A stretch of DNA of 64,000 nt from a virus: IMG/VR virus record IMGVR_UViG_3300048017_000141; one strand, given 5' to 3'. A model generated the notes under the pieces. That model made no database searches and was not told where the DNA came from. It saw only the letters and a program-made list of their open reading frames with translations. Below, piece after piece: positions 1 through 64,000 of the stretch. The position numbers and the translations under genes are program-made. Each line of letters starts with the position of its first letter. Position 1 is the first letter of the stretch.

Positions 1-1
1 C

Positions 2-1780
2 GGTAAATGGATGGATCCATCCACAACTTGGGATAGTGAAACTATAATATCAGATCTGCATAATATTACAGAGGGCTCAGGAAGAAAAGCTTGGCTATCA
101 GAGTTTATTGAAAATGCAGATAGTATATTCTCTCCGGAAAATCTTAATAAGGTACAGTCAATATACGGTACAAATGTTAGAATTGCTTTAGAGGATTCTT
201 TGTATAGAATGAAAAATGGCAAAAGTAGACCGGAAGGAACAGATAATCTTACTAATAAATGGATGAACTGGATTAATGGTTCTACTGCGGCAATAATGTT
301 TTTCAATACAAGATCAGCATTGTTACAAACAATATCAGCTATCAACTACTTGAATTGGACTGATAATAATGTATGGACGTCTGCGAAAGCATTTGCCAAT
401 CAGAAACAGTACTGGAGTGACTTCGCTATGATTATCAATTCAGATAAGATGAAGGAAAGAAGATCTGGATTAAAAGCGGATGTAACGCAAGCAGAGATTG
501 CTAATGCAGCCAATAGTACAAAGAGTAAGGCACTCGGTGTTTTATCTTATTTACAAAAGATTGGATTTACACCAACACAAGCAGCAGATAGTTTCTCTAT
601 TGCAATTGGGGGAGCAGCTTTCTATAGAAATAGAGTGAAAACATATCAATCAGAGTATACTGGCTTGGATGCTGATGGAAACTTAAAAAGAAAATATACA
701 GATAAAGAGGCTGAAGATAAAGCTTGGGTAGATTTTTCTAATATAACGGACCAATCAATGCAATCGGCCGATCCTTTATATGTTTCTAAGCAGCAAACGA
801 CCTCATTAGGGCGCCTTGTTTTGGCTTTTGGTAATACTCCAATGCAATATAATAGATTGATTAAAAAAGCAGCCCTAGACATAGCTAATAAGCGCGGAAA
901 CTTTGGAACGAATATATCAAAAATAATTTATTATGGAGCTTTGCAAAACTTTATATTCTCAGCATTACAAGCGGCATTATTCTTACCATTCGAAGATGAA
1001 AAAGATGAAGAAGAATTAGCAGCGATGTCTAAAGAAGATAGAAAAGCGTATGAGAAGTTGATCAAAAAGCAGAATGATAAAACAATAGGTATTGCAAATG
1101 GTATGGTTGATACCGTATTAAGAGGTTCTGGTATTACTGGAGCGCTTATATCAACAATAAAAAATACCATAATAGAATACAATAAGCAAGAGGAAAGAGA
1201 AATGTTTGCCGATCATGCGCAGACTTTGTTAACCGCATCCGGTATATCTCCATCAATAAGCTCAAAAGCTAGAAAAGTGTACGGTATTATTCGAATGAAT
1301 AAATTTGAGAAGGACGTAATAGCCGAAAGAGGGTGGGAAGTTACAAGAGACGGAAGATTGAACCTTAGTCCTAATTACAATATCGCTGGTAATGCTGTTG
1401 TTGCTACAACCAATATACCCTTAGACAGGTTAGTTGAAAAAGTCAACAACGTTGCTGAAGCGCTAGATTCTAGAAACAATAAAATTCAGAGAATAGCTTT
1501 ATCTTTAGGATGGAAGCCGTGGGAATTAAATGTTAAGAATGAAGAAAGCGAGCAAATAAAAGCAAAAGCAAAAGAAGTAAGAAAGAAAGAAGGCGTTGAA
1601 AAATCTATACAAACCAGAGCTGATAAGAAAGAAGCTGAAGAAGCTGCTTATAAAGCAATGTCTCCACAAGAGAAAATGGTTTACCGTAGACAAAAAAGCG
1701 AAAAGCAACTGCAAAAAAGAAAAGAAAAAGCACAACGCAAATTGCAAGAAATACGCAAGAAAAGGAAAATGGGAGAATAA
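2..1780 (+). CDS. C-terminal part of a large virion-associated (polyvalent-type) protein, 5' truncated by the window edge
   Basis: The frame is open from base 2, and the ATG at 11 is only the first Met in the track. The tail is very basic and Lys/Glu-rich. It is on the same strand as the giant ORF that runs off the 3' window edge. Confidence 0.6.
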   Translation, partial: GKWMDPSTTWDSETIISDLHNITEGSGRKAWLSEFIENADSIFSPENLNKVQSIYGTNVRIALEDSLYRMKNGKSRPEGTDNLTNKWMNWINGSTAAIMFFNTRSALLQTISAINYLNWTDNNVWTSAKAFANQKQYWSDFAMIINSDKMKERRSGLKADVTQAEIANAANSTKSKALGVLSYLQKIGFTPTQAADSFSIAIGGAAFYRNRVKTYQSEYTGLDADGNLKRKYTDKEAEDKAWVDFSNITDQSMQSADPLYVSKQQTTSLGRLVLAFGNTPMQYNRLIKKAALDIANKRGNFGTNISKIIYYGALQNFIFSALQAALFLPFEDEKDEEELAAMSKEDRKAYEKLIKKQNDKTIGIANGMVDTVLRGSGITGALISTIKNTIIEYNKQEEREMFADHAQTLLTASGISPSISSKARKVYGIIRMNKFEKDVIAERGWEVTRDGRLNLSPNYNIAGNAVVATTNIPLDRLVEKVNNVAEALDSRNNKIQRIALSLGWKPWELNVKNEESEQIKAKAKEVRKKEGVEKSIQTRADKKEAEEAAYKAMSPQEKMVYRRQKSEKQLQKRKEKAQRKLQEIRKKRKMGE

Positions 1781-1833
1781 AGGGAACAAATAAAAAATAG
1801 GCACCATACCTAATAAGTTCCAATAATAAGAAT

Positions 1834-1870
1834 AGGGGACCACAATTAAGTGAATCCCCTTTCTTTATTT
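1834..1870. terminator. Bidirectional stem-loop at the convergence of the plus and minus arms
   Basis: AGGGGA (1834-1839) pairs with TCCCCT (1855-1860), with an inner CAC/GTG pair. It is followed by TTCTTTATTT on the plus strand and by an AT/T-rich run on the minus strand. It lies between the stops of 2..1780(+) and nrdA(-). Confidence 0.6.
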
Positions 1871-1885
1871 ATTCAATGAATATTA

Positions 1886-3607
1886 TTATCCGTCGCATGA
1901 AACACAATCAACCATTGCTTTAGCAGCAATATCTCCACGTAGCACTGATTCAGTTCGCATATAATATAAGGTTTTGATACCTTTTTTCCATGCTTCAAAA
2001 TGAACTTGGTTAATCCATTTTGGTGTTGCTTCGCTTGGAAACGCTAAGTTTAAACTAACTGATTGATCAATATACTGTTGTCGTATTCCAGCCTGATTTA
2101 CTAATTCCAATTGGTTTATTTCCTTAAAAGTTTTGAATACGTCTTTAACAGGTATATCTTTATATGCGCCAAAAAACTTATCGTCAAGTTCTTTTATGTC
2201 CTGTACAGAACCACCATCTTCGAGTATTTTATTCCAGATTGCATCGGTATTTAACCCAAAGCCTTCTAACACTTTTTCTAATGTTGGATTTCTACGGATA
2301 AACGTACCCTTGGCAGTTTGTTCGGTAAAAACATTGGCAGCCCAAGGTTCAATACCTGAGCTAACATTACCACTAAGTTTGCTATTACTGACAGTAGGAG
2401 CCACTGCACGTAGATGAGTATTACGCATTCCAGTACCAACACACCATAAAGGTTCTCCATAAATCTCTGCAAGATCTTTGCTGGCTCTTTCACTCTCAAT
2501 TTTAATTTGTGAAAAAATCTTCCTAGTCTCAAACTGAGATAATAGACCTTCGAAAGGAAGTCCTTTTTCTTGGAGGTAAGTGTGCCATCCGAGGACTCCC
2601 AAGCCAAGAGCTCTCCCTTTTTGCGCAGACCGAACCGAATTCTCAAATCCGCGTAACCCTTTGGCTCGTTGGATAAATTCTTCCATAACTCCATCAAGAA
2701 AGAACGTGGCGTCATATATAAGGTTAGTATCTTTCCATTCTTCATATTTAGCTAAATTTAGTGATGATAAACAGCAAACAAAACTGTGTGTTTCGTCCGT
2801 ATGTAATGTTATTTCCGAGCAGATATTAGTCATGTGAACTTTTAATCCATGTGTTCTATATGCTTGCGGATTTGCTTTATTTGTATTTCCTTTGAATAAA
2901 ACATACGGCTCGCCAGTTGCTTTTCTTTTTTGCAAAAGCTTACTCCATCTTCTTCTAGCTTCCTGATCTCCAGATTCTAACTTACGCATAAACTTATCGC
3001 CAACGACTACACATTGATGTAAGTTTAACGCTTGTCTATTCATGTCTCCCTTAGGCTCTCTTATTTCAAGCCATTGATCAAAATCCTTATGTTCTATATT
3101 TATATTAACAGAAGCAGCACCTCTTCTTACTGAACCTTGATTCGTTGCTAATATAGTCGAATCATAAATTTTACAGAATGGAACAACACCATCTGAAGTA
3201 CCGTTGCCGGTTATCTTTGAGCCAGCTGCTCTGATCTGATTTACGCCAATACCAACTCCTCCACCGTGTTTAGCTAACAACATCATCTCCAAGTTTTTTT
3301 GGCCAATGTCCTGAATCGAATCGGCCACATCAATACCAAAACAACTAATTGGTAAACCCCTATCTGTTCCTGTGTTTGATAATACGGGTGACGCTAAACA
3401 TAACCATCCTTTCCATATATAATCAAAGAATTTTTCAGCCATTTCAGGCTTGTATAATCTTCTAGCAACAGTAGTAGCTACTCTATTATAAGCGTCCCTT
3501 GGGGTTTCGCCGGGCAATAAATATCCCCCGGCAATTGTCTTTTTGTAAACATCAGTGTTACCCCAATCAGGAAAATCTACACCTGGTTTCCATTCTTCCT
3601 TCCACAT
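1886..3607 (-). CDS. nrdA: Ribonucleotide reductase class I large subunit
   Basis: 573 aa with the catalytic-site context TNICSEITL and PISCFG/GGGVG-type motifs. It sits next to the nrdB homologue. Confidence 0.9.
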   Translation of the reverse strand: MWKEEWKPGVDFPDWGNTDVYKKTIAGGYLLPGETPRDAYNRVATTVARRLYKPEMAEKFFDYIWKGWLCLASPVLSNTGTDRGLPISCFGIDVADSIQDIGQKNLEMMLLAKHGGGVGIGVNQIRAAGSKITGNGTSDGVVPFCKIYDSTILATNQGSVRRGAASVNINIEHKDFDQWLEIREPKGDMNRQALNLHQCVVVGDKFMRKLESGDQEARRRWSKLLQKRKATGEPYVLFKGNTNKANPQAYRTHGLKVHMTNICSEITLHTDETHSFVCCLSSLNLAKYEEWKDTNLIYDATFFLDGVMEEFIQRAKGLRGFENSVRSAQKGRALGLGVLGWHTYLQEKGLPFEGLLSQFETRKIFSQIKIESERASKDLAEIYGEPLWCVGTGMRNTHLRAVAPTVSNSKLSGNVSSGIEPWAANVFTEQTAKGTFIRRNPTLEKVLEGFGLNTDAIWNKILEDGGSVQDIKELDDKFFGAYKDIPVKDVFKTFKEINQLELVNQAGIRQQYIDQSVSLNLAFPSEATPKWINQVHFEAWKKGIKTLYYMRTESVLRGDIAAKAMVDCVSCDG

Positions 3608-3610
3608 ATA

Positions 3611-3850
3611 TTAGTTAAGTTCTAGTTTTGGTTCAACATTTTCTTCTGTAGTTTCATCTTCAGCAGGTTTTGTTCTTACTTGCTCTGCTAATTTGTTTAC
3701 TGCGGTTTCGTAATCCGGCATTAACCGTAGGGTTTCAAATGTTCCTGATGCTAATGTTTTTAAGTTTTGATTTTCATTTAATAGGTATTGAACTACATTA
3801 GTTAAAGCTTCTACCTTTTTTTGCATGTCTATTAACGTGCTTTCTTTCAT
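3611..3850 (-). CDS. Hypothetical coiled-coil protein
   Basis: The track ORF is 3611..3901. The internal Met at 3850 avoids overlap with the nrdB stop and has an A-rich upstream context. Confidence 0.45.
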   Translation of the reverse strand: MKESTLIDMQKKVEALTNVVQYLLNENQNLKTLASGTFETLRLMPDYETAVNKLAEQVRTKPAEDETTEENVEPKLELN

Positions 3851-3869
3851 ATTTGTTTGTTTTAAATTA

Positions 3870-4838
3870 TTACCATATATTTTCAAAGTCTTCTCCCTCA
3901 TTCGCTTTGCTATAATCAGTTGATCGCATTGCGAAGAAGTCTGTATGTGTTACACCGCCTGTCAAATGATAAAACCAATCTAAGTTCTTAGCAATATCTT
4001 CGTCATAATGAAAATAATTTGCTATTTCAGTATACCCAAGTTCAGCCAACTTTTCATTTGCTCTTTTACGCAAAAAGTGTTTTAGATCATTTGAGGATAT
4101 ACCTTCAATGTCACCCATCTCAAACATCTTATCTATATAATCGTGCTCTAATTTTACCATTAAACTAGCTGCTACTATTACATCTTCTTTCACTTGTTCT
4201 TTTAACCAAGGTATTTCGTCACACATTTGTCTAAATAACCTGCAACCCATTTTACTATGAAGCGATTCATCTCTTACGCTCCATTTCATTTGTTGCCCGA
4301 TGCCCTTTAGCATGTTTCTAAGCTGGAATGAATATAATACAGCAAAAGCTGAATATAGACTAACTCCTTCAGCAAATGCTGAAAATATGGCTAAAGATCT
4401 CGCGATGCTTTCTACATTGTCATCCTTAGGTAACATTAAGTTCTCGAAACGAGACGCCGTAGCTGGTTCATGTAAAAAAGCTTTAAAGTCATCTAATCCT
4501 AATGTTTCATTTAGATAGCTATAAGCAGCTGCATGAATTGTTTCCTGTGATCCAAAAGCCATTGCCATATGTTTTATCTCATGCTTTGGAAACCATTTTG
4601 TTACATATCCAGTCCAATAATCAGACACCGCACATTCCGTTTGAGCAAAACCTAGTAATATATTACCTACTAAGTTTTTTTCTGCAGCATTCAATTTTTC
4701 GTTCCAATCTTTAACATCACCGGACATTGGTATTTCTGTATGTAACCAAAAAGCCTGCATTTGCGGCAACCAACCCTCTAAATAATATTCAGGGTATTCA
4801 AAGGGCTTATATTCAATCCTTTCATTAAATAATCCCAT
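3870..4838 (-). CDS. nrdB: Ribonucleotide reductase class I small subunit
   Basis: 322 aa with ferritin-like di-iron motifs (QETIHAAAYSY, EGVSLYSAFA, RDESLH). Confidence 0.9.
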   Translation of the reverse strand: MGLFNERIEYKPFEYPEYYLEGWLPQMQAFWLHTEIPMSGDVKDWNEKLNAAEKNLVGNILLGFAQTECAVSDYWTGYVTKWFPKHEIKHMAMAFGSQETIHAAAYSYLNETLGLDDFKAFLHEPATASRFENLMLPKDDNVESIARSLAIFSAFAEGVSLYSAFAVLYSFQLRNMLKGIGQQMKWSVRDESLHSKMGCRLFRQMCDEIPWLKEQVKEDVIVAASLMVKLEHDYIDKMFEMGDIEGISSNDLKHFLRKRANEKLAELGYTEIANYFHYDEDIAKNLDWFYHLTGGVTHTDFFAMRSTDYSKANEGEDFENIW

Positions 4839-4839
4839 A

Positions 4840-4998
4840 TTATTTACTTAATTCTAAGGTTAATTCAATAAAAGGTATATATAATATGTGTAAGTTTGCA
4901 TCAGAATATTGATATACTCTGTACCCAATAAGAACACCTGGATAAAGACCTAAACTAATTTCCCAAAATCTGTCATTGTTATTTTTAAAGTAATTCAT
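4840..4998 (-). CDS. Small hypothetical protein (52 aa, hand-translated)
   Basis: ATG at 4998. Its stop lies 1 nt from the nrdB start. It is below the track size cut-off. Confidence 0.35.
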   Translation of the reverse strand: MNYFKNNNDRFWEISLGLYPGVLIGYRVYQYSDANLHILYIPFIELTLELSK

Positions 4999-5007
4999 AA
5001 TAATTGT

Positions 5008-5175
5008 TTAATTGTTTTTACTAAATGTTTCTATTGTTTCTAATAAGTCTTTATATCTTATAATGCCTTTTGTTTCAAATGACCATTTCACCCATTTTGC
5101 TATTTGTCTTTCGGCATATCTTTTCCTGGCTATTGCTTTCGCTTGTCCAGTATCATTTGAACTGTTATGTCGCAT
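5008..5175 (-). CDS. Small hypothetical basic protein (55 aa, hand-translated)
   Basis: ATG at 5175, overlapping the stop of the upstream gene by 11 nt. It fills an otherwise empty gap. Confidence 0.35.
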   Translation of the reverse strand: MRHNSSNDTGQAKAIARKRYAERQIAKWVKWSFETKGIIRYKDLLETIETFSKNN

Positions 5176-5416
5176 TCTTTTTTCCATTTTTTTTATTTAA
5201 AGTGCACCCATTATAATCACAGTAATGAAATAATGCTTCTGTCATTAAAGCCAGTGCTGGATGTTCATATTTTGCTATTATTTCGTACCCCTCAATTATA
5301 TTGCCGTTTCTTTGATGTTCTTTCATCCTGTCGGATATAAGCCCAGTAACGCCAACGTAATGTTCCTCCGGTAAATAATAAACGTACCAATACCCGTCTT
5401 TTTTTATGTAATGCAA
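5165..5416 (-). CDS. Stand-alone GIY-YIG-like domain protein
   Basis: YVYYL..HYVGVT..R..EH fits the GIY-(N9-10)-YIG...R...E pattern. At 83 aa it lacks any DNA-binding extension. Confidence 0.5.
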   Translation of the reverse strand: MHYIKKDGYWYVYYLPEEHYVGVTGLISDRMKEHQRNGNIIEGYEIIAKYEHPALALMTEALFHYCDYNGCTLNKKNGKKNAT

Positions 5417-5863
5417 TTATTTTTTTCTTCCGCTTAATATTAGATCTACTGTTTTAAGGCACTCAGCTTGGTTTTGAGGTTTATATAACGTTCGGGTATC
5501 TTTTGTATCCTTTAGGAATTTTTTAAATAATTTCCACCTTAATGGAAAAGATTCATTAGCTCTACCTTTTGTTTCTATAATAAAATCCTCTCCTTCAAAA
5601 TCCGGAGTGTACTTTAAATTTAAAACTTTTTTATTCCCTCTATTGATAAAATCACCCTTACTGTTTGACTGTCTTTCTATACTATCATTTTCAAAATGAA
5701 AAGCCGGTATTAATTCATATGTTTTATGTTCATAATTAAAATCTATCTTAGCTTTCTTAAGAGCCATATACATATACTTCTCTAAGCCGGAAGCAAAGGT
5801 GATGCCATCATACACCACCTTTTTTGCTACAACCGGTCCTTTTTTTCTAGACCTTTTAATCAA
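5417..5863 (-). CDS. PD-(D/E)XK nuclease, DUF1064-like (putative resolvase)
   Basis: The motifs DGITFASGLE..Y, YTPDF, IIETKG and RWKLFKKFL match my memory of the DUF1064 pattern. Confidence 0.6.
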   Translation of the reverse strand: MIKRSRKKGPVVAKKVVYDGITFASGLEKYMYMALKKAKIDFNYEHKTYELIPAFHFENDSIERQSNSKGDFINRGNKKVLNLKYTPDFEGEDFIIETKGRANESFPLRWKLFKKFLKDTKDTRTLYKPQNQAECLKTVDLILSGRKK

Positions 5864-6275
5864 CGCACAGCGATTTTAGAAATTCCTTAAAACTAGTATA
5901 TTCTGTATCATCATCTTCGTCAATTGTCCAATTACGCCCATGACCATTCTTCCGCTTCTTTTGCATCAAGGTATCTTTCGATTGTTTTTTTTTATCTTGT
6001 TCGAATACAAAAGAATCTATAACATCTATGTCGTTTAAAGACTTTAATAGCTCTTTTTCCTCACGTAAGGTTGCTATTTCTTCTTTTAAACGTTGTAGAT
6101 ATAAAGTAGCATCCATTAGCTCCTCTTGTAAGTGATTTAACCAAGTATGCACATCTGAGTTATCCTCCCTCAATGTTTTTCCATATTTAGCAAATCCAAC
6201 ATCAGATCGATCTACAAATTTATTTACAACACATTGGACAACCGGGTCTCTAAATTTAATTGTTTGTTCTGTCAT
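5856..6275 (-). CDS. Putative all-alpha NTP pyrophosphohydrolase-like protein (MazG/DUF550-like)
   Basis: The pattern FAKYGKT...W.NHLQEELMDATLYL resembles phage MazG-like or dNTP diphosphohydrolase N-terminal domains. This assignment is from memory only. Confidence 0.4.
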   Translation of the reverse strand: MTEQTIKFRDPVVQCVVNKFVDRSDVGFAKYGKTLREDNSDVHTWLNHLQEELMDATLYLQRLKEEIATLREEKELLKSLNDIDVIDSFVFEQDKKKQSKDTLMQKKRKNGHGRNWTIDEDDDTEYTSFKEFLKSLCVD

Positions 6276-6276
6276 A

Positions 6277-7137
6277 TTATAAAGTGTTTTTTACAAAAGT
6301 TCCATTAACCATACTGCCTTGTCTTGATTTAATTACATTGTACGCGGAATCTATACAATCTTCAACGGTAAAACCTTCTAAATGAGCCAAATTAGTCAAT
6401 ACAACAATCATATCACCAATCGCATCTTTTACTTCTGGTTTATCCTTTTTAAGAATAGCTTGAGCTAATTCGCCTGCTTCTTCCATTAATTTAACATATT
6501 GCGTTTTTGAATCTCCAGAATCATATATACCTTTATCTGTTGCCCAATTTCTTATATTGGTAAAAACGCTTGTTGTTTCAGGAGAATAATGGCTCCTAAG
6601 TATATTTCTAAGGAAAGTTTCCATATCCTGACTAACGGCAGGTACTAATGCTTCATCAATATGTTTCATTGGATTAACATCATTAGCTTTACTATTGTTA
6701 TAGAACTCGTGTAAGGCTTTATTATATACATAACATCTATTTGTATTGTACATAGAAGTTTGTGCGTTAGAAGCTATAAAATTAGCCAATTTTTGATCTA
6801 ATTTATAAGATCCAAATCCATTTGTAATGTTCATTCCTATATTGTCAGCAAGCTGTCCTTTTAGCTTGTTTAATGGACAAGGAAATGTGATTGTTTGTTC
6901 TGTTACGTTTAATTTCATTTTATTTGATTTAATTACTTGTTTATAACTTTGACGATCTTGCTTATAGCCGTAGATAAGTTGAAGCTCTAATTCCCGCGAT
7001 GAAATATAATTAATATCATCACTAGAATCTAGAACTTCGTATTCTCCAATCTGGTAGCCTTGTGCCACTGTAACTCTTTTGTTAAGATTACGTGTAACAC
7101 CAACCTTTTTACCGGGTATATGATAAATATAATACAT
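6277..7137 (-). CDS. Fusion of an N-terminal GIY-YIG-like domain and a C-terminal MazG-type nucleotide pyrophosphohydrolase
   Basis: The N-terminus reads YYIYHIPGKKVGVTRNLNKR. The C-terminus reads LMEEAGELAQA...AIGDMIVVLTNLAH, the EExGE...D signature of MazG. Confidence 0.7.
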   Translation of the reverse strand: MYYIYHIPGKKVGVTRNLNKRVTVAQGYQIGEYEVLDSSDDINYISSRELELQLIYGYKQDRQSYKQVIKSNKMKLNVTEQTITFPCPLNKLKGQLADNIGMNITNGFGSYKLDQKLANFIASNAQTSMYNTNRCYVYNKALHEFYNNSKANDVNPMKHIDEALVPAVSQDMETFLRNILRSHYSPETTSVFTNIRNWATDKGIYDSGDSKTQYVKLMEEAGELAQAILKKDKPEVKDAIGDMIVVLTNLAHLEGFTVEDCIDSAYNVIKSRQGSMVNGTFVKNTL

Positions 7138-7148
7138 CTTTTTTCTAT

Positions 7149-7937
7149 TTAGACAGCTACTGTCGCACGTAAAACGGGTCCGTGTTCATAGTCTGATATT
7201 GTTAATACTTTTTTATTATATTCATATTTTGGCAAATTGAATATTGGCAACTGCAAATAATTTTTTACAGCTTCTTCTTGATTGCTATACACGTGAGCAT
7301 CTATTATCTGCAGATCTAATATATTAGGTTTTAGTCCTGTTTCTTCAGCAACATAAAATAATAATGTTGTGAATAGAGCTACATCATATGGAATACCAAG
7401 AAACAAATCTCCTGATCTTTGTAATGCAAATAAATTTAATTTACCGTTTTCAACAAAAAATTGAAAGTATAAATAACAAGGCGGTAATTTCATTTGATGG
7501 ATTTGTAACGGGTTCCATAAAGATATTACATGGCGTCTACTGTCTGGATCCTTCTTAAGCTTAGTTATAACCTCTTTTAATTGATCCAAACCATTTCCAT
7601 TGTAGTTTCTAAGTTGATGCCCATAAACTGGTCCTAGATCTCCATTTTCATCTGCCCAAGCATCCCATATTTTTATACCAGCTTCTTGGAATCTTTTAAT
7701 ATTAGTTTCTCCATTAACAAACCATTCAAATTCTGTTTTAAAAGTTTTTTCAAACATCTTCCTACCCGTTATCATAGGAAATGTTTTAGAAACATTTATT
7801 CTTAAATTTTTAGAAAATATAGATTTGCATCCAACTCCGGTCCTGTCCTTTCTAGTTACGCCCTTTGCTAATGCTTCTTTTAATATTTTTCTATAATCAA
7901 CCTCGTATTGATTTTTTATTGTTTTTGTATTTGCCAT
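7149..7937 (-). CDS. Thymidylate-synthase-fold pyrimidine C5 methyl/hydroxymethyl transferase, predicted dCMP-specific
   Basis: The motifs DRTGVG, WDAWADENGDLGPVYG, SLWNP, PPC(154) and QRSGD align by eye with E. coli ThyA. The residue at Cys+31 is Asp185 (codon 7383-7385, gat) instead of the ThyA Asn. Confidence 0.85.
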   Translation of the reverse strand: MANTKTIKNQYEVDYRKILKEALAKGVTRKDRTGVGCKSIFSKNLRINVSKTFPMITGRKMFEKTFKTEFEWFVNGETNIKRFQEAGIKIWDAWADENGDLGPVYGHQLRNYNGNGLDQLKEVITKLKKDPDSRRHVISLWNPLQIHQMKLPPCYLYFQFFVENGKLNLFALQRSGDLFLGIPYDVALFTTLLFYVAEETGLKPNILDLQIIDAHVYSNQEEAVKNYLQLPIFNLPKYEYNKKVLTISDYEHGPVLRATVAV

Positions 7938-7938
7938 A

Positions 7939-8274
7939 TTAAAATAAAGATTGTTGTTTTGGTTTCTTTGTTATTTGTTCTTCTTGCTCTACTTTCTTTA
8001 TATCTTTTACAACCTCATTGATTTGGTTATGTTTATTGTAATAATATAAATAAAACTTATATAGTTGTTTCCATATATCTATTTTACCGTAAGCCAATGG
8101 ACTTCTATTAACTGATCCATTTATTATTATATCTAAATACCATTCTTTTGTATTTTTAGGAGCTGGTGATATACTTATATTATTTCTTATTCCCCATTCA
8201 AAAGCAGATTGCTCTTTTTCAGATGGTATGTAATTTCCCATATCTATCTGATTCTTTTTGAATCCGCTTCCCAT
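7939..8274 (-). CDS. Hypothetical protein
   Basis: 111-aa ORF tightly packed between neighbouring genes. Confidence 0.5.
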   Translation of the reverse strand: MGSGFKKNQIDMGNYIPSEKEQSAFEWGIRNNISISPAPKNTKEWYLDIIINGSVNRSPLAYGKIDIWKQLYKFYLYYYNKHNQINEVVKDIKKVEQEEQITKKPKQQSLF

Positions 8275-9998
8275 TATAACTCCCAGGGCATTTTATCATT
8301 GGATATATTGACGGGTTCATGAGGTAAGAAACATCCAGACTTTGGTTCCCATTTAAAGTGACATTCTGCTCCATTCTCTCCAAGATTTTGAAACTTAACC
8401 TTAAGTACTTTTACTTTAACAGTTTTGTCTTCATAGTTTCTATGAACTAATAATCCGTGATATGACGCATCGTACCATTCTCCACCGCCCTTGATATTAT
8501 ACATGGTTGGTTCCTCAATCTTACCATCTTTGTCTTTATACATCTTAGTTGGATGAGCAACAATAAATACTAAAACATCAAACTTTTTCGCAAATATTTC
8601 TATCTTAGAAAGATATTCCATTGTATACTTATTGACATCTTCTGTATTACAATCGGTATCACGTACTTTATTGAATGGATCTATAACTAAACATTTAATA
8701 CCTTTACGTTTTACAAGCTCACCCGCTTTTCTAAGCACGGACTCTAATGTATATCTTTCCATGTCAATGTGGAAAAAGTTTTGATTACAATGATCAGCAA
8801 TCTGGTTCCATTTGTCAGTACCAATATCTTCTTTTGTTGGCATACCTTCCCAAACTTTTCGCATTAATTTATGAGCATGCAGATATGTAGGCACATTTTC
8901 AGGTGAAGCAAAAGCTGTTTTCCACCCATACTTATTATTATAGCCAACAACCATTTGATCAACAAAATCAGATTTACCGGAACTTGGTACACCGGTAACA
9001 GTAATAAATTGCCCAGTATATGTTGAGAATATATCATCAAAGTTAGGTAGACCTACTTGAAAACCTGGTTTAAATCCATTATGAACAAAATCAGTAATCT
9101 CGTTTTCAATATCCTTGAATGTTGTTACATTCTCCATTGGTACAGGCTTAGCACTGCTAATACACTGTGATAACTTTTCTGTACCGTATTTTAATAAATA
9201 TTCATTAGCATCTTTACAATCATCGAAATTTGCAATGTAAACAAGTTCAGATCCTAACCTTCTAATCAATTCAGCTTGTAATGCTTGGCCAGGTTCGTCA
9301 GCATCTACAGCAATAATAATCTTTTCTTTATCATCAAAATAGTCGATACAATTATCTAAATAATCTAAATTATTGTGATGAAGAGTAGCTCCGTTTGGAA
9401 CAGACACCGCGTTAGTTATACCAGCTTCATGTAATGCCAGCACATCCATCTCGCCTTCAACAATAATACAATAATCCCAGCCAACTATGCTATTGATGTT
9501 ATAAAATACTTTTTCAGCTCCTTTGTATAATTTAAAGTTTTTACGGCCATCTCTGTATTTTATGTTTACAAGATCATTACCTATTAAGTAATTAAACTGA
9601 ATTGTATTCTCTAGTTTACCAGTTTGAGGCATAAATTCTTGACCCTCTGTTACTTGCAATTCATACAAAGTGTTACGTGAAATACCTCTTATATTAAACC
9701 ATTCTACAACTTGTTCGCTTAATTGCATTTCCTCAACGTGCTCTTTTACTGGCGGCTTCTCATAAACTTTTTCGCTTTTTCCTTTTCGTTTATAAGTATG
9801 TAATTGGAATGTCTTGCTACAATTATGGCAAGTACCTATTCCTCTTTCCCAGTCATATGACGCACATTTAGCTTTTTTATGTTCACCTTTTCTATCTTGG
9901 GAACATAATGGACATATACCTTGTGCTTTTTCCTCTAATCTATATTGATTAAAGTTATCTATTTGGAATCCATTTATTTCTGTTCTGTTTACTTGCAT
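8274..9998 (-). CDS. Bifunctional DNA primase/helicase (T7 gp4-like)
   Basis: It has a zinc ribbon (CPLCS...CHNC), a TOPRIM region (IIVEGEMDVLAL, AVDADEPG) and a DnaB-type Walker A (GVPSSGKS). The likely start is MQVNR at 9998 rather than the track start at 10043. Confidence 0.9.
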   Translation of the reverse strand: MQVNRTEINGFQIDNFNQYRLEEKAQGICPLCSQDRKGEHKKAKCASYDWERGIGTCHNCSKTFQLHTYKRKGKSEKVYEKPPVKEHVEEMQLSEQVVEWFNIRGISRNTLYELQVTEGQEFMPQTGKLENTIQFNYLIGNDLVNIKYRDGRKNFKLYKGAEKVFYNINSIVGWDYCIIVEGEMDVLALHEAGITNAVSVPNGATLHHNNLDYLDNCIDYFDDKEKIIIAVDADEPGQALQAELIRRLGSELVYIANFDDCKDANEYLLKYGTEKLSQCISSAKPVPMENVTTFKDIENEITDFVHNGFKPGFQVGLPNFDDIFSTYTGQFITVTGVPSSGKSDFVDQMVVGYNNKYGWKTAFASPENVPTYLHAHKLMRKVWEGMPTKEDIGTDKWNQIADHCNQNFFHIDMERYTLESVLRKAGELVKRKGIKCLVIDPFNKVRDTDCNTEDVNKYTMEYLSKIEIFAKKFDVLVFIVAHPTKMYKDKDGKIEEPTMYNIKGGGEWYDASYHGLLVHRNYEDKTVKVKVLKVKFQNLGENGAECHFKWEPKSGCFLPHEPVNISNDKMPWEL

Positions 9999-10143
9999 AT
10001 AAGATGATTTGATTGTTAATGAGTATAGATAGAAAAACCCCAATTGATGGGGCTTAACTAACTATTTAAGGCTATAACCTTAAAAGAAAATAAAAATTTA
10101 AGGTTATAAGCTTAAAATTTATTATTTATTTAAACTTATTAGT

Positions 10144-10461
10144 TTAAAAAGGTAAGTCGTCCGGCTGAGGCACAAACTGTTGCGTTTGTCTTTGTGGAGC
10201 AGCTTGCCCATTTTGCGGTGCGGTAGCTACATTATTACCATCTGTCCAAACTACTTTTACGTTGCCAAGATAAACTTTTGTTGCTTTCGCATCTCTCTCG
10301 TCTTTTGATTGTTCTACAATAATTGGTCCTTGATTGCCAAAATTATCTGGATCATTATTTAAAGTAATTACGATTGGTAAGTACTTTCCTTTTTTGCCGT
10401 CAATAATTTTGTCTTTAGGAATCTCGTTTAAATTGATACTTGCTTTTATAATACTTGCCAT
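10144..10461 (-). CDS. Putative single-stranded DNA-binding protein
   Basis: A Gln/Pro-rich linker ends in the acidic tip DDLPF, as in SSB C-termini. The gene lies inside the recombination/replication module. Confidence 0.5.
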   Translation of the reverse strand: MASIIKASINLNEIPKDKIIDGKKGKYLPIVITLNNDPDNFGNQGPIIVEQSKDERDAKATKVYLGNVKVVWTDGNNVATAPQNGQAAPQRQTQQFVPQPDDLPF

Positions 10462-10467
10462 ATATAA

Positions 10468-10650
10468 TTATTTTGTTGTTACTGAATCTGGTTTTGATGG
10501 GTTAATACTTGATGAATCTACTGATACGGAATCTACTTTTGTTGTATCAACTGGTTGTAATGTATCATTTGTTGATACTTCTTCTGTTTTCTTGCTTGTG
10601 CAAGACATTAATACTAAAACTAGTAATAATCCTAAAAATTGTTTTTTCAT
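10468..10650 (-). CDS. Small lipoprotein
   Basis: Signal peptide with lipobox-like LMSC, followed by a Ser/Thr/Asp-rich mature part. Confidence 0.5.
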   Translation of the reverse strand: MKKQFLGLLLVLVLMSCTSKKTEEVSTNDTLQPVDTTKVDSVSVDSSSINPSKPDSVTTK

Positions 10651-10653
10651 TAT

Positions 10654-11394
10654 TTAAAGTGTTTCTGTTATACAATAATCTTTGAAGTCAAAGTCTTCTG
10701 TTTTGAAAAATAACCTGTATGCTTCTACAGCTTTTTCTACTTTGTTTTTACCGCTTTCTAAAAATTGAGGAGAGCAATCATATATGCCTATCTTCCTTGT
10801 TCTTTTATCTACAGCAATAAAAACCATATCCATATTAAAATACGTGGAATATATATATGCCTGGCTATCATAATTATATTCTTTTGCTGAGTATCTAAAT
10901 TTATCAATATCAGACGTTGTTTTTAAATCTACAACTAACGATTGAGTATTGTTTTTAATATCAGCTTTTAATTTCCACCATTCATCAGACAAATTAATTA
11001 ATCCAGGAACCTCATACTCAACATCTATATCTTGAATCAAATCTCTTGCTACTTTATTATTCATTACAGAATCTCTAAGCAAAGCAATGTTATCAGCTTC
11101 GTGTTGTAACAAACACATTTCTCCACCGGATAATTCTTTATATATTCCTGTATTTCTTGTTGAGGCATCGATAATTTTTATATGCTCAAGTTTATCAGGT
11201 TCAAGTATTAACGTATGGAAATACTTGCCTATAATAAGATTTGGATTATCCTTGATAGGTTGATTAAATGATAGTGGGTCTTTAAGTAAAGCTCGTATGT
11301 TCGAATTTGATAGGAATTGCTTACCAAATTTTCCATAGTAATCTTCATCATTTCTTAATTTTTCAAGAACTTTTAATTTTTGTTTATCTGTCAT
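10654..11394 (-). CDS. PD-(D/E)XK recombination exonuclease (DUF3799/RecE-like)
   Basis: It has the VVDLKTTSD motif and overlaps the start-proximal ERF gene by 4 nt. Confidence 0.65.
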   Translation of the reverse strand: MTDKQKLKVLEKLRNDEDYYGKFGKQFLSNSNIRALLKDPLSFNQPIKDNPNLIIGKYFHTLILEPDKLEHIKIIDASTRNTGIYKELSGGEMCLLQHEADNIALLRDSVMNNKVARDLIQDIDVEYEVPGLINLSDEWWKLKADIKNNTQSLVVDLKTTSDIDKFRYSAKEYNYDSQAYIYSTYFNMDMVFIAVDKRTRKIGIYDCSPQFLESGKNKVEKAVEAYRLFFKTEDFDFKDYCITETL

Positions 11395-11951
11395 AAAGTT
11401 GCTAATGTATCAGCAGGAACATCGTACTTTGCTTTTATAGCATCAATTGAGCCGCCATTTTTAATAAATTCTTTTGCTTTTTCTAAAGCTTGCCCTTCTA
11501 ATTTAGGCTTTGCAGTTGCTGGCGCACTCTTGCCATGATTGTTAGTAGCATCTGCGTCTTGAGTATCATCAATCAAAAATAAATTACCAAGAGCATACTT
11601 TTTACCATAACTTGATGCTGATCCAAACTTCTGTGGCATTTGCATGCCTTTTTGATCAAGATCAATACCAACAATTGCTTGAGCTTGTATAGACTTTGTC
11701 AGATCGCTAATTGTAGCAGTAGATTCTAATATTGGAAAACCATTACTATTATCTATGAATCTTTCCGTGACGGTTACTGATACCCCAAGCCGCAACAAAA
11801 ATGGTTTGATTGCTTCAAGAATATCCTCAGCTGATCTAAAGTTGTACTTACCAAAAGAATTGTATCGCGATTTATTAGACTTAAATTCAGTCTGTATTAT
11901 TGCTAGCTTTCCAATTAATGGTAATTCAGTTTCATTTGTTTTTGTTGCCAT
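11391..11951 (-). CDS. ERF-family single-strand annealing protein
   Basis: The N-terminal pattern KSNKSRYNSFGKYNFRSAEDILEAIKP is typical of ERF. Confidence 0.7.
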   Translation of the reverse strand: MATKTNETELPLIGKLAIIQTEFKSNKSRYNSFGKYNFRSAEDILEAIKPFLLRLGVSVTVTERFIDNSNGFPILESTATISDLTKSIQAQAIVGIDLDQKGMQMPQKFGSASSYGKKYALGNLFLIDDTQDADATNNHGKSAPATAKPKLEGQALEKAKEFIKNGGSIDAIKAKYDVPADTLATL

Positions 11952-11954
11952 ATA

Positions 11955-12122
11955 TTAATTATTATTTTTGTGTTTTAATTTAGCTACTTTTTTTTCATGA
12001 CTAGAAAAGTGCGATTGCGCTTTTGCTAATAAGTTTTCAGTAGGATCATTAATAAAATAATTCCTGACAATCTTAGTTCCATTTGGCCGTGTGCCAATTA
12101 CCGAAGTGATCATTCTTTCCAT
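11955..12122 (-). CDS. Small hypothetical protein (55 aa, hand-translated)
   Basis: ATG at 12122. Its stop lies 3 nt before the ERF start. Confidence 0.4.
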   Translation of the reverse strand: MERMITSVIGTRPNGTKIVRNYFINDPTENLLAKAQSHFSSHEKKVAKLKHKNNN

Positions 12123-12245
12123 ATATTTAATTTAATTGGTTTATTTTTACAAGAGTAAATTTTAATATTAATTACCTTCGTTTTATTTTCAAGGGTAAAA
12201 ATGCTAATAAATTACTCATAATCTATATTAATATAATTACGTATT

Positions 12246-12278
12246 TTAGACATTATTTAGACATTATTTAGACATTTA
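12246..12278. repeat. Three tandem 11-bp direct repeats (TTAGACATTAT x2 plus TTAGACATTTA)
   Basis: Read directly from the sequence. They lie 12 nt downstream of the sigma-factor stop, in a 167-bp non-coding gap. Confidence 0.9.
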
Positions 12279-12289
12279 TTTTATTTAAC

Positions 12290-13057
12290 TTATAGGAAAT
12301 CAAGGACTTGTGAGTGATCAACGGAATTTATTAATTTGTTAACCGCTTGCTTTTTTAGTTCAGATATACGAACATATGAGCTAGCTCCTTCTATTCCTAA
12401 TTTATCAGCAATCTCGTTTGCTGAATACTTATCACCGTCTAAACCATAACTTAGCTTTAATACTTCTGATTCTCGTTCGTTTAGATATTTATCAATTATA
12501 GAACTTAAAAAAGTGTGCATGATTGTTATATTATATGGTTCCGATCTATCCTCAATCTCATAAAATGAAATACCAATAGTGTCTTCGTTCTCAGTTAATA
12601 CTTGGTCGTCAATGCTTAAAAATATTGAATTAAAAAACAAAGCTGACATGCTTTCATTCTGACCTCCATCTTTTCTTATCTCATTCAATTTATGTTCCGG
12701 TAATTTTATATTACCACGGTTGATGTCAATAGCTCTTCGTATTGAGCCTTTTATTCTTTTAGATAAAAATGACTTCAATGTTTTTTCTATATCATTAGAA
12801 GCGTTTAATTGAGCAAAATCTAGCTTATCAACAGCATATATTAATCCAATACTTCCCTCCTGTATCAAATCTGTTATGTCCATAACACCCGATGCTTGGT
12901 CTGATGTCGAAAATTTACGAGCAATGTTTTCTACTAATGGTAAAAATTTATTTATAAACTCTGATCTTTCATATTCAGTCCAATCTCTTGGCTTTGGCTG
13001 AGCACTTAAAACATCTTTTTTGTACCTTAAATAATTTTGTAAATTATAATTTTTCAT
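12290..13057 (-). CDS. Phage-encoded sigma-70-family RNA polymerase sigma factor
   Basis: Region 2 reads DLIQEGSIGLIYAVDKLD. The region 4 HTH reads SEVLKLSYGLDG..YSANEIADKLG...ISELKKQAVNKL. Confidence 0.85.
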   Translation of the reverse strand: MKNYNLQNYLRYKKDVLSAQPKPRDWTEYERSEFINKFLPLVENIARKFSTSDQASGVMDITDLIQEGSIGLIYAVDKLDFAQLNASNDIEKTLKSFLSKRIKGSIRRAIDINRGNIKLPEHKLNEIRKDGGQNESMSALFFNSIFLSIDDQVLTENEDTIGISFYEIEDRSEPYNITIMHTFLSSIIDKYLNERESEVLKLSYGLDGDKYSANEIADKLGIEGASSYVRISELKKQAVNKLINSVDHSQVLDFL

Positions 13058-13074
13058 ATTTATTTGTTTTTATT

Positions 13075-13371
13075 TTAATCATATAATCCTAATTGTTCAT
13101 TTATTTTAGCCTCTACAGCAGTACAAGGTCTATCAACAGTTAATTCATTGCAACTACAATACTCAGTATGATCACAAAGGCAATTGCTCATTAATTCATT
13201 ACCGGTAATTTCTTTTGCATATTTCCAACTTTTAATTAATATTGTTTGATCCGCTGTTTCATTATTATGTGCATTTAACCATGCTAAATATAATCCTAAC
13301 TTTTTAGCAAACACCTTTCTTCTAAACCAACTGGTATTATCACTAGATACCCACATCCACTTTTCTTCCAT
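13075..13371 (-). CDS. Hypothetical Cys-rich protein
   Basis: 98-aa ORF in the operon. Confidence 0.5.
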   Translation of the reverse strand: MEEKWMWVSSDNTSWFRRKVFAKKLGLYLAWLNAHNNETADQTILIKSWKYAKEITGNELMSNCLCDHTEYCSCNELTVDRPCTAVEAKINEQLGLYD

Positions 13372-13372
13372 A

Positions 13373-13522
13373 TTATTTCTTTTTTATAATTTCTTTTTTA
13401 AAATAAGAACTATCTACCTTATTAAGCGCTTCTGCTTCAGTGTCTGCTTCAATATCTAAATGATAAAAGTCTTTTTCATTACCGCAATCGTATCTGTACC
13501 ATGCCTCTACTGTATAAATCAT
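13373..13522 (-). CDS. Small hypothetical protein (49 aa, hand-translated)
   Basis: ATGA start/stop overlap with the upstream gene. Its stop lies 1 nt before the next start. Confidence 0.4.
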   Translation of the reverse strand: MIYTVEAWYRYDCGNEKDFYHLDIEADTEAEALNKVDSSYFKKEIIKKK

Positions 13523-13758
13523 AATTTATCAAATTTAATTTTCATTTTTTTTCTTCCGTATTTATCTTTAAGATATTTATCATCATATTGTTCTAATAAA
13601 TATTGTAAGTCAGTAGGGGTCCAATCATAAGCAATTGGTGTATTCTTATTAATCCAATTCCATTTTTTGTCATATATTATTAATGTTTTTTTTTCGTCTT
13701 CCAATATAAACTTCCAATCAAATCTTTTGCGTAGTTTTTTTAATAATCTTGTTTTCAT
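13519..13758 (-). CDS. Hypothetical protein
   Basis: 79-aa ORF with 4-nt overlaps on both sides. Confidence 0.5.
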   Translation of the reverse strand: MKTRLLKKLRKRFDWKFILEDEKKTLIIYDKKWNWINKNTPIAYDWTPTDLQYLLEQYDDKYLKDKYGRKKMKIKFDKL

Positions 13759-14375
13759 AATTCTTTATTTAACAATTCTTTTTCTTTTTTGAGTTCATTA
13801 CTAATATTCCTATAAATGGTCCTTGTAGCGCAATTAAAATGCTCAGCTATTTTTTTGACTGTTATTTTTTGCTTAAGATCGTGAATGTATAGCATTGCTT
13901 CATATATATCAGGCTCCGTGATTTTTTTACTTCTACCAATTATAAGACCCACTATTGAAAGCTTTTCAGACGTAGTAAGTCGAGAGTTATCTTTAAATAT
14001 AATCTTGCGTATTTTATTTGGGGGAGGAGTTTCTAAATCCTGCATTGACACTTCATATATTATATTTTCTAATAACGATGGACTCACGTTAAATATAACA
14101 AAGCCGTTAATCCTATTGCAAATAAATTCTGCTAATTGTGTAAACGAATCTTGCGTTAAATTAGTATTAAGATACCACAATACATATAGATGCCACTTAA
14201 GCGATTTATACGTATTTATTTTTGCTTTGCTTCTGAACAAGTCATAACATTCTTTTGTACCTGTTTCATAATAATCACCCCAATCATATTTTTGTGTAGG
14301 CTTATCATTAACAGGGTTACGTTTATATATTATTCTCTTCTTGTTTAAGAAATCTAATCTTCTATCATGCGACAT
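13755..14375 (-). CDS. Putative DNA-binding regulator with a C-terminal helix-turn-helix
   Basis: The C-terminus ITVKKIAEHFNCATRTIYRNI is HTH-like. It is the first gene of the sigma-containing block. Confidence 0.5.
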   Translation of the reverse strand: MSHDRRLDFLNKKRIIYKRNPVNDKPTQKYDWGDYYETGTKECYDLFRSKAKINTYKSLKWHLYVLWYLNTNLTQDSFTQLAEFICNRINGFVIFNVSPSLLENIIYEVSMQDLETPPPNKIRKIIFKDNSRLTTSEKLSIVGLIIGRSKKITEPDIYEAMLYIHDLKQKITVKKIAEHFNCATRTIYRNISNELKKEKELLNKEL

Positions 14376-14424
14376 TAGCTTGTTATTTATTTTAATTAAT
14401 TAGCTAACGTCATACTTTTAGACG

Positions 14425-14703
14425 TTACTTAAATTTTTCTAATAATTTTTTTATTTCATCTAATTTTAATTGGGCTATGCCTGCTTTTTCATAATCCTCA
14501 TTTTTAATGTATTCATCTAAAAGCATTTTTAAACCTATAAAATTTTGCGTTAGCATTTCATGACTCAACTGTGATTGATCTATGAATGGTGGTGCATTTT
14601 GATAATATACTTTATCAATATCTTGTTGCTTTAAAATTATTCTTTCTACAACAGCTTCTGCAATTCTATTTATATCTTGATCTGACAATTTTAATTTAAA
14701 CAT
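14425..14703 (-). CDS. Hypothetical protein
   Basis: 92-aa ORF in the early arm. Confidence 0.5.
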   Translation of the reverse strand: MFKLKLSDQDINRIAEAVVERIILKQQDIDKVYYQNAPPFIDQSQLSHEMLTQNFIGLKMLLDEYIKNEDYEKAGIAQLKLDEIKKLLEKFK

Positions 14704-14708
14704 ATTTA

Positions 14709-14906
14709 TTATCTTTTATTGTTCGTATTGTTTTTGTATTCTATTATAAAACCTATTGCTACAATTATATTCATTCCGAATGAGGCTATTATCTCATGTA
14801 TATCTTTGTAAACATTAACTGTCAAATGCACATGCCCAACAACCCAAAATGGTATGGATAAGTTGCTAGCGATCCATGTTATTGTGAATATTAAGAATTG
14901 TTTCAT
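14709..14906 (-). CDS. Small membrane protein (two hydrophobic segments)
   Basis: 65 aa containing FLIFTITWIASNL and IIVAIGFII. Confidence 0.5.
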   Translation of the reverse strand: MKQFLIFTITWIASNLSIPFWVVGHVHLTVNVYKDIHEIIASFGMNIIVAIGFIIEYKNNTNNKR

Positions 14907-15175
14907 AAGTTATAAAAATTATTTAAGAACTCGTCAAATCTTTTAATTGAAATAATATCTCTATGTATTTTATATCTATGGAACAACTCATCTAATATTT
15001 CATCTGTTGTAAAGTCTTCTATTTCTTTTTCCTCAATATTATAATCTTGTTGCATATCTAAATACCATTCAGCATATTCAACTATATCATCATCATCAAT
15101 GTAATCAAACAACTCCACTTTATTAAAGTCTTCTTCTGAATCATCATCAAATATTATTTTTATCGGTTTTTTCAT
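14903..15175 (-). CDS. Highly acidic small protein
   Basis: 28 of 90 residues are D or E by my count. Confidence 0.55.
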   Translation of the reverse strand: MKKPIKIIFDDDSEEDFNKVELFDYIDDDDIVEYAEWYLDMQQDYNIEEKEIEDFTTDEILDELFHRYKIHRDIISIKRFDEFLNNFYNL

Positions 15176-15265
15176 AGTTTTTCTATTTTTTGTTTAATTT
15201 ATTCTTATTAATAAATAATAGTATAATAAGAAAAAATATTGTAATTGAAAATGTTATATATTCTC

Positions 15266-15457
15266 TCATAATTTTTTTATTTCTTTTTTAACTTCTTTCC
15301 AATATTTATTTCTTTCTATTGATAAATACCCTATTGATTCTTCAATCAATTCATCAGCTGCTATTAATGCACATTGTTTAGCTCTATCAGAATGAGTTGG
15401 ATATGGCATTTCCATATAATTATTATATAACTTTATAGCTTTTTGTTTTGGTGTCAT
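15266..15457 (-). CDS. Hypothetical protein
   Basis: 63-aa ORF. Confidence 0.5.
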   Translation of the reverse strand: MTPKQKAIKLYNNYMEMPYPTHSDRAKQCALIAADELIEESIGYLSIERNKYWKEVKKEIKKL

Positions 15458-15469
15458 ATCTTATTTATT

Positions 15470-15673
15470 TTACATAGGATAATTTTGAATAGCCTTTATA
15501 TACATTTCCTTTAACTGTTCTTGTTCCATTTCTTTAGCTTTATTTACATATTGCGAAAGATCCGAGGAACCTCTAAAGGCATTCCAATATTCCATGCCGT
15601 TTATATTGCCCTCATCGTCATATTTATCTACTTCTACAAGTATTTCGTTTACTAACCATTCTACTGCTGTCAT
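15470..15673 (-). CDS. Hypothetical protein, paralogous to the C-terminal domain of 17547..18245
   Basis: It shares the AVEWL and AKEME.Q motifs with that domain. Confidence 0.5.
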   Translation of the reverse strand: MTAVEWLVNEILVEVDKYDDEGNINGMEYWNAFRGSSDLSQYVNKAKEMEQEQLKEMYIKAIQNYPM

Positions 15674-15939
15674 AATCCTTTTTCTTTTTTATCCATTAAA
15701 CAAAATTCTTGAATAGCATCTGAGGCATATGATCCATTACTACTTTTGTAATAAATTTCATAAGTGGGTTCGTCCATCAATAGCATTGGTCTTGCTATCA
15801 TAACTTTAGTTCCATCTAACTTTAGATAAACAATATCTCCTTTTTTGTATTTATAAGAAACTTTTTTTTCAGGTGCTTTTTCGCAACTTATAAATAGTAT
15901 AAGTACTAACAATGTGACTAACTCTTTAAAGTTTTTCAT
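15670..15939 (-). CDS. Small lipoprotein
   Basis: Signal peptide ending in the lipobox-like LFISC. Confidence 0.55.
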   Translation of the reverse strand: MKNFKELVTLLVLILFISCEKAPEKKVSYKYKKGDIVYLKLDGTKVMIARPMLLMDEPTYEIYYKSSNGSYASDAIQEFCLMDKKEKGL

Positions 15940-16157
15940 AATCCTTTTTCTTTTTTAAATATTTCTAATATTTTATTAGTTTTTCTTGATCCTTTTATTA
16001 ATTCAATTAGATAACCTGATTTGTTCATCCAATCTGCAAACTCAATAGCAAATTCATCTGCTATTTTTTCAATTACTTCAGCAGTTGGATTATAAATCCT
16101 TGAATAATCATCAGGTTTACCGCTTGTTGCTTGTTGTATTTTATCTATTAGTTTCAT
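15936..16157 (-). CDS. Hypothetical protein
   Basis: 73-aa ORF with 4-nt overlaps. Confidence 0.5.
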   Translation of the reverse strand: MKLIDKIQQATSGKPDDYSRIYNPTAEVIEKIADEFAIEFADWMNKSGYLIELIKGSRKTNKILEIFKKEKGL

Positions 16158-16342
16158 AATATTTCGTATTTAAAATCAGACGTCATTCCTATCTCGTCTC
16201 CAACTTCGTTACTCCATAGTCTAACGTCAGTCATACCTTCTTCGTTGTCTAATAATTCTTTGAACCAATCCATTTCTTCTTGATCATCAACATTATACCA
16301 TATATCGTCAACCTCTATTACGCATTCTATTTTTATTTTCAT
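16154..16342 (-). CDS. Acidic small protein
   Basis: 62 aa, rich in D and E. Confidence 0.5.
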   Translation of the reverse strand: MKIKIECVIEVDDIWYNVDDQEEMDWFKELLDNEEGMTDVRLWSNEVGDEIGMTSDFKYEIL

Positions 16343-16548
16343 TACTCTAATTCTTTTAATATGTTACCATCTCTGTCTAACCAACCGTCTTGTATCAATG
16401 CAAATATTGTACGTCCGTAATGTCCCTGCAATCCATATTGTAATCCTTCTTTAGTTAAGGTAGAAAACAATTGCAGTGTATCAGCATCGTTTAATAATCC
16501 TGACTCGTAGTCCATCATCTGATCTAAAAAATCTGTTGTTCTTTTCAT
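16342..16548 (-). CDS. Hypothetical protein
   Basis: 68-aa ORF preceded by the conserved junction AAACAAATAAGATATG. Confidence 0.5.
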   Translation of the reverse strand: MKRTTDFLDQMMDYESGLLNDADTLQLFSTLTKEGLQYGLQGHYGRTIFALIQDGWLDRDGNILKELE

Positions 16549-16551
16549 ATC

Positions 16552-16695
16552 TTATTTGTTTTTAAATTGTTTTTCTTGTTGATAAATTCTTTCCCAATAT
16601 TCTTCTTGAGTAATTCCTAATCCCCAAATAAATAATTTCCAACCTATTGATGAAACTTTACTTTTAAATTTGTCTAATAAATTTTCTTTTCCCAT
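16552..16695 (-). CDS. Small hypothetical protein (47 aa, hand-translated) ending in QFKNK
   Basis: It fills the 16549-16698 gap. Its C-terminus is encoded by the conserved junction motif. Confidence 0.4.
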   Translation of the reverse strand: MGKENLLDKFKSKVSSIGWKLFIWGLGITQEEYWERIYQQEKQFKNK

Positions 16696-16698
16696 ATG

Positions 16699-16971
16699 TT
16701 ATTTGTTAAATTTTTCGTTGTAGTATTGTTCCGCATCTTCATCATAAAAACCATTTGTTATAGCTTCTTGATAAGCATCAATAATCTGTTGCTTTTCCGT
16801 TTCTAAAAGTTCATCATCAATTCTTTTGATAATAGCATTCAATGTTCGTTTCACTACGTCTTGACAAGCTAAACGTATTACTTCGTTATCAATTACTCCG
16901 AGTAATTCTGCAAATGATGAAATAGTTTCTACTAAATCTTCCCTTAAATCTTGCATTGCTGTTTGTTTCAT
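16699..16971 (-). CDS. Hypothetical protein of the YYNxxFNK-tail paralogue family
   Basis: It ends in EQYYNEKFNK. Confidence 0.55.
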   Translation of the reverse strand: MKQTAMQDLREDLVETISSFAELLGVIDNEVIRLACQDVVKRTLNAIIKRIDDELLETEKQQIIDAYQEAITNGFYDEDAEQYYNEKFNK

Positions 16972-16974
16972 ATC

Positions 16975-17235
16975 TTATTTGTTAAATGTTTCGTTGTAAT
17001 ATTGCTCTGAATCTTTTTCAAATTCTACTTCTATTTGATTGGTAGGGAAAGAACTACCAATGTACTGACCTCTTTCCCAAGCATCCATAATCTGTTCCTT
17101 TTCTTTTTCAAGAAAATTATGTGTCCAGAAAAAATTAACATCAAAGTCACTTGGTGAGCATCCGTGTTCTTTTACATACCTATTGTACCATTCTAAAAAT
17201 TGTTCTCCTACTGTTTGGGTTATTGTATTCTCCAT
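16975..17235 (-). CDS. Hypothetical protein of the YYNxxFNK-tail paralogue family
   Basis: It ends in EQYYNETFNK. The start is placed at MENTIT (17235), directly after the junction motif; the track's N-terminal extension is rejected. Confidence 0.5.
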   Translation of the reverse strand: MENTITQTVGEQFLEWYNRYVKEHGCSPSDFDVNFFWTHNFLEKEKEQIMDAWERGQYIGSSFPTNQIEVEFEKDSEQYYNETFNK

Positions 17236-17236
17236 C

Positions 17237-17407
17237 TTATTTGTTTTTAGTGTTAATATTTTTCTGTAAAAATTCTGCTTGTTTGCAAAAACTGCACTGT
17301 TTCGAGCAAGGATTGTTATTATATTCCCCATCGTCTTGGTTGCAATAAAACGATTTGCTAACACTCGTTTTTCTCAATTTCTTATTTTCATTTATATCGT
17401 TTTTCAT
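17237..17407 (-). CDS. Small Cys-rich protein (56 aa, hand-translated), possible zinc ribbon
   Basis: It contains YCNQ..(12)..CSKQCSFC and is bounded by junction motifs on both sides. Confidence 0.4.
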   Translation of the reverse strand: MKNDINENKKLRKTSVSKSFYCNQDDGEYNNNPCSKQCSFCKQAEFLQKNINTKNK

Positions 17408-17410
17408 ATC

Positions 17411-17545
17411 TTATTTGTTAAATTTTTTGTTATAATAATCTTCTCCATTTTTTATTTGATATCCCGATTTTGCTTCATAAGCATCGATAATTTGTTGCTT
17501 TTCAATTTCTTTTGCTTCTTTATAGCTTAAAAATTCTTTTTCCAT
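17411..17545 (-). CDS. Small protein of the YYNxxFNK-tail family (44 aa)
   Basis: It starts at MEKEF, directly after the junction motif, and ends in EDYYNKKFNK. Confidence 0.45.
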   Translation of the reverse strand: MEKEFLSYKEAKEIEKQQIIDAYEAKSGYQIKNGEDYYNKKFNK

Positions 17546-17546
17546 C

Positions 17547-18245
17547 TTATTTGTTTTTAAATTTTTGGTTAAATATGTGAATTGCATACATTCTTGAAGC
17601 ATTATCAAAAATTAAATCACTTGCTTCTGCTCTAAATTTGTATCCATCAATAAAAGATTCCAATAAATCTTCCTTACTATAACCTTCTTGTTTATTTTCC
17701 ATTTCTTTAGCTTGTTGAATATATTCTCTCTTATCAATATCGTATAAGGCAGTTCTCGGTATCATTCTTTCTAATCTTTCGTATAACCATTCTACTGCTG
17801 ATTCTTGAGTATTTTCTTTCTTAGATTCTTTAATAACATTTCTAAAAGGTTTTTTACAATAAGGACACGTTGTTCCTAAATTAAACCCATTTGTATTTTC
17901 GCAACATTGTTGCTTATCTTCTTCTTTTGGAATGATTGTTTTGTAATAGGAAATACTGTCCCCAATTTTATTATAAACTTTTTCAGTTTGAATTTCAACC
18001 TCCTCGCAACTCGGATTCTTAACAAACCATTCTAAATAATAGTCATCAATAGCTTGCACACCATTTTTGATAAGTTCTGGATCTGTTGTTAAAATTACTT
18101 TTTTGCAATTTTTATAATCACCCTTTTCTTGTTCTCCATCCGCGGATTGTCTTACCTTGTTGTTATGGATATAGTAATCCCCCGCTTTAATCTCTTCTGA
18201 ATTAGTGATGTAGATGTTTTCTTGTAATACGTGTATGTTTTTCAT
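17547..18245 (-). CDS. Hypothetical two-domain protein with a zinc-ribbon-like CC...CPYC
   Basis: 232 aa. The C-terminal domain is paralogous to 15470..15673. It ends in FKNK. Confidence 0.6.
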   Translation of the reverse strand: MKNIHVLQENIYITNSEEIKAGDYYIHNNKVRQSADGEQEKGDYKNCKKVILTTDPELIKNGVQAIDDYYLEWFVKNPSCEEVEIQTEKVYNKIGDSISYYKTIIPKEEDKQQCCENTNGFNLGTTCPYCKKPFRNVIKESKKENTQESAVEWLYERLERMIPRTALYDIDKREYIQQAKEMENKQEGYSKEDLLESFIDGYKFRAEASDLIFDNASRMYAIHIFNQKFKNK

Positions 18246-18248
18246 ATC

Positions 18249-18344
18249 TTATTTGTTTTTAAATTGTTCAAATATATCTATAACAGCAGATACAAGCTTT
18301 ACAAAACCATATCCTATTATAAATCCTATAGCAAAGTCTTTCAT
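18249..18344 (-). CDS. Possible 31-aa hydrophobic peptide ending in QFKNK
   Basis: Hand-translated as MKDFAIGFIIGYGFVKLVSAVIDIFEQFKNK. It is bounded by adjacent gene stop and start codons. Confidence 0.3.
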   Translation of the reverse strand: MKDFAIGFIIGYGFVKLVSAVIDIFEQFKNK

Positions 18345-18345
18345 A

Positions 18346-18786
18346 TTATTTATCTTTTAAATGCGCTTTACCAATTTCATAATATTTTTTGTAACCATCA
18401 ACAGCGTCAGCCATTTTGTATTCGTCAGGCATACATTGCGGTGGATCGCAAAAATCTTCAGCGTGTATAGCATGAGGTACTTTAGACAGAATATCACGAC
18501 ACTTAGCAATTGTTAAATGGTGCTTGCTATAACGTCTTGTATATTCAGCGCCTAAAGCTAGCATATATTCATAACACCATAAATAGTTAGCTCTTGATGA
18601 TCTTACCCATACAGCCGATGGATGGTTCATATGTGTTTTCTTGTAAGGCACATCATCAGGGTTGCCGGATAAATGATGTGCTGTGCAAAGCAATTGAGCA
18701 GCCTCTAATACCATTTTTACTACGTGTTTATTGTAGTGTTGTTGTGCGGCTTTTGTTGGATTGCGATCTAAATAAAATATGTTCAT
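18346..18786 (-). CDS. Conserved hypothetical protein (MNIFYLD...HVVKM...AQLL family)
   Basis: 146 aa. I recognise the N-terminal motif as recurrent in phages and large viruses but cannot name a function. Confidence 0.6.
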   Translation of the reverse strand: MNIFYLDRNPTKAAQQHYNKHVVKMVLEAAQLLCTAHHLSGNPDDVPYKKTHMNHPSAVWVRSSRANYLWCYEYMLALGAEYTRRYSKHHLTIAKCRDILSKVPHAIHAEDFCDPPQCMPDEYKMADAVDGYKKYYEIGKAHLKDK

Positions 18787-18801
18787 AGTTAATTTGTTTT
18801 A

Positions 18802-18846
18802 GTTACATTAATATTATCATTTGTTATTCGTGTTTAGACTGTAAGG
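18802..18846 (-). promoter_or_regulatory. Early-gene conserved element, copy 1
   Basis: Gene-sense consensus is TACAG-N7-ACG-N9-TGATAATAWWAWTGTAAC. The core ends 15 nt upstream of the ATG at 18786. Confidence 0.6.
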
Positions 18847-18921
18847 CTTGACTATCTCACACTTAGCTTATATCCAGATACTACCGGGAAATGCCCAGAA
18901 GCGATAAGCACCTTTAATTTG

Positions 18922-18995
18922 TGTCCGCAGCAGGGTTTGAACCTGCGACCTATTGATTATGAGTCAATTGCTCTGACCAGCTGAGCTATGCGGAC
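18922..18995 (-). tRNA. tRNA with anticodon CAT (Met, or Ile2 if lysidine-modified)
   Basis: Hand-folded 74-nt cloverleaf. Acceptor is GTCCGCA/TGCGGAC, D arm GCTC/GAGC and anticodon arm ATTGA-CTCATAA-TCAAT. T arm is GCAGG-TTCAAAC-CCTGC and the discriminator is A. No CCA is encoded. Confidence 0.9.
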
Positions 18996-19161
18996 TAAAA
19001 TGTGTGTTTTTAAATATCCCTAGAACACACAAACTATGCCGACCAACGATTCGGGGTAGCGTCCACGCCAATGTGAATGTACCCAAAGGTATTTTTCATT
19101 TAAACCCACATCTGTAATCTCCATCTTCGATCCATACCCAGCGCTAGGCAGAGGGCTATTG

Positions 19162-19319
19162 TAGTCAGGACAGGATTCGAACCTGTATTTCACGTCTGAA
19201 TTATTACATATTACTTCTTGAGTTCCACTCTCTGTATTGCTTTTGGGTGCTTCCCACGCCTTATACACACATTTATTTTTCATAACACATAATAGCGTTT
19301 ACAATTTCGCCACCTGACT
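19162..19319 (-). tRNA. Class-II (Leu/Ser/Tyr-type) tRNA-like gene interrupted by about 77 nt at the anticodon loop
   Basis: The 7/7 acceptor stem is AGTCAGG (19319-19313) with CCTGACT (19169-19163). The D arm TGGCGAAATTGTAAACGC is Leu-like. ATTAT (19293-19289) pairs with ATAAT (19204-19200). There is a long variable arm (TTCA-GACG-TGAA) and a canonical T arm ACAGG-TTCGAAT-CCTGT. 84 nt sit where a 7-nt loop is expected. Confidence 0.45.
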
Positions 19320-19603
19320 TTATTTAGCACCCTCTTTCTTATTTAATAAGAGTAGGGTCACGTAAGATTAAGTCTTTAATATTTTAGGTGTTATTTTCTG
19401 ACCATCATTACTTGCTGAGAACTCATTTGTGTTGATGATAGACTATTTAAACTATCAAATTTACCCCATTCCTTTCTCAAGGGAACAACACATCTACCAT
19501 TACTGATAGTATCTTTATGTAAATTGTAGTTCTGACTTTCACAAGATTTTACAGACTTTCTACTATTACAATTTACAAAGGTATTCAATGTTTAACCTAT
19601 TTG

Positions 19604-19660
19604 GAACTAGAGAGGGTTCGAACCCTCTTAACCCGTCGGCCGCTTGCCCAGCGCTAGTTC
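19604..19660 (-). other. 57-nt multi-hairpin element (tRNA-minihelix-like, not a canonical tRNA)
   Basis: The outer stem GAACTAG/CTAGTTC encloses a CGCT-GGGCA-AGCG hairpin (minus sense) and the perfect 18-nt palindrome AGAGGGTTCGAACCCTCT (19611-19628). Confidence 0.25.
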
Positions 19661-19798
19661 TTAGTTAATCCTAGGGCCGGTTATTTTCTTTATCCTAGCT
19701 TCAGTTACAACCACAGCGCTACTGTTGGTATCACTTCACGTAACTCCAGCTGATTAACATTAACACGATTGAACGCTGCTCGAGCACTACATGCGGAA

Positions 19799-20173
19799 TC
19801 AAACGTGTATAGCAATACCTGTTTCACAATCATAGATTGCTAATTGTTTATTTGTTTTAGCTAATTTCAAAGCTCTTGTTTTGTTTAATTCACGTACAGA
19901 TACATCTAAGTAGATATTGTCGCCGTCAATCCATGCACCAAGATAATAAACATCTAAACATAATTTATCAATGTTTTCAATTAAAAAGTAATTCAATACA
20001 GTTTTATCAAATTTACTAAGCAATGATCTTGATTCGCAACCTTTAATTGATACCATAAAACCAGTTGTTGGATTAAAATCACCAGTAACAAAGTTATATG
20101 AACCGCCATTATTTTCTAGTATGCTTTCGTAAAATTTATTTATACTCATATTGTTAGTCTTTATTAGGTTCAA
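19799..20173 (-). CDS. Hypothetical protein
   Basis: 124-aa ORF. Confidence 0.55.
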   Translation of the reverse strand: MNLIKTNNMSINKFYESILENNGGSYNFVTGDFNPTTGFMVSIKGCESRSLLSKFDKTVLNYFLIENIDKLCLDVYYLGAWIDGDNIYLDVSVRELNKTRALKLAKTNKQLAIYDCETGIAIHV

Positions 20174-20525
20174 AATAGTTTTCTACATCTGTGACAAAGT
20201 GTCGTATAAATTCATCTTCATCGAATGTTGTATTCATTTCAAGTGAATAGCTATCGCCGTATGATCCATGTAGCTCAGGCTCACAACTTACATAGTCTAG
20301 GAAAGGAACTTCATCTAATAAATCTTTAATTGCCCTTACAATTTTATCCGCAGGATATTCTATTGTAGTTTGTTCTTCAGCAATAGCGCTTAACGATTCA
20401 GTTCTTAACGATGCTAATAGCGCTAATACGTCATCTTTAGTAAACACACTTGAATAATTATTACACACTGTGTCTACTCTTGCATCAAATAATTCGTTTA
20501 TTTTTTTCATGTTGTTTATATCCAT
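20154..20525 (-). CDS. Acidic hypothetical protein
   Basis: 123-aa ORF preceded by element copy 2. Confidence 0.55.
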   Translation of the reverse strand: MDINNMKKINELFDARVDTVCNNYSSVFTKDDVLALLASLRTESLSAIAEEQTTIEYPADKIVRAIKDLLDEVPFLDYVSCEPELHGSYGDSYSLEMNTTFDEDEFIRHFVTDVENYFEPNKD

Positions 20526-20528
20526 TTG

Positions 20529-20574
20529 GTTACATTTATATTATCATTTTGTTATCGTGTTTAGACTGTATAAG
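20529..20574 (-). promoter_or_regulatory. Early-gene conserved element, copy 2
   Basis: The core is 3 nt from the ATG at 20525. Its distal part overlaps the last codons (TYTV-stop) of the upstream gene. Confidence 0.6.
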
Positions 20575-20827
20575 TCAAACCGTATGCTTTAACACTCATT
20601 AATCTATCGATGTTTATTGTACGGTAAGCTCGATCCCCAACTGAGTATACAACAATATTGTTTACTGAAGAAGCGTCGTATAGCATACCTCGCCCACTTA
20701 ATCCGATCCTAGCGCCTAGTCTAGCAACCATTTTTCTTTTACTACCATCTTTTTTTATAAATGTTACGCTAAAGAATTTACCTTCGCTTTTAACAAATTG
20801 TTTGAAATCTTCTACTGTTTTTATCAT
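20561..20827 (-). CDS. Hypothetical protein (small beta-rich, DUF2693-like from memory)
   Basis: 88-aa ORF. Confidence 0.55.
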   Translation of the reverse strand: MIKTVEDFKQFVKSEGKFFSVTFIKKDGSKRKMVARLGARIGLSGRGMLYDASSVNNIVVYSVGDRAYRTINIDRLMSVKAYGLTYTV

Positions 20828-20837
20828 ATTATTATTT

Positions 20838-21041
20838 TTATATATCTTTTTCTATTAATTCTGCAATGTATTCCCATAACTTTAATTCACGCTTAGATGT
20901 CTTTATCATGCTCTCTAAGTGCTCGTCTTCTACTAAACTTTGTCCTAGTCTAAGATCAGTTTGTAAATCCCGTACTTCTATATTTAAGCTGTTTATTTTT
21001 GAAAATGCTTTGTCTCTTGCTCTGTTTTTAATATCTATCAT
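20838..21041 (-). CDS. Hypothetical coiled-coil protein
   Basis: 67-aa ORF. Confidence 0.5.
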   Translation of the reverse strand: MIDIKNRARDKAFSKINSLNIEVRDLQTDLRLGQSLVEDEHLESMIKTSKRELKLWEYIAELIEKDI

Positions 21042-21044
21042 CCC

Positions 21045-21212
21045 TTATGTTATCAATTTAAGTTCGTGTTTTTGTTGTAATTGTATTGCATTGTCATATA
21101 CTATTTGATAAGCGTCACTCATTTTACTAGAGTTAGCATAGTGTACATTTTTTATATTTCTTAACCAAGTGTCAAATCGATCAACTTCTTGCATTGCTTT
21201 ATCTTTACTCAT
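21045..21212 (-). CDS. Small hypothetical protein (55 aa, hand-translated)
   Basis: It fills the gap, with a stop 3 nt before the next start. Confidence 0.4.
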   Translation of the reverse strand: MSKDKAMQEVDRFDTWLRNIKNVHYANSSKMSDAYQIVYDNAIQLQQKHELKLIT

Positions 21213-21213
21213 A

Positions 21214-21429
21214 TTACTGTAATGTTATATTGTTATGATTCCATAAATTCCTAAACGCATGGGTTTTACCTTTGCGAAAAACGCTTTTTTGTTTTACCTG
21301 AACTTTGTTGTATTCAGACTGAGTGAATGGTGTACAAGAACCGTGTATAGCAATCAAGGTTGCTCGGTGGTGTTGATTACGTAACTTACGCAATTCAATT
21401 CTTTCGTTTATTATCTCTGTTGCCGTCAT
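21214..21429 (-). CDS. Hypothetical basic protein
   Basis: 71-aa ORF. Confidence 0.5.
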   Translation of the reverse strand: MTATEIINERIELRKLRNQHHRATLIAIHGSCTPFTQSEYNKVQVKQKSVFRKGKTHAFRNLWNHNNITLQ

Positions 21430-21608
21430 TATTTATTTAGTATATAAGTTAAACCTTTAAAGTTAATGAAGGATGAGATGCCATCAGTCTCGTCTTCGGT
21501 ATTGTAGATACATCCAAAGTTATTAGGTAGGAAGCTTACCATATATCCACGATATAATCTACCGTCGATCATTGCAAAATTGTTTTTTAGGAATTTAATT
21601 TTTTTCAT
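21429..21608 (-). CDS. Small hypothetical protein (59 aa, hand-translated)
   Basis: TAATG stop/start overlap with the next gene. Element copy 3 lies upstream. Confidence 0.45.
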   Translation of the reverse strand: MKKIKFLKNNFAMIDGRLYRGYMVSFLPNNFGCIYNTEDETDGISSFINFKGLTYILNK

Positions 21609-21625
21609 AGTTATATATTTAATTA

Positions 21626-21670
21626 GTTACATTATTATTATCAATTGTTAATCGTATTGTTATTGTAAAT
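21626..21670 (-). promoter_or_regulatory. Early-gene conserved element, copy 3
   Basis: The core ends 17 nt upstream of the ATG at 21608. Confidence 0.6.
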
Positions 21671-21769
21671 GATGCACCGCTTTGAATGCGTATTTAGCAT
21701 TGTATAAGAATTCTTTCTTAAGTGTTAACAGTACTTGTCTTACAAATCTTCTTTCTTTTTTCATTGTGT

Positions 21770-22123
21770 TTAGTTTTTAATTGAGTACTCTAGAATTGTT
21801 TTTCTTGATAGGTAGATCTTACCGTTTTCAGTTGCTTCGTATGGTCTGCCGTGATCATCAACCAACGTACTATCCGTTACGCCGTGGAATTTATCGGATA
21901 ATATATCAAGGTTAGTTTGTAGCGACTCAATATAGTTTTTACTAATGGCATTCCAGTAATCCCAACCTTCAGAGGAGTACCTCCAGCTAAACATACTCTC
22001 TAAGAATAGACTGTCTTTGTTGATTAAGAATGCAAGGTATGCAGAGTCATTTAATCGTAGCGTGTTATCGATCGCTTCACGTTGTTGTGTAGAAGTTAGA
22101 AATTTAAAAGGTACATATTTCAT
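21770..22123 (-). CDS. Hypothetical protein
   Basis: 117-aa ORF. Confidence 0.55.
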   Translation of the reverse strand: MKYVPFKFLTSTQQREAIDNTLRLNDSAYLAFLINKDSLFLESMFSWRYSSEGWDYWNAISKNYIESLQTNLDILSDKFHGVTDSTLVDDHGRPYEATENGKIYLSRKTILEYSIKN

Positions 22124-22137
22124 AGTTATATATTTTA

Positions 22138-22180
22138 GTTACATTATTATTATCGTTTTTTATTCGTGTTAAGATTGTAG
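22138..22180 (-). promoter_or_regulatory. Early-gene conserved element, copy 4
   Basis: The core ends 14 nt upstream of the ATG at 22123. Confidence 0.6.
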
Positions 22181-22192
22181 AACTTCTTTATT

Positions 22193-22483
22193 CTATTTCT
22201 CTTCAAGTGCCAACCAAGCTAATAACTCTTTAATATTATCAAACTCGTATGCTTTGACATGAGGTCCTTGCCCAGTAGCTCTGAAGACATAGTCTTTTAT
22301 TGTAGTGGATGACCAACAATCGAGTAAGTTTGAATAACCGCAATTGCTTAAGCTTACAAATTTATCTTTTTCTTTTTCAATAACTATAGCTTTATGGTTG
22401 CATCCCCAATCAATACCAACAAACGATTTGTTAGTTATATTTTTGAATTCTACTGTACTTACCGCGTTTACTATTTGTTTCAT
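22193..22483 (-). CDS. Hypothetical protein
   Basis: 96-aa ORF. Confidence 0.55.
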   Translation of the reverse strand: MKQIVNAVSTVEFKNITNKSFVGIDWGCNHKAIVIEKEKDKFVSLSNCGYSNLLDCWSSTTIKDYVFRATGQGPHVKAYEFDNIKELLAWLALEEK

Positions 22484-22487
22484 ATCT

Positions 22488-22688
22488 TTATTTTTGTGGT
22501 TTTTCTAAATTATACTTTATCTCCGCTTGAACATCTTCAATTGCTCTAATTATATGGGCACATTGCCGTGTCATATGGTAATCTTTCAATCTCACCGCAT
22601 CACTTAAGATGTCCACTTGCTCTTCGTATAAATGATCTAATGCCACTTGAATTACATTTGCTTCTCTTTTGTTTATTTGTATCTTCAT
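22488..22688 (-). CDS. Hypothetical protein
   Basis: 66-aa ORF. Confidence 0.5.
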   Translation of the reverse strand: MKIQINKREANVIQVALDHLYEEQVDILSDAVRLKDYHMTRQCAHIIRAIEDVQAEIKYNLEKPQK

Positions 22689-22693
22689 GATTA

Positions 22694-22813
22694 TTATTTG
22701 TTAGTTACACTATTATTATCAATTATCTCGTCATTTTCACGAACAATTAGTATGTATCGATCGTCCCCAGAACACCACACTATCCCTCTACTTTCTACTA
22801 CCGTATATTTCAT
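22694..22813 (-). CDS. Possible 39-aa protein (MKYTVVESRG...)
   Basis: Hand-translated. Its 3' third is encoded by element copy 5. Confidence 0.3.
   Translation of the reverse strand: MKYTVVESRGIVWCSGDDRYILIVRENDEIIDNNSVTNK
22704..22745 (-). promoter_or_regulatory. Early-gene conserved element, copy 5
   Basis: The core ends 15 nt upstream of the ATG at 22688. Confidence 0.55.
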
Positions 22814-22829
22814 ATATTTACTTGTTATT

Positions 22830-22872
22830 GTTACACTTATATTATCATTTCACTATCGTATTATTATTGCAT
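22830..22872 (-). promoter_or_regulatory. Early-gene conserved element, copy 6
   Basis: The core ends 16 nt upstream of the ATG at 22813. Confidence 0.55.
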
Positions 22873-22934
22873 GAAGGTCATACTTCATTTGCTCAATTTA
22901 AAGTAGTCACTGATATAACCACCTATTTCTCAAC

Positions 22935-22985
22935 GTTTTACTCAATTTTCATCATTTTACTTACGATTTGTAGTTAGACTTGTAA
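22935..22985 (-). pseudogene. Decayed copy of the early element plus a remnant MKYD... start
   Basis: The gene-sense sequence TTACAAGTCTAACTACAAATCGTAAGTAAAATGATGAAAATTGAGTAAAAC aligns with the consensus. The downstream ATGAAGTATGAC... ORF is only 11 codons, whereas MKYT... follows copy 6. Confidence 0.35.
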
Positions 22986-23007
22986 TTTCACTTATAATTT
23001 GTTATTT

Positions 23008-23056
23008 GTTACATATATATTATCAAAAGGATCTCGTGTTATTACTGTATGCTATA
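23008..23056 (-). promoter_or_regulatory. Early-gene conserved element, copy 7
   Basis: Good match to the consensus. No intact ORF follows directly downstream. Confidence 0.5.
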
Positions 23057-23114
23057 CACGAAACCAATACGGTTCGGTGAAAAACACCTTGGCGACCCCT
23101 TTTTCGTATAAAAG

Positions 23115-23158
23115 TGCGACGTTAGGGTCTTAATTATATATAGTAGGCTAATGTCACA
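23115..23158. repeat. Conserved ~45-nt box, copy A (TGCGACG-TAG...GGCTAATGTCACA)
   Basis: It aligns with copy B at 25197..25241. Shared segments are TGCGACG, TAG, an AT-rich TATA-like centre and GGCTAATGTCACA. Confidence 0.7.
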
Positions 23159-23255
23159 CTTTTTTGTAGGACGGAGTCTACTCTTCCGACGCTATTTCAA
23201 AGTCAGGCCCTCTGTCTACCGTTGCTATACACCCGTGGTAGAGTGTATAACTAGG

Positions 23256-23492
23256 TTACTTTTTAACTATTTTCTCAACTGTTACTACATATGTGGTATC
23301 ATTAGATGTTGTTGTGTATATGTTAACTGATTGATGTAATTCTTCATCTTCAATGCAGTCATCCCCGATTAATTCGTACGTTGGTTGATCATTTCTACCG
23401 ATATTGTACCCTGCGATCAGCATAACCGCTACGGCTACTGATATTAATCCTACTAAGGAGATCGCTTCTAGTGTTTCTGTTTTAATTTTCAT
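23256..23492 (-). CDS. Small membrane-anchored protein
   Basis: 78 aa with the hydrophobic segment AISLVGLISVAVAVMLIAGY. Confidence 0.5.
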   Translation of the reverse strand: MKIKTETLEAISLVGLISVAVAVMLIAGYNIGRNDQPTYELIGDDCIEDEELHQSVNIYTTTSNDTTYVVTVEKIVKK

Positions 23493-23506
23493 GGTGATTT
23501 GTTTTA

Positions 23507-23556
23507 GTTACATTTATATTATCATTAGATCGTCGTATTCACTCTGTATGTATAGC
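23507..23556 (-). promoter_or_regulatory. Early-gene conserved element, copy 8
   Basis: The core ends 14 nt upstream of the ATG at 23492. Confidence 0.6.
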
Positions 23557-23562
23557 AACGGC

Positions 23563-23919
23563 TTATTCAGCCGCTACTACTTCAAGGTTTTCGATAGTTG
23601 CTAGATGTCTAACATTAGCTGGCATATCGGTTGATTGTGACCAGTATTCACGTTTGATCCAGCAAGGCATGATTGATAGCTTAGGAAGCATTACATTCAA
23701 CACGTCGTCGTGATTGTACGTTACTTTTTGATTTTTGTTGTTGACAAATGTGATCACTTGATTACGACCCATCCACGATTTACGTACTACAAAGTTAGCT
23801 CGTTCGATTGGAGGGTAGATCAATGCTAATTCCTCCGGAGTTAATTTAGCGATAGCTTCACTTAATAATTCTTTGCTAGTTTTAACTACTTCTTCTGATG
23901 TTTGTTTTTTAGTTGCCAT
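23563..23919 (-). CDS. Hypothetical protein
   Basis: 118-aa ORF. Confidence 0.55.
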   Translation of the reverse strand: MATKKQTSEEVVKTSKELLSEAIAKLTPEELALIYPPIERANFVVRKSWMGRNQVITFVNNKNQKVTYNHDDVLNVMLPKLSIMPCWIKREYWSQSTDMPANVRHLATIENLEVVAAE

Positions 23920-23936
23920 AATATTATTATTTATTT

Positions 23937-23978
23937 GTTACATTATTATTATCAATTACTCGTCGTATTTATACCGAA
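23937..23978 (-). promoter_or_regulatory. Early-gene conserved element, copy 9
   Basis: The core ends 17 nt upstream of the ATG at 23919. Confidence 0.6.
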
Positions 23979-24094
23979 AGCATATTCGGTATATGGTCAA
24001 CGAACTGTTTTAATTCAGATAGTACTAAAGGATTTTTGGTTTTACTGTATTCCTTTATTAATTTTTTTACCTCAGATTGAATAAATTTTTCCAT
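23969..24094 (-). CDS. Possible 41-aa protein
   Basis: Hand-translated as MEKFIQSEVKK... Element copy 10 lies upstream. Confidence 0.35.
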   Translation of the reverse strand: MEKFIQSEVKKLIKEYSKTKNPLVLSELKQFVDHIPNMLSV

Positions 24095-24112
24095 AATATT
24101 TATATTTAATTA

Positions 24113-24158
24113 GTTACATTATTATTATCAATTACTTTCCGTATTTATACTGTAAGCC
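24113..24158 (-). promoter_or_regulatory. Early-gene conserved element, copy 10
   Basis: The core ends 18 nt upstream of the ATG at 24094. Confidence 0.6.
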
Positions 24159-24310
24159 TAGGGTTTTGGATCTAGGCATTGCTCAATTATTGATTGCATT
24201 GTGGTCAAAGTATCTTGATCATTTGGATTTTGTAATAGGTAATCAAATAATACTTTTTCAAGGGTATCAAAGTCTTTTTTAGTAATTTGGATTGTTTTTG
24301 TAGTAGACAT
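24158..24310 (-). CDS. Possible 50-aa protein
   Basis: Hand-translated as MSTTKTIQITKKDFD... Element copy 11 lies upstream. Confidence 0.4.
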   Translation of the reverse strand: MSTTKTIQITKKDFDTLEKVLFDYLLQNPNDQDTLTTMQSIIEQCLDPKP

Positions 24311-24342
24311 AGTATTTAATTTAATTGTTTATATTTATTTTA

Positions 24343-24388
24343 ATTACACTTATATTATCAATTGATCGTCGTATTCATTCTGTAAAGG
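24343..24388 (-). promoter_or_regulatory. Early-gene conserved element, copy 11
   Basis: ATTACAC variant of the core, 32 nt upstream of the ATG at 24310. Confidence 0.55.
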
Positions 24389-24389
24389 G

Positions 24390-24614
24390 TTATAATTTAA
24401 ACTCTTTACCAAATGCTCTATGTTCCCAATAATCCTCACCTTGTCTTGTGTGCGAGAAATTACACATTGCGTCAATTGGAACGTTATTTTGAATACATAA
24501 CTCCGTATGATCATACCCCAATTGTAACCTCGTCTCTTCAACAAGATCCAAGTAATCCTCACGACACAATTCTTTAACTCTTACTAACTTTGTTATTCTT
24601 ACATTTGATTCCAT
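24390..24614 (-). CDS. Hypothetical protein (first protein gene of the early arm)
   Basis: 74-aa ORF preceded by element copy 12. It is preferred over the overlapping 24350..24562 ORF. Confidence 0.5.
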   Translation of the reverse strand: MESNVRITKLVRVKELCREDYLDLVEETRLQLGYDHTELCIQNNVPIDAMCNFSHTRQGEDYWEHRAFGKEFKL

Positions 24615-24629
24615 AATAATTGTTGTTTT

Positions 24630-24676
24630 AATTACACTTATATTATCATAACCACCCCGTATTAATACTGTAAAGG
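24630..24676 (-). promoter_or_regulatory. Early-gene conserved element, copy 12
   Basis: The core ends 15 nt upstream of the ATG at 24614. Confidence 0.6.
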
Positions 24677-24719
24677 GTATATTATTAAATTAAATTTGCA
24701 AGTAATATAACTTATTTTA

Positions 24720-24772
24720 CTTACACTTATATTATCAGGATCACCTCGTGTCCTTACTGTATGCTATACACT
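24720..24772 (-). promoter_or_regulatory. Early-gene conserved element, copy 13 (tandem with copy 12)
   Basis: It lies 43 nt upstream of copy 12 with no ORF between them. Confidence 0.5.
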
Positions 24773-25152
24773 CCGCTTCGCTCCGTGTATGATCGCTGTA
24801 TCGCAACGTATTTGGTTAGGCTACGTTACACCAGTGTTGTACACAATCGATACAACACACACAACGTATGTGATCCGTAACAAGCAACCAACGCAACACT
24901 GCAGCCGATTCCCGAGCAAAAGCCTAGATATTCACGCAAAATCAAACCAAAAGGCAAAACTTTTTCAACAATTAGTTTAAAAGGTAGGGGGCTGGGTGAA
25001 ATCAAATGTGTTTTCCTTTTAGAAAAGTAAGTTTAAAACTAGTATATAACCCCTTATATCTATATATCTAATAACAAATTTACATTTACCTTATTATTAC
25101 AATGCAATTATGGAATAATTAACAAATTTTTGCTTTCAGCTTTTCAATTTTT

Positions 25153-25171
25153 CAAAAAAAACCCTTCGGGT
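25153..25171 (-). terminator. Possible minus-strand intrinsic terminator
   Basis: In minus sense, the ACCC-GAAG-GGT stem-loop is followed by eight T. The stem is short. Confidence 0.35.
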
Positions 25172-25196
25172 ATATACTTTATGTGTAGCCTTGGAA

Positions 25197-25241
25197 TGCG
25201 ACGATAGCTAGTTATAATATAAGTAGTGGGCTAATGTCACA
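25197..25241. repeat. Conserved ~45-nt box, copy B
   Basis: The sequence is TGCGACGATAGCTAGTTATAATATAAGTAGTGGGCTAATGTCACA. It lies about 60 nt upstream of the first plus-arm gene. Confidence 0.7.
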
Positions 25242-25305
25242 TTATTAAACAATGTAAAATCCTATGGATATACGTGAGTATAAAAGGTATAATAAATGTA
25301 TTTAT

Positions 25306-25551
25306 ATGGCACAGAAATTGAGCCCGGAAGCGGCAAAAAGGAAAGCAGCTAGAGATCTTGCTTTTGCAAAAACACCTGATAGGAGAGCTAAGAAAGCGGA
25401 TGCACAGAGAAAGAGAAGAGATGATCCTAAAGGAGCTAAAGGTAAAGATTGGGACCATAAGAATCAACGGTGGGAATCGCCGGCCCAAAATAGGGGTAAT
25501 GATGGCATCGGAACTAAAAAAGAAAGTGGTAAACATTATAAGACTAAATAG
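25306..25551 (+). CDS. Small very basic protein
   Basis: The sequence MAQKLSPEAAKRKAARD...KGKDWDHKNQRW follows a pattern common in small phage proteins. An alternative start exists at 25264. Confidence 0.5.
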   Translation: MAQKLSPEAAKRKAARDLAFAKTPDRRAKKADAQRKRRDDPKGAKGKDWDHKNQRWESPAQNRGNDGIGTKKESGKHYKTK

Positions 25552-25552
25552 T

Positions 25553-25774
25553 ATGAAAAAGAAGGTTGAACCTACGGCGAAGAAATCTGGAGTTATGAGT
25601 AATAAATCTGGGCAAACACCGCTGAAGAAAGAAATGATTAAGCGAAAAGACGGTAGCACTTCTGAGAGAGGGCTATGGGATAATGTTAGGGCTAACGCCG
25701 GTAGTGGTAAGAAACCGACAAAGGCAATGCTTAAGCAAGGCGAAAAAATAAAGAAACAAACAAATAAAAAATAA
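25553..25774 (+). CDS. Small basic protein (GLWDNVRANAGSGKKPTK motif)
   Basis: The internal Met of track ORF 25358..25774 begins 1 nt after the previous stop. Confidence 0.5.
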   Translation: MKKKVEPTAKKSGVMSNKSGQTPLKKEMIKRKDGSTSERGLWDNVRANAGSGKKPTKAMLKQGEKIKKQTNKK

Positions 25775-25777
25775 TAT

Positions 25778-26350
25778 ATGGCAATAATTCCTGGATCAGC
25801 AAAAGTGCTGAATCAATATGATAACGTGAATACAACCTACGGTGGTTCCGCTGCGATGAAAGCGCAAAGTAAGTGGTATACTATGAATGATGTTGCAGAC
25901 ACAATTAATTATGTCCCGACAGAAGATCTACCTTTAAATGAGATTGTTTTATTAAGTAGTGTTGGAGATTATCAAAAAACATATGCTATCAGATGGACCC
26001 CATCTAGCAATAATCAAGTTCCCTTTTTTATATTCCAAGCAAACGACCAACCAGTGAGTGGTGTTGGGAGCATGGGTTTAATCGAAGTGAACTGGACTAC
26101 TGAAGATCAAAGCCACACATACTCGGATACATTTTTAGTATCGCTATTATGGGAAAACTCGGTTGGTATTTGGGATTACTATTATAGCATGGGTATGTCT
26201 ACAACAACTAGCTATGGGTTAGATCCTGTTACTCAGATAGGTTTACGTAATGAATATATTGTTTTAGATCCCGGTGACACAATAAATGCGGTTATAACAA
26301 TTACAGGAGAAAAATATAGTTTTGTAGGAATGGGTTCTTTTAGCGATTAA
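25778..26350 (+). CDS. Hypothetical (probably structural) protein
   Basis: 190-aa ORF in the block with the tail fibre. Confidence 0.55.
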   Translation: MAIIPGSAKVLNQYDNVNTTYGGSAAMKAQSKWYTMNDVADTINYVPTEDLPLNEIVLLSSVGDYQKTYAIRWTPSSNNQVPFFIFQANDQPVSGVGSMGLIEVNWTTEDQSHTYSDTFLVSLLWENSVGIWDYYYSMGMSTTTSYGLDPVTQIGLRNEYIVLDPGDTINAVITITGEKYSFVGMGSFSD

Positions 26351-26363
26351 AAAAATATAAGAT

Positions 26364-26669
26364 ATGGAAAACTGGATTATAAAGCAAGTAAAATTAAGAA
26401 AAGACAGAGATAGTCTTACTAACATAATAGGTTCTATTAGTTGGGAATTAGAAAAAACTAAAGATGGGCAAACCGCTAAATATAATGGAACTATTGAACT
26501 AGGCGAACCCGATAGAAACAACTTTGTGGATTCCTCTGACATTACAGAAGATACTATAAAGAATTGGCTTGAGAAAGCATATACAGATGGAGCAAAAGCA
26601 ATCTTTAATAAAAGATTAGATTTTGATTTAGCTAAGTTAACAGACAATATATTTGTCTTAAATAAATAA
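26364..26669 (+). CDS. Hypothetical protein
   Basis: 101-aa ORF. Confidence 0.55.
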   Translation: MENWIIKQVKLRKDRDSLTNIIGSISWELEKTKDGQTAKYNGTIELGEPDRNNFVDSSDITEDTIKNWLEKAYTDGAKAIFNKRLDFDLAKLTDNIFVLNK

Positions 26670-26674
26670 ACAGT

Positions 26675-26905
26675 ATGTCAGGAACAGTAACATATCCAGT
26701 AGCAACACCAGCTACAGACGATCTTTTGTTAGGTACAAAACTTAGCGAGGATGGTAATTTAACTAAGAACTTTACAATAGACCAAGTAATACAATTAACT
26801 GGCCAAACAATATTAAACGGTGCCAGTGGGTATTTTGAATCGAGAGACTTAAAAGGTATTACAGTTGTGAACGGTTTAATAACAAGCATAGTAGAAATAG
26901 GATAA
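26675..26905 (+). CDS. Hypothetical protein
   Basis: 76-aa ORF. Confidence 0.5.
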   Translation: MSGTVTYPVATPATDDLLLGTKLSEDGNLTKNFTIDQVIQLTGQTILNGASGYFESRDLKGITVVNGLITSIVEIG

Positions 26906-26923
26906 TACAATATATAAAGAAAC

Positions 26924-29900
26924 ATGTCAGTAATATACAGCTATCCAAATAACGCAAACATACTAGCTACAGATATTATCATAGGTTCGTCGACTAAAAT
27001 CGTCAACGGAAAGAAAAAAAATGTAACTAAGAACTTCGAGGTTGGCAAGATAGCTGAGTTTTATAATGAAATAAGCGCTATTGCTATTGCTGGCCAGAAC
27101 AATTTCTTCTTCCAAAATAATATTGCTCCAGGTAGAAAGCAGGGTTCAATAACATTTGTAAGTGGTGGAGGAACAGGTACTTCATTTGGAAGTATAACAA
27201 CTTTAAGAATAAGTAAATTTGCAACATCTGGAAACAGTGTAGCCAACTATTTAACAACATTAGTAGATCAAGCTGCTATAATTGCACAATGTGACAATCT
27301 AAATAATTTTGGTATATACAAAGTCATAAGTATAACCACTGTTGTGGATAACCCTAATTTTGTAGATGTATTAATACAATCAGTTAACGCTAACGGGAGT
27401 ATACTAGCTGACAAGTTTTATACCTTTGCGGTGTACCCGGGGTTTGTAAATCCTAATATTGATCCAGTAGGCGTATACGACTTTATTTCACCATTAGTTG
27501 ATACAGATAATGTAGTAACAGTAAATCAATCAAGTACAATTACTGATGGCTATCTTAGTGCTACGGATTGGAATACTTTTAATAATAAGCAGGGTAGTAT
27601 AACTTTAACAACAACAGGGACGAGTGGTAATGCTACTTTTATAGGTAATGTACTTAACGTGCCTGATTATGGTTCTGGTTTTACAACACCTACATTAAAT
27701 AGCGTCTTAACAGAAGGGAATACGTCTTTATTGAATGCTTATATTGGAACAGAGCTTGGATTATACGATGGTGGATTAAGCGGCTATTCCACTGTAAGAG
27801 CTAACGAAGGCACTTTTTTATTTGTCGATGCTAACGGATCCTCAATATTATTTGCGGAACCACGTAATCTAACTATATTTGAATCACCATCAATAGGGGC
27901 AACATTGAGAACGTCCTTATTGTCTGCTAGCAGGTTATACCAATTACCGAATGCATCGGGAACAATTGCTTTAACATCTGATCCTGCTCCAACGTTAGAC
28001 CAAGTTTTATCTGCAGGAAATATATCCACGCTGCCCGCGAGCATTGGCACGCTTAGTATTTGGGACGATTTTGAGCACGCTTATATGTCTATGCAGTCCT
28101 CCCAAAACTATTTTTACGCAACAAGTGCACTAGGTGATAGTTTGTTTTATTTCGGAGATGGCTCTTTTTTCCTTAACAAAACAAATTTTATTGAGGCTAG
28201 AATTAGTACCGATAACCTAACAGCCAGTCAGACTTTCGATTTGCCTGACCAATCAGGAACAATAGCTTTATTATCAGACATACCAACATCATCAGGTATT
28301 CCTCATACTACAGCAAGTGGTACAGACACATATACTGCCACTGTAGCGGGTATAACTTCTTATGCTGATGGAGATGCTTATTTAGTTCGCTTTACAAATG
28401 GGAATACTACAGGATGTACTTTAAATATAAACTCTTTAGGAGCAATACCATTGTATGAAAATAATGATGGGGCGTTAATCGGTGGAGATATATGGGCAGG
28501 TGCTGAAATGCTTTGCGTTTATAATTCAGGGTCAAATGTATTTCAATGCATTGGAACATCCTCAAATAGCTTATTCTCTTATGTTACAAATGCTGATACA
28601 GTTCCTATCACAAAAGGAATGCCTGTATATGCAGCAGGAGGTACAGGAGATAGATTAACTGTTAAAAGAGCTTTTAATACATCTGATTTAACATCTGCTC
28701 AAACAGTTGGTGTTGTGTTAACTTCATCAATTGGGGTAAATCAAAAAGGTATTATAATAATTCAAGGTCTTTTAGATGGACTTAGTATTTTACCTACATC
28801 TACGTGGTCTGATGGAGACCCTATTTATTTAGGAGCTACAGCGGGAAGTATTACAAATGTTAAGCAATATGCTCCTAATCACTTAGTGTATTTAGGGTAT
28901 GTTACAACAGCAAGCAATGGGTCGGCAGGAAGATGGTATGTTAGAGTTCAGAATGGATATGAATTAGATGAGCTTCATAATGTTCAGGCTCAGAGTCCTA
29001 CTGTAAATGATATTCTATATTATTTTGGTGGTTCTCCGGGTCAGTGGAAGACTGCTTCTATACCAGCAGTGTTGGGTTACACTCCATTTCAATTACCTTC
29101 ATTAACAAGTGGTTCGGTTATATTTTCGAACGGAACAACGCTTGTTCAAGACAATTCGAATTTCTTTTGGGATGATACTAATAATAGATTGGGTATTGGT
29201 ATGGCAGCCCCAAATGAGAGATTGCATGTAAAAGGGAATGTGCAGATTGGAGAAGGAACTGGCATTTTAGAAAAAATATGGTGTAGTGGAGGAAATTTAA
29301 TTTCTTATGACCCCGGTATAGGTAATTTGTCTATTGGAAACGGAAGAATAGTAACTAATGCCGTTACTCAAATGACAACTATTGCTGACTCACTAACTGT
29401 GAACGGAGACATACAACTAGGAACAGGAACATCCGCTATCGAAAGATTAGTATGCGCAGCGGGCGGAACTATGATTTCTTTTGACCCTTCTCCGGCTACT
29501 TTTGGGATAGCTGGAAGCACAATACTCTCAAACTTGTCTACTCAAGTAGTTAGCACAAGTTTTGCCGTGGGTATTGGCACAACGGCTCCATCTACAGAAT
29601 TAGAGGTTGACGGAGTGATTACAGCCACGGGTGGTAACTCAACATCTTGGAATGCAAAACAGGATGCAATAACATTAACGACGACGGGAACAAGTGGGCC
29701 TGCTACCTTAGTTGGGGCTACTTTAAATATACCAGAATATGCTGGAGGAGCGGGCGGATTGCAGGGTGTTAACAATTTATTAGGTTATTTTCCTGGTGGA
29801 TTGGCAATTTCATCCGCTATTGTTGCGCATAATACTACCACACTAGCAACTGTAGCAAATAATTTACTTTTAAATCCTTTTACTCCAAATAAAACGATTA

Positions 29901-30283
29901 CATCAAGTTCATTAAATATAAACGTTACAGTATTAGGAACTGGGGTGATCGCCAGAATTTTAATTTATTCAAATTTAAATGGATTGCCAAATACAAAACT
30001 TTATGAAAGCTCAGATTTAAGTTTGGCTACAACTGGAATAAAAACAGCTACAGTATCTTTTACGTTTACGGCGGGCACCACTTATTGGTTAGCATTAAAC
30101 ACAAGTGGAGTGGCCACAATAAATTGTATGCCGAATACAGCTGTAACTCCAATATTTAACAGCGGAATTTCACCGGTAACTATGCATAGGAACCCCTCGG
30201 TGGCTGTTGGTTCAGCGCCTGCAACATATAGTTATACTAGTTTCCAAACTACAGCAGTACCTTTAATATGGATAATCCCATAA
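26924..30283 (+). CDS. Tail fibre / receptor-binding protein with internal repeat modules
   Basis: 1119 aa, rich in Gly, Ser, Thr and Asn. ITLTTTGTSG.AT..G..LN.P.YG occurs twice and LP..SGTIAL.SD occurs twice. Confidence 0.7.
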   Translation: MSVIYSYPNNANILATDIIIGSSTKIVNGKKKNVTKNFEVGKIAEFYNEISAIAIAGQNNFFFQNNIAPGRKQGSITFVSGGGTGTSFGSITTLRISKFATSGNSVANYLTTLVDQAAIIAQCDNLNNFGIYKVISITTVVDNPNFVDVLIQSVNANGSILADKFYTFAVYPGFVNPNIDPVGVYDFISPLVDTDNVVTVNQSSTITDGYLSATDWNTFNNKQGSITLTTTGTSGNATFIGNVLNVPDYGSGFTTPTLNSVLTEGNTSLLNAYIGTELGLYDGGLSGYSTVRANEGTFLFVDANGSSILFAEPRNLTIFESPSIGATLRTSLLSASRLYQLPNASGTIALTSDPAPTLDQVLSAGNISTLPASIGTLSIWDDFEHAYMSMQSSQNYFYATSALGDSLFYFGDGSFFLNKTNFIEARISTDNLTASQTFDLPDQSGTIALLSDIPTSSGIPHTTASGTDTYTATVAGITSYADGDAYLVRFTNGNTTGCTLNINSLGAIPLYENNDGALIGGDIWAGAEMLCVYNSGSNVFQCIGTSSNSLFSYVTNADTVPITKGMPVYAAGGTGDRLTVKRAFNTSDLTSAQTVGVVLTSSIGVNQKGIIIIQGLLDGLSILPTSTWSDGDPIYLGATAGSITNVKQYAPNHLVYLGYVTTASNGSAGRWYVRVQNGYELDELHNVQAQSPTVNDILYYFGGSPGQWKTASIPAVLGYTPFQLPSLTSGSVIFSNGTTLVQDNSNFFWDDTNNRLGIGMAAPNERLHVKGNVQIGEGTGILEKIWCSGGNLISYDPGIGNLSIGNGRIVTNAVTQMTTIADSLTVNGDIQLGTGTSAIERLVCAAGGTMISFDPSPATFGIAGSTILSNLSTQVVSTSFAVGIGTTAPSTELEVDGVITATGGNSTSWNAKQDAITLTTTGTSGPATLVGATLNIPEYAGGAGGLQGVNNLLGYFPGGLAISSAIVAHNTTTLATVANNLLLNPFTPNKTITSSSLNINVTVLGTGVIARILIYSNLNGLPNTKLYESSDLSLATTGIKTATVSFTFTAGTTYWLALNTSGVATINCMPNTAVTPIFNSGISPVTMHRNPSVAVGSAPATYSYTSFQTTAVPLIWIIP

Positions 30284-30295
30284 AAATATAATATT

Positions 30296-30454
30296 ATGGC
30301 AAAAATTAGACAAGAAATTTACGATGACAATGGACTCATAAAAGTTGAATATATAGAGGTAGAAGATATACCTACCGAAGACTTAGTTGCTCAGAAAGAA
30401 GCTGAATTATTAGCAATATATGCAGAACTTCAAAAGTTAAAAAATGAGCAATAG
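30296..30454 (+). CDS. Small acidic protein (52 aa, hand-translated)
   Basis: ATG at 30296. Its end overlaps the start of the holin candidate. Confidence 0.4.
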   Translation: MAKIRQEIYDDNGLIKVEYIEVEDIPTEDLVAQKEAELLAIYAELQKLKNEQ

Positions 30455-30659
30455 AGAAAAAGTAGATTTGTTTTTAAACAAATGGGTAAGTAGAAAATTA
30501 ACAGTATTTGTTGTTGCTTCGGGAGGATTATTTTCCGGAGCAATAACATCTAGTGATTGGGTAATTATAGCAACATCCTATATTACTATAGAAGGTGTTA
30601 CAAATATTGTAGAACGATTAATGAAAACTAAATATGGAAACTCGGGAAATAATATCTAA
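30444..30659 (+). CDS. Holin candidate
   Basis: 71 aa with hydrophobic segments ([27 protein letters not shown]). It overlaps the endolysin start. Confidence 0.45.
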
Positions 30660-31098
30660 GTACGGAAAACCAAATGTAACAGGTGATGGTTATCTTGTAA
30701 CAATACAGCTACCATACCCTATGCGTTTAGCTTGGGATACCGATACATCAATACATAAAATACGTTGCCATAAATTAGTTGCAGATAATTTCCTTAAAGT
30801 TTTCAATGAGATACATCGGGTATATGGCTATATGAAAATAAAAGAACTTGGTATAGACTTATTTGGAGGATGCTTTAATTTCAGAAAGATGAGAGGGGGA
30901 GATAGCTGGAGTACGCATTCTTGGGGGATAGCTATTGATTTAGATCCCGCTAGAAATCAATTAAAGGAGACATCTAAAACAGCAAGATTTGCAAGAGCAG
31001 AATATAAACCAATGATAGATATATTCTATAAGCATGGATTTGAAAGTTTAGGTAGAGAAAAGAATTATGATTGGATGCACTTCCAAATAAAACAATAA
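30634..31098 (+). CDS. Endolysin, peptidase M15 (VanY / L-Ala-D-Glu peptidase-like)
   Basis: Zinc-ligand pattern [10 protein letters not shown] ... DWMHFQ. Confidence 0.85.
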
Positions 31099-31099
31099 T

Positions 31100-31570
31100 A
31101 TGAAAAAATATATATATTTATTTATATCTTTAATGGTTATTTCATGCGGAGCACGAAAAGTTAATAAAGATGAAAAAGTAGAAACAGAAACCACTATAGA
31201 AACAGTAGTAAGTAAGGACACAGTAAAAGAAGATATTATTGAGACAATAAAATACGATGTTACCACCGAAGAGATTGAAGCTTGCCCTATCGACACTACA
31301 AAAGAAATGATAGTTAATGGTCAAAAGTTCTTTAACACGCGTATATTGATCAAAAAAAAGAAAGATAATACTTTATATGTCAAAGACAAAAAAGCTTCTA
31401 AAACAAGCTCTAAACAAGCTAAAAAGATAACTAACAAGCAAGTTGTTTCAAAAACAAAGACTGTAGACAAAGAAGAGGTATCATTTTGGCGTACATACCT
31501 AATATTTTACTTATTACTTATACTAACTTTGTACTTGTTGTATAGAAGATTTAAAAGTAAACTGTTTTAA
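31100..31570 (+). CDS. Unimolecular-spanin-like protein
   Basis: N-terminal lipoprotein signal (LMVISC) plus a C-terminal transmembrane segment (YLIFYLLLILTLYLLY). It lies immediately after the endolysin. Confidence 0.5.
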   Translation: MKKYIYLFISLMVISCGARKVNKDEKVETETTIETVVSKDTVKEDIIETIKYDVTTEEIEACPIDTTKEMIVNGQKFFNTRILIKKKKDNTLYVKDKKASKTSSKQAKKITNKQVVSKTKTVDKEEVSFWRTYLIFYLLLILTLYLLYRRFKSKLF

Positions 31571-31632
31571 CCTAAAAAAAACAAATTGTACGTAATAATA
31601 CAGTTAATAACTTAATTTAATTAAATAAAATC

Positions 31633-33195
31633 ATGGCAGATGCAATTGTAAAAAACCTTAGCTTTGGAGAAGACGCTCGAAAGAAGGTATTTGAAGGCAT
31701 TACTAAATTAACAAAAGCAGTAAGTTCTACACTTGGTGCTAGTGGTAAATGCGTAATATTAGAAGACGGAGCAGGTAGACCTGTAATAACAAAAGACGGA
31801 GTAACAGTAGCTGATAGTATCATACTGTTGGATCCTATTGAAAATATGGGTGCTACTCTTTTAAAAGAAGCCGCTCGCAAAACAGTTAAAGAAGCTGGAG
31901 ACGGAACTACAACCGCTACAGTATTATCTCACTCGATCTTAACAGAAGCTTACAATAATACAGAAGGTGAGAGTAGTAGAAATATAAAAGAAATGATTGA
32001 TCAAGCAACTCAAGAGGTTGTAGAATACTTAGAAAGTATTGCAATCCCTGTTTCGGGTGATATTATTGATCATGTTGCTACAATTTCTGCCAACAATGAT
32101 AAAGAGCTTGGTAAAATAATTGCTGATGCTTTTAGAGCTGCTGGAGACAATGGCGTTGTGATGATGGAATCTTCCGCATCAAACACCACTGAAATAGAAT
32201 TGATTGATGGTATTCAATATGACAAAGGATTAGTTAATTCTAACTTTGTAACTAATCCAGCTAAAAAAGCTGCTGAGTTAGAAAATGCATATGTATTGAT
32301 TATAGAATCACCAGTTGAGAACGTAAGACAAATACAAAGCATACTTGAATTCGTAATGAAGGAAAGAAAAGCTTTGCTAATTATAGCAGACATGGAACAA
32401 CCTGTTTTAGCTGTATTAGCAATGAATAAAATAAAAGGTAATATAAAAGTGAACGTTATTAACGCGCCTACTTATGGTATCAATAAAAAAGATACTTTAA
32501 TGGATTTAGCATTATTAACAGGATCTACTATAATAAATGAAGATCTTGGTGATGATATGGATTTAATCGATCCATCAAATCTTGGTTTCTGTACAAAAGC
32601 AATAACGACAGACGCTGAGACCATCATTCAAGTAAATGATCCAAGCGAAGAAGCTTTAGCTTTAATTGATCAAGTAAAAAAAGATATTAGCGATACAAAG
32701 AACCCCGGTGAACTTATTCGTTTAGAAAGAAGGTTAGCTAGATTATCTGGAAAAGTGGCTGTTGTAAAAGTAGGTGCAAATTCAGAAGTTGAATTAAAAG
32801 AAAAAGCAGATAGAGTAGAAGACGCAATATGCGCAACTAAAGCAGCTATTAAAGAAGGTATTGTTCCTGGCGGAGGAATTGCATTATTAGATGCCTCAGA
32901 AAAATTATTCGCGGCTTCTGCGGGATATAGAATAATGAAGGAAGCAATTAAAGCTCCTTTTAAAACAATATTATCTAATGCCGGAATTATGGATACATCC
33001 ATGCCAAAAAGAAGTGTTGGAGAAGGTTTAAATATTGTTACGAATAAAAGGGTCAATATGATAGAGGAAGGTATCGTAGATCCTTTGTCTGTTACTAAGA
33101 GCGCTTTGAAGAATGCAGTATCAGTGGCTACTACTATATTATCAACCGATTGTGTAATCAATAATCTACGTGTAGGGAATGAAAGCAATAGGTAA
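31633..33195 (+). CDS. groEL: Chaperonin GroEL (Cpn60) homologue
   Basis: FGEDAR, ITKDGVTVA and AGDGTTTATVL are collinear with E. coli GroEL. The 520-aa protein has no C-terminal GGM tail. Confidence 0.95.
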   Translation: MADAIVKNLSFGEDARKKVFEGITKLTKAVSSTLGASGKCVILEDGAGRPVITKDGVTVADSIILLDPIENMGATLLKEAARKTVKEAGDGTTTATVLSHSILTEAYNNTEGESSRNIKEMIDQATQEVVEYLESIAIPVSGDIIDHVATISANNDKELGKIIADAFRAAGDNGVVMMESSASNTTEIELIDGIQYDKGLVNSNFVTNPAKKAAELENAYVLIIESPVENVRQIQSILEFVMKERKALLIIADMEQPVLAVLAMNKIKGNIKVNVINAPTYGINKKDTLMDLALLTGSTIINEDLGDDMDLIDPSNLGFCTKAITTDAETIIQVNDPSEEALALIDQVKKDISDTKNPGELIRLERRLARLSGKVAVVKVGANSEVELKEKADRVEDAICATKAAIKEGIVPGGGIALLDASEKLFAASAGYRIMKEAIKAPFKTILSNAGIMDTSMPKRSVGEGLNIVTNKRVNMIEEGIVDPLSVTKSALKNAVSVATTILSTDCVINNLRVGNESNR

Positions 33196-33433
33196 ATACA
33201 TAATAATAGATCCAGATAAGATAAAGCACGAAACAACTAGTTCTGGCTTTATTCTTAACGAAAAAAATAAAGAAAGCATAAGGTATAAAGATGCGACCAT
33301 CATTTCTGTTGGTGAATTGATTGGGGACAAATTGGTCAGTGGTGATAGAGTTAAGTATGACAGACACGCTGGTCACAGTTTGGATGATAAGTATTTAGTT
33401 ATTAAGTTAGAAGACATTGCTGTCAAACTATGA
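33179..33433 (+). CDS. groES: Co-chaperonin GroES (Cpn10)-like protein
   Basis: 84 aa. IIIDPDKIKHETTSSGFIL, ATIISVG, VSGDRVKYDRHAG and YLVIKLEDI align with GroES blocks. It overlaps the GroEL end by 17 nt. Confidence 0.8.
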   Translation: MKAIGKYIIIDPDKIKHETTSSGFILNEKNKESIRYKDATIISVGELIGDKLVSGDRVKYDRHAGHSLDDKYLVIKLEDIAVKL

Positions 33434-33876
33434 AAAGATTAGAGGGTAAAGATTTACGGGAAAATCGTATATTGAAACATTATCGTATAATCAGAAGATG
33501 GGCATGTAGAAATAACAACCTAACGGATGCTGATTTAGAATTACTTATATACTTTGATTGTTTAGACTTTTTTACCAAACAAGATTATAAAACCGGTACT
33601 TACACATATAGTTGGGATAAAACGCGCTGGGACAGATTATTAAAAGAAGGGTGGATTGTAGTATGGAGAGAAAGAAACCATACGACCCAAAAGTATAATA
33701 TATATAAAGTCTCATTCAGGTGCAAACAACTAATTAGTAAGATATACCGAATAATGCTTGGTGAAGAAGATATACCAACAACGGAAAGGAACAATGTTAT
33801 AATGAAAGGCAAAACCTATCAGGATACAGTTCTTATATCAGCAATACATAATGTTAACAAAGATAAAATAAGATGA
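33430..33876 (+). CDS. Hypothetical protein
   Basis: 148-aa ORF with a 4-nt overlap. Confidence 0.55.
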   Translation: MKRLEGKDLRENRILKHYRIIRRWACRNNNLTDADLELLIYFDCLDFFTKQDYKTGTYTYSWDKTRWDRLLKEGWIVVWRERNHTTQKYNIYKVSFRCKQLISKIYRIMLGEEDIPTTERNNVIMKGKTYQDTVLISAIHNVNKDKIR

Positions 33877-34127
33877 AAAACTATTTAAACGATATACAGC
33901 CAAAGATGGTTCCCGATAGTTATACACAGCCTAAGCAAGTTGCTATGAATGACAATTTAATACCAACAACACCAAGATCAATGTATCAGGACCCAAATAT
34001 TAAGGACACGGGAGCGCCCGTTGCATTCTCACCTAAAAGTATACCAACTATTAATGGTGTATTTGGAACCGCTATTGATCAAAGCTTTGATAGAGCTATA
34101 AACACTACCCAAGGACAAGCAATGTAA
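33873..34127 (+). CDS. Hypothetical protein
   Basis: 84-aa ORF. Confidence 0.5.
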   Translation: MKNYLNDIQPKMVPDSYTQPKQVAMNDNLIPTTPRSMYQDPNIKDTGAPVAFSPKSIPTINGVFGTAIDQSFDRAINTTQGQAM

Positions 34128-34145
34128 CTATAAAATAAAGATATT

Positions 34146-34364
34146 ATGAATTTAAAGCACACAGCTGAAGACCCTCACTTATTGAAAGTAGAGCGCCCAA
34201 GAGTTTCAGGATTAAACCATTTATGGGATGGCCCATTAGATACTTCTGGGTTTCCTAAAGGGCTTGGCTCAAGTAGCGGCAAGAACGGAATCAAATTAAA
34301 AAATGATTGCCCTTGCGATACTTACACATCAGAACCAATTACGCAAAAAGTAAAAAGAAAATAA
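34146..34364 (+). CDS. Hypothetical protein
   Basis: 72-aa ORF. Confidence 0.45.
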   Translation: MNLKHTAEDPHLLKVERPRVSGLNHLWDGPLDTSGFPKGLGSSSGKNGIKLKNDCPCDTYTSEPITQKVKRK

Positions 34365-34525
34365 TGACCGTTTCCGATTTGAAATTATATGCTCTGAATT
34401 TTCTATCATTCTTAGTTAGTATGACAGCAATAGAACCATTCCTAAAAATAGTTTTGCTTATTGTTTCAATAGGATATACTATAAATAAATGGATACAAAT
34501 AAAATCACATAAAGATGGCGAATAA
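34364..34525 (+). CDS. Small membrane protein (53 aa)
   Basis: Internal Met of track ORF 34307..34525 with a TAATG overlap. It has two hydrophobic stretches. Confidence 0.45.
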   Translation: MTVSDLKLYALNFLSFLVSMTAIEPFLKIVLLIVSIGYTINKWIQIKSHKDGE

Positions 34526-34790
34526 AACAGCAGCGTGGACACGAAAAGAGGGTAAGGACCCTAAAGGAGGTTTAAATGCTAAAGGTGTTGCCTCTTATAG
34601 AAAAGAAAATCCGGGATCAAAATTACAAACAGCAGTTACAAAAAAACCGTCTGAATTGAAACCAGGAAGTAAAGACGCTAAAAGAAGAAAGTCCTTTTGC
34701 GCAAGAATGGGTGGTATGCCGGGACCAATGAAAAAACCAAATGGAGAACCTACCCGCAAGAAGTTAGCTTTGGATAAGTGGAATTGCTAA
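34515..34790 (+). CDS. Small basic conserved phage protein (KRRKSFCARMGG motif)
   Basis: 91-aa ORF. Confidence 0.5.
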   Translation: MANKTAAWTRKEGKDPKGGLNAKGVASYRKENPGSKLQTAVTKKPSELKPGSKDAKRRKSFCARMGGMPGPMKKPNGEPTRKKLALDKWNC

Positions 34791-34800
34791 AAAACTGATT

Positions 34801-35112
34801 ATGGCTTTTAAACTAAAAAGTTCATACAGCATTGACAATACGCCAATATATGAAAGAGATATGGAGGGTAATGTATTAGGTATGGCTATGAATACAGGTA
34901 GTATTGTTATTAATAAAGAAGCTTCCGCTTTAGAGTTAAAAAAGAACAAAACTATATCACACGAGAAGGTACATTTGGACCAAATGCGTAGAGGAGACTT
35001 AAATTATACAGATGATTATGTATTTTGGAAAGGTAAAAAATATGCTAGATCCACTATGGATGAGGGCAACAAAAAATTACCTTGGGAAATAGAGGCATAT
35101 AAAAAGCAATAA
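34801..35112 (+). CDS. Small protein with an HExxH motif (HEKVH)
   Basis: 103 aa. A minimal zincin-like metallopeptidase is possible. Confidence 0.45.
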   Translation: MAFKLKSSYSIDNTPIYERDMEGNVLGMAMNTGSIVINKEASALELKKNKTISHEKVHLDQMRRGDLNYTDDYVFWKGKKYARSTMDEGNKKLPWEIEAYKKQ

Positions 35113-35153
35113 TATTATGTAATATTATAAATATAACTCTAATCTAATATATT

Positions 35154-35525
35154 ATGAAAAAATTATTTTTAACAACTGTATTATTACTTGTAAGTTTATT
35201 TTCTAGCGCTCAGCAAATGAGCAAAGAATATTTAAAAGGCCAGTGGACATCTAATGGTGAAGCTACTGAATTATGGATCAATATAGATTCAGCAGGAGAA
35301 ATGCTGATTACGGATATATCCTCATACACGGGGGATCCATTAAAAGTTACCGGTGTAGAATTATATAAAAACGAATTCTATATAAAAAGTGTTTTTGAAC
35401 AAAATGATTTTACAGCAGTAACAAAATTTATAGTTATTGATCAAGATACAATGCTTGCCGATATAGCGAGCGCAGTACCCGGAACCGTAACATACAAAAG
35501 AGTATTAAAACCAACCAATAATTAA
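35154..35525 (+). CDS. Secreted protein
   Basis: Signal peptide MKKLFLTTVLLLVSLFSSAQQ. Confidence 0.55.
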   Translation: MKKLFLTTVLLLVSLFSSAQQMSKEYLKGQWTSNGEATELWINIDSAGEMLITDISSYTGDPLKVTGVELYKNEFYIKSVFEQNDFTAVTKFIVIDQDTMLADIASAVPGTVTYKRVLKPTNN

Positions 35526-35535
35526 ACTTTAAGAA

Positions 35536-36072
35536 ATGAATTTTAAAATGAATCCAGGCAGAGGAAACATGCCTAAAACCGGAAGAGGATTGTCTCCAGC
35601 ATTAATGTGTGGATCACCAATGAAACAAGAAGACCCTAAGAAAAAAGAGGGCCCTAAAACCGAAGCCGTAAAAGCATCTATCGCAAAAAAAGATGTTGAA
35701 GGTTACAATGCAGCAGAAGTTTCAAGCGCTGAGAAATTGGCTAATAAAACTCCTGGAACTGGATTTATCCCCGGAACAAATATCAATAAAGCAACAGGTC
35801 AAGTGGAAGCCAAAAAGTTTGAAAAAACTTTTGTAGAAGCTAGCAAAGACAATGCATTTACGGCTAGCATCCGTGATTCAAAAGGTAATGTTGTTAAATC
35901 CGTAAAAGCTGAGAGCGTTGCTGGTAAGTATAATCCTACAGGTGGAAAGACGGTACAAAAACTTAGAGATGAGTTTGGTAAAACGAAGTCTGATACAGAA
36001 GATTCTAGAATGGCAAATTCAGTATATCAAACAAACAAGGTTAATAAATTAGCCGGAGGTTATAAAAAGTAA
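35536..36072 (+). CDS. Hypothetical Lys-rich protein
   Basis: 178-aa ORF. Confidence 0.55.
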   Translation: MNFKMNPGRGNMPKTGRGLSPALMCGSPMKQEDPKKKEGPKTEAVKASIAKKDVEGYNAAEVSSAEKLANKTPGTGFIPGTNINKATGQVEAKKFEKTFVEASKDNAFTASIRDSKGNVVKSVKAESVAGKYNPTGGKTVQKLRDEFGKTKSDTEDSRMANSVYQTNKVNKLAGGYKK

Positions 36073-36076
36073 TAAT

Positions 36077-36439
36077 ATGACTACAGAAGATATTGCGGGA
36101 AAGCTAGCGTATTTTCATGAGCAAGTACATATGATTCATTGGGAAACCAGAAGCTTTGCTGAACACAAGGCTACTGGTGCCCTTTATGAATTTATACAAG
36201 ATTTCAAGGACGACGTTGTTGAGAAGCTTATGGGTTATACCGGTAAAAGAATAAAAGGAATGAAAATTGAACAAGTAAAATCAGGAGCGGACTGTATGGG
36301 CGTTGTTGATGATATTATGAAGTTTTCTGAAGAACTAATGAAATTTGCAGAAACAAGTAAATATTGGGATATTGCTAATATTGCTCAGACATTGTCGGGG
36401 GAAGCTGCTAAAACAAAATACTTATTAACATTATCATAA
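36077..36439 (+). CDS. Dps/ferritin-like four-helix-bundle protein (tentative)
   Basis: The pattern LAYFHEQVHMIHWETRSFAEHKATGALYEF resembles the Dps ferroxidase-site helices. Confidence 0.4.
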   Translation: MTTEDIAGKLAYFHEQVHMIHWETRSFAEHKATGALYEFIQDFKDDVVEKLMGYTGKRIKGMKIEQVKSGADCMGVVDDIMKFSEELMKFAETSKYWDIANIAQTLSGEAAKTKYLLTLS

Positions 36440-36459
36440 TAAAAATTAAATCTAATTAA

Positions 36460-36729
36460 ATGAAAACAATTAAGAAAGAACAACTAGATAAGATAGTAGG
36501 ACAACAAAAAGATCTTGGGTCCTTATTAACAAATGTAGGAGTTTTGGAAACACAAAAACACGCTACTCTACACAAGATTGGAGAATTAAACAAGGAGATT
36601 GAAGATTTTAAAGCTATTTTAGAATCTGAATATGGAGCTGTTAATATCAACCTTGAAGATGGAACCTATAAAGAAATAGAAAAAGAGTTTACAAACTACG
36701 AAGAAGTAAGTGATGTCGCAAGCTTATAA
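36460..36729 (+). CDS. Hypothetical coiled-coil protein
   Basis: 89-aa ORF. Confidence 0.5.
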   Translation: MKTIKKEQLDKIVGQQKDLGSLLTNVGVLETQKHATLHKIGELNKEIEDFKAILESEYGAVNINLEDGTYKEIEKEFTNYEEVSDVASL

Positions 36730-36946
36730 CATTCGAAAAATAAGTATTGGGTCAGATTATAAAAATGACGCAATGCACTATTCTATACATCAAGAAGTAT
36801 ATGGGGGTCATAAGATTTCCCATATACTATTTGAAGAAGAAGACGGGTCATATAATATATTTATAAAAAAAGGAGATGAGGTAATGCCGTGGAAGAAATT
36901 CAATAACACAATGGCAATAGCTATCGAATATGATTTAGAATATTAA
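36710..36946 (+). CDS. Hypothetical protein
   Basis: 78-aa ORF. Confidence 0.5.
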   Translation: MMSQAYNIRKISIGSDYKNDAMHYSIHQEVYGGHKISHILFEEEDGSYNIFIKKGDEVMPWKKFNNTMAIAIEYDLEY

Positions 36947-37557
36947 TGGATATGCAAAGTATGTATGACTTCATTGTTAAACCTGTTGGGAATAGGTACA
37001 ATAATAAAGTTAAAGTAGGAGATAGAGAGCTTATAACTAATACATCTGTGGAAACATTTAAAGCTATAAACAATATGGCTGAGGTTGTATCCGTACCATT
37101 ACTATATGAAACAGATATAAAAGTTGGTGACAAAGTGATAATACATCACAATGTTTTTCGAAGATTCTATGACATTAGAGGCAAACAAAAAAACAGTAGA
37201 TCCTATTTTACTGAAGACTTATATTTTGTCGCTCCGGATCAAATATATTTGTATGGAGATAGCCATAAATGGCAGAGTTTTGGAGATCGTTGCTTTGTTA
37301 AGCCGATAAAAAATAATGACCAATTTAGCTTAGAAAAAGAAAGAAAGCTTATAGGAATACTAAAAATTGGAAATAGCTCTTTAAATGAGCTTAAAATCAA
37401 TCCTGGAGACCTTGTTGGATATAAACCATACGGGGAATTTGAATTTATAATAGATGAGGAGCGATTGTATTGTATGAAATCAAATGATATTGTAATAAAA
37501 TATGAATATAGCGGAGACGAAGTTGAGTATAATCCAAGCTGGGCAAAAAGCAGTTGA
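36946..37557 (+). CDS. Hypothetical protein
   Basis: 203-aa ORF. Confidence 0.55.
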   Translation: MDMQSMYDFIVKPVGNRYNNKVKVGDRELITNTSVETFKAINNMAEVVSVPLLYETDIKVGDKVIIHHNVFRRFYDIRGKQKNSRSYFTEDLYFVAPDQIYLYGDSHKWQSFGDRCFVKPIKNNDQFSLEKERKLIGILKIGNSSLNELKINPGDLVGYKPYGEFEFIIDEERLYCMKSNDIVIKYEYSGDEVEYNPSWAKSS

Positions 37558-37777
37558 GGAACTTATAAAGGTTGCTGAAGAAAAAATAGTTGATAGTGGA
37601 GATGATATTTCTGCTGATAGGCTAAAGAATGCTGCTGCAACAAAGAAGCTAGCAATATTTGATGCGTTTGAAATTCTTAATAGAATAGAGGATGAAAGAA
37701 GAATGCTAGGTAATGATTCCGACGCGATGACAGCAAGTAAGTCTTTCAAGGGATTTGCGGAAGGGAGGTCTAAATGA
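37502..37777 (+). CDS. Possible small terminase subunit (by position only)
   Basis: 91 aa. It overlaps the upstream gene by 56 nt and TerL by 4 nt. Confidence 0.3.
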   Translation: MNIAETKLSIIQAGQKAVEELIKVAEEKIVDSGDDISADRLKNAAATKKLAIFDAFEILNRIEDERRMLGNDSDAMTASKSFKGFAEGRSK

Positions 37778-39999
37778 TTTACGAGTCAACATTAAGTCAT
37801 ATTGTTACGGATCATATAAAAGATTCTACAATAAACAAAATGAACCGAGCTAACAAATGGCAATACGGTTATAATAAAGAACATGATGTTGTTGTTATAA
37901 GCAAGACAGGCAAGATAGGCGATATTATTGAAATACAAAACCTTAAGATTGCTTTACCGCTTATTGACAACGCATATAAAAGATCTAATAAGAAAGAGGA
38001 ACAATATTGGGAGCAATCCGTGTATCCTAAAGAGTTAGACAAAATAAAGAATAGATTTGATTGGGAAAAATACCCAGACACATTTAAAGAGAAATGGTAC
38101 GACTATATTGACAGTGAATTCAGACGAAGAGAGGAGGGATTTGCTTTTTACAATAATGGCGTGCCAACATATATAACAGGATCTCACTATATGTATCTTC
38201 AATGGTCAAAGATTGACGTTGGAGCCGCTGATTTTAGAGAGTCAAACAGACTGTTTTTTATATTTTGGGAAGCTTGTAAAGCGGATGACAGATGTTATGG
38301 TATGTGTTATTTAAAGAATAGACGTTCAGGATTTTCTTTTATGTCTTCTGCTGAATTAGTTAACCAAGCAACAATAAGCTCAGACGCTAGGTTTGGTATA
38401 TTATCAAAATCTGGTCCTGATGCAAAGAAGATGTTTACAGATAAGGTGGTGCCTATTTCTATTAATTATCCATTTTTCTTTAAACCAATACAGGATGGTA
38501 TGGACCGTCCAAAAACAGAGTTAGCCTACAGGGTTCCAGCTTCTAAATTAACAAGAAAAAAATTAGATTCTCAAGAGCAGTTAGAAGAACTTGAAGGGTT
38601 AGATACTACGATTGACTGGAAAAATACTGGTGACAATAGTTATGACGGAGAAAAGTTAAAATTACTCGTGCATGATGAAAGTGGTAAATGGGAGAAACCT
38701 GAAAACATTTTAAATAACTGGAGGGTTACAAAAACGTGTGTTAGACTTGGTAGTCGTATTGTTGGTAAATGCATGATGGGATCTACTTCTAATGCTTTAG
38801 ACAAAGGAGGAGAAAACTTCAAAAGTTTGTATTATGATTCTGATGTTCTAAAAAGAAATAGAAATGGCCAAACAGCATCTGGTTTATATTCTTTGTTTAT
38901 ACCAATGGAATGGAATTACGAAGGATTTATTGATAAACACGGTATGCCTGTATTTGATACTCCTGATAAACCTATATTAGGAGCGGATGATAAATGGATT
39001 GGCTATGGTGTTATTGAGCATTGGCAAAATGAGGTTGATGGTTTAAAGAATAATCAAGATGCTCTGAATGAGTACTATAGACAATTTCCAAGAACTGAGC
39101 AGCATGCTTTTAGGGATGAAGCTAAGCAATCGTTATTCAATTTAACAAAGATATACGAACAAATAGATTATAATGAAGACCTAAGAAATACCAATGTTTT
39201 AACAAAAGGTAATTTTCAATGGGAGAATGGTGTAGCTGATACAAGCGTAATATTTGTACCAAATAAAGATGGTAGATTTATTATTTCTTGGGTACCACCT
39301 AAATATCTCCAAAACCGAGTGATTATAAAAAATGGAATCAAATATCCAGGCAATGAACATTGTGGAGCATTTGGTTGTGATAGTTATGATATATCCGGAA
39401 CGGTTGATGCAAGTAGAGGATCTAAAGGCGCATTACACGGCTTGACTAAGTTTTCAATGGAAGATGTACCACCAAATAGATTTTTCTTAGAATATATAGC
39501 TAGACCACAAACTGCAGAAATATTTTTTGAAGATGTATTAATGGCGTTAGTATTTTACGGTATGCCTATACTAGCTGAAAATAATAAGCCAAGATTACTT
39601 TACTATTTAAAAAGAAGAGGCTATAGAGGTTACTCAATGAATCGCCCTGATAGAGTTTGGAATAAACTTAGCCCAGCGGAGAAAGAAATTGGAGGAATAC
39701 CTTCTGCTTCTCAAGATATATTACAAGCTCACGCTGCTGCAATAGAAAGTTATATTGATCAAAATGTTGGGCTACTAGATAATGGGTATGGAGATATGTA
39801 TTTCCAAAGAACATTAAATGATTGGTCTAGGTTTAATATAAATAACAGAACAAAACACGATGCTACAATCAGTAGTGGATTAGCTATAATGGCATGCAAC
39901 AAAAGCGCATATAATCCAGTGTTTTCTGCACCAAAAGAAATTGTACCATTGGGCTTTAAAAAATATAATAACGACGGATTTAGTTCAAAAATAATATAA
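37774..39999 (+). CDS. terL: Terminase large subunit
   Basis: 741 aa with a Walker-B-like KLLVHDESGKW and a nuclease-like GAFGCDSYD. It lies directly upstream of the portal-sized gene. Confidence 0.75.
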   Translation: MIYESTLSHIVTDHIKDSTINKMNRANKWQYGYNKEHDVVVISKTGKIGDIIEIQNLKIALPLIDNAYKRSNKKEEQYWEQSVYPKELDKIKNRFDWEKYPDTFKEKWYDYIDSEFRRREEGFAFYNNGVPTYITGSHYMYLQWSKIDVGAADFRESNRLFFIFWEACKADDRCYGMCYLKNRRSGFSFMSSAELVNQATISSDARFGILSKSGPDAKKMFTDKVVPISINYPFFFKPIQDGMDRPKTELAYRVPASKLTRKKLDSQEQLEELEGLDTTIDWKNTGDNSYDGEKLKLLVHDESGKWEKPENILNNWRVTKTCVRLGSRIVGKCMMGSTSNALDKGGENFKSLYYDSDVLKRNRNGQTASGLYSLFIPMEWNYEGFIDKHGMPVFDTPDKPILGADDKWIGYGVIEHWQNEVDGLKNNQDALNEYYRQFPRTEQHAFRDEAKQSLFNLTKIYEQIDYNEDLRNTNVLTKGNFQWENGVADTSVIFVPNKDGRFIISWVPPKYLQNRVIIKNGIKYPGNEHCGAFGCDSYDISGTVDASRGSKGALHGLTKFSMEDVPPNRFFLEYIARPQTAEIFFEDVLMALVFYGMPILAENNKPRLLYYLKRRGYRGYSMNRPDRVWNKLSPAEKEIGGIPSASQDILQAHAAAIESYIDQNVGLLDNGYGDMYFQRTLNDWSRFNINNRTKHDATISSGLAIMACNKSAYNPVFSAPKEIVPLGFKKYNNDGFSSKII

Positions 40000-40004
40000 C
40001 ATAG

Positions 40005-42443
40005 ATGATTTATAGCAATAATAATAGTTCTTTTCCTAGCCAGGTAGTACCGGACTCAGAGAAACAAAGCTACGAATACGGAGCAATGGTTGGTAGAGCT
40101 ATTGAAAATGAATGGTTTAGAGGCGATAGAGTTACAGGTGGCGCTGATGGCGTTGGAGGAACCGCTGATAGATGGGGTTCAAATTGGCGTAATTTTCACA
40201 GATTAAGATTATATGCGAGAGGGGAACAATCTATTCAAAAATATAAAGATGAATTATCTATAAACGGCGATTTATCTTATTTGAATTTAGACTGGAAACC
40301 CGTGCCTGTTGTACCTAAGTTTGTTGATATTGTAGTTAATGGTATATCAAGTAAAAATTACGATATAAAAGCATATGCACAAGATCCTGATTCTATAAAG
40401 AAGAAAACAAACTATGCTTCTTCAATATTGGAGGATATGATGGCTAAAGATTTATTGAATGAGATTCAAAACAATCTAGGTGCAAATTTGTATAATACTC
40501 TTGATCCAGCTAATTTACCAGAAGACAAGGAAGAATTAGAAATTAGATTACAGTTAAGCTATAAACAAGAAGTTGAAATTGCTGAGGAAGAAGTTATTAC
40601 TCAAATATTAGACAGGAATAAATATCCATTAATAAACAGAAGATTAAATTACGATCTAGTTACATTGGGTATTGCTGCGACAAAATCAAGTTGGAATAAA
40701 GCTGAAGGTGTAAGGGTTGAATATGTGGACCCTGCTAACTTAGTTTATTCGTATACAGAAGATCCAAACTTTGAAGACATATATTATGTTGGTGAGGTTA
40801 AATCTATTACATTAGAAGAGCTTAAAAAACAATTCCCAAGGTTAAGTAATGAGGAATTAAAAAAGATTGAAAAATTTCCTGGTGATACAAATTACACTAG
40901 AAATTATTATGGGCAAGATTATGATACGCAAAATGTTCAAGTATTATACTTTGAGTACAAAACGTATTCAAATCAAGTCTTTAAAATAAAACAAACGGAT
41001 TTAGGATTAGAGAAGGCATTGGAAAAGAATGATGAATTTAATCCACCGGAAAATGATAACTTTAGCAGAGTATCACGAAGCATAGAGGTTATATATACGG
41101 GAGCAAAAGTTCTAGGGCATGAAGAAATGCTAGAATGGAAATTAGCTGAGAATATGACGCGCCCATACGCTGATACAACTAAAGTTCAAATGAATTATGC
41201 TATTTGTGCGCCAAGAATGTACAAAGGTAGAATTGAATCGCTAGTTAGTAGAATAACAGGATTTGCAGATATGATTCAATTAACACACCTAAAAATACAA
41301 CAAGTATTAGCTAGGCTAGTTCCTGACGGGGTGTTTGTTGACGTTGATGGTTTATCCGAAGTTGATCTTGGTAATGGAACCAATTATAATCCTGCCGAAG
41401 CATTAAATATGTATTTTCAAACAGGTAGTATTGTTGGTAGATCGTTGACACAAGATGGTGATATGAATAGAGCAAAAATACCTATTCAGGAATTACAAAC
41501 TTCATCTGGAGGCGCTAAAATACAATCATTAATACAAACTTATCAGTATTATTTACAAATGATAAGAGATGTAACAGGATTGAATGAAGCAAGAGACGCG
41601 AGTACACCAGATAGAGACGCTTTAGTTGGTTTACAGAAAATGGCTGCAGCTAATTCTAATACAGCTACACGTCATATATTGCAGTCTAGTTTATACTTGA
41701 CATTACGTATATGTGAAAACATATCAAGAAGAGTTGCAGATTCATTGAACTTCCCATTAACAGCTAATTCGTTAATGCAAAGTATTTCTGTTTCATCAGT
41801 TGAAACATTGAGAGAGTTGCAAAATTTAAACTTGCATGATTTTGGCATCTACTTGGAGTTAGAACCAGATGATGAAGAAAGAGCTCAGTTGGAAAACAAC
41901 ATACAAATAGCTCTTCAATCAGGAGGAATAGATTTAGAGGATGCTATTGATCTAAGACAGATAAAGAATATAAAACTTGCTAATCAATCTTTAAAATATA
42001 AGAGAAAGAAGAAACAAGAAAGAGATCAAGCTAATCAACAAGCAAATATACAAGCTCAAGCGCAAGCTAATTCACAATTAGCAAATGAAACAGCTATGGC
42101 AGAAGTTCAAAAACAACAAGCTATTACTGAACAAAAAATACAACTTGAGCAAGCTAAGTTACAATTAGAGTTACAGAAAATGCAACAAGAAGCTTTATTG
42201 AAAAAGCAACTTATGGCAGAAGAATTCAGTTACAATATGCAACTAGCTCAAATCCAATCTCAACAGTTTAAAACAAAAATAGATTCGTTAGAGGATAGGA
42301 AAGATCAGAGAGTAAAAATGCAAGCTACACAACAGTCTGAATTAATTGACCAAAGACAAAATAAAACATTGCCTAAAGATTTTGAATCAGCTGGGTTTGA
42401 CAATCTCAGTGGGTTTGGGTTAGAACAATTCGAGCCAAAATAA
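40005..42443 (+). CDS. Portal protein
   Basis: 812 aa between TerL and the scaffold, with a Gln-rich coiled C-terminus. Confidence 0.7.
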   Translation: MIYSNNNSSFPSQVVPDSEKQSYEYGAMVGRAIENEWFRGDRVTGGADGVGGTADRWGSNWRNFHRLRLYARGEQSIQKYKDELSINGDLSYLNLDWKPVPVVPKFVDIVVNGISSKNYDIKAYAQDPDSIKKKTNYASSILEDMMAKDLLNEIQNNLGANLYNTLDPANLPEDKEELEIRLQLSYKQEVEIAEEEVITQILDRNKYPLINRRLNYDLVTLGIAATKSSWNKAEGVRVEYVDPANLVYSYTEDPNFEDIYYVGEVKSITLEELKKQFPRLSNEELKKIEKFPGDTNYTRNYYGQDYDTQNVQVLYFEYKTYSNQVFKIKQTDLGLEKALEKNDEFNPPENDNFSRVSRSIEVIYTGAKVLGHEEMLEWKLAENMTRPYADTTKVQMNYAICAPRMYKGRIESLVSRITGFADMIQLTHLKIQQVLARLVPDGVFVDVDGLSEVDLGNGTNYNPAEALNMYFQTGSIVGRSLTQDGDMNRAKIPIQELQTSSGGAKIQSLIQTYQYYLQMIRDVTGLNEARDASTPDRDALVGLQKMAAANSNTATRHILQSSLYLTLRICENISRRVADSLNFPLTANSLMQSISVSSVETLRELQNLNLHDFGIYLELEPDDEERAQLENNIQIALQSGGIDLEDAIDLRQIKNIKLANQSLKYKRKKKQERDQANQQANIQAQAQANSQLANETAMAEVQKQQAITEQKIQLEQAKLQLELQKMQQEALLKKQLMAEEFSYNMQLAQIQSQQFKTKIDSLEDRKDQRVKMQATQQSELIDQRQNKTLPKDFESAGFDNLSGFGLEQFEPK

Positions 42444-42474
42444 TAGCATACAATCAATTATATAATATTTTATC

Positions 42475-43641
42475 ATGGAACAAGTAGTAAAACAAGAAGG
42501 AGACTTTAAACTTAAAAAAGTTAAAGTGCCTACAATAAAAAAACCTTTGTCAAATGAAGTAGCGAAGGTTGATTTCTCAACTAAGAAAGAAGAAGAAAAT
42601 GCCATTCAAGAGTCAGAAACAAATGAGAGCGTGTTACAGCCAGAACAATCCAAATTGGGATTGCAAGAAGTGGAGCAAGGGAACACCAAACAAGAAGTCA
42701 TTACCTCTGGTATTGAAGAAAACCAAGAAGTAACTGTAATAACTATCAAGCAGGATCCTGAAGAGATCGTAGAGCAAAAAGAGATAGTAGAGCAAATACA
42801 GAATGAGGTCATTCAAAAGCAAATTGATTTGCCAGAGAATGTAGAAAAATTGGTCTCATTTATGCAAGAAACTGGAGGGTCGGTTGAGGATTATGTAAGA
42901 CTAAACACGGATTACTCATCAGTTGCACCAGAAGCATTGTTAAAAGAATACTACAAGAAGACAAAACCGCATCTTGACCAAGATGAGATTGATTTCTTTA
43001 TGGATGAAACATTTGCGTATGATGAGGATGAGGATGATGAAAGAGAAATAAAAAGAAAAAGAATAGCGTTTAAAGAAGAAGTTGGCAAAGCTAAAGGATT
43101 CCTAGAAGACCTTAAGGGTAAATACTATGAAGAAATAAAAGCTAGACCCGTTGTCAATGCGGATCAACAAAAAGCCAGCGATTTTTTTAATCGATACAAT
43201 AAAGATCAACAAGCAGTAGAGCAAAAGCACAATGCGTTTAGAGACTCCACCAAAAGATTTTTTACCCAAGAATTCGAAGGTTTCGATTTCAAAGCTGGGG
43301 ATAAAAGTTTCAAATTAAGTCTACCAAATGCAGAAAGTGTTGCCGATAAGCAATCTAATATTACAAACCTACTTAAGAAGTTCTTAAATGATGATGGTGA
43401 TGTAGTTGATATGAAGGGTTATCATAAAGCTATGTATGCTGCTGAAAACGCTGATACTTTAGCAAGCCATTTTTACGAGCAAGGCAAAGCCGATGCTATA
43501 AAGGATATGCTAGCAAAATCTAATAATATTTCAACCGAGCCTAGAAAAACTACGAGCGGAGAAATATTTGTTAATGGATTTAAAGTAAAAGCAATAAATG
43601 GTGTTGATTCCACCAAATTAAGAATAAAAAGTAAATTTTAA
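42475..43641 (+). CDS. Scaffolding protein
   Basis: Acidic, Glu/Gln-rich and low-complexity. It lies between the portal and capsid genes. Confidence 0.55.
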   Translation: MEQVVKQEGDFKLKKVKVPTIKKPLSNEVAKVDFSTKKEEENAIQESETNESVLQPEQSKLGLQEVEQGNTKQEVITSGIEENQEVTVITIKQDPEEIVEQKEIVEQIQNEVIQKQIDLPENVEKLVSFMQETGGSVEDYVRLNTDYSSVAPEALLKEYYKKTKPHLDQDEIDFFMDETFAYDEDEDDEREIKRKRIAFKEEVGKAKGFLEDLKGKYYEEIKARPVVNADQQKASDFFNRYNKDQQAVEQKHNAFRDSTKRFFTQEFEGFDFKAGDKSFKLSLPNAESVADKQSNITNLLKKFLNDDGDVVDMKGYHKAMYAAENADTLASHFYEQGKADAIKDMLAKSNNISTEPRKTTSGEIFVNGFKVKAINGVDSTKLRIKSKF

Positions 43642-43662
43642 CAAAAAAACAAAAAACAAATT

Positions 43663-45141
43663 ATGAGTACAGTTGCTCCTACTTTTGGTTCTATTAAGCC
43701 GTCTCAGAAACAGCAAGCTTTAGAAACAAATTATTTAAACTTTACGGATCCAAACAACGCGGATTTCGTATCATTTGCACAACAATATTTACCTGAAATC
43801 TACGAAAATGAAGTAGAGCGTTACGGAAACAGAACATTATCTGGATTCTTGCGTATGGTTGGTGCAGAAATGCCAATGAACTCTGATCAGGTTATTTGGT
43901 CAGAACAAAATAGATTACACGTTGCTTACACGGGTGTTAACGTTGTTAGTGCTGCAGGTAACACATTATTGATCGAAGCTGATTTAACTCCAGCTGTTCC
44001 TACTGATTATGTAGCAAACGTTATTTCTAAAAACCAAACGATTGTTATTATGAATCCTGCTACAGGACTAGAGGTTAAAGCTATTGTTACTCTTTCTGGA
44101 GCTAATGATACATCTTCTGATGCTGCAAACGGTGCTTTAACAGTTGCTCCTTATACCGCTGCAACATTAGCTGCTGCTGGATTTACTGATGGAATGGACG
44201 ACTTAAAAATCTTCGTTTATGGTTCAGAATATCCAAAAGGATCTACTTTAACAGGAGATGACTACACAAGTATTCAACCTTCATTTACTCAATTTTCTAA
44301 CTCTCCAGTTATTATCCGTAATAAATATGCGGTTAATGGATCTGATACAGCTCAAATTGGATGGGTTAATATTGCTACAGAAGATGGAGCAGATGGTTTC
44401 TACTGGTATTTAAAAGCAGAATCTGAAACAAGATTACGTTTTGAAGACTATTTAGAAATGACTGTTGTTGAGGGTGAATTAGCTACCACTGGATCTGCTG
44501 CTGCAGCTGCTGGTAAAAAAGGTACTCAAGGTTTCTTCTCTGCTGTAGAAGATAGAGGTAATGTATTAAATAACTTTACTGCTGCTACAGGATTAGCTGA
44601 CTTTGATACTATCTTGAAAAACTTAGATACTCAAGGAGCTATTGAAGAAAATATGTTGTTTGTTAACCGTCAATTATCTTTGGATTTTGATGATATGCTA
44701 GCTTCTTTATCTTCTGGTGCTGCTGGTGGTGTTGCTTACGGTTTATTTGAAAACTCAGCTGAAATGGCATTGAACTTAGGATTCTCTGGATTCAGAAGAG
44801 GTTCTTATGACTTCTACAAAACTGACTGGAAATACTTGAATGACGCATCTACTCGTGGAGCTATGACAGGTGTTGGAAGTTCAATTGAAGGAGTTTTAGT
44901 ACCAGCTGGTACATCTACAGTTTACGATCAAATCTTAGGAACTAACATCCGTAGACCATTCTTACACGTACGTTATAGAGCTGCACAAGCTGATGACCGT
45001 AGAATGAAATCTTGGGTAACTGGTTCTGTTGGAGGTGCTTACACATCTGATTTGGATGCAATGGAGGTACACTTCTTATCTGAAAGATGTTTATGTGTAC
45101 AAGGAGCTAATAACTTTGTGTTATTTACTGCTTCAGCATAA
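43663..45141 (+). CDS. Major capsid protein
   Basis: 492 aa, placed after the scaffold gene. A strong intrinsic terminator follows directly downstream. Confidence 0.7.
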   Translation: MSTVAPTFGSIKPSQKQQALETNYLNFTDPNNADFVSFAQQYLPEIYENEVERYGNRTLSGFLRMVGAEMPMNSDQVIWSEQNRLHVAYTGVNVVSAAGNTLLIEADLTPAVPTDYVANVISKNQTIVIMNPATGLEVKAIVTLSGANDTSSDAANGALTVAPYTAATLAAAGFTDGMDDLKIFVYGSEYPKGSTLTGDDYTSIQPSFTQFSNSPVIIRNKYAVNGSDTAQIGWVNIATEDGADGFYWYLKAESETRLRFEDYLEMTVVEGELATTGSAAAAAGKKGTQGFFSAVEDRGNVLNNFTAATGLADFDTILKNLDTQGAIEENMLFVNRQLSLDFDDMLASLSSGAAGGVAYGLFENSAEMALNLGFSGFRRGSYDFYKTDWKYLNDASTRGAMTGVGSSIEGVLVPAGTSTVYDQILGTNIRRPFLHVRYRAAQADDRRMKSWVTGSVGGAYTSDLDAMEVHFLSERCLCVQGANNFVLFTASA

Positions 45142-45161
45142 GACTAAACTAAATGTAAATT

Positions 45162-45193
45162 TTACCCTCGTTGTACTGACGGGGGTAATTTTT
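45162..45193 (+). terminator. Intrinsic terminator after the capsid gene
   Basis: TTACCCTCG pairs with CGGGGGTAA (9 bp including one G-U) around a 9-nt loop, followed by TTTTT. Confidence 0.7.
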
Positions 45194-45235
45194 ACTCTTT
45201 TACATTATTAAAAAATTATTAAATTATATTATATT

Positions 45236-46144
45236 ATGGCAATATCAAAAGCGCAAACAAGTGCAAAAGCACCTGTTAGAAAAGAAGTAACTACAAAAGC
45301 AGAAGCTCCAGTTAAAACAATCGATGATTGGATTGTTGAAAACGAGTATGAAGAAAAAGTAGTTGAACAACCAAGAATTGAAACAAAAAAACAAGCAGAA
45401 GTTAAGCTTGATTGGGAAGTAAAAGATAGAACTTATTTATTAATCGGCCCACATTCACCATTAACATATACTTTACCCTCAAGACATACTAGTAGATTTC
45501 CTCTATTATGGTTTGATAAAGAGACAGGTGACCAAAAAGAACTTAGATATGCAACTAACCAGAATTCTGTATTTGTTGATGAACAAAAAGGAGAAGCTAC
45601 GTTAGGACATATTATTATAAAAAATGGTAGTTTGTTTGTACCAAAAGAAAAACAAAATTTGCAAAAGTTGCTTTCTTTATACCATCCAGCATTGAATAAA
45701 AAATATAAAGAGTTTGATCCTGTTTCTACAGCTACTGACGATTTAGACGACATGGATGTACAATTGGATGCAATGAATGCAGCAAGAGAAATGGATATTG
45801 ATCAAGCAGAAGCTATATTAAGAGTTGAAATTGGCTCTAAGGTTTCAAAAATGACATCAAAAGAAATTAAGCGTGACTTAATGTTGTTTGCGAGAAAGAA
45901 TCCATACCTATTTATAGAATTAGCTAATGACGATAACGTACAATTAAGAAACGTAGCAATCAGAGCTGTTGAGATGGGAATAATTAGTTTATCACAGGAC
46001 CAGAGAACATTCTTCTGGGCATCGAACAATAGAAAGTTGATGACAGTACCTTTTGATGAAAATCCGTATTCAGCTATGGCCGCGTTCTTTAAAACAGACG
46101 AAGGTATCGAAATCTTCAGATCTATAGAGAAAAAATTAGATTAA
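45236..46144 (+). CDS. Hypothetical virion protein
   Basis: 302-aa ORF. Confidence 0.6.
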   Translation: MAISKAQTSAKAPVRKEVTTKAEAPVKTIDDWIVENEYEEKVVEQPRIETKKQAEVKLDWEVKDRTYLLIGPHSPLTYTLPSRHTSRFPLLWFDKETGDQKELRYATNQNSVFVDEQKGEATLGHIIIKNGSLFVPKEKQNLQKLLSLYHPALNKKYKEFDPVSTATDDLDDMDVQLDAMNAAREMDIDQAEAILRVEIGSKVSKMTSKEIKRDLMLFARKNPYLFIELANDDNVQLRNVAIRAVEMGIISLSQDQRTFFWASNNRKLMTVPFDENPYSAMAAFFKTDEGIEIFRSIEKKLD

Positions 46145-46168
46145 TACGTAATAATAGTAATATAAAAG

Positions 46169-46192
46169 CGGCAGTATTACGTAATACTGCCG
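46169..46192 (+). terminator. Perfect 24-nt palindrome (CGGCAGTATTAC/GTAATACTGCCG)
   Basis: Read directly from the sequence. It is followed by an AT-rich tract without a clean T run. Confidence 0.5.
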
Positions 46193-46219
46193 ATTATATA
46201 TTATAACAAAATAAACAAA

Positions 46220-47143
46220 ATGGCAATAAACGTAGATACAGTTTACAAAACCGTTTTATTAATACTTAATAAAGAACAAAGGGGGTATATGACTCCTGAT
46301 GAATTTAATAAAACAGCTACACAAGTACAACTTGAAATTTTTGGATCTTATTTTGATGATCTTAATCAACAACTTAGGATTCCAGATAATGACAGCGAAT
46401 ATGCTGATAGAATTAAAAATCTAGATGAGCAACTCGCAGTGTTCAAAACTGTAGGTGATTGTGAATATGTACAAAACGGATTATGGGATTTGCCTACTTC
46501 CTCAGGTTCAACTGTTTATTCAGAGCCTGCTATAACTGCCGTTATTGGCACACAAAACTACAATCTTTCTGTATTAACACAAGCTCAAATCCAAAATGGA
46601 TTAGTAAAAGTATACTTTGACGGTGTTCTACAATCTCCTACCCAATACTCTATTAATGGGACTACCTTAATATTAACAGCTATTCCAACAACCACGTTTA
46701 CGATAACAGTTTTTGTCGTAGCAAATGATTTCTTTAGATTAGGCACGGTAATATACGACAATGAAATTGAAGTACAAAGAATACAAAGAAACAACTTATT
46801 ATATGTAAATAAGTCTCCATTAACAAAACCAACAACCAAATATCCTTTGTATGTATATGAGGAGGAAAAACTATATGTATACCCAACAACTATAACAACA
46901 GGGGTTTCTGTATCGTATGTTAGAAAGCCTAAGGATGTTATATGGAATTTTACAGCAACTGCCCCTTATTATACTTATGTGTATAACCCAAACACATCAC
47001 AGCAATTTGAATTAATGCCATCTGAGCAAATAAATGTAATAACTAAAATATTACTTTACTCAGGCGTGATAATAAAAGATCCACAGGTAATCCAAGTTGC
47101 AGCATCGCAAATTCAAGCAGAACAAGCAAATTCAAAAAATTAA
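46220..47143 (+). CDS. Virion structural protein (putative)
   Basis: 307-aa ORF in the structural block. Confidence 0.6.
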   Translation: MAINVDTVYKTVLLILNKEQRGYMTPDEFNKTATQVQLEIFGSYFDDLNQQLRIPDNDSEYADRIKNLDEQLAVFKTVGDCEYVQNGLWDLPTSSGSTVYSEPAITAVIGTQNYNLSVLTQAQIQNGLVKVYFDGVLQSPTQYSINGTTLILTAIPTTTFTITVFVVANDFFRLGTVIYDNEIEVQRIQRNNLLYVNKSPLTKPTTKYPLYVYEEEKLYVYPTTITTGVSVSYVRKPKDVIWNFTATAPYYTYVYNPNTSQQFELMPSEQINVITKILLYSGVIIKDPQVIQVAASQIQAEQANSKN

Positions 47144-47149
47144 TAGCAA

Positions 47150-48373
47150 ATGGCATTTCCAAATGGCGGTTTGATAACCGAAACTAATAGACAATATTAC
47201 GCTGGATCCCAAGGATTTCAAGTTGAAAATATAGATGGCCAATCGGCTTTTACATTCACTTTTAATACCGAGTTGTATTTAGGTAGTGAGTTTGCCTGGA
47301 ACCCAGATGATGCGGGTTATGCTCTAAATAACTTTAAATTATATACTAGCCCTAATGGGGTAGACTTTACAGAATACCTATTCCCTTATACTCTAAGCAA
47401 TAATGTAATCACTTTAGAGAGTCCGTTAGATTTTGGTGAATGTATTGTCGTTCAGTTAAAAACACTAGAAGGTGGTAACTACGGAGACTATGATGCTTAT
47501 GGAACTACTGTAGAGAATAATTATGGCGGTTATGAATATGTATCATTAGACGATGTTATCAACAACTTTATAGTAGCTTATGTTGGATCCGGTAAATTAA
47601 TATCTGACGTCAAAAGAACAGATGTATTATTTCACGCTAAAAGAGGATTGCAAGAGTTTAGCTATGATACATTGAAAAGTGTAAAGTCGCAAGAATTAAC
47701 AATTCCACCAAGTCTGAGTATCATATTACCACAAGATTATGTTAACTATGTAAAAGTATGCTGGATAGATAAACAAGGAATTAAACATCCTATTTACCCT
47801 ACATCATTGACGGTTAATCCATCTGAAGTTCCTTTGCAAGATAATATTGGACAACCAATGCAGAGTAGTTATGACGATAACTTAGAGGGGACATCAATTA
47901 CGGAAACTAGATTTAATAGTAAGCAGAATGGCGAATTACTAAATCTATTAAATGGAACATATACACCAGATGGCTCTGGTAACTGGGGATATAATAATGG
48001 TTACTATGGTAGACAATATGGTTTAGATCCACAATATGCAAACTTTAATGGTACATTTACTATTAATAGCGCTCAAGGAAAAATGTCGTTCTCAAGTGAC
48101 CTAGTTGGTATGTTAATTGTATTAGAATATATATCTGATGGATTAGCTTACGAACTAGACAGCAAAGTACCTAAAATGGCGGAAGAGGCTATGTATGCGC
48201 ATATATTGCATGCTATAATCTCTACTAGAGCTAATCAGCCAGAATATTTAGTACAAAGATTGAAAAAAGAACGAAGTGCAAAATTAAGAAATGCCAAAAT
48301 AAGATTATCTAATATTAAGCTTGAGGAATTCACGCAGGTTATGAGAGGTAAATCAAAATGGATTAAACACTAA
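47150..48373 (+). CDS. Virion structural protein (putative)
   Basis: 407-aa ORF. Confidence 0.6.
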   Translation: MAFPNGGLITETNRQYYAGSQGFQVENIDGQSAFTFTFNTELYLGSEFAWNPDDAGYALNNFKLYTSPNGVDFTEYLFPYTLSNNVITLESPLDFGECIVVQLKTLEGGNYGDYDAYGTTVENNYGGYEYVSLDDVINNFIVAYVGSGKLISDVKRTDVLFHAKRGLQEFSYDTLKSVKSQELTIPPSLSIILPQDYVNYVKVCWIDKQGIKHPIYPTSLTVNPSEVPLQDNIGQPMQSSYDDNLEGTSITETRFNSKQNGELLNLLNGTYTPDGSGNWGYNNGYYGRQYGLDPQYANFNGTFTINSAQGKMSFSSDLVGMLIVLEYISDGLAYELDSKVPKMAEEAMYAHILHAIISTRANQPEYLVQRLKKERSAKLRNAKIRLSNIKLEEFTQVMRGKSKWIKH

Positions 48374-48379
48374 AATTAA

Positions 48380-51300
48380 ATGGCAGAAGTTAAAAATAGT
48401 TTTCTAAAGTCTAGAATGAATCAAGACTTAGATGATCGACTTATCCCAAATGGAGAGTATAGATACGCTAGTAACATTTCCGTAGGTAAATCCGAGGCGG
48501 ATGATATTGGCGCATTGGAAAATGTTTTAGGTAATGAAAAATTACCTTTAACTGTTTATAGTAGTGAGAGTGGTATAGAATGTATTGGTAGTTTTATGGA
48601 CAATCAAAACAATAGGATATATCAATTTCTAACTGATTATGAAGATACAGGTGATTCAGAACCTACTGATGCTAATTTTATGCAAATAACCGTATACGAT
48701 TTAGGTTCTACTTTATCTTATAGCGTATTAGTAAGCGGTGTATTTTTAAATTTTGCAAAAAACAAGGAATTCAAAATAACAGGAGTAAATCTTATAGAAG
48801 GATTATTGTTCTGGACTGATAATAGAAACCAGCCGCGAAAAATCAATATTCAAAGAGCATTAGATAATCCAAATTATTATACAAACGAAACTCAAATATC
48901 TGTAGCTAAGTATTCGCCAGTTGACCCTATATCCTTATACAGAAAAATAGAAGGGACAGTTGATACAGTTACTTCTACTACTGAAATAGTTTTAGCTGAC
49001 GCAACCGGAATTACAGCGGGTATGACAGTTGTCTCAAATACAATAGCTGGATCAGAATACATACTAGTTATAAGTGTTGATGTAAACACGGTTTACTTAT
49101 ACAGCGCTCCTTCAACCGCAATTATAGCTGGTGATGTTTTAACATTCTTAGGTTCAACCATGAGTGATAAGTCAAATGACATTAACTGGCCGGGTGATCC
49201 AAACTTTCTAGAAGACAAGTATGTAAGATTTAGCTATCGATTTAGATACGACGATAACGAGTACTCATTAATGGCGCCGTTTACACAGATCGCATATATA
49301 CCTAAGCAAAAAGGTTTTTTTATTGATGGCAATGAAACGGATGCTTATAGAAGTACAATCATTAATTGGTTTGAGAATAACATTAATAACATCGAGTTAT
49401 TAGTGCCTTTACCAGATAGTGCAAATAATATAGCTAATTCTTACAAAATAACAGAATTAGACGTATTGTATAAAGAATCAGATTCTACAGCTGTAAAGGT
49501 GTTAGAAACGATCCCAGTGCAATCTATAGCAGCTAAGTCTGGTGTATCAAATGTATTTATACAACCATACCAATCTCAAAAGCCATATAAGACTCTTTCA
49601 GAAGATCAAACTGTACGAGTATATGATAGAGTTCCAGTTAGAGCAAAAGCTCAAGAGACAGCTGGTAATAGAATAATTTACGGTAACTACTTTGATAAGT
49701 ATACTCCACCGTCAACAATAAATTATAATACAACAATACAACCAAAGTCTGATATAAATACAAATTTTATTGAGTATCCAAATCATACGCTAAAACAAAA
49801 TAGAAATTACCAAGTAGGTTTTGTATTGTCCGATAAATTTGGAAGACAATCTCCTGTTATATTATCTACTGTTGATGATTTAACTGTAACTTCCGGAGAC
49901 ACAAGCTTCGGTGGTTCAACTGTATATTCAAAATACGATATATATGAAGAGACCGTTAGAAGTTGGTTTGGTAATGCCTTAATACTAATAGTGAACAGCC
50001 CAATCACTTCCGAGAAAGATTTATCAGCTGGTACACCGGGATTATATGCAACCCCCACTAATAGTTTAGGTTTTGTAATATCGGAAGGATATATAAGCGG
50101 GAACGAATACACATTCACAATTGATGAGGATTATATAGGCACTGACTTTAAACCAGAAGTTGGTGATTGGATGAGAGGATCGCTGACAGACTATGTTGAA
50201 GTAACTGATGTACAACCTGGAGGATTCTTAGGACAATGGATTGTTACCACTACAGGTCCAGTGAATTTTATATATGAATATCAAGACTTAGGCGTTGGTG
50301 TTCCTGATACAAAATTTGCTTATACAATAAATCCGATTGGATGGTATTCTTACAAAGTGGTTGTTAGACAACAACAACAAGATTATTATAATGTATACCT
50401 ACCAGGTATGCTTAACGGATACCCTGTTGCGCAAACTTACGGGTCACAAGTTTCCTATTCAGGCGGGGTCGCTTCGTTGGAAAACGGAATAAATACCACT
50501 AGTTTTCCAGTAGGAGAAACAAATAAAACGGCTCACGTTGTTTTAATAAACGACAATATAAATAAAGTACCTAGAGATTTATCTGAAGTAGGCCCTGATC
50601 AAAAGCAATATAGAAGTAGCGTGCAATTGTACGGCCGAGTAGAGAATGTAGCTGATACAAGCATTACTATAACCGGGCATACACCTAGTTTTAGTTCTAT
50701 AACCAACACAATAACTTATGATGCTGGCGACCCTGACTATGCCCTTGTAAAACCCGGAGACGGAATCCAATGCGCGCAAGCCACTACCACTCTATGGTAT
50801 GCAAATACAGTTGTTGTATCAAATGAAGTTGTTGGAACAGTTGGAACAATAACCTTTGAGCCGGCTAATCCAGTATTAGGATCAACACCTGGTCCTGCTT
50901 ATGTGACATTCCCAATAACTAGAGCGGAAAATAAACAATATTATCCGACTAGAAAAGCTGACACAGTTACATCGATAGCATCGGCTAATGAGTTTAATTT
51001 TTTAAGCAATACAGTTGACAATATAAGAGGAACATCTGGGCTTAATTTTTATCAATTGCAGAATAAACCTTTAATAGGTAGAATATCGACAGTAGATAGA
51101 ATAGGTACGGTAGCAGAAGATATGATACCTTTCTTAAGTATATACGAAACAGCTGCGGATGAATCTTTATTAGATTTATTTTGGGAGACTTCAACTACTG
51201 GCCTTATATCTGATTTGAATGCGGATGTTAGTACAGGATATGATGGTCCTATTGGGTTTACAACAATAAATTACGATCATAGTGAATCATTGCCTGGTGT

Positions 51301-53290
51301 TTCTTTTATAACAGATGAATTTCAACCAAAGAATTCTTCTGGTATACCTCTTGGTAGTACAATCATGAATATAGCCTCTATTATAGATGGCACAGGGGCA
51401 AATAGAACAGCTGATTTTGAATTATTCAAGACAGGAGGGGGGACAGTTGCGGCAAGCTATAGAATAAAAACAGCAAATACATTTGTTTTTAATCATAACG
51501 CGCCCCTTAAAGAAAGTTATACATTCACCTTCAATGTTACATTGGTGGATTATGTGGATCCTTCTAACAATATAAGCACCCAATTATCATTTACTGGTAG
51601 ACTAAAAAACGATACACCAATTATTGATGACTCGGTTACTAGCTTTAATATAACTCAAACAGCTACTACAATAAATGCTTTCATTGGAGCAAACGGAAGC
51701 TATAGTTCAGCTACTACGGGATTACAATGGCTTATTACTAGTGGTGATACCGATTATTTTGGTATTGATACATTCACAGGTGTATTAAGTTTATTAACCA
51801 ACACGGTGCCTATAGGATCTTACGATCTACAAATAAAGTTAACTGATGCTGTCGACTCAACCACTAATCCTCCGTATGGTAGTTTATTAGTAAATGCAGA
51901 TCCTAATTACGCTAGTAAATACACTACGCTTAATATAACAGTTAACGTTGGTAGCGAACCTGTTCCATATTTTTTAAGACAAAACCTTGCTGAGTTAAAC
52001 ATATTTAATTCGGATGGTACATCAAATATAGAATCACCAACTCCTTATCCATATAAATATGGAATTGCTTATGTTGGTAATAAGGATATAACCCTTGATT
52101 CAAATGGACAGAATACTAATTTGCCAACAGCCCCTGATTCACTAGGTAAATACCAATCAGCAGTAAATATGGAAATTGCAAATGGATTACAATTAGATCC
52201 ACCTATATCTGTAATACCTGTAGGGCTTACTCAAGGAACGTTACGATGGAATGTCAGTGTTCGTGTTAACAAACCTGATAATGCACCTCCTCCGAATTAT
52301 ACATCAAGAGCAGATTGTGGAATTATAGTTTATTATAGAGATCAAACTACCCCAGGCGGAGCTTGGACAATTGTAGAGGATGATAACAATGCTGGTTTTA
52401 CAACAACCTGGGATGAGGATATTACTGGGGTAAGAGCCACTAATTCAACAGAACCTACTCAAATAAGAACTACTACGTTTACTACCACTAATCCAGATAT
52501 AGATATTTCTGGGGAGTGGGCAATAGCTGTTCGTTTGTACGATTATGGAAGCCCAAGTGTTTATCCAATAAATACAGCAACCGTTACATGTGAGGACGCT
52601 AATTTTTCATATAATCCATTAGATTATACAACGCCGATTACTACTCCATACACTTATTATACCGGATTAGAATATTACAATTCTATATCAGGCATAACAT
52701 ATCCTACTGGAGTACCTTATGAAACACAAGACGCGGAAAGGGGCATGAGTTATAATCCACCTGCTAATATAGTTTCTACGGCAACATTAATTAGTGGCAC
52801 TACTTGGAATGTTGTGTTACAAACAGCTAATCAGCAATTAGCTAGCGGAATGTTAATTAGTGTTCCATTAGGCGGTGGAGAGTTGCAGCAAGTAATAAGT
52901 TCTACTGAAATAATAGTAGACTTAAATATTGGAGCATCAATATCAGCTGGAGACACTATTAATATATCGGATGGGGGTAATACTGAGCATGGTGTTGTTT
53001 ACTCAATATCATCCGAGGGTACCGGAGTAAGACAATTTTATGTGGACTCTGCTCTAACCGAAGTATGGATACCACCTGTAGCAAATAGATTTTATAATTT
53101 CTGGGCTGGTCTTAGTAAAGACTACAACGACGGAGATAGTGTTACAAATCATCCTTTCTTCTGCGCTAAGTTTGATGAGAATGGAAGTGTTGTTGAACAA
53201 ATTACACCTGCTTTTGATGTACAAACGTATGCAAATGGAGCAAACTCTGGAAGAAACTTGTATGGATACGTCGGAGCAGCACCAGTATAA
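48380..53290 (+). CDS. Large tail/baseplate-type structural protein
   Basis: 1636 aa with a Thr/Ser/Asn/Gly-rich, beta-type composition. Confidence 0.65.
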   Translation: MAEVKNSFLKSRMNQDLDDRLIPNGEYRYASNISVGKSEADDIGALENVLGNEKLPLTVYSSESGIECIGSFMDNQNNRIYQFLTDYEDTGDSEPTDANFMQITVYDLGSTLSYSVLVSGVFLNFAKNKEFKITGVNLIEGLLFWTDNRNQPRKINIQRALDNPNYYTNETQISVAKYSPVDPISLYRKIEGTVDTVTSTTEIVLADATGITAGMTVVSNTIAGSEYILVISVDVNTVYLYSAPSTAIIAGDVLTFLGSTMSDKSNDINWPGDPNFLEDKYVRFSYRFRYDDNEYSLMAPFTQIAYIPKQKGFFIDGNETDAYRSTIINWFENNINNIELLVPLPDSANNIANSYKITELDVLYKESDSTAVKVLETIPVQSIAAKSGVSNVFIQPYQSQKPYKTLSEDQTVRVYDRVPVRAKAQETAGNRIIYGNYFDKYTPPSTINYNTTIQPKSDINTNFIEYPNHTLKQNRNYQVGFVLSDKFGRQSPVILSTVDDLTVTSGDTSFGGSTVYSKYDIYEETVRSWFGNALILIVNSPITSEKDLSAGTPGLYATPTNSLGFVISEGYISGNEYTFTIDEDYIGTDFKPEVGDWMRGSLTDYVEVTDVQPGGFLGQWIVTTTGPVNFIYEYQDLGVGVPDTKFAYTINPIGWYSYKVVVRQQQQDYYNVYLPGMLNGYPVAQTYGSQVSYSGGVASLENGINTTSFPVGETNKTAHVVLINDNINKVPRDLSEVGPDQKQYRSSVQLYGRVENVADTSITITGHTPSFSSITNTITYDAGDPDYALVKPGDGIQCAQATTTLWYANTVVVSNEVVGTVGTITFEPANPVLGSTPGPAYVTFPITRAENKQYYPTRKADTVTSIASANEFNFLSNTVDNIRGTSGLNFYQLQNKPLIGRISTVDRIGTVAEDMIPFLSIYETAADESLLDLFWETSTTGLISDLNADVSTGYDGPIGFTTINYDHSESLPGVSFITDEFQPKNSSGIPLGSTIMNIASIIDGTGANRTADFELFKTGGGTVAASYRIKTANTFVFNHNAPLKESYTFTFNVTLVDYVDPSNNISTQLSFTGRLKNDTPIIDDSVTSFNITQTATTINAFIGANGSYSSATTGLQWLITSGDTDYFGIDTFTGVLSLLTNTVPIGSYDLQIKLTDAVDSTTNPPYGSLLVNADPNYASKYTTLNITVNVGSEPVPYFLRQNLAELNIFNSDGTSNIESPTPYPYKYGIAYVGNKDITLDSNGQNTNLPTAPDSLGKYQSAVNMEIANGLQLDPPISVIPVGLTQGTLRWNVSVRVNKPDNAPPPNYTSRADCGIIVYYRDQTTPGGAWTIVEDDNNAGFTTTWDEDITGVRATNSTEPTQIRTTTFTTTNPDIDISGEWAIAVRLYDYGSPSVYPINTATVTCEDANFSYNPLDYTTPITTPYTYYTGLEYYNSISGITYPTGVPYETQDAERGMSYNPPANIVSTATLISGTTWNVVLQTANQQLASGMLISVPLGGGELQQVISSTEIIVDLNIGASISAGDTINISDGGNTEHGVVYSISSEGTGVRQFYVDSALTEVWIPPVANRFYNFWAGLSKDYNDGDSVTNHPFFCAKFDENGSVVEQITPAFDVQTYANGANSGRNLYGYVGAAPV

Positions 53291-53341
53291 AATTAGACCA
53301 CTAATACATAAAAATAATAAAAAACAAGTGATTATAGAAGT

Positions 53342-54865
53342 ATGGCAGCAATATTAGAAGTAAAATATTTTAACTCTTTCTGGTTAAAGAAGATGGATAC
53401 AATTGTTGAGGTAGAAAACACAACAGGCATCTTAGATGGAGCTGTCAGTACTGCAACAATAAATTTAACTGAAAATAACTTAAATATAGGAGTAGGGCAA
53501 ACGGTTTCTTGGATAGGAGCCGTTGAGCCTTATCCGGTAGTTTATAAGAAAATAAGTGATTTATCATTTGAATTAAGTGAAGCGGTTTCAATACCAGATG
53601 CAACAGAATTAACATTTGGACCAATAACGGATTTCACTTATATACCTTCCGCTTATGAAGAATCAGCATCGGATTGGTATGTTGAAGAAACAAGAATAAG
53701 AGGTGGTTATAATAATACTAATGTAGACTTAGGCGTTAAAGCTTATATAGTTGAAGATGATATTAATCAACAACATTTACAAAGTGGGCTTATATACTCA
53801 GGTATATTTAATTCAAGAACTGGTATTAACAAAACAAATGAGTTTTCAACTGGTGAAGAAATAACTAGAAGTGTTGATCCTTACAATGGATCTATACAGA
53901 AGCTGTTTTCAGAAGATACAAATTTAACTATATTCCAGGAATTTAAAGTCAGTCGAGCATTGATAGATAAAGACGCTATATATTCTGCAGACGGACAGCC
54001 AATGACAACCTCAGGAGCGCAAGTAATAGGCCAGATTCAATCGTACGCTGGTAACTATGGTATTGCTACTAATCCTGAAAGTTTTGCTGTGTATGGCTAT
54101 CGAAAATACTTTGTGGATAGAAATAGAAATGTTGTATTAAGGCTTTCTCAAGACGGAATAAGTGAAATATCTGAATACGGAATGGGCGATTTCTTTAGAG
54201 ACAGTTTATCCGAAGCAGGGAATGATGGTCTTATACTTGGTATGTGGGACATGCATAATAAGGAATATGTTGTTTCTATACAGCAAACTAATGGCACATA
54301 TAATACTTTAGCGTTTGACGAAGATGTATCTGGATGGACAAGTTTCTTCTCTTTTAAACCTAATTGGGGTGATAGTCTTAGAAATAATTTTTACACATTT
54401 AAAGACGGTAATATATACGTTCACTATTCAACTAATGTTAATTACTCAAACTTCTATGGTGTAGATAATCCTTCAGAGGTGAAGGTTGTATTCAATCCAG
54501 AAGTATCAACAATAAAAACATTCAAAACACTTAATTACGAGGGTAGGCTAGGATGGGAAGCGGTTTCGTTTTATACTGACACAGACTTGTCATCGCCTAT
54601 AGCTCCTTCGGTTAATTTATATACATTAGCGGATGTAGAGCAGCAATTGTTCACAAATACATTCAAGAAAAAGGAAAATAAATTCTTTGCTAATTTAATA
54701 AATATAACTCCGTCATCTAGTGGTGAAGTAGTTTGGGGTAATTCAATGACTGGTGTTAAAGGAGCCTATGCTACGGTAATTATGAGCTATTCGAATACAG
54801 TTAGTCCTGGGCGAAAAGCTGAGTTATTTGCAGTATCATCTGAATACATGGATTCATCATATTAA
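53342..54865 (+). CDS. Virion structural protein (putative)
   Basis: 507-aa ORF. Confidence 0.6.
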   Translation: MAAILEVKYFNSFWLKKMDTIVEVENTTGILDGAVSTATINLTENNLNIGVGQTVSWIGAVEPYPVVYKKISDLSFELSEAVSIPDATELTFGPITDFTYIPSAYEESASDWYVEETRIRGGYNNTNVDLGVKAYIVEDDINQQHLQSGLIYSGIFNSRTGINKTNEFSTGEEITRSVDPYNGSIQKLFSEDTNLTIFQEFKVSRALIDKDAIYSADGQPMTTSGAQVIGQIQSYAGNYGIATNPESFAVYGYRKYFVDRNRNVVLRLSQDGISEISEYGMGDFFRDSLSEAGNDGLILGMWDMHNKEYVVSIQQTNGTYNTLAFDEDVSGWTSFFSFKPNWGDSLRNNFYTFKDGNIYVHYSTNVNYSNFYGVDNPSEVKVVFNPEVSTIKTFKTLNYEGRLGWEAVSFYTDTDLSSPIAPSVNLYTLADVEQQLFTNTFKKKENKFFANLINITPSSSGEVVWGNSMTGVKGAYATVIMSYSNTVSPGRKAELFAVSSEYMDSSY

Positions 54866-54876
54866 AATACAATTAA

Positions 54877-55347
54877 ATGAAAAACAAAGTTAGTACTATT
54901 AGCGAAAGAAGTTTAGCGGTACAAGACTATATTGCTAAGGTTGAAAACTTAGAACAGTCTATGCTGAATTTAGAAGGTGAGAATATTGCAAAAGGCAATA
55001 CAGATTTATTTCCTCTAAAACATTCATTCTCTCATGGCGTTTACATAAGAGAAATGTTTATGCAAGCAGATAGTGTTGTTATTGGAAAACTGCACAAATT
55101 CTCGCATACATGGTTTTTGCTACAAGGAAAACTATTCATATCCACAGAAGAAGGGGTTAACCATTATGTTGCCCCTTGTTATGTGAATGCTCCGGCTGGA
55201 ACAAAAAGAATTATATATGCGGCTGAAGATTCTATATTTGTGAATGTACATCCTAATCCCGACAATATAACGGACATAGATGAATTAGAGGATAGACTAG
55301 CGTGTGTATCTTATAAACAATACGAGCAATTTAAACAATTAAAATAA
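54877..55347 (+). CDS. Cupin-like small beta-barrel protein (tentative)
   Basis: The segment HKFSHTWFLLQGKL...APAGTKRIIYA resembles cupin motifs. Confidence 0.35.
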   Translation: MKNKVSTISERSLAVQDYIAKVENLEQSMLNLEGENIAKGNTDLFPLKHSFSHGVYIREMFMQADSVVIGKLHKFSHTWFLLQGKLFISTEEGVNHYVAPCYVNAPAGTKRIIYAAEDSIFVNVHPNPDNITDIDELEDRLACVSYKQYEQFKQLK

Positions 55348-55353
55348 TAATAT

Positions 55354-56082
55354 ATGAGTATGGTAGTTGTCGGTGCTATTGGAGCTGGAAGTTCCCTTAT
55401 CACCGGATTAATAGGAATGGGTAGCGCCAAAAAAAGACAAAGAGCCGCTGCTGAAGAAAAAGCCAGACTTAACGCTGAGTTAAATAGATTAGAGAATAGC
55501 CGACAAGCTATTATAAATCCATACGCAGACGTTAAAGATATGAGTGGTCTTATAAAAGATACATCTGGTAATTTGTCAAATGCTTATGCTAATTTAGGGG
55601 TAGCTACAAACGCAGCTAAATTCGAAGCGGAACAAATAGATGTATCATTAGCTAACACATTGGATACTCTTAGAGAAACTGGAGCTGGAGCAGGAGGAGC
55701 AACGGCATTAGCTCAAGCAGCATTAAAAGCTAAGCAAGGAATCTCATCAAATATTGAACAACAAGAAGCTCAAAATGAAAAGTTAAAAGCTCAAGGAGAA
55801 ATTCAATTGCAAGAAGCAAAAATGGCTGAGCAACAAAGAATTCAGACTGCTCAATTATCCGAGGCGCAACGTGTACAAACAGCAGAAGCTCAAGGAAAGT
55901 CATTTATGTTTAATGCACGAGAAGATCGCGAAACAGCTAAGTTAGATAGAACAGCAGGTTTAGCAACAAATGCAGCGGCTTCAGAAGCTCAAGCGGCGTC
56001 AGACTTCACTGGAGCATTAACAGGAGCAATCGGAGGTATAACATCAAGCATAGCTAGTATCGCTAGCGCAAAAAAAGATTAA
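55354..56082 (+). CDS. Internal virion protein candidate
   Basis: N-terminal hydrophobic Gly-rich segment followed by an Ala/Gln-rich coiled region. Confidence 0.5.
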   Translation: MSMVVVGAIGAGSSLITGLIGMGSAKKRQRAAAEEKARLNAELNRLENSRQAIINPYADVKDMSGLIKDTSGNLSNAYANLGVATNAAKFEAEQIDVSLANTLDTLRETGAGAGGATALAQAALKAKQGISSNIEQQEAQNEKLKAQGEIQLQEAKMAEQQRIQTAQLSEAQRVQTAEAQGKSFMFNAREDRETAKLDRTAGLATNAAASEAQAASDFTGALTGAIGGITSSIASIASAKKD

Positions 56083-56085
56083 TAA

Positions 56086-57483
56086 ATGGGAGCATATTCA
56101 AATCCACAAGCGGTTATAGACAACCAATCAGGACAATATATAAGAGAATTACAAAAGAATATAGTTGGTACTGTAGAAAGCCTAGGTGCTTCTTATACGG
56201 CTAAGGTAGAAAAACGTAATGCTGAATTCAAAGCCACTCAAATGAAAGTAGGTGAAGAAGAAAGCGCAATGTACCGCAATTTAGCATCTGTACAACAAAC
56301 TAATCCAACAGTTAACTTTGAGGAGTTGTATAGACCTATGATAAAAGAGTATGCTACTCTTAGAACAAGTATATTAAATGGTACCAGTCAAGATCCATCT
56401 GCAGACAGAATGAAAGCTGATAAGATATTTGCTAGCGTTAGCACTATAAAGAATTCATTAGTTGATTTGAGTGCGGAAGGATTTGTTGAAAAATACGATA
56501 AAGCCGGAGGAGCTAATGGATATGCAATAGGGGAGAATGATCAAAAAGTAATGGATAGTATGTTAATCTTCCATGGTAAGTTGCCCGGTGTTAAAAAAGG
56601 CAGATTTGTTGATAACGATCCAACCAATTTTGTTTGGGATGTGTATGATAAGGGTGGTCAATTAATTCAAACATTGTCGGCTGAGCAGTTAAAGAATACC
56701 TCACAAGGTAAAGGTTTGCTAAAAGTTATACCTGATGGCGAAAAAGCAATCACTAATATAAAGGATACAGCTACAAACATATTTGAGACTAAAGATGGTA
56801 TTGCAACCGGTAAAATAAAACCTGAGTTTTTAGATCCTACCCCATTCGATAAAGAATTGCCAGGTAAAAAGACAATAGTACAAGGAGGCGTTGAATACGA
56901 ACAAAAATCATATATGCCAAGTGCTAAGGTGGACATTGAAAAAATGAAAGCGGATTTAAACCTAAATACTCTATTAGACGCTAAGTCGGAAGGATTTATT
57001 AAGGCGAGCGCAAGTGGTATTGATGCAGTATTATTTAACAATACGTACTTTAAGAACATGCCCGGTTTTCAACTCTTAGATGCGGATGAGCCATTATCTC
57101 CTGAAGCAGCTGCTAAATTTAAAGAAAACTTTAAAACATTTTATTTTGATAGTTTGCCAAAGGATCAACCATTAGAAGGAGCGGAAAAATCGCAGATAAT
57201 TGAGAAACCTGCGCCTAAGCAAGCAACTAAAAAGCCTAAATTAACAACAAAACCTAAAAAAGAGCCCAGCACTGTTGAAAAGTCTGATGAAAGAATAGAT
57301 AGAGTTTTAGGTAACAATGTTACAGGAGAAGCAATCGGCCCATCAGGGAACAGGTTTAAGAAAAGCAAAAACGGAAGTTGGTATAAGGTAGATGAGGATG
57401 AAAATCAGATAAGTGAACCTTTGACTAGAGAACAAGTTGCCTCTAAGTTAGGCTACAAACCTCTATTAAAAAACAAACAATAA
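56086..57483 (+). CDS. Hypothetical virion protein
   Basis: 465-aa ORF. Confidence 0.55.
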   Translation: MGAYSNPQAVIDNQSGQYIRELQKNIVGTVESLGASYTAKVEKRNAEFKATQMKVGEEESAMYRNLASVQQTNPTVNFEELYRPMIKEYATLRTSILNGTSQDPSADRMKADKIFASVSTIKNSLVDLSAEGFVEKYDKAGGANGYAIGENDQKVMDSMLIFHGKLPGVKKGRFVDNDPTNFVWDVYDKGGQLIQTLSAEQLKNTSQGKGLLKVIPDGEKAITNIKDTATNIFETKDGIATGKIKPEFLDPTPFDKELPGKKTIVQGGVEYEQKSYMPSAKVDIEKMKADLNLNTLLDAKSEGFIKASASGIDAVLFNNTYFKNMPGFQLLDADEPLSPEAAAKFKENFKTFYFDSLPKDQPLEGAEKSQIIEKPAPKQATKKPKLTTKPKKEPSTVEKSDERIDRVLGNNVTGEAIGPSGNRFKKSKNGSWYKVDEDENQISEPLTREQVASKLGYKPLLKNKQ

Positions 57484-57501
57484 AGAAAAAATATTATACT
57501 C

Positions 57502-60500
57502 ATGGCTAATTATTTGAATAAAGAAGGAATATTATATACTCAAGAAGAAATAGAATCAGCAGCGCAGGAGAACGGCGTTGATATTGATACTATTATAGCA
57601 GACAATGAATTGACTCTTGGGGAAGATGAAAATAACACAGAATTGCCGGGAAAGAAAAAGCGTGTAACTGCAAAGAAGCCAACTGTTACACAATCAAAGC
57701 TGAAAACAAAATCGGCTTCACCTACAAAAACTACTTCTTCGGACTCAAATGGCAAAGTATACCCTTGGCAGTCTAAAGATGTAGCTGTAAATCCATCTTC
57801 TACAGATAAGTTTAAAAAACAAGCAGCAAAAGAAAAAGGTCAAGGCGTTCCTACTGTAAAGAATATAAATAAAAGTAATAAAACTACTGAAAACTTTATA
57901 GCAAATAATCCTTTTGATTTACAAAACGGATCTTTAATGACTGGTGAAGCTGGTACGAGAGATTTTTTAAATTTATTACCAGAAGAAGAGGAGAAAAAGT
58001 TTAAAGAAGCACAAGCCGCTGCTGACAGAAATGCTTTAAATAGAAGCGAGAAAGAAGCTATATCTTTTATAAATTCTAAAGTAAACGTTAAAGAAGCTCA
58101 AGATCAGCTTGATAGCGAGATAAACGACTCTGAATTTTCAGATTACTTAAGAGAAGGAGCAAAGTCTTGGTATAATGAAGCAATTGGTGGACCGATTAGT
58201 ATGGTTGGCCAATCTTTAGGGGCTAATATAGATTTGACTATATCCCCTAAAAAACCATTAGCTGAAGAGAAGAAGCAAGCTATTTCAGAATTATCTAAAA
58301 ATAGAAAAGCAGGCACAAAGATAACTAATCAGGAAATTGACAACCGAGCTAAGGAAATATTCTTAGAGAATAAAATAGTAGATCAAAAAGGAAAAGCAGC
58401 CGAGGAATATTTTGATAATCTGGATGATCCTAAGCTTCAAGAGAAGTTAAAAATAAAAGCTATAGGTGATAAACTAAACTCTTCGTCTGTAGCAAAACAA
58501 AGAACATTACTTGCTAAAACATTAAACACTCAACTTGATGATTTCTCAACTTATGCTTCATCTTTCAAATCAAGATATGATTTAGGAGAAGTAACTAATG
58601 AAGAAATAGCAGAATACAAGAGTAAAGCAGCTGATGCTACGGATGCTTATAAGCAGTTAAACTACATATATAATGATTTCCCTTCTGTGCTTGATAAGCT
58701 AGATTCTGATACAGCTAAATTAGATTACTTTAAATATAACTACGACGATGTTGAAGGCAACCTAATGAGACTTTATGGCACAACTGAAAAAATAGTTGGT
58801 GGTACAGCTAAATTCGCTGGTGAACTAGTAAGCTATTTCGAGGAGGGAGCTACCGATACCAAATTAGGTGAATTAATAAGCGCTACTGGGGGAGATATTT
58901 TATCTGATTCAGAGAAAAGAGCGAAAGAATATAAGAATATATCATTTGACAGTGTTAATAGTTTCTCAGACTTCGGTAAATATGCGGGAATATTATTTTC
59001 TGAGCAAGTGCCTATTTATGCTTCTATGTTTTTTGGTGGCGAAGCTGGCGCGTATGGTGTAGCTGCAAGTTCTGGTGGACAGAAGATACAAGAAATGGAG
59101 GATGAAATTGGTGCTAACTATGATAGAGGTACAAAATTATTAACGGCTTTTGCTTTTGCTGCTGCTGAATTTATACCTGAAAAAATTGGTACACTTAGAA
59201 TGTTTGAGAACATGAAGGGCACTATGATGGCTGTAAACCAGGAGTCTCGCCAATTATTTAAGCAGAATTTTATAGATGCATCGTTAAAATATGTGGGCAA
59301 AACCGGAGCAGAATCATTTATTGAAGGTAGTACTGAGACATTAACCGAGTTTCTTGATTTTACTATTGACGAACAATTTCTTGGTAAAAAAATATCATCT
59401 GAAGAAAAGGTCAAGAGAACCAAGAACGCTTTTATAGGTGGTGCTATAATGGCAGGTGGAATGCAGGGGCTTGGAGGTGCCTCAACATTAGTGGCAAAAG
59501 AATTAAAAAACTATGCTACCAATAATGAATTAGCTACTAGTAAAAAAATAATGGACCGTATAGACTTTTTGCAAAATGAAATTCAAAGCAATATGGGTCT
59601 TACGTCAAAAGAAACATCACAAATAAAGTCAGAGATAGACAAATTAACCGATGATTCCATAAGTATAATAGAAAACTCAAAAGATCGTGTTTACGATATG
59701 ACCAGTAAGGATATGGTTGCTGTACTAGATATAAATAGAAAACAGCAAGACATTAAACAGTCTTATGCAGAATTGATTGAATCTAACTTTTCTGACGTAA
59801 TAAAACAAGAAAAGGCCAGCGAACTTAAGGATGAGTTTAACAAACTTGAGCGTGATCGTAACTTTTTATTAACAGGTAAATATGCAGCGGCTAATAGAAT
59901 AATAGGCAACGGAATTGCTATTGATAGCAGTATCGAAAACATTAGAAAATTAGCTAATAGTCTAGGTGAGAAAGAAGTTGCTAATAAAATTGGAGGACAA
60001 AGCGGCGTGGCTGTATTTGAAGATCAATCTGAATTAAAGCAAGCTTACAAGCAATGGTTAGTAACTGAGAACAAATCTGTCGCTGATGAGGCAAACAAAT
60101 TAACATCAGAAGAAATTGACAATAAAGTTGAGGAAGCTGGTAATTCTGATGGATTTATATTACCAAATGGTCAACTTGTTATAAATAAAACTATAGCGGC
60201 TCAAACAGGAGCCATAAACGTAGCAAATCATGAGTTCCTACATAAAGTGCTTAGAAGCGCATTTTCTAATCCCGTAGAGCTTAAAAAGACTGTTGATTCA
60301 TTCATATCTACTTTAAGTGAAAAAGAAAAATCAATAGTGCAAAAAAGAATAGATGATAACTATAGATATACCATTGATGAGAGTGGCAATAAAGTAGAGA
60401 ATAATTTCAACGACTATGCAGAAGAATACTTTACGGCTTTTATTGATGCTATTGCTAAAGGAGATATTAAATGGGATAGCAACCTTAAAGAAAGTTTAAT

Positions 60501-63500
60501 AAGAATTGCTAATCCTATAGTAAAACTATTACAAAGATTAGGTTTTACAAATATTAAGTTTAATGAAGGTAGAGACTTCTACAATTTCTTAAAAGATTAT
60601 CAAACAAATATTAGCAAGGGTAGAATAACAACCAGAGCAAATAGTTTGTTAAAAGGAGAGCCCGTAAATAAAGTAACTGCATTCTCAAAGTCTATTGAAG
60701 AAAAAATGGATATTCTTGACGAGCAACTTAGTTCGGGTGAAATAGACATTGATCAATATGAGGCAAAAATGACTGCTCTAGAAAAAGAGGAAAGTCAATT
60801 GAAAAGAGCTGAATATGAGCAAAAGAAAGAAGAATCTAAAGCTGAGGTTAAAACCGAAGCGGTTCGTACTAAAAAAGAAAAGACAGAACTAAGTGATATA
60901 GCAGCTAAAGCTAAAGCTAAGTTGGATGCAATAGGTAATGATACAAAAGGGTTTAATTCTAGCAATCCAGCTATCTATGCTGAACTTGACAAGATGGTTA
61001 AAGCTAAGTCAAGAAACTGGAGAACCTCTAATGGAACTGTAATTGATTTTACTAATAAAGATAAAGGCGGACTTGATGGTTTTGACCTAGACGAAATGGC
61101 AAGTTACGTTAGAACTTCGATGATACCTTATATAGCTAAATTTGATCCAGCTAAGAACAATAGTTTATATGGATATATAAATGCTCAATATGCAAATAGA
61201 ATGCGCGCTGCGTTAAAAAGTGGTGAGGTAGCTAATGTTGTTTTCACGGAAGACGTTTCTGAAATGAAGGGATTGTCAAATGAGGAAGTTGAAACCACAA
61301 AACCATCACTACCTGAAAGAAAACGTTTTCAAAATATATTAGAATCTGGTGTATTTAGCCCTGACGTTATTGATAATATTTCCGCTAAGGTTTTGCCGAT
61401 TGTAAGAACATTGAAATCAAAAATTAATGAAAAAATATCTATAAATAAAACTACAGCTCCTATTATCGCAGAGATAAAAGATGAGATGGGTAAACAAGCA
61501 GATATTGACATTAAAAAAGCAATGGGTGGTAAGGAAAACCAGGAGTTGCAAAACTGGTTAATTACCAACAAGAAAACTATCCTAGAGAATATGACCACTA
61601 CTTGGTTAATGGGTAAGGATGGAAAAGGTGGAATGCCATTTGCTATTCAAAAAAGAATTGGCGGAAGATGGGTTAACTTTCCGGAATGGGTTGGGAAAAA
61701 AATTGATAGAGAATCAGTTTCGACAGACCTAGCTGGAAGAACGGCGGGGCACGAGATGGTAAGAAGATTACCGGATGTAGATAAGAATGTATCTACAATG
61801 GAATTTCTATCTTCAATAATTGATTTAAAAGACAGCAGTCCAATAAGAGGTAGAAAAGAAGCGTTAGCTAAGGCTCTCGCTGAAGAAATATCTTTTGATT
61901 TAATTTCAGATGATATTTCAAATGATGGACCAATAGCTAGTGCTTTACAGAAAAATCAAGAATTATTAGGTGCGGTAACAGAAAGAATACTTGCTGAGGA
62001 ATTTAATAGATTGTCAGAAAGAGGTAATGTTAAATTCTCAATATCTCAAAAACAAATTGATGACGCTATCAATTACTTAGTGAATGAAGCGGGAGGCAGT
62101 ATATATATCGCTAGAAGAAGCGGAGCAAATGCTTTTAATGATCTATATGAGATTGTTAAAGCGGGAGGAGAAGAAACTGCATTGAATGATATATTAGATA
62201 GATACCAAGATGTTTTAGAGAAAATAGCATATAATAAGCACGAAACTAACATGACTATTTTGCTTAAGACCATTTTAGGTAATGAGTTTAGCGGTAAGAA
62301 ATTAGGTGGTAATAACAACAATGTGGCTGACTTTATCATAACAAAAGGTAAGGTTGCTGACAAAAATAATCCAGCAGTAGCTAATGTTGAATTAAAGAAA
62401 AACGCTTTTGCTAGAATTACATCTGGAACTATTAATTCAATTTCCGGCAAAGATCTTACAGCAACTTCTAAAGATTCTTTTGACAAAATATCAAAAGCTT
62501 ATAATGATTTCTTAAAAGGAGAAACATTTTCCGCTATTAGAAAACTTACAGAAGGTCAAACAAAAACAGGAAACTTTAGAGTTCCCGCGGAAAACAAAAT
62601 AGCTATTACTAATATTTTAAAAGGAAAAAGAGTTGTTTTTGCAGAACCTATTCCTTTAAATATAATAAATGATATAAATTTATCTAAAAAATATTCAAAT
62701 GACTTGTTAGTACTTGGCACAACTGTAAGCGATTATTTTGGTGCTGGGTTTAAAGATAAATACGGAATAGAGGAGGATAATATAGTGGTTCCTCAAATAG
62801 AAATGAAACTTGTTAAAAATGGTGAAAATTATATTTTATACCCAAGAGTTTACTTCTATTTAGATAAAGCTACGGCCGTTAAAATGACAAAGACCATAAT
62901 AGAAGGTAACAACTTGTCTGAAATATCAAAAATGGCAGGAATTGTAATAGATAACAAAGCGGTTTTAGCTAATGCAAAATCTCAATTTAACAACTTAAAT
63001 TCTTTTAGTAAGCCGGTAGAAAATATAGATATAATATCTGATTATATTAGCAAAAATAATGCAAAAAGAATTGATGCTGAAACGTCATTTGATATATTAA
63101 ATGACACTCTTAAGGATATTGAGAACTATTGGGGTATATTACCTAACGAAGTGATTGCTTCTATGGAACGAACTGTTGATTACGCATTTGACGTGATTGA
63201 AGATCGTGAGAATGATGGTGGTCCGCTAATGGCGGCTGTAAACGATGCCCTTAATGTCGAAACTCTTAAGAATACGGAAAAGCAACTTAATACTTTTATA
63301 GATAAGAACTATAAGAACCCAGAAGGAACTGATACTGCTAAATTTAGTAAGTCATCTGGTAATTATACAACCGTTTATGCGGGTGCACCAAAGGGGAAAG
63401 ATTTAAAAGTTATTGGTCGAAAGGGTGTAAACTTTTTTGCAACTGATTTAAGAGAGGCTAAGGAATATGCTCGAATGAATGATGGGGATGTTCAGGATTT

Positions 63501-64000
63501 TGTCATAAGTAACAATGATATAGTTGACGAAGAAATAGCTATTGCGAAAATGAAAGAATTAGGATTTAATCCAGCAGACAGTGACTTTACTATAGATGAA
63601 TCATCATTTTACGAACTAATAGACCCAAGGTTTGAAAATTCTTTGGATACTAAAGATATAACCAAGCTATTTGACAATCTTAGGGAAAACGGTATTAAAG
63701 CTATAAGATATAGTGATGGGGCGCAAGTATCAGGTAATACAACAAATAGTATTGCCGTGATTGACCCGTCTGTTTTATTAAACAAGAAAAACACTAAATT
63801 TAGCAAGTCGTTAAGCTATGATTTTAATGATATGCTAGAGCGTAATACAGGAGTAGCTTCTTATGAGAAAGTGTCGGACATCGTGGCTAAAAGAACCGGT
63901 GTAAAAGCAAATAAACTTTCGTTCTTTATACCGCCATCTGCGGAAGACTTTAGAGGGTTAACAACATATATGTTCTCGGGTAAAGGTAAAGAAGGAGAAG
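57502..64000 (+). CDS. Giant multidomain (polyvalent-type) virion protein, 3' truncated by the window edge
   Basis: ATG at 57502. I saw no in-frame stop through base 64000, which gives more than 2166 codons. No other plus-strand ORF is listed in this interval and only short antisense ORFs are. HEFLH lies at 60229-60243 and an ART-like segment at about 63360-63800. Confidence 0.8.
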   Translation, partial: MANYLNKEGILYTQEEIESAAQENGVDIDTIIADNELTLGEDENNTELPGKKKRVTAKKPTVTQSKLKTKSASPTKTTSSDSNGKVYPWQSKDVAVNPSSTDKFKKQAAKEKGQGVPTVKNINKSNKTTENFIANNPFDLQNGSLMTGEAGTRDFLNLLPEEEEKKFKEAQAAADRNALNRSEKEAISFINSKVNVKEAQDQLDSEINDSEFSDYLREGAKSWYNEAIGGPISMVGQSLGANIDLTISPKKPLAEEKKQAISELSKNRKAGTKITNQEIDNRAKEIFLENKIVDQKGKAAEEYFDNLDDPKLQEKLKIKAIGDKLNSSSVAKQRTLLAKTLNTQLDDFSTYASSFKSRYDLGEVTNEEIAEYKSKAADATDAYKQLNYIYNDFPSVLDKLDSDTAKLDYFKYNYDDVEGNLMRLYGTTEKIVGGTAKFAGELVSYFEEGATDTKLGELISATGGDILSDSEKRAKEYKNISFDSVNSFSDFGKYAGILFSEQVPIYASMFFGGEAGAYGVAASSGGQKIQEMEDEIGANYDRGTKLLTAFAFAAAEFIPEKIGTLRMFENMKGTMMAVNQESRQLFKQNFIDASLKYVGKTGAESFIEGSTETLTEFLDFTIDEQFLGKKISSEEKVKRTKNAFIGGAIMAGGMQGLGGASTLVAKELKNYATNNELATSKKIMDRIDFLQNEIQSNMGLTSKETSQIKSEIDKLTDDSISIIENSKDRVYDMTSKDMVAVLDINRKQQDIKQSYAELIESNFSDVIKQEKASELKDEFNKLERDRNFLLTGKYAAANRIIGNGIAIDSSIENIRKLANSLGEKEVANKIGGQSGVAVFEDQSELKQAYKQWLVTENKSVADEANKLTSEEIDNKVEEAGNSDGFILPNGQLVINKTIAAQTGAINVANHEFLHKVLRSAFSNPVELKKTVDSFISTLSEKEKSIVQKRIDDNYRYTIDESGNKVENNFNDYAEEYFTAFIDAIAKGDIKWDSNLKESLIRIANPIVKLLQRLGFTNIKFNEGRDFYNFLKDYQTNISKGRITTRANSLLKGEPVNKVTAFSKSIEEKMDILDEQLSSGEIDIDQYEAKMTALEKEESQLKRAEYEQKKEESKAEVKTEAVRTKKEKTELSDIAAKAKAKLDAIGNDTKGFNSSNPAIYAELDKMVKAKSRNWRTSNGTVIDFTNKDKGGLDGFDLDEMASYVRTSMIPYIAKFDPAKNNSLYGYINAQYANRMRAALKSGEVANVVFTEDVSEMKGLSNEEVETTKPSLPERKRFQNILESGVFSPDVIDNISAKVLPIVRTLKSKINEKISINKTTAPIIAEIKDEMGKQADIDIKKAMGGKENQELQNWLITNKKTILENMTTTWLMGKDGKGGMPFAIQKRIGGRWVNFPEWVGKKIDRESVSTDLAGRTAGHEMVRRLPDVDKNVSTMEFLSSIIDLKDSSPIRGRKEALAKALAEEISFDLISDDISNDGPIASALQKNQELLGAVTERILAEEFNRLSERGNVKFSISQKQIDDAINYLVNEAGGSIYIARRSGANAFNDLYEIVKAGGEETALNDILDRYQDVLEKIAYNKHETNMTILLKTILGNEFSGKKLGGNNNNVADFIITKGKVADKNNPAVANVELKKNAFARITSGTINSISGKDLTATSKDSFDKISKAYNDFLKGETFSAIRKLTEGQTKTGNFRVPAENKIAITNILKGKRVVFAEPIPLNIINDINLSKKYSNDLLVLGTTVSDYFGAGFKDKYGIEEDNIVVPQIEMKLVKNGENYILYPRVYFYLDKATAVKMTKTIIEGNNLSEISKMAGIVIDNKAVLANAKSQFNNLNSFSKPVENIDIISDYISKNNAKRIDAETSFDILNDTLKDIENYWGILPNEVIASMERTVDYAFDVIEDRENDGGPLMAAVNDALNVETLKNTEKQLNTFIDKNYKNPEGTDTAKFSKSSGNYTTVYAGAPKGKDLKVIGRKGVNFFATDLREAKEYARMNDGDVQDFVISNNDIVDEEIAIAKMKELGFNPADSDFTIDESSFYELIDPRFENSLDTKDITKLFDNLRENGIKAIRYSDGAQVSGNTTNSIAVIDPSVLLNKKNTKFSKSLSYDFNDMLERNTGVASYEKVSDIVAKRTGVKANKLSFFIPPSAEDFRGLTTYMFSGKGKEGE

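What the first reader, a model, noticed from the sequence alone, without database searches (positions are those of the whole stretch)
57502..64000. Giant ORF missing from the ORF track: polyvalent-type virion protein with HExxH and ART-like regions, possibly continuous with ORF 2..1780
**Seen.**
- From the ATG at 57502 the frame stays open to the last base, more than 2166 codons.
- The track shows only short antisense ORFs in this interval.
- The protein contains NHEFLHKVL (HExxH at 60229-60243).
- Near the end it contains TVYAGAPKG...GVNFFATDLREAKEYA...DG...AIRYSDG...IAVIDPS. This resembles the YHG...G.YFT....A..Y pattern of ADP-ribosyltransferase-like domains in phage polyvalent proteins (my recollection of Iyer et al. 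2017).
- ORF 2..1780 at the other window edge is on the same strand, is open at its 5' end and ends at the convergent terminator.

**Inference.** Both pieces may belong to one protein of more than 2700 aa if the map is circular and only a short segment is missing. Such proteins are packaged and injected, and they carry anti-host effector domains.
Basis: partly seen in the sequence, partly recalled or inferred. Interest (0 to 1): 0.65.

Follow-up and report, generated by a model that had tools for sequence, protein, structure and literature searches.

The report
Giant polyvalent phage ejection protein
The two open reading frames at the window's edges are one 2,866-residue gene of a marine podovirus, and it most likely encodes a cysteine-free, multi-module protein carried in the virion and injected with the DNA, which is a known kind of phage protein in a family that has not been annotated.

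Summary
ORF 57502..64000 is open for 2,166 codons. An independent contig shows it joins ORF 2..1780 in frame across 322 missing bases. The result is one 2,866-aa, 320-kDa protein.

It belongs to an unannotated family of at least 54 giant proteins on phage contigs of about 53-65 kb. The gene is always the last of the tail operon, after a small and a medium gene.

- Conserved parts: an N-terminal region, an HExxH...E zincin-like domain, and a roughly 700-aa all-helical C-terminal core.
- The core matches the C-termini of many phage "polyvalent" giants by structure (60 hits).
- The "ART-like" stretch is a real but mobile insert. Its family is remotely related to Pfam ART-PolyVal. This copy has Ala in place of the conserved catalytic His, so it is probably inactive.
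- Weak but convergent evidence suggests a sigma-factor region-2-like domain and a PD-(D/E)xK nuclease-like module.
- The protein has no cysteines (about 23 expected). Most relatives and the N4 virion RNA polymerase also have none.

Best reading: an ejectosome-slot, virion-packaged polyvalent protein. It is a new member of a known kind. Packaging is inferred and not shown.

The parts
57502..64000 (+). Giant gene, part 1: codons 1-2166, plus the first base of codon 2167.
   Evidence: Open frame. First ATG after the in-frame stop at 57481-57483. Identical to the first 2,166 residues of the 2,866-aa product of L002.
1..1780 (+). Giant gene, part 2: codons 2275-2866 plus the stop at 1778-1780. Base 1 is the last base of codon 2274. 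The 322 nt (108 codons) between window base 64000 and base 1 are not in the window.
58054..59901 (+). Conserved N-terminal region, aa about 185-800. It has Gly/Ala-rich amphipathic segments and coiled-coil-like stretches. It is shared with the Flavobacterium phage elemo giant. Proposed membrane-interacting or ejection module (inferred).
   Evidence: tblastn 26% identity over aa 199-794, E = 3e-23. BLASTP E = 8e-44. P0052-54 match only here. No segment reaches a transmembrane-grade hydrophobicity score.
60109..60771 (+). Zincin-like metallopeptidase domain, aa about 870-1090. HEFLH at 60229-60243. Candidate third zinc ligand E975 at 60424-60426.
   Evidence: H910, E911, H914 and E975 invariant or nearly so. 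hhalign to the elemo HExxH domain: prob 95%, E = 2e-8. Top PDB profile hits are zinc endoproteases 1c7k and 4hx3 at E = 0.015. No Pfam hit.
60904..61401 (+). Helical domain resembling sigma-70 region 2, aa about 1135-1300. Motif KFDPAKNNSLYGYIN at 61138-61182. This is a hypothesis.
   Evidence: About one third of the top 50 Foldseek PDB hits are sigma factors, including 8b3z (TM 0.62-0.66, prob 0.85) and 5h6x (TM 0.54), but all have E > 0.4. Pfam Sigma70_r2 in 2 of 14 members, E = 0.03. NCBIfam sigma70-ECF 0.01, FliA 0.036, SigI 0.098. PHROGs late sigma factor 6e-4 and sigma factor 0.005. hhalign to six E. coli sigmas aligns on regions 2.1-2.2 with P = 0.002-0.0065 and prob 6-14%.
62104..62901 (+). 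Variable module with a PD-(D/E)xK-type motif, aa about 1535-1800. Key residues: E1581, D1610 (62329-62331), E1630-x-K1632 (62389-62397). This is a hypothesis.
   Evidence: These residues are invariant in the 9 homologs that carry the module; other homologs have a different module here. Pfam Mrr_cat in 2 of 9 at E = 0.033; DUF7149 at 4e-5 in one. SPARDA chains recur among the fold hits. PDB profile search found nothing.
63355..63786 (+). ART-PolyVal-like insert, aa 1952-2095. Triad positions: A1960 (63379-63381), F1978 (63433-63435), D2072 (63715-63717).
   Evidence: Present only in P0002 and P0020 (66-73% identity) and cleanly absent from the closest homologs. Exhaustive HMMER search: 136 cluster representatives, at variable positions in giants of 1,000-6,371 aa and as stand-alone proteins of 150-300 aa. 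PF18760 hits in 9 of 18 stand-alone members, best E = 1.2e-4, below the cutoff. Family triad H 82%, Y 57% or F 40%, D 92%.
63799..64000 (+). Start of the conserved C-terminal all-alpha core, aa 2100-2166. It continues through the missing 108 codons into window 1-1579.
1..1579 (+). Remainder of the C-terminal all-alpha core, aa 2275-2800. It is the most conserved part of the family and includes the most hydrophobic helix, IIYYGALQNFIF, at 923-958.
   Evidence: Present in 51 of 54 homologs at 34-74% identity, with dozens of near-invariant residues. AF2 model of the 66-71% identical proxy P0002: all helical, pLDDT mostly 70-90. No PDB fold match. Sixty BFVD matches at E <= 1e-3 to C-terminal chunks of polyvalent giants.
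1580..1777 (+). Lys/Arg/Glu-rich C-terminal tail, aa 2801-2866 (24 K+R in 66 residues).
1828..1865 (.). Terminator-like bulged hairpin between the giant gene and the convergent RNR gene.
   Evidence: -15.2 kcal/mol, z = -3.3, with a U-rich tail. Missed by the consensus scan.
55354..57483 (+). Two cysteine-free genes directly upstream (242 aa and 465 aa). They are proposed partners of the giant in an ejectosome cassette.
   Evidence: The small-medium-giant order is conserved: 318/487/2694 for P0001 and 232/517/2806 for P0038. Weak Pfam T7_gp14 hit, E = 0.023. Zero Cys in both. No PDB relatives.

Best explanation
The two edge ORFs are one late gene of a circular or circularly permuted phage genome of about 64.3 kb, probably a podovirus of marine Bacteroidota (the only cultured relatives infect Flavobacterium). 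Its 2,866-aa, 320-kDa product is a virion-packaged, host-injected polyvalent protein. It occupies the third, largest slot of a small-medium-giant ejection cassette, the slot held by T7 gp16 and by the N4 virion RNA polymerase gp50.

Proposed mechanism, all inferred:
1. The protein is packaged in the capsid. The conserved C-terminal helical core may serve this step, as the C-terminal region of N4 gp50 is required for encapsidation.
2. It is extruded at least partly unfolded through the crAss-type muzzle and across the periplasm. The absence of cysteine fits this step.
3. The Gly/Ala-rich N-terminal region engages the envelope.
4. The interior modules then act in the cytoplasm. The zincin domain may cut the polypeptide into pieces or attack host proteins. 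A sigma-region-2-like domain may bind host RNA polymerase. A PD-(D/E)xK-like module may cut nucleic acid.
5. The ART-like insert in this phage lacks the catalytic His, so it is probably a degenerate or repurposed module.

Shown here: one gene, the family, the module map, conservation of the motifs, the fold relation of the core to other polyvalent giants, and the cysteine avoidance. Inferred: packaging, injection, and every activity.
For: - One gene. Full-length homologs on 64-65 kb contigs.
- Late and structural context: terminase, portal, capsid and virion proteins, a split muzzle protein (PF25729 crAss_MUZ_C, phrog_14478) and a tail fibre lie upstream on the same strand. The synteny is conserved in near and distant relatives.
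- The only annotated relative, the >3,638-aa protein of Flavobacterium phage vB_FspP_elemoA, is labelled 'structural protein'. It shares the N-region and the zincin domain.
- Polyvalent character: the modules come and go. The ART-like insert is in 3 family members. A Zeta-toxin/AAA_33 kinase sits in the same slot in P0032. There are weak LPD13 and LPD14 hits. The ART-like module occurs in 136 clusters at variable positions. The C-core has 60 BFVD fold matches to polyvalent giants.
- Zincin signature HExxH...E is conserved, as defined in PMC5512222.
- Cysteine: 0 in 2,866 aa against about 23 expected (P about 1e-10, or 6e-5 using the structural module's rate). Also 0 in 43 of 54 homologs, in 59 of 82 other ART-module giants, in the elemo giant and in N4 gp50.
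- N4 gp50 has the same layout: a likely membrane-spanning NTD, cargo, an HExxH subdomain, and a large alpha-helical C2 with no known structural relatives (PMC13434306; PMC5512222).
- crAss001 virions carry large alpha-helical cargo proteins that are ejected partly unfolded (PMC10172136).
Against: - There is no virion proteomics for this phage. I could not find the basis of the elemo 'structural protein' label.
- No Pfam or PHROGs family matches the query itself.
- No sequence similarity to N4 gp50, and no PDB relative for the two upstream genes. The cassette analogy rests on gene order, a weak T7_gp14 hit and Cys-freeness.
- No segment reaches a transmembrane-grade hydrophobicity score.
- No zincin appears among the top 50 Foldseek PDB hits for the model of aa 850-1950. 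Model confidence is moderate (mean pLDDT 63).
- Sigma and nuclease assignments are all below significance thresholds.
Confidence: 0.7

Rival explanations
1. It is the virion RNA polymerase of the phage, like crAss-type gp66 or N4 gp50. Those genes sit in the same genomic position, and the tail here has a crAss-type muzzle.
For: The position after the muzzle and tail genes, the giant size and the Cys-free composition match vRNAP genes. I found no other RNAP candidate in the window.
Against: No RNAP family in Pfam or PHROGs. phmmer of the whole protein against all PDB sequences finds nothing. Foldseek of aa 850-1950 and of the C-terminal part returns no RNA polymerase catalytic subunit in the top 50 hits of either search. 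There is no DxDxD motif anywhere in the 2,866 aa. No signal against N4 gp50. Only aa 1-850 was not modelled, and that region is Gly/Ala-rich and coiled-coil-like.
Confidence: 0.04
2. It is a purely structural internal-core or ejection-channel protein like T7 gp16. The HExxH, ART-like and other modules would be vestigial or structural and not effectors.
For: The most conserved parts are the non-enzymatic N-region and the helical C-core. The ART-like copy has lost its His. None of the enzymatic assignments reaches curated thresholds.
Against: HExxH plus the distal Glu are invariant or nearly so across highly divergent members at 20-30% identity, which argues for selection on catalysis. The E...D...ExK residues are invariant in the nuclease-like module. 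Relatives carry a P-loop kinase above the Pfam cutoff in the variable slot. Most of the ART-module family keeps H-[Y/F]-D.
Confidence: 0.17
3. It is a late-expressed cytoplasmic multi-domain anti-defence or takeover protein that is not packaged.
For: There is no direct evidence of packaging. Polyvalent-type domains also occur in non-virion contexts such as conjugative elements (PMC5512222).
Against: The gene is the last of the tail operon in every relative examined. A protein made late and not packaged would arrive too late for takeover. The Cys-free signature shared with N4 gp50 is not expected for a purely cytoplasmic protein, given that the rest of the phage proteome has 0.8% Cys.
Confidence: 0.07
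4. The two ORFs are separate genes, or the join is an assembly artefact.
For: The window itself lacks the joining 322 nt.
Against: An independent assembly joins them in frame. More than 50 homologs from JGI, ENA, NCBI and Logan are single proteins that align across the junction. The junction falls inside the most conserved domain.
Confidence: 0.02

Closest known systems
Phage and conjugative-element polyvalent proteins (Iyer, Burroughs, Anand, de Souza, Aravind 2017, J Bacteriol; PMC5512222)
   Same: It is a giant single polypeptide that strings together unrelated modules. It has a zincin-like HExxH...E domain as a conserved hub and an ART-PolyVal-related module. It is encoded next to virion genes. 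Modules are shuffled between relatives. The C-terminal core is structurally matched to proteins annotated with PolyVal, LPD and MuF-C domains.
   Different: Almost none of it is recognised by the Pfam models derived from that work: no hit for the query and one LPD14 hit in 17 relatives. There is no MuF, ArdC-N, SNF2 or methylase domain. The word 'sigma' does not occur in that paper, so the sigma-like module, if real, is not in the catalogue. The ART-like copy lacks the His.
Coliphage N4 virion RNA polymerase gp50 (3,500 aa)
   Same: The layout is the same: an N-terminal region implicated in ejection, then internal cargo, then an HExxH subdomain, then a large all-alpha C-terminal domain without known structural relatives. 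It is the last and largest gene of a three-gene ejection cassette (gp52-gp51-gp50). It has zero cysteines.
   Different: There is no RNA polymerase module here. There is no detectable sequence similarity outside the HExxH motif itself. The HExxH domain here is about 1,000 residues from the C-core and not adjacent to it. The fold relation to N4 C2 could not be tested.
Flavobacterium phage vB_FspP_elemoA 'structural protein' QMP86594.1 (>3,638 aa; genus Elemovirus)
   Same: It is the only annotated relative. It has a homologous N-region (E = 8e-44) and a homologous zincin domain (hhalign prob 95%). It is also cut by the record's start, is Cys-free, and comes from a podovirus of about 60 kb infecting a marine or brackish Flavobacterium.
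   Different: The rest does not align by BLAST, including the C-terminal core. It carries a DUF3293 note, and that domain is absent here.
Podovirus ejectosome and cargo proteins (T7 gp14/15/16; crAss001 gp45/46 and RNAP-associated gp47/49/50)
   Same: The position after the tail or muzzle genes, the small-medium-large gene order, the alpha-helical character, and the proposed partial unfolding during ejection.
   Different: There is no sequence or fold match to T7 gp15/16 or to any solved ejection protein. No lytic transglycosylase domain was found.
Phage T4 Alt (packaged ADP-ribosyltransferase)
   Same: The concept is the same: an ART-family module delivered with the DNA to modify host proteins (PMC5512222).
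   Different: Alt is an R-S-E-type small head protein (my own recollection, not checked here). The module here belongs to the H-Y-D polyvalent clade and has Ala at the His position.

Membership tests
Polyvalent proteins (Iyer et al. 2017) | A large polypeptide combining several domains of disparate biochemical type, with the modules shuffled among relatives. | tested here: met
   At least seven separable blocks with different distributions among 54 homologs. The ART-like insert appears in 136 clusters at variable positions. A kinase module occupies the same slot in P0032.
Polyvalent proteins (Iyer et al. 2017) | Encoded by a phage or mobile element, typically next to virion or late genes. | tested here: met
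   It is the last gene of the tail operon here and in relatives.
Polyvalent proteins (Iyer et al. 2017) | Delivered into the host with the DNA (packaged in the virion). | not testable with these tools
   Only indirect evidence: the elemo annotation 'structural protein', the Cys-free composition and the synteny.
Polyvalent proteins (Iyer et al. 2017) | Detectable relationship to other recognised polyvalent proteins. | tested here: met
   Sixty BFVD fold matches at E <= 1e-3 (prob 1.00, TM up to 0.55 at 10-16% identity) to giants named PolyVal ART, LPD-containing, ART-PolyVal-like and MuF-C. The model used was the 66-71% identical proxy P0002.
Zincin-like metallopeptidase (polyvalent MPTase) | An HExxH motif on a helix. 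| tested here: met
   HEFLH at aa 910-914. H910, E911 and H914 are invariant or nearly so. The motif is predicted within helix 55-71 of the model.
Zincin-like metallopeptidase (polyvalent MPTase) | A third zinc ligand Glu on the following helix. | tested here: met
   E975 (EE.LT.F.DA) is invariant in A11 and nearly invariant in A3. It is predicted in a helix. The definition is taken from PMC5512222.
Zincin-like metallopeptidase (polyvalent MPTase) | Significant profile or fold similarity to known zincins. | tested here: inconclusive
   The top PDB profile hits are zinc endoproteases at E = 0.015, aligned through the edge strand and the motif. There is no Pfam hit, no zincin among the top 50 Foldseek hits, and N4 C1 matches only at the motif.
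ART-PolyVal (Pfam PF18760; H-Y-D clade) | A match to the family model at or above the curated cutoff (31.2 bits). | tested here: not met
   The query gets no hit even at E <= 10. Nine of 18 stand-alone relatives hit it, with best E = 1.2e-4, all below the cutoff.
ART-PolyVal (Pfam PF18760; H-Y-D clade) | The catalytic triad: His (strand 1), Tyr (strand 2), Asp (strand 5). | tested here: not met
   The query has A1960, F1978 and D2072. In the family, H is 97 of 119, Y 68 and F 48 of 119, and D 109 of 119. The definition is from PMC5512222.
ART-PolyVal (Pfam PF18760; H-Y-D clade) | The ADP-ribosyltransferase fold. | tested here: inconclusive
   The AF2 model of this part has pLDDT 24-77 because only 3 sequences were allowed in the alignment. 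The profile against PDB sequences found nothing.
Sigma-70 family, region 2 | A match to sigma region-2 models or structures at significance. | tested here: inconclusive
   All evidence is sub-threshold but convergent: Pfam E = 0.03; NCBIfam 0.01-0.1; PHROGs 6e-4 and 0.005; hhalign P = 0.002-0.0065 on regions 2.1-2.2; Foldseek 8b3z TM 0.62-0.66 with E about 2.
Sigma-70 family, region 2 | Binding to RNA polymerase core (the beta-prime clamp helices) and promoter recognition. | not testable with these tools
   No region-4-like helix-turn-helix was identified.
PD-(D/E)xK nucleases | The E...D...(D/E)xK catalytic motif on a helix, strand and strand core. | tested here: met
   E1581, D1610, E1630 and K1632 are invariant in the 9 homologs that carry the module.
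PD-(D/E)xK nucleases | Significant profile or fold similarity to known members. | tested here: inconclusive
   Mrr_cat in 2 of 9 at E = 0.033 and DUF7149 at 4e-5 in one. SPARDA chains appear among the fold hits at E about 1. The PDB profile found nothing. pLDDT is about 45 in this segment.
Virion RNA polymerases (crAss gp66-type or N4/T7-type) | A polymerase catalytic module (DxDxD double-psi barrels, or a T7-like palm). | tested here: not met
   There is no DxDxD motif. No RNAP hits in Pfam, PHROGs, PDB sequences or Foldseek. No similarity to N4 gp50.

The most novel reading that the evidence does not exclude
The conserved helical domain at aa about 1135-1300 is a true sigma-factor region-2 homologue that is carried in the virion and injected with the DNA. 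After release by the neighbouring zincin domain, it would bind the host RNA polymerase clamp. It could then redirect the polymerase to phage early promoters, as the region-2-only T4 gp55 does for late promoters (my own recollection, not checked here), or it could block host sigma factors. This would be a third way for podoviruses to start transcription on arrival, alongside a packaged RNA polymerase (N4, crAss) and a packaged ADP-ribosyltransferase (T4 Alt). It would add a domain class that the polyvalent-protein paper does not mention.
Probability: 0.2. Interest if true: 0.75.

Novelty: new member of a known kind. Interest (0 to 1): 0.42.

Why it matters
It settles an annotation problem. An ORF-track artefact hid a gene that takes up about 13% of a phage genome.

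It also places an unannotated family of at least 54 giant proteins from marine or brackish phages within the polyvalent, injected-protein class. It gives a residue-level module map that can guide experiments: the zincin triad, a degenerate ART module, a nuclease-type motif, and a possible sigma-like domain.

Two by-products may be more widely useful:
- A large helical C-terminal domain is shared by many phage polyvalent giants, and Pfam does not model it. It is a candidate packaging or ejection handle.
- Near-total avoidance of cysteine is a simple compositional signature shared with the N4 virion RNA polymerase. It could help flag ejected giant proteins in metagenomes.

Tried and rejected
- megablast of the ORF against 50,697 phage records: no match.
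- tblastn of the C-terminal piece against the same records: no match.
- Pfam and PHROGs on the whole protein, and Pfam on six separate segments at E <= 10: nothing meaningful.
- phmmer of the whole protein against PDB sequences: nothing.
- The search for homologous proteins with the ART-like module alone returned nothing. It missed two known positives, so I treated it as a false negative and replaced it with the exhaustive HMMER search.
I modelled the homolog P0002 instead.
- Foldseek of the C-core against the PDB: only generic helical membrane proteins, TM <= 0.11.
- Enlarging the sigma-like alignment to 43 sequences did not improve hhalign.
- The last large homology search, run with that alignment, gave five unannotated fragments.
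- HMMs of the C-core and the zincin region against N4 gp50: no signal.
- PDB searches with the two upstream genes and with the 1,119-aa ORF: nothing.
- Cluster look-up of the NCBI-sourced homologs gave no names.
- A literature search for the elemo phages found no paper describing the giant protein.
- The virion RNA polymerase reading, the two-gene reading and the assembly-artefact reading were rejected for the reasons given under rival explanations.

Full report
OBSERVATION. Translation from the ATG at 57502 runs open to base 64000, 2,166 codons. The ATG is the first start after an in-frame stop at 57481-57483. At the window's base composition a stop is expected in 7.6% of codons, so an open run of this length has a chance probability of about 1e-75. 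The interval otherwise holds only antisense ORFs of 65-137 aa. The giant ORF is missing from the ORF list because the lister omits ORFs that run off an end of the window (tool description). ORF 2..1780 is on the same strand, open at its 5' end, and 592 codons long. Between it and the convergent ribonucleotide reductase gene the consensus terminator scan finds nothing. A bulged hairpin at 1828-1865 does fold at -15.2 kcal/mol (z = -3.3) and has a U-rich tail.

CONTINUITY. The RNR large subunit encoded at 1886-3607 occurs identically on a 28.5-kb Logan contig. On that contig it is followed by a single 2,866-aa gene and then by the 465-aa gene that precedes the giant ORF in the window. The product equals window piece 1, plus 108 residues, plus window piece 2. 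At the DNA level, window base 64000 is L002:7997 and window base 1 is L002:7674. That leaves 322 nt missing, and the join is in frame. The genome is therefore about 64.3 kb and circular or circularly permuted. This agrees with the 64-65 kb contigs that carry full-length homologs. The protein is 320 kDa with pI 5.9.

CONTEXT. The + strand block upstream encodes GroEL and GroES homologs, large terminase, portal, capsid and virion proteins, a muzzle protein split over two ORFs (phrog_14478; Pfam crAss_MUZ_C), a tail-fibre-like protein, and then genes of 242 and 465 aa. The giant is the last gene of this block. The same small-medium-giant order recurs in a close relative (318/487/2,694 aa) and a distant one (232/517/2,806 aa). 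I found no RNA polymerase gene in the window.

FAMILY AND MODULE MAP. The large homology search found 54 proteins of 2,210-3,966 aa. None has a useful name. A BLAST map and a 33-sequence alignment divide the query into blocks with different distributions:
- The C-terminal roughly 700 aa (about 2100-2800) is present in 51 of 54 homologs.
- The HExxH region (about 870-1090) is present in about 40.
- The N-region (about 185-800) is also present in three proteins that share nothing else, and in the >3,638-aa 'structural protein' of Flavobacterium phage vB_FspP_elemoA. That is the only hit among 50,697 phage records.
- aa 1535-1800 is present in about 10 close homologs, and the others have a different module there.
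- aa 1952-2095 is present in only two homologs and is cleanly excised in the closest ones.
- Other members carry a Zeta-toxin/AAA_33 kinase just upstream of the C-core, or a small Cys-rich DUF5763 at the C-terminus.
Pfam recognises almost nothing in the family. There was one LPD14 hit in 17 members.

ZINCIN. H910, E911, H914 and E975 (in the EE.LT.F.DA motif, 61 residues downstream) are invariant or nearly so, even at 20-30% identity. This is the arrangement that Iyer et al. give for the polyvalent zincin: HExxH on one helix and Glu on the next (PMC5512222). The domain is homologous to the elemo HExxH domain (hhalign prob 95%, E = 2e-8). A profile against PDB sequences puts two zinc endoproteases first, at E = 0.015, aligned through the edge strand and the motif. 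A third metalloprotease appears at E = 0.2. There is no Pfam hit, and no zincin among the top 50 fold hits. I regard the zincin assignment as likely. It is proven only at the motif level.

ART-LIKE INSERT. A three-sequence profile was searched exhaustively against 1.84 billion representatives. It found 136 proteins. The module lies at widely varying positions in giants of 1,000-6,371 aa, and also occurs as stand-alone proteins of 150-300 aa. The family consensus is VYHGG...G..Y.S.DK.QA..YA...LYELIDPRF...kAI.F.D...NIvVF. Nine of 18 stand-alone members match Pfam ART-PolyVal over nearly the whole model, but all are below the cutoff (best E = 1.2e-4). Two match DUF3990. Iyer et al. define this ART clade by His in strand 1, Tyr in strand 2 and Asp in strand 5. 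In the family these positions are H in 82%, Y in 57% or F in 40%, and D in 92%. The query reads A1960, F1978 and D2072, and only one other representative has Ala at the His position. The structure model of this part is unreliable (pLDDT 24-77).

C-TERMINAL CORE. The 108 bridge residues are not in the window, so I modelled the equivalent part of P0002, which is 66-71% identical. The core is entirely helical, with pLDDT mostly 70-90. It has no PDB match (best E = 0.13, TM <= 0.11). It has 60 BFVD matches at E <= 1e-3. Four are close relatives. The rest, at 10-16% identity and TM 0.4-0.55, are C-terminal chunks of giants named PolyVal ADP-ribosyltransferase, large-polyvalent-protein-associated domain, ART-PolyVal-like, MuF C-terminal, N-acetyltransferase, nuclease and similar. 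This is the strongest evidence that the protein belongs with the polyvalent giants. It also identifies a shared C-terminal domain that Pfam does not model.

TWO FURTHER MODULES (HYPOTHESES). aa about 1135-1300 contains ...KFDPAKNNSLYGYIN..., with the same spacing as sigma-70 regions 2.1-2.3.
- In the fold search of the aa 850-1950 model, no hit is significant. About a third of the top 50 are sigma factors, including the SigE N-terminal domain 8b3z (TM 0.62-0.66, prob 0.85) and RpoS region 2 (TM 0.54).
- Sigma families are also the recurring weak top hits in Pfam, NCBIfam and PHROGs.
- hhalign against six E. coli sigma factors, taken from the annotated K-12 record, aligns the segment on regions 2.1-2.2 with P = 0.002. 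This falls to P = 0.0065 with a larger alignment.
- The module recurs in 11 of the 136 unrelated giants.
- The word 'sigma' does not occur in the polyvalent-protein paper.
I put the fold assignment at roughly 45%.

aa about 1535-1800 has invariant E1581, D1610 and E1630-x-K1632. It has weak Mrr_cat and DUF7149 hits, and SPARDA chains recur among the fold hits. This is a plausible PD-(D/E)xK nuclease, but it is unproven.

CYSTEINE AVOIDANCE. The protein has no cysteine. The other 43 ORFs of the window have 0.80% Cys, which gives about 23 expected and a Poisson P of 1e-10. Using only the structural genes, P is 6e-5. Cysteine is also absent from 43 of 54 homologs, from 59 of 82 other ART-module giants longer than 1,500 aa, from the elemo giant, and from the 3,500-aa N4 virion RNA polymerase. 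The 507-aa muzzle C-terminal ORF and the 242- and 465-aa genes upstream also have none. This fits passage in an unfolded state through the tail and the oxidising periplasm. That interpretation is mine.

COMPARISON WITH KNOWN SYSTEMS. [quoted passage not shown] Its C-terminal region is needed for encapsidation (PMC5512222). It follows two smaller ejection proteins in the genome. The layout here is parallel, but I found no sequence similarity. The N4 structure post-dates the PDB copy used for fold search. crAss001, which has the same muzzle type, packages several large alpha-helical cargo proteins that are thought to be extruded partly unfolded (PMC10172136). A virion RNA polymerase reading is rejected: there is no RNAP similarity in any search and no DxDxD motif.

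VERDICT. The protein is a new member of a known kind, the polyvalent virion-delivered giants, and it belongs to a family that current databases do not annotate. Packaging, injection and all enzymatic activities are inferred. The most novel reading still open is an injected sigma-like domain.

Noticed in passing
window 57502-64000 and 1-1780; also 53342-57483: The giant has zero cysteines in 2,866 aa (about 23 expected). The same holds for 43 of 54 homologs, 59 of 82 unrelated ART-module giants, the elemo giant and N4 gp50. The 507-aa muzzle C-terminal ORF and the two genes directly upstream of the giant are also Cys-free. This may be a compositional marker of ejected proteins.
   Followed up: partly
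window 48380-53290 and 53342-54865: A crAss-type muzzle protein appears split into two ORFs. Both match phrog_14478, one at the N-terminal and one at the C-terminal part, and the second carries Pfam crAss_MUZ_C. This is in a 64-kb phage whose only cultured relatives (Elemovirus) are not classified in Crassvirales. The split is conserved in the P0001 contig.
   Followed up: partly
window 31633-33195 and 36946-37557: The phage encodes GroEL (Cpn60, E = 2e-61) and GroES-like chaperonins within the late-strand block. These could be relevant to folding or refolding very large proteins.
   Followed up: no
window 56086-57504: The 465-aa gene and the giant gene are in the same reading frame. They are separated by a single TAA and 18 nt. 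The same holds in the P0038 contig but not in the P0001 contig, so this is probably coincidence.
   Followed up: partly
P0032 aa 2493-2642; P0028 and P0031 C-termini: In other family members the variable slot just before the C-terminal core holds a Zeta-toxin/AAA_33 P-loop kinase. Some members end in a small Cys-rich DUF5763, and those are the members that do contain cysteines.
   Followed up: partly
window 26924-30283: A 1,119-aa ORF at the head of the + strand block has no Pfam or PDB relative. It has only weak, partial matches to hypothetical proteins of Rhodobacter phages.
   Followed up: partly
window 63319-63801 (tool behaviour): The word-indexed homology search returned no hits for the ART-like module, although two proteins at 66-73% identity were already known from the first search. 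Negative results from that tool with short queries should not be trusted.
   Followed up: yes
window 1886-8274, minus strand: Convergent with the giant gene is a nucleotide-metabolism and replication block: RNR large and small subunits, DUF1064, MazG-like, and a primase-helicase at 8274-10043. The block is conserved in the elemo phage and in the family's contigs.
   Followed up: no
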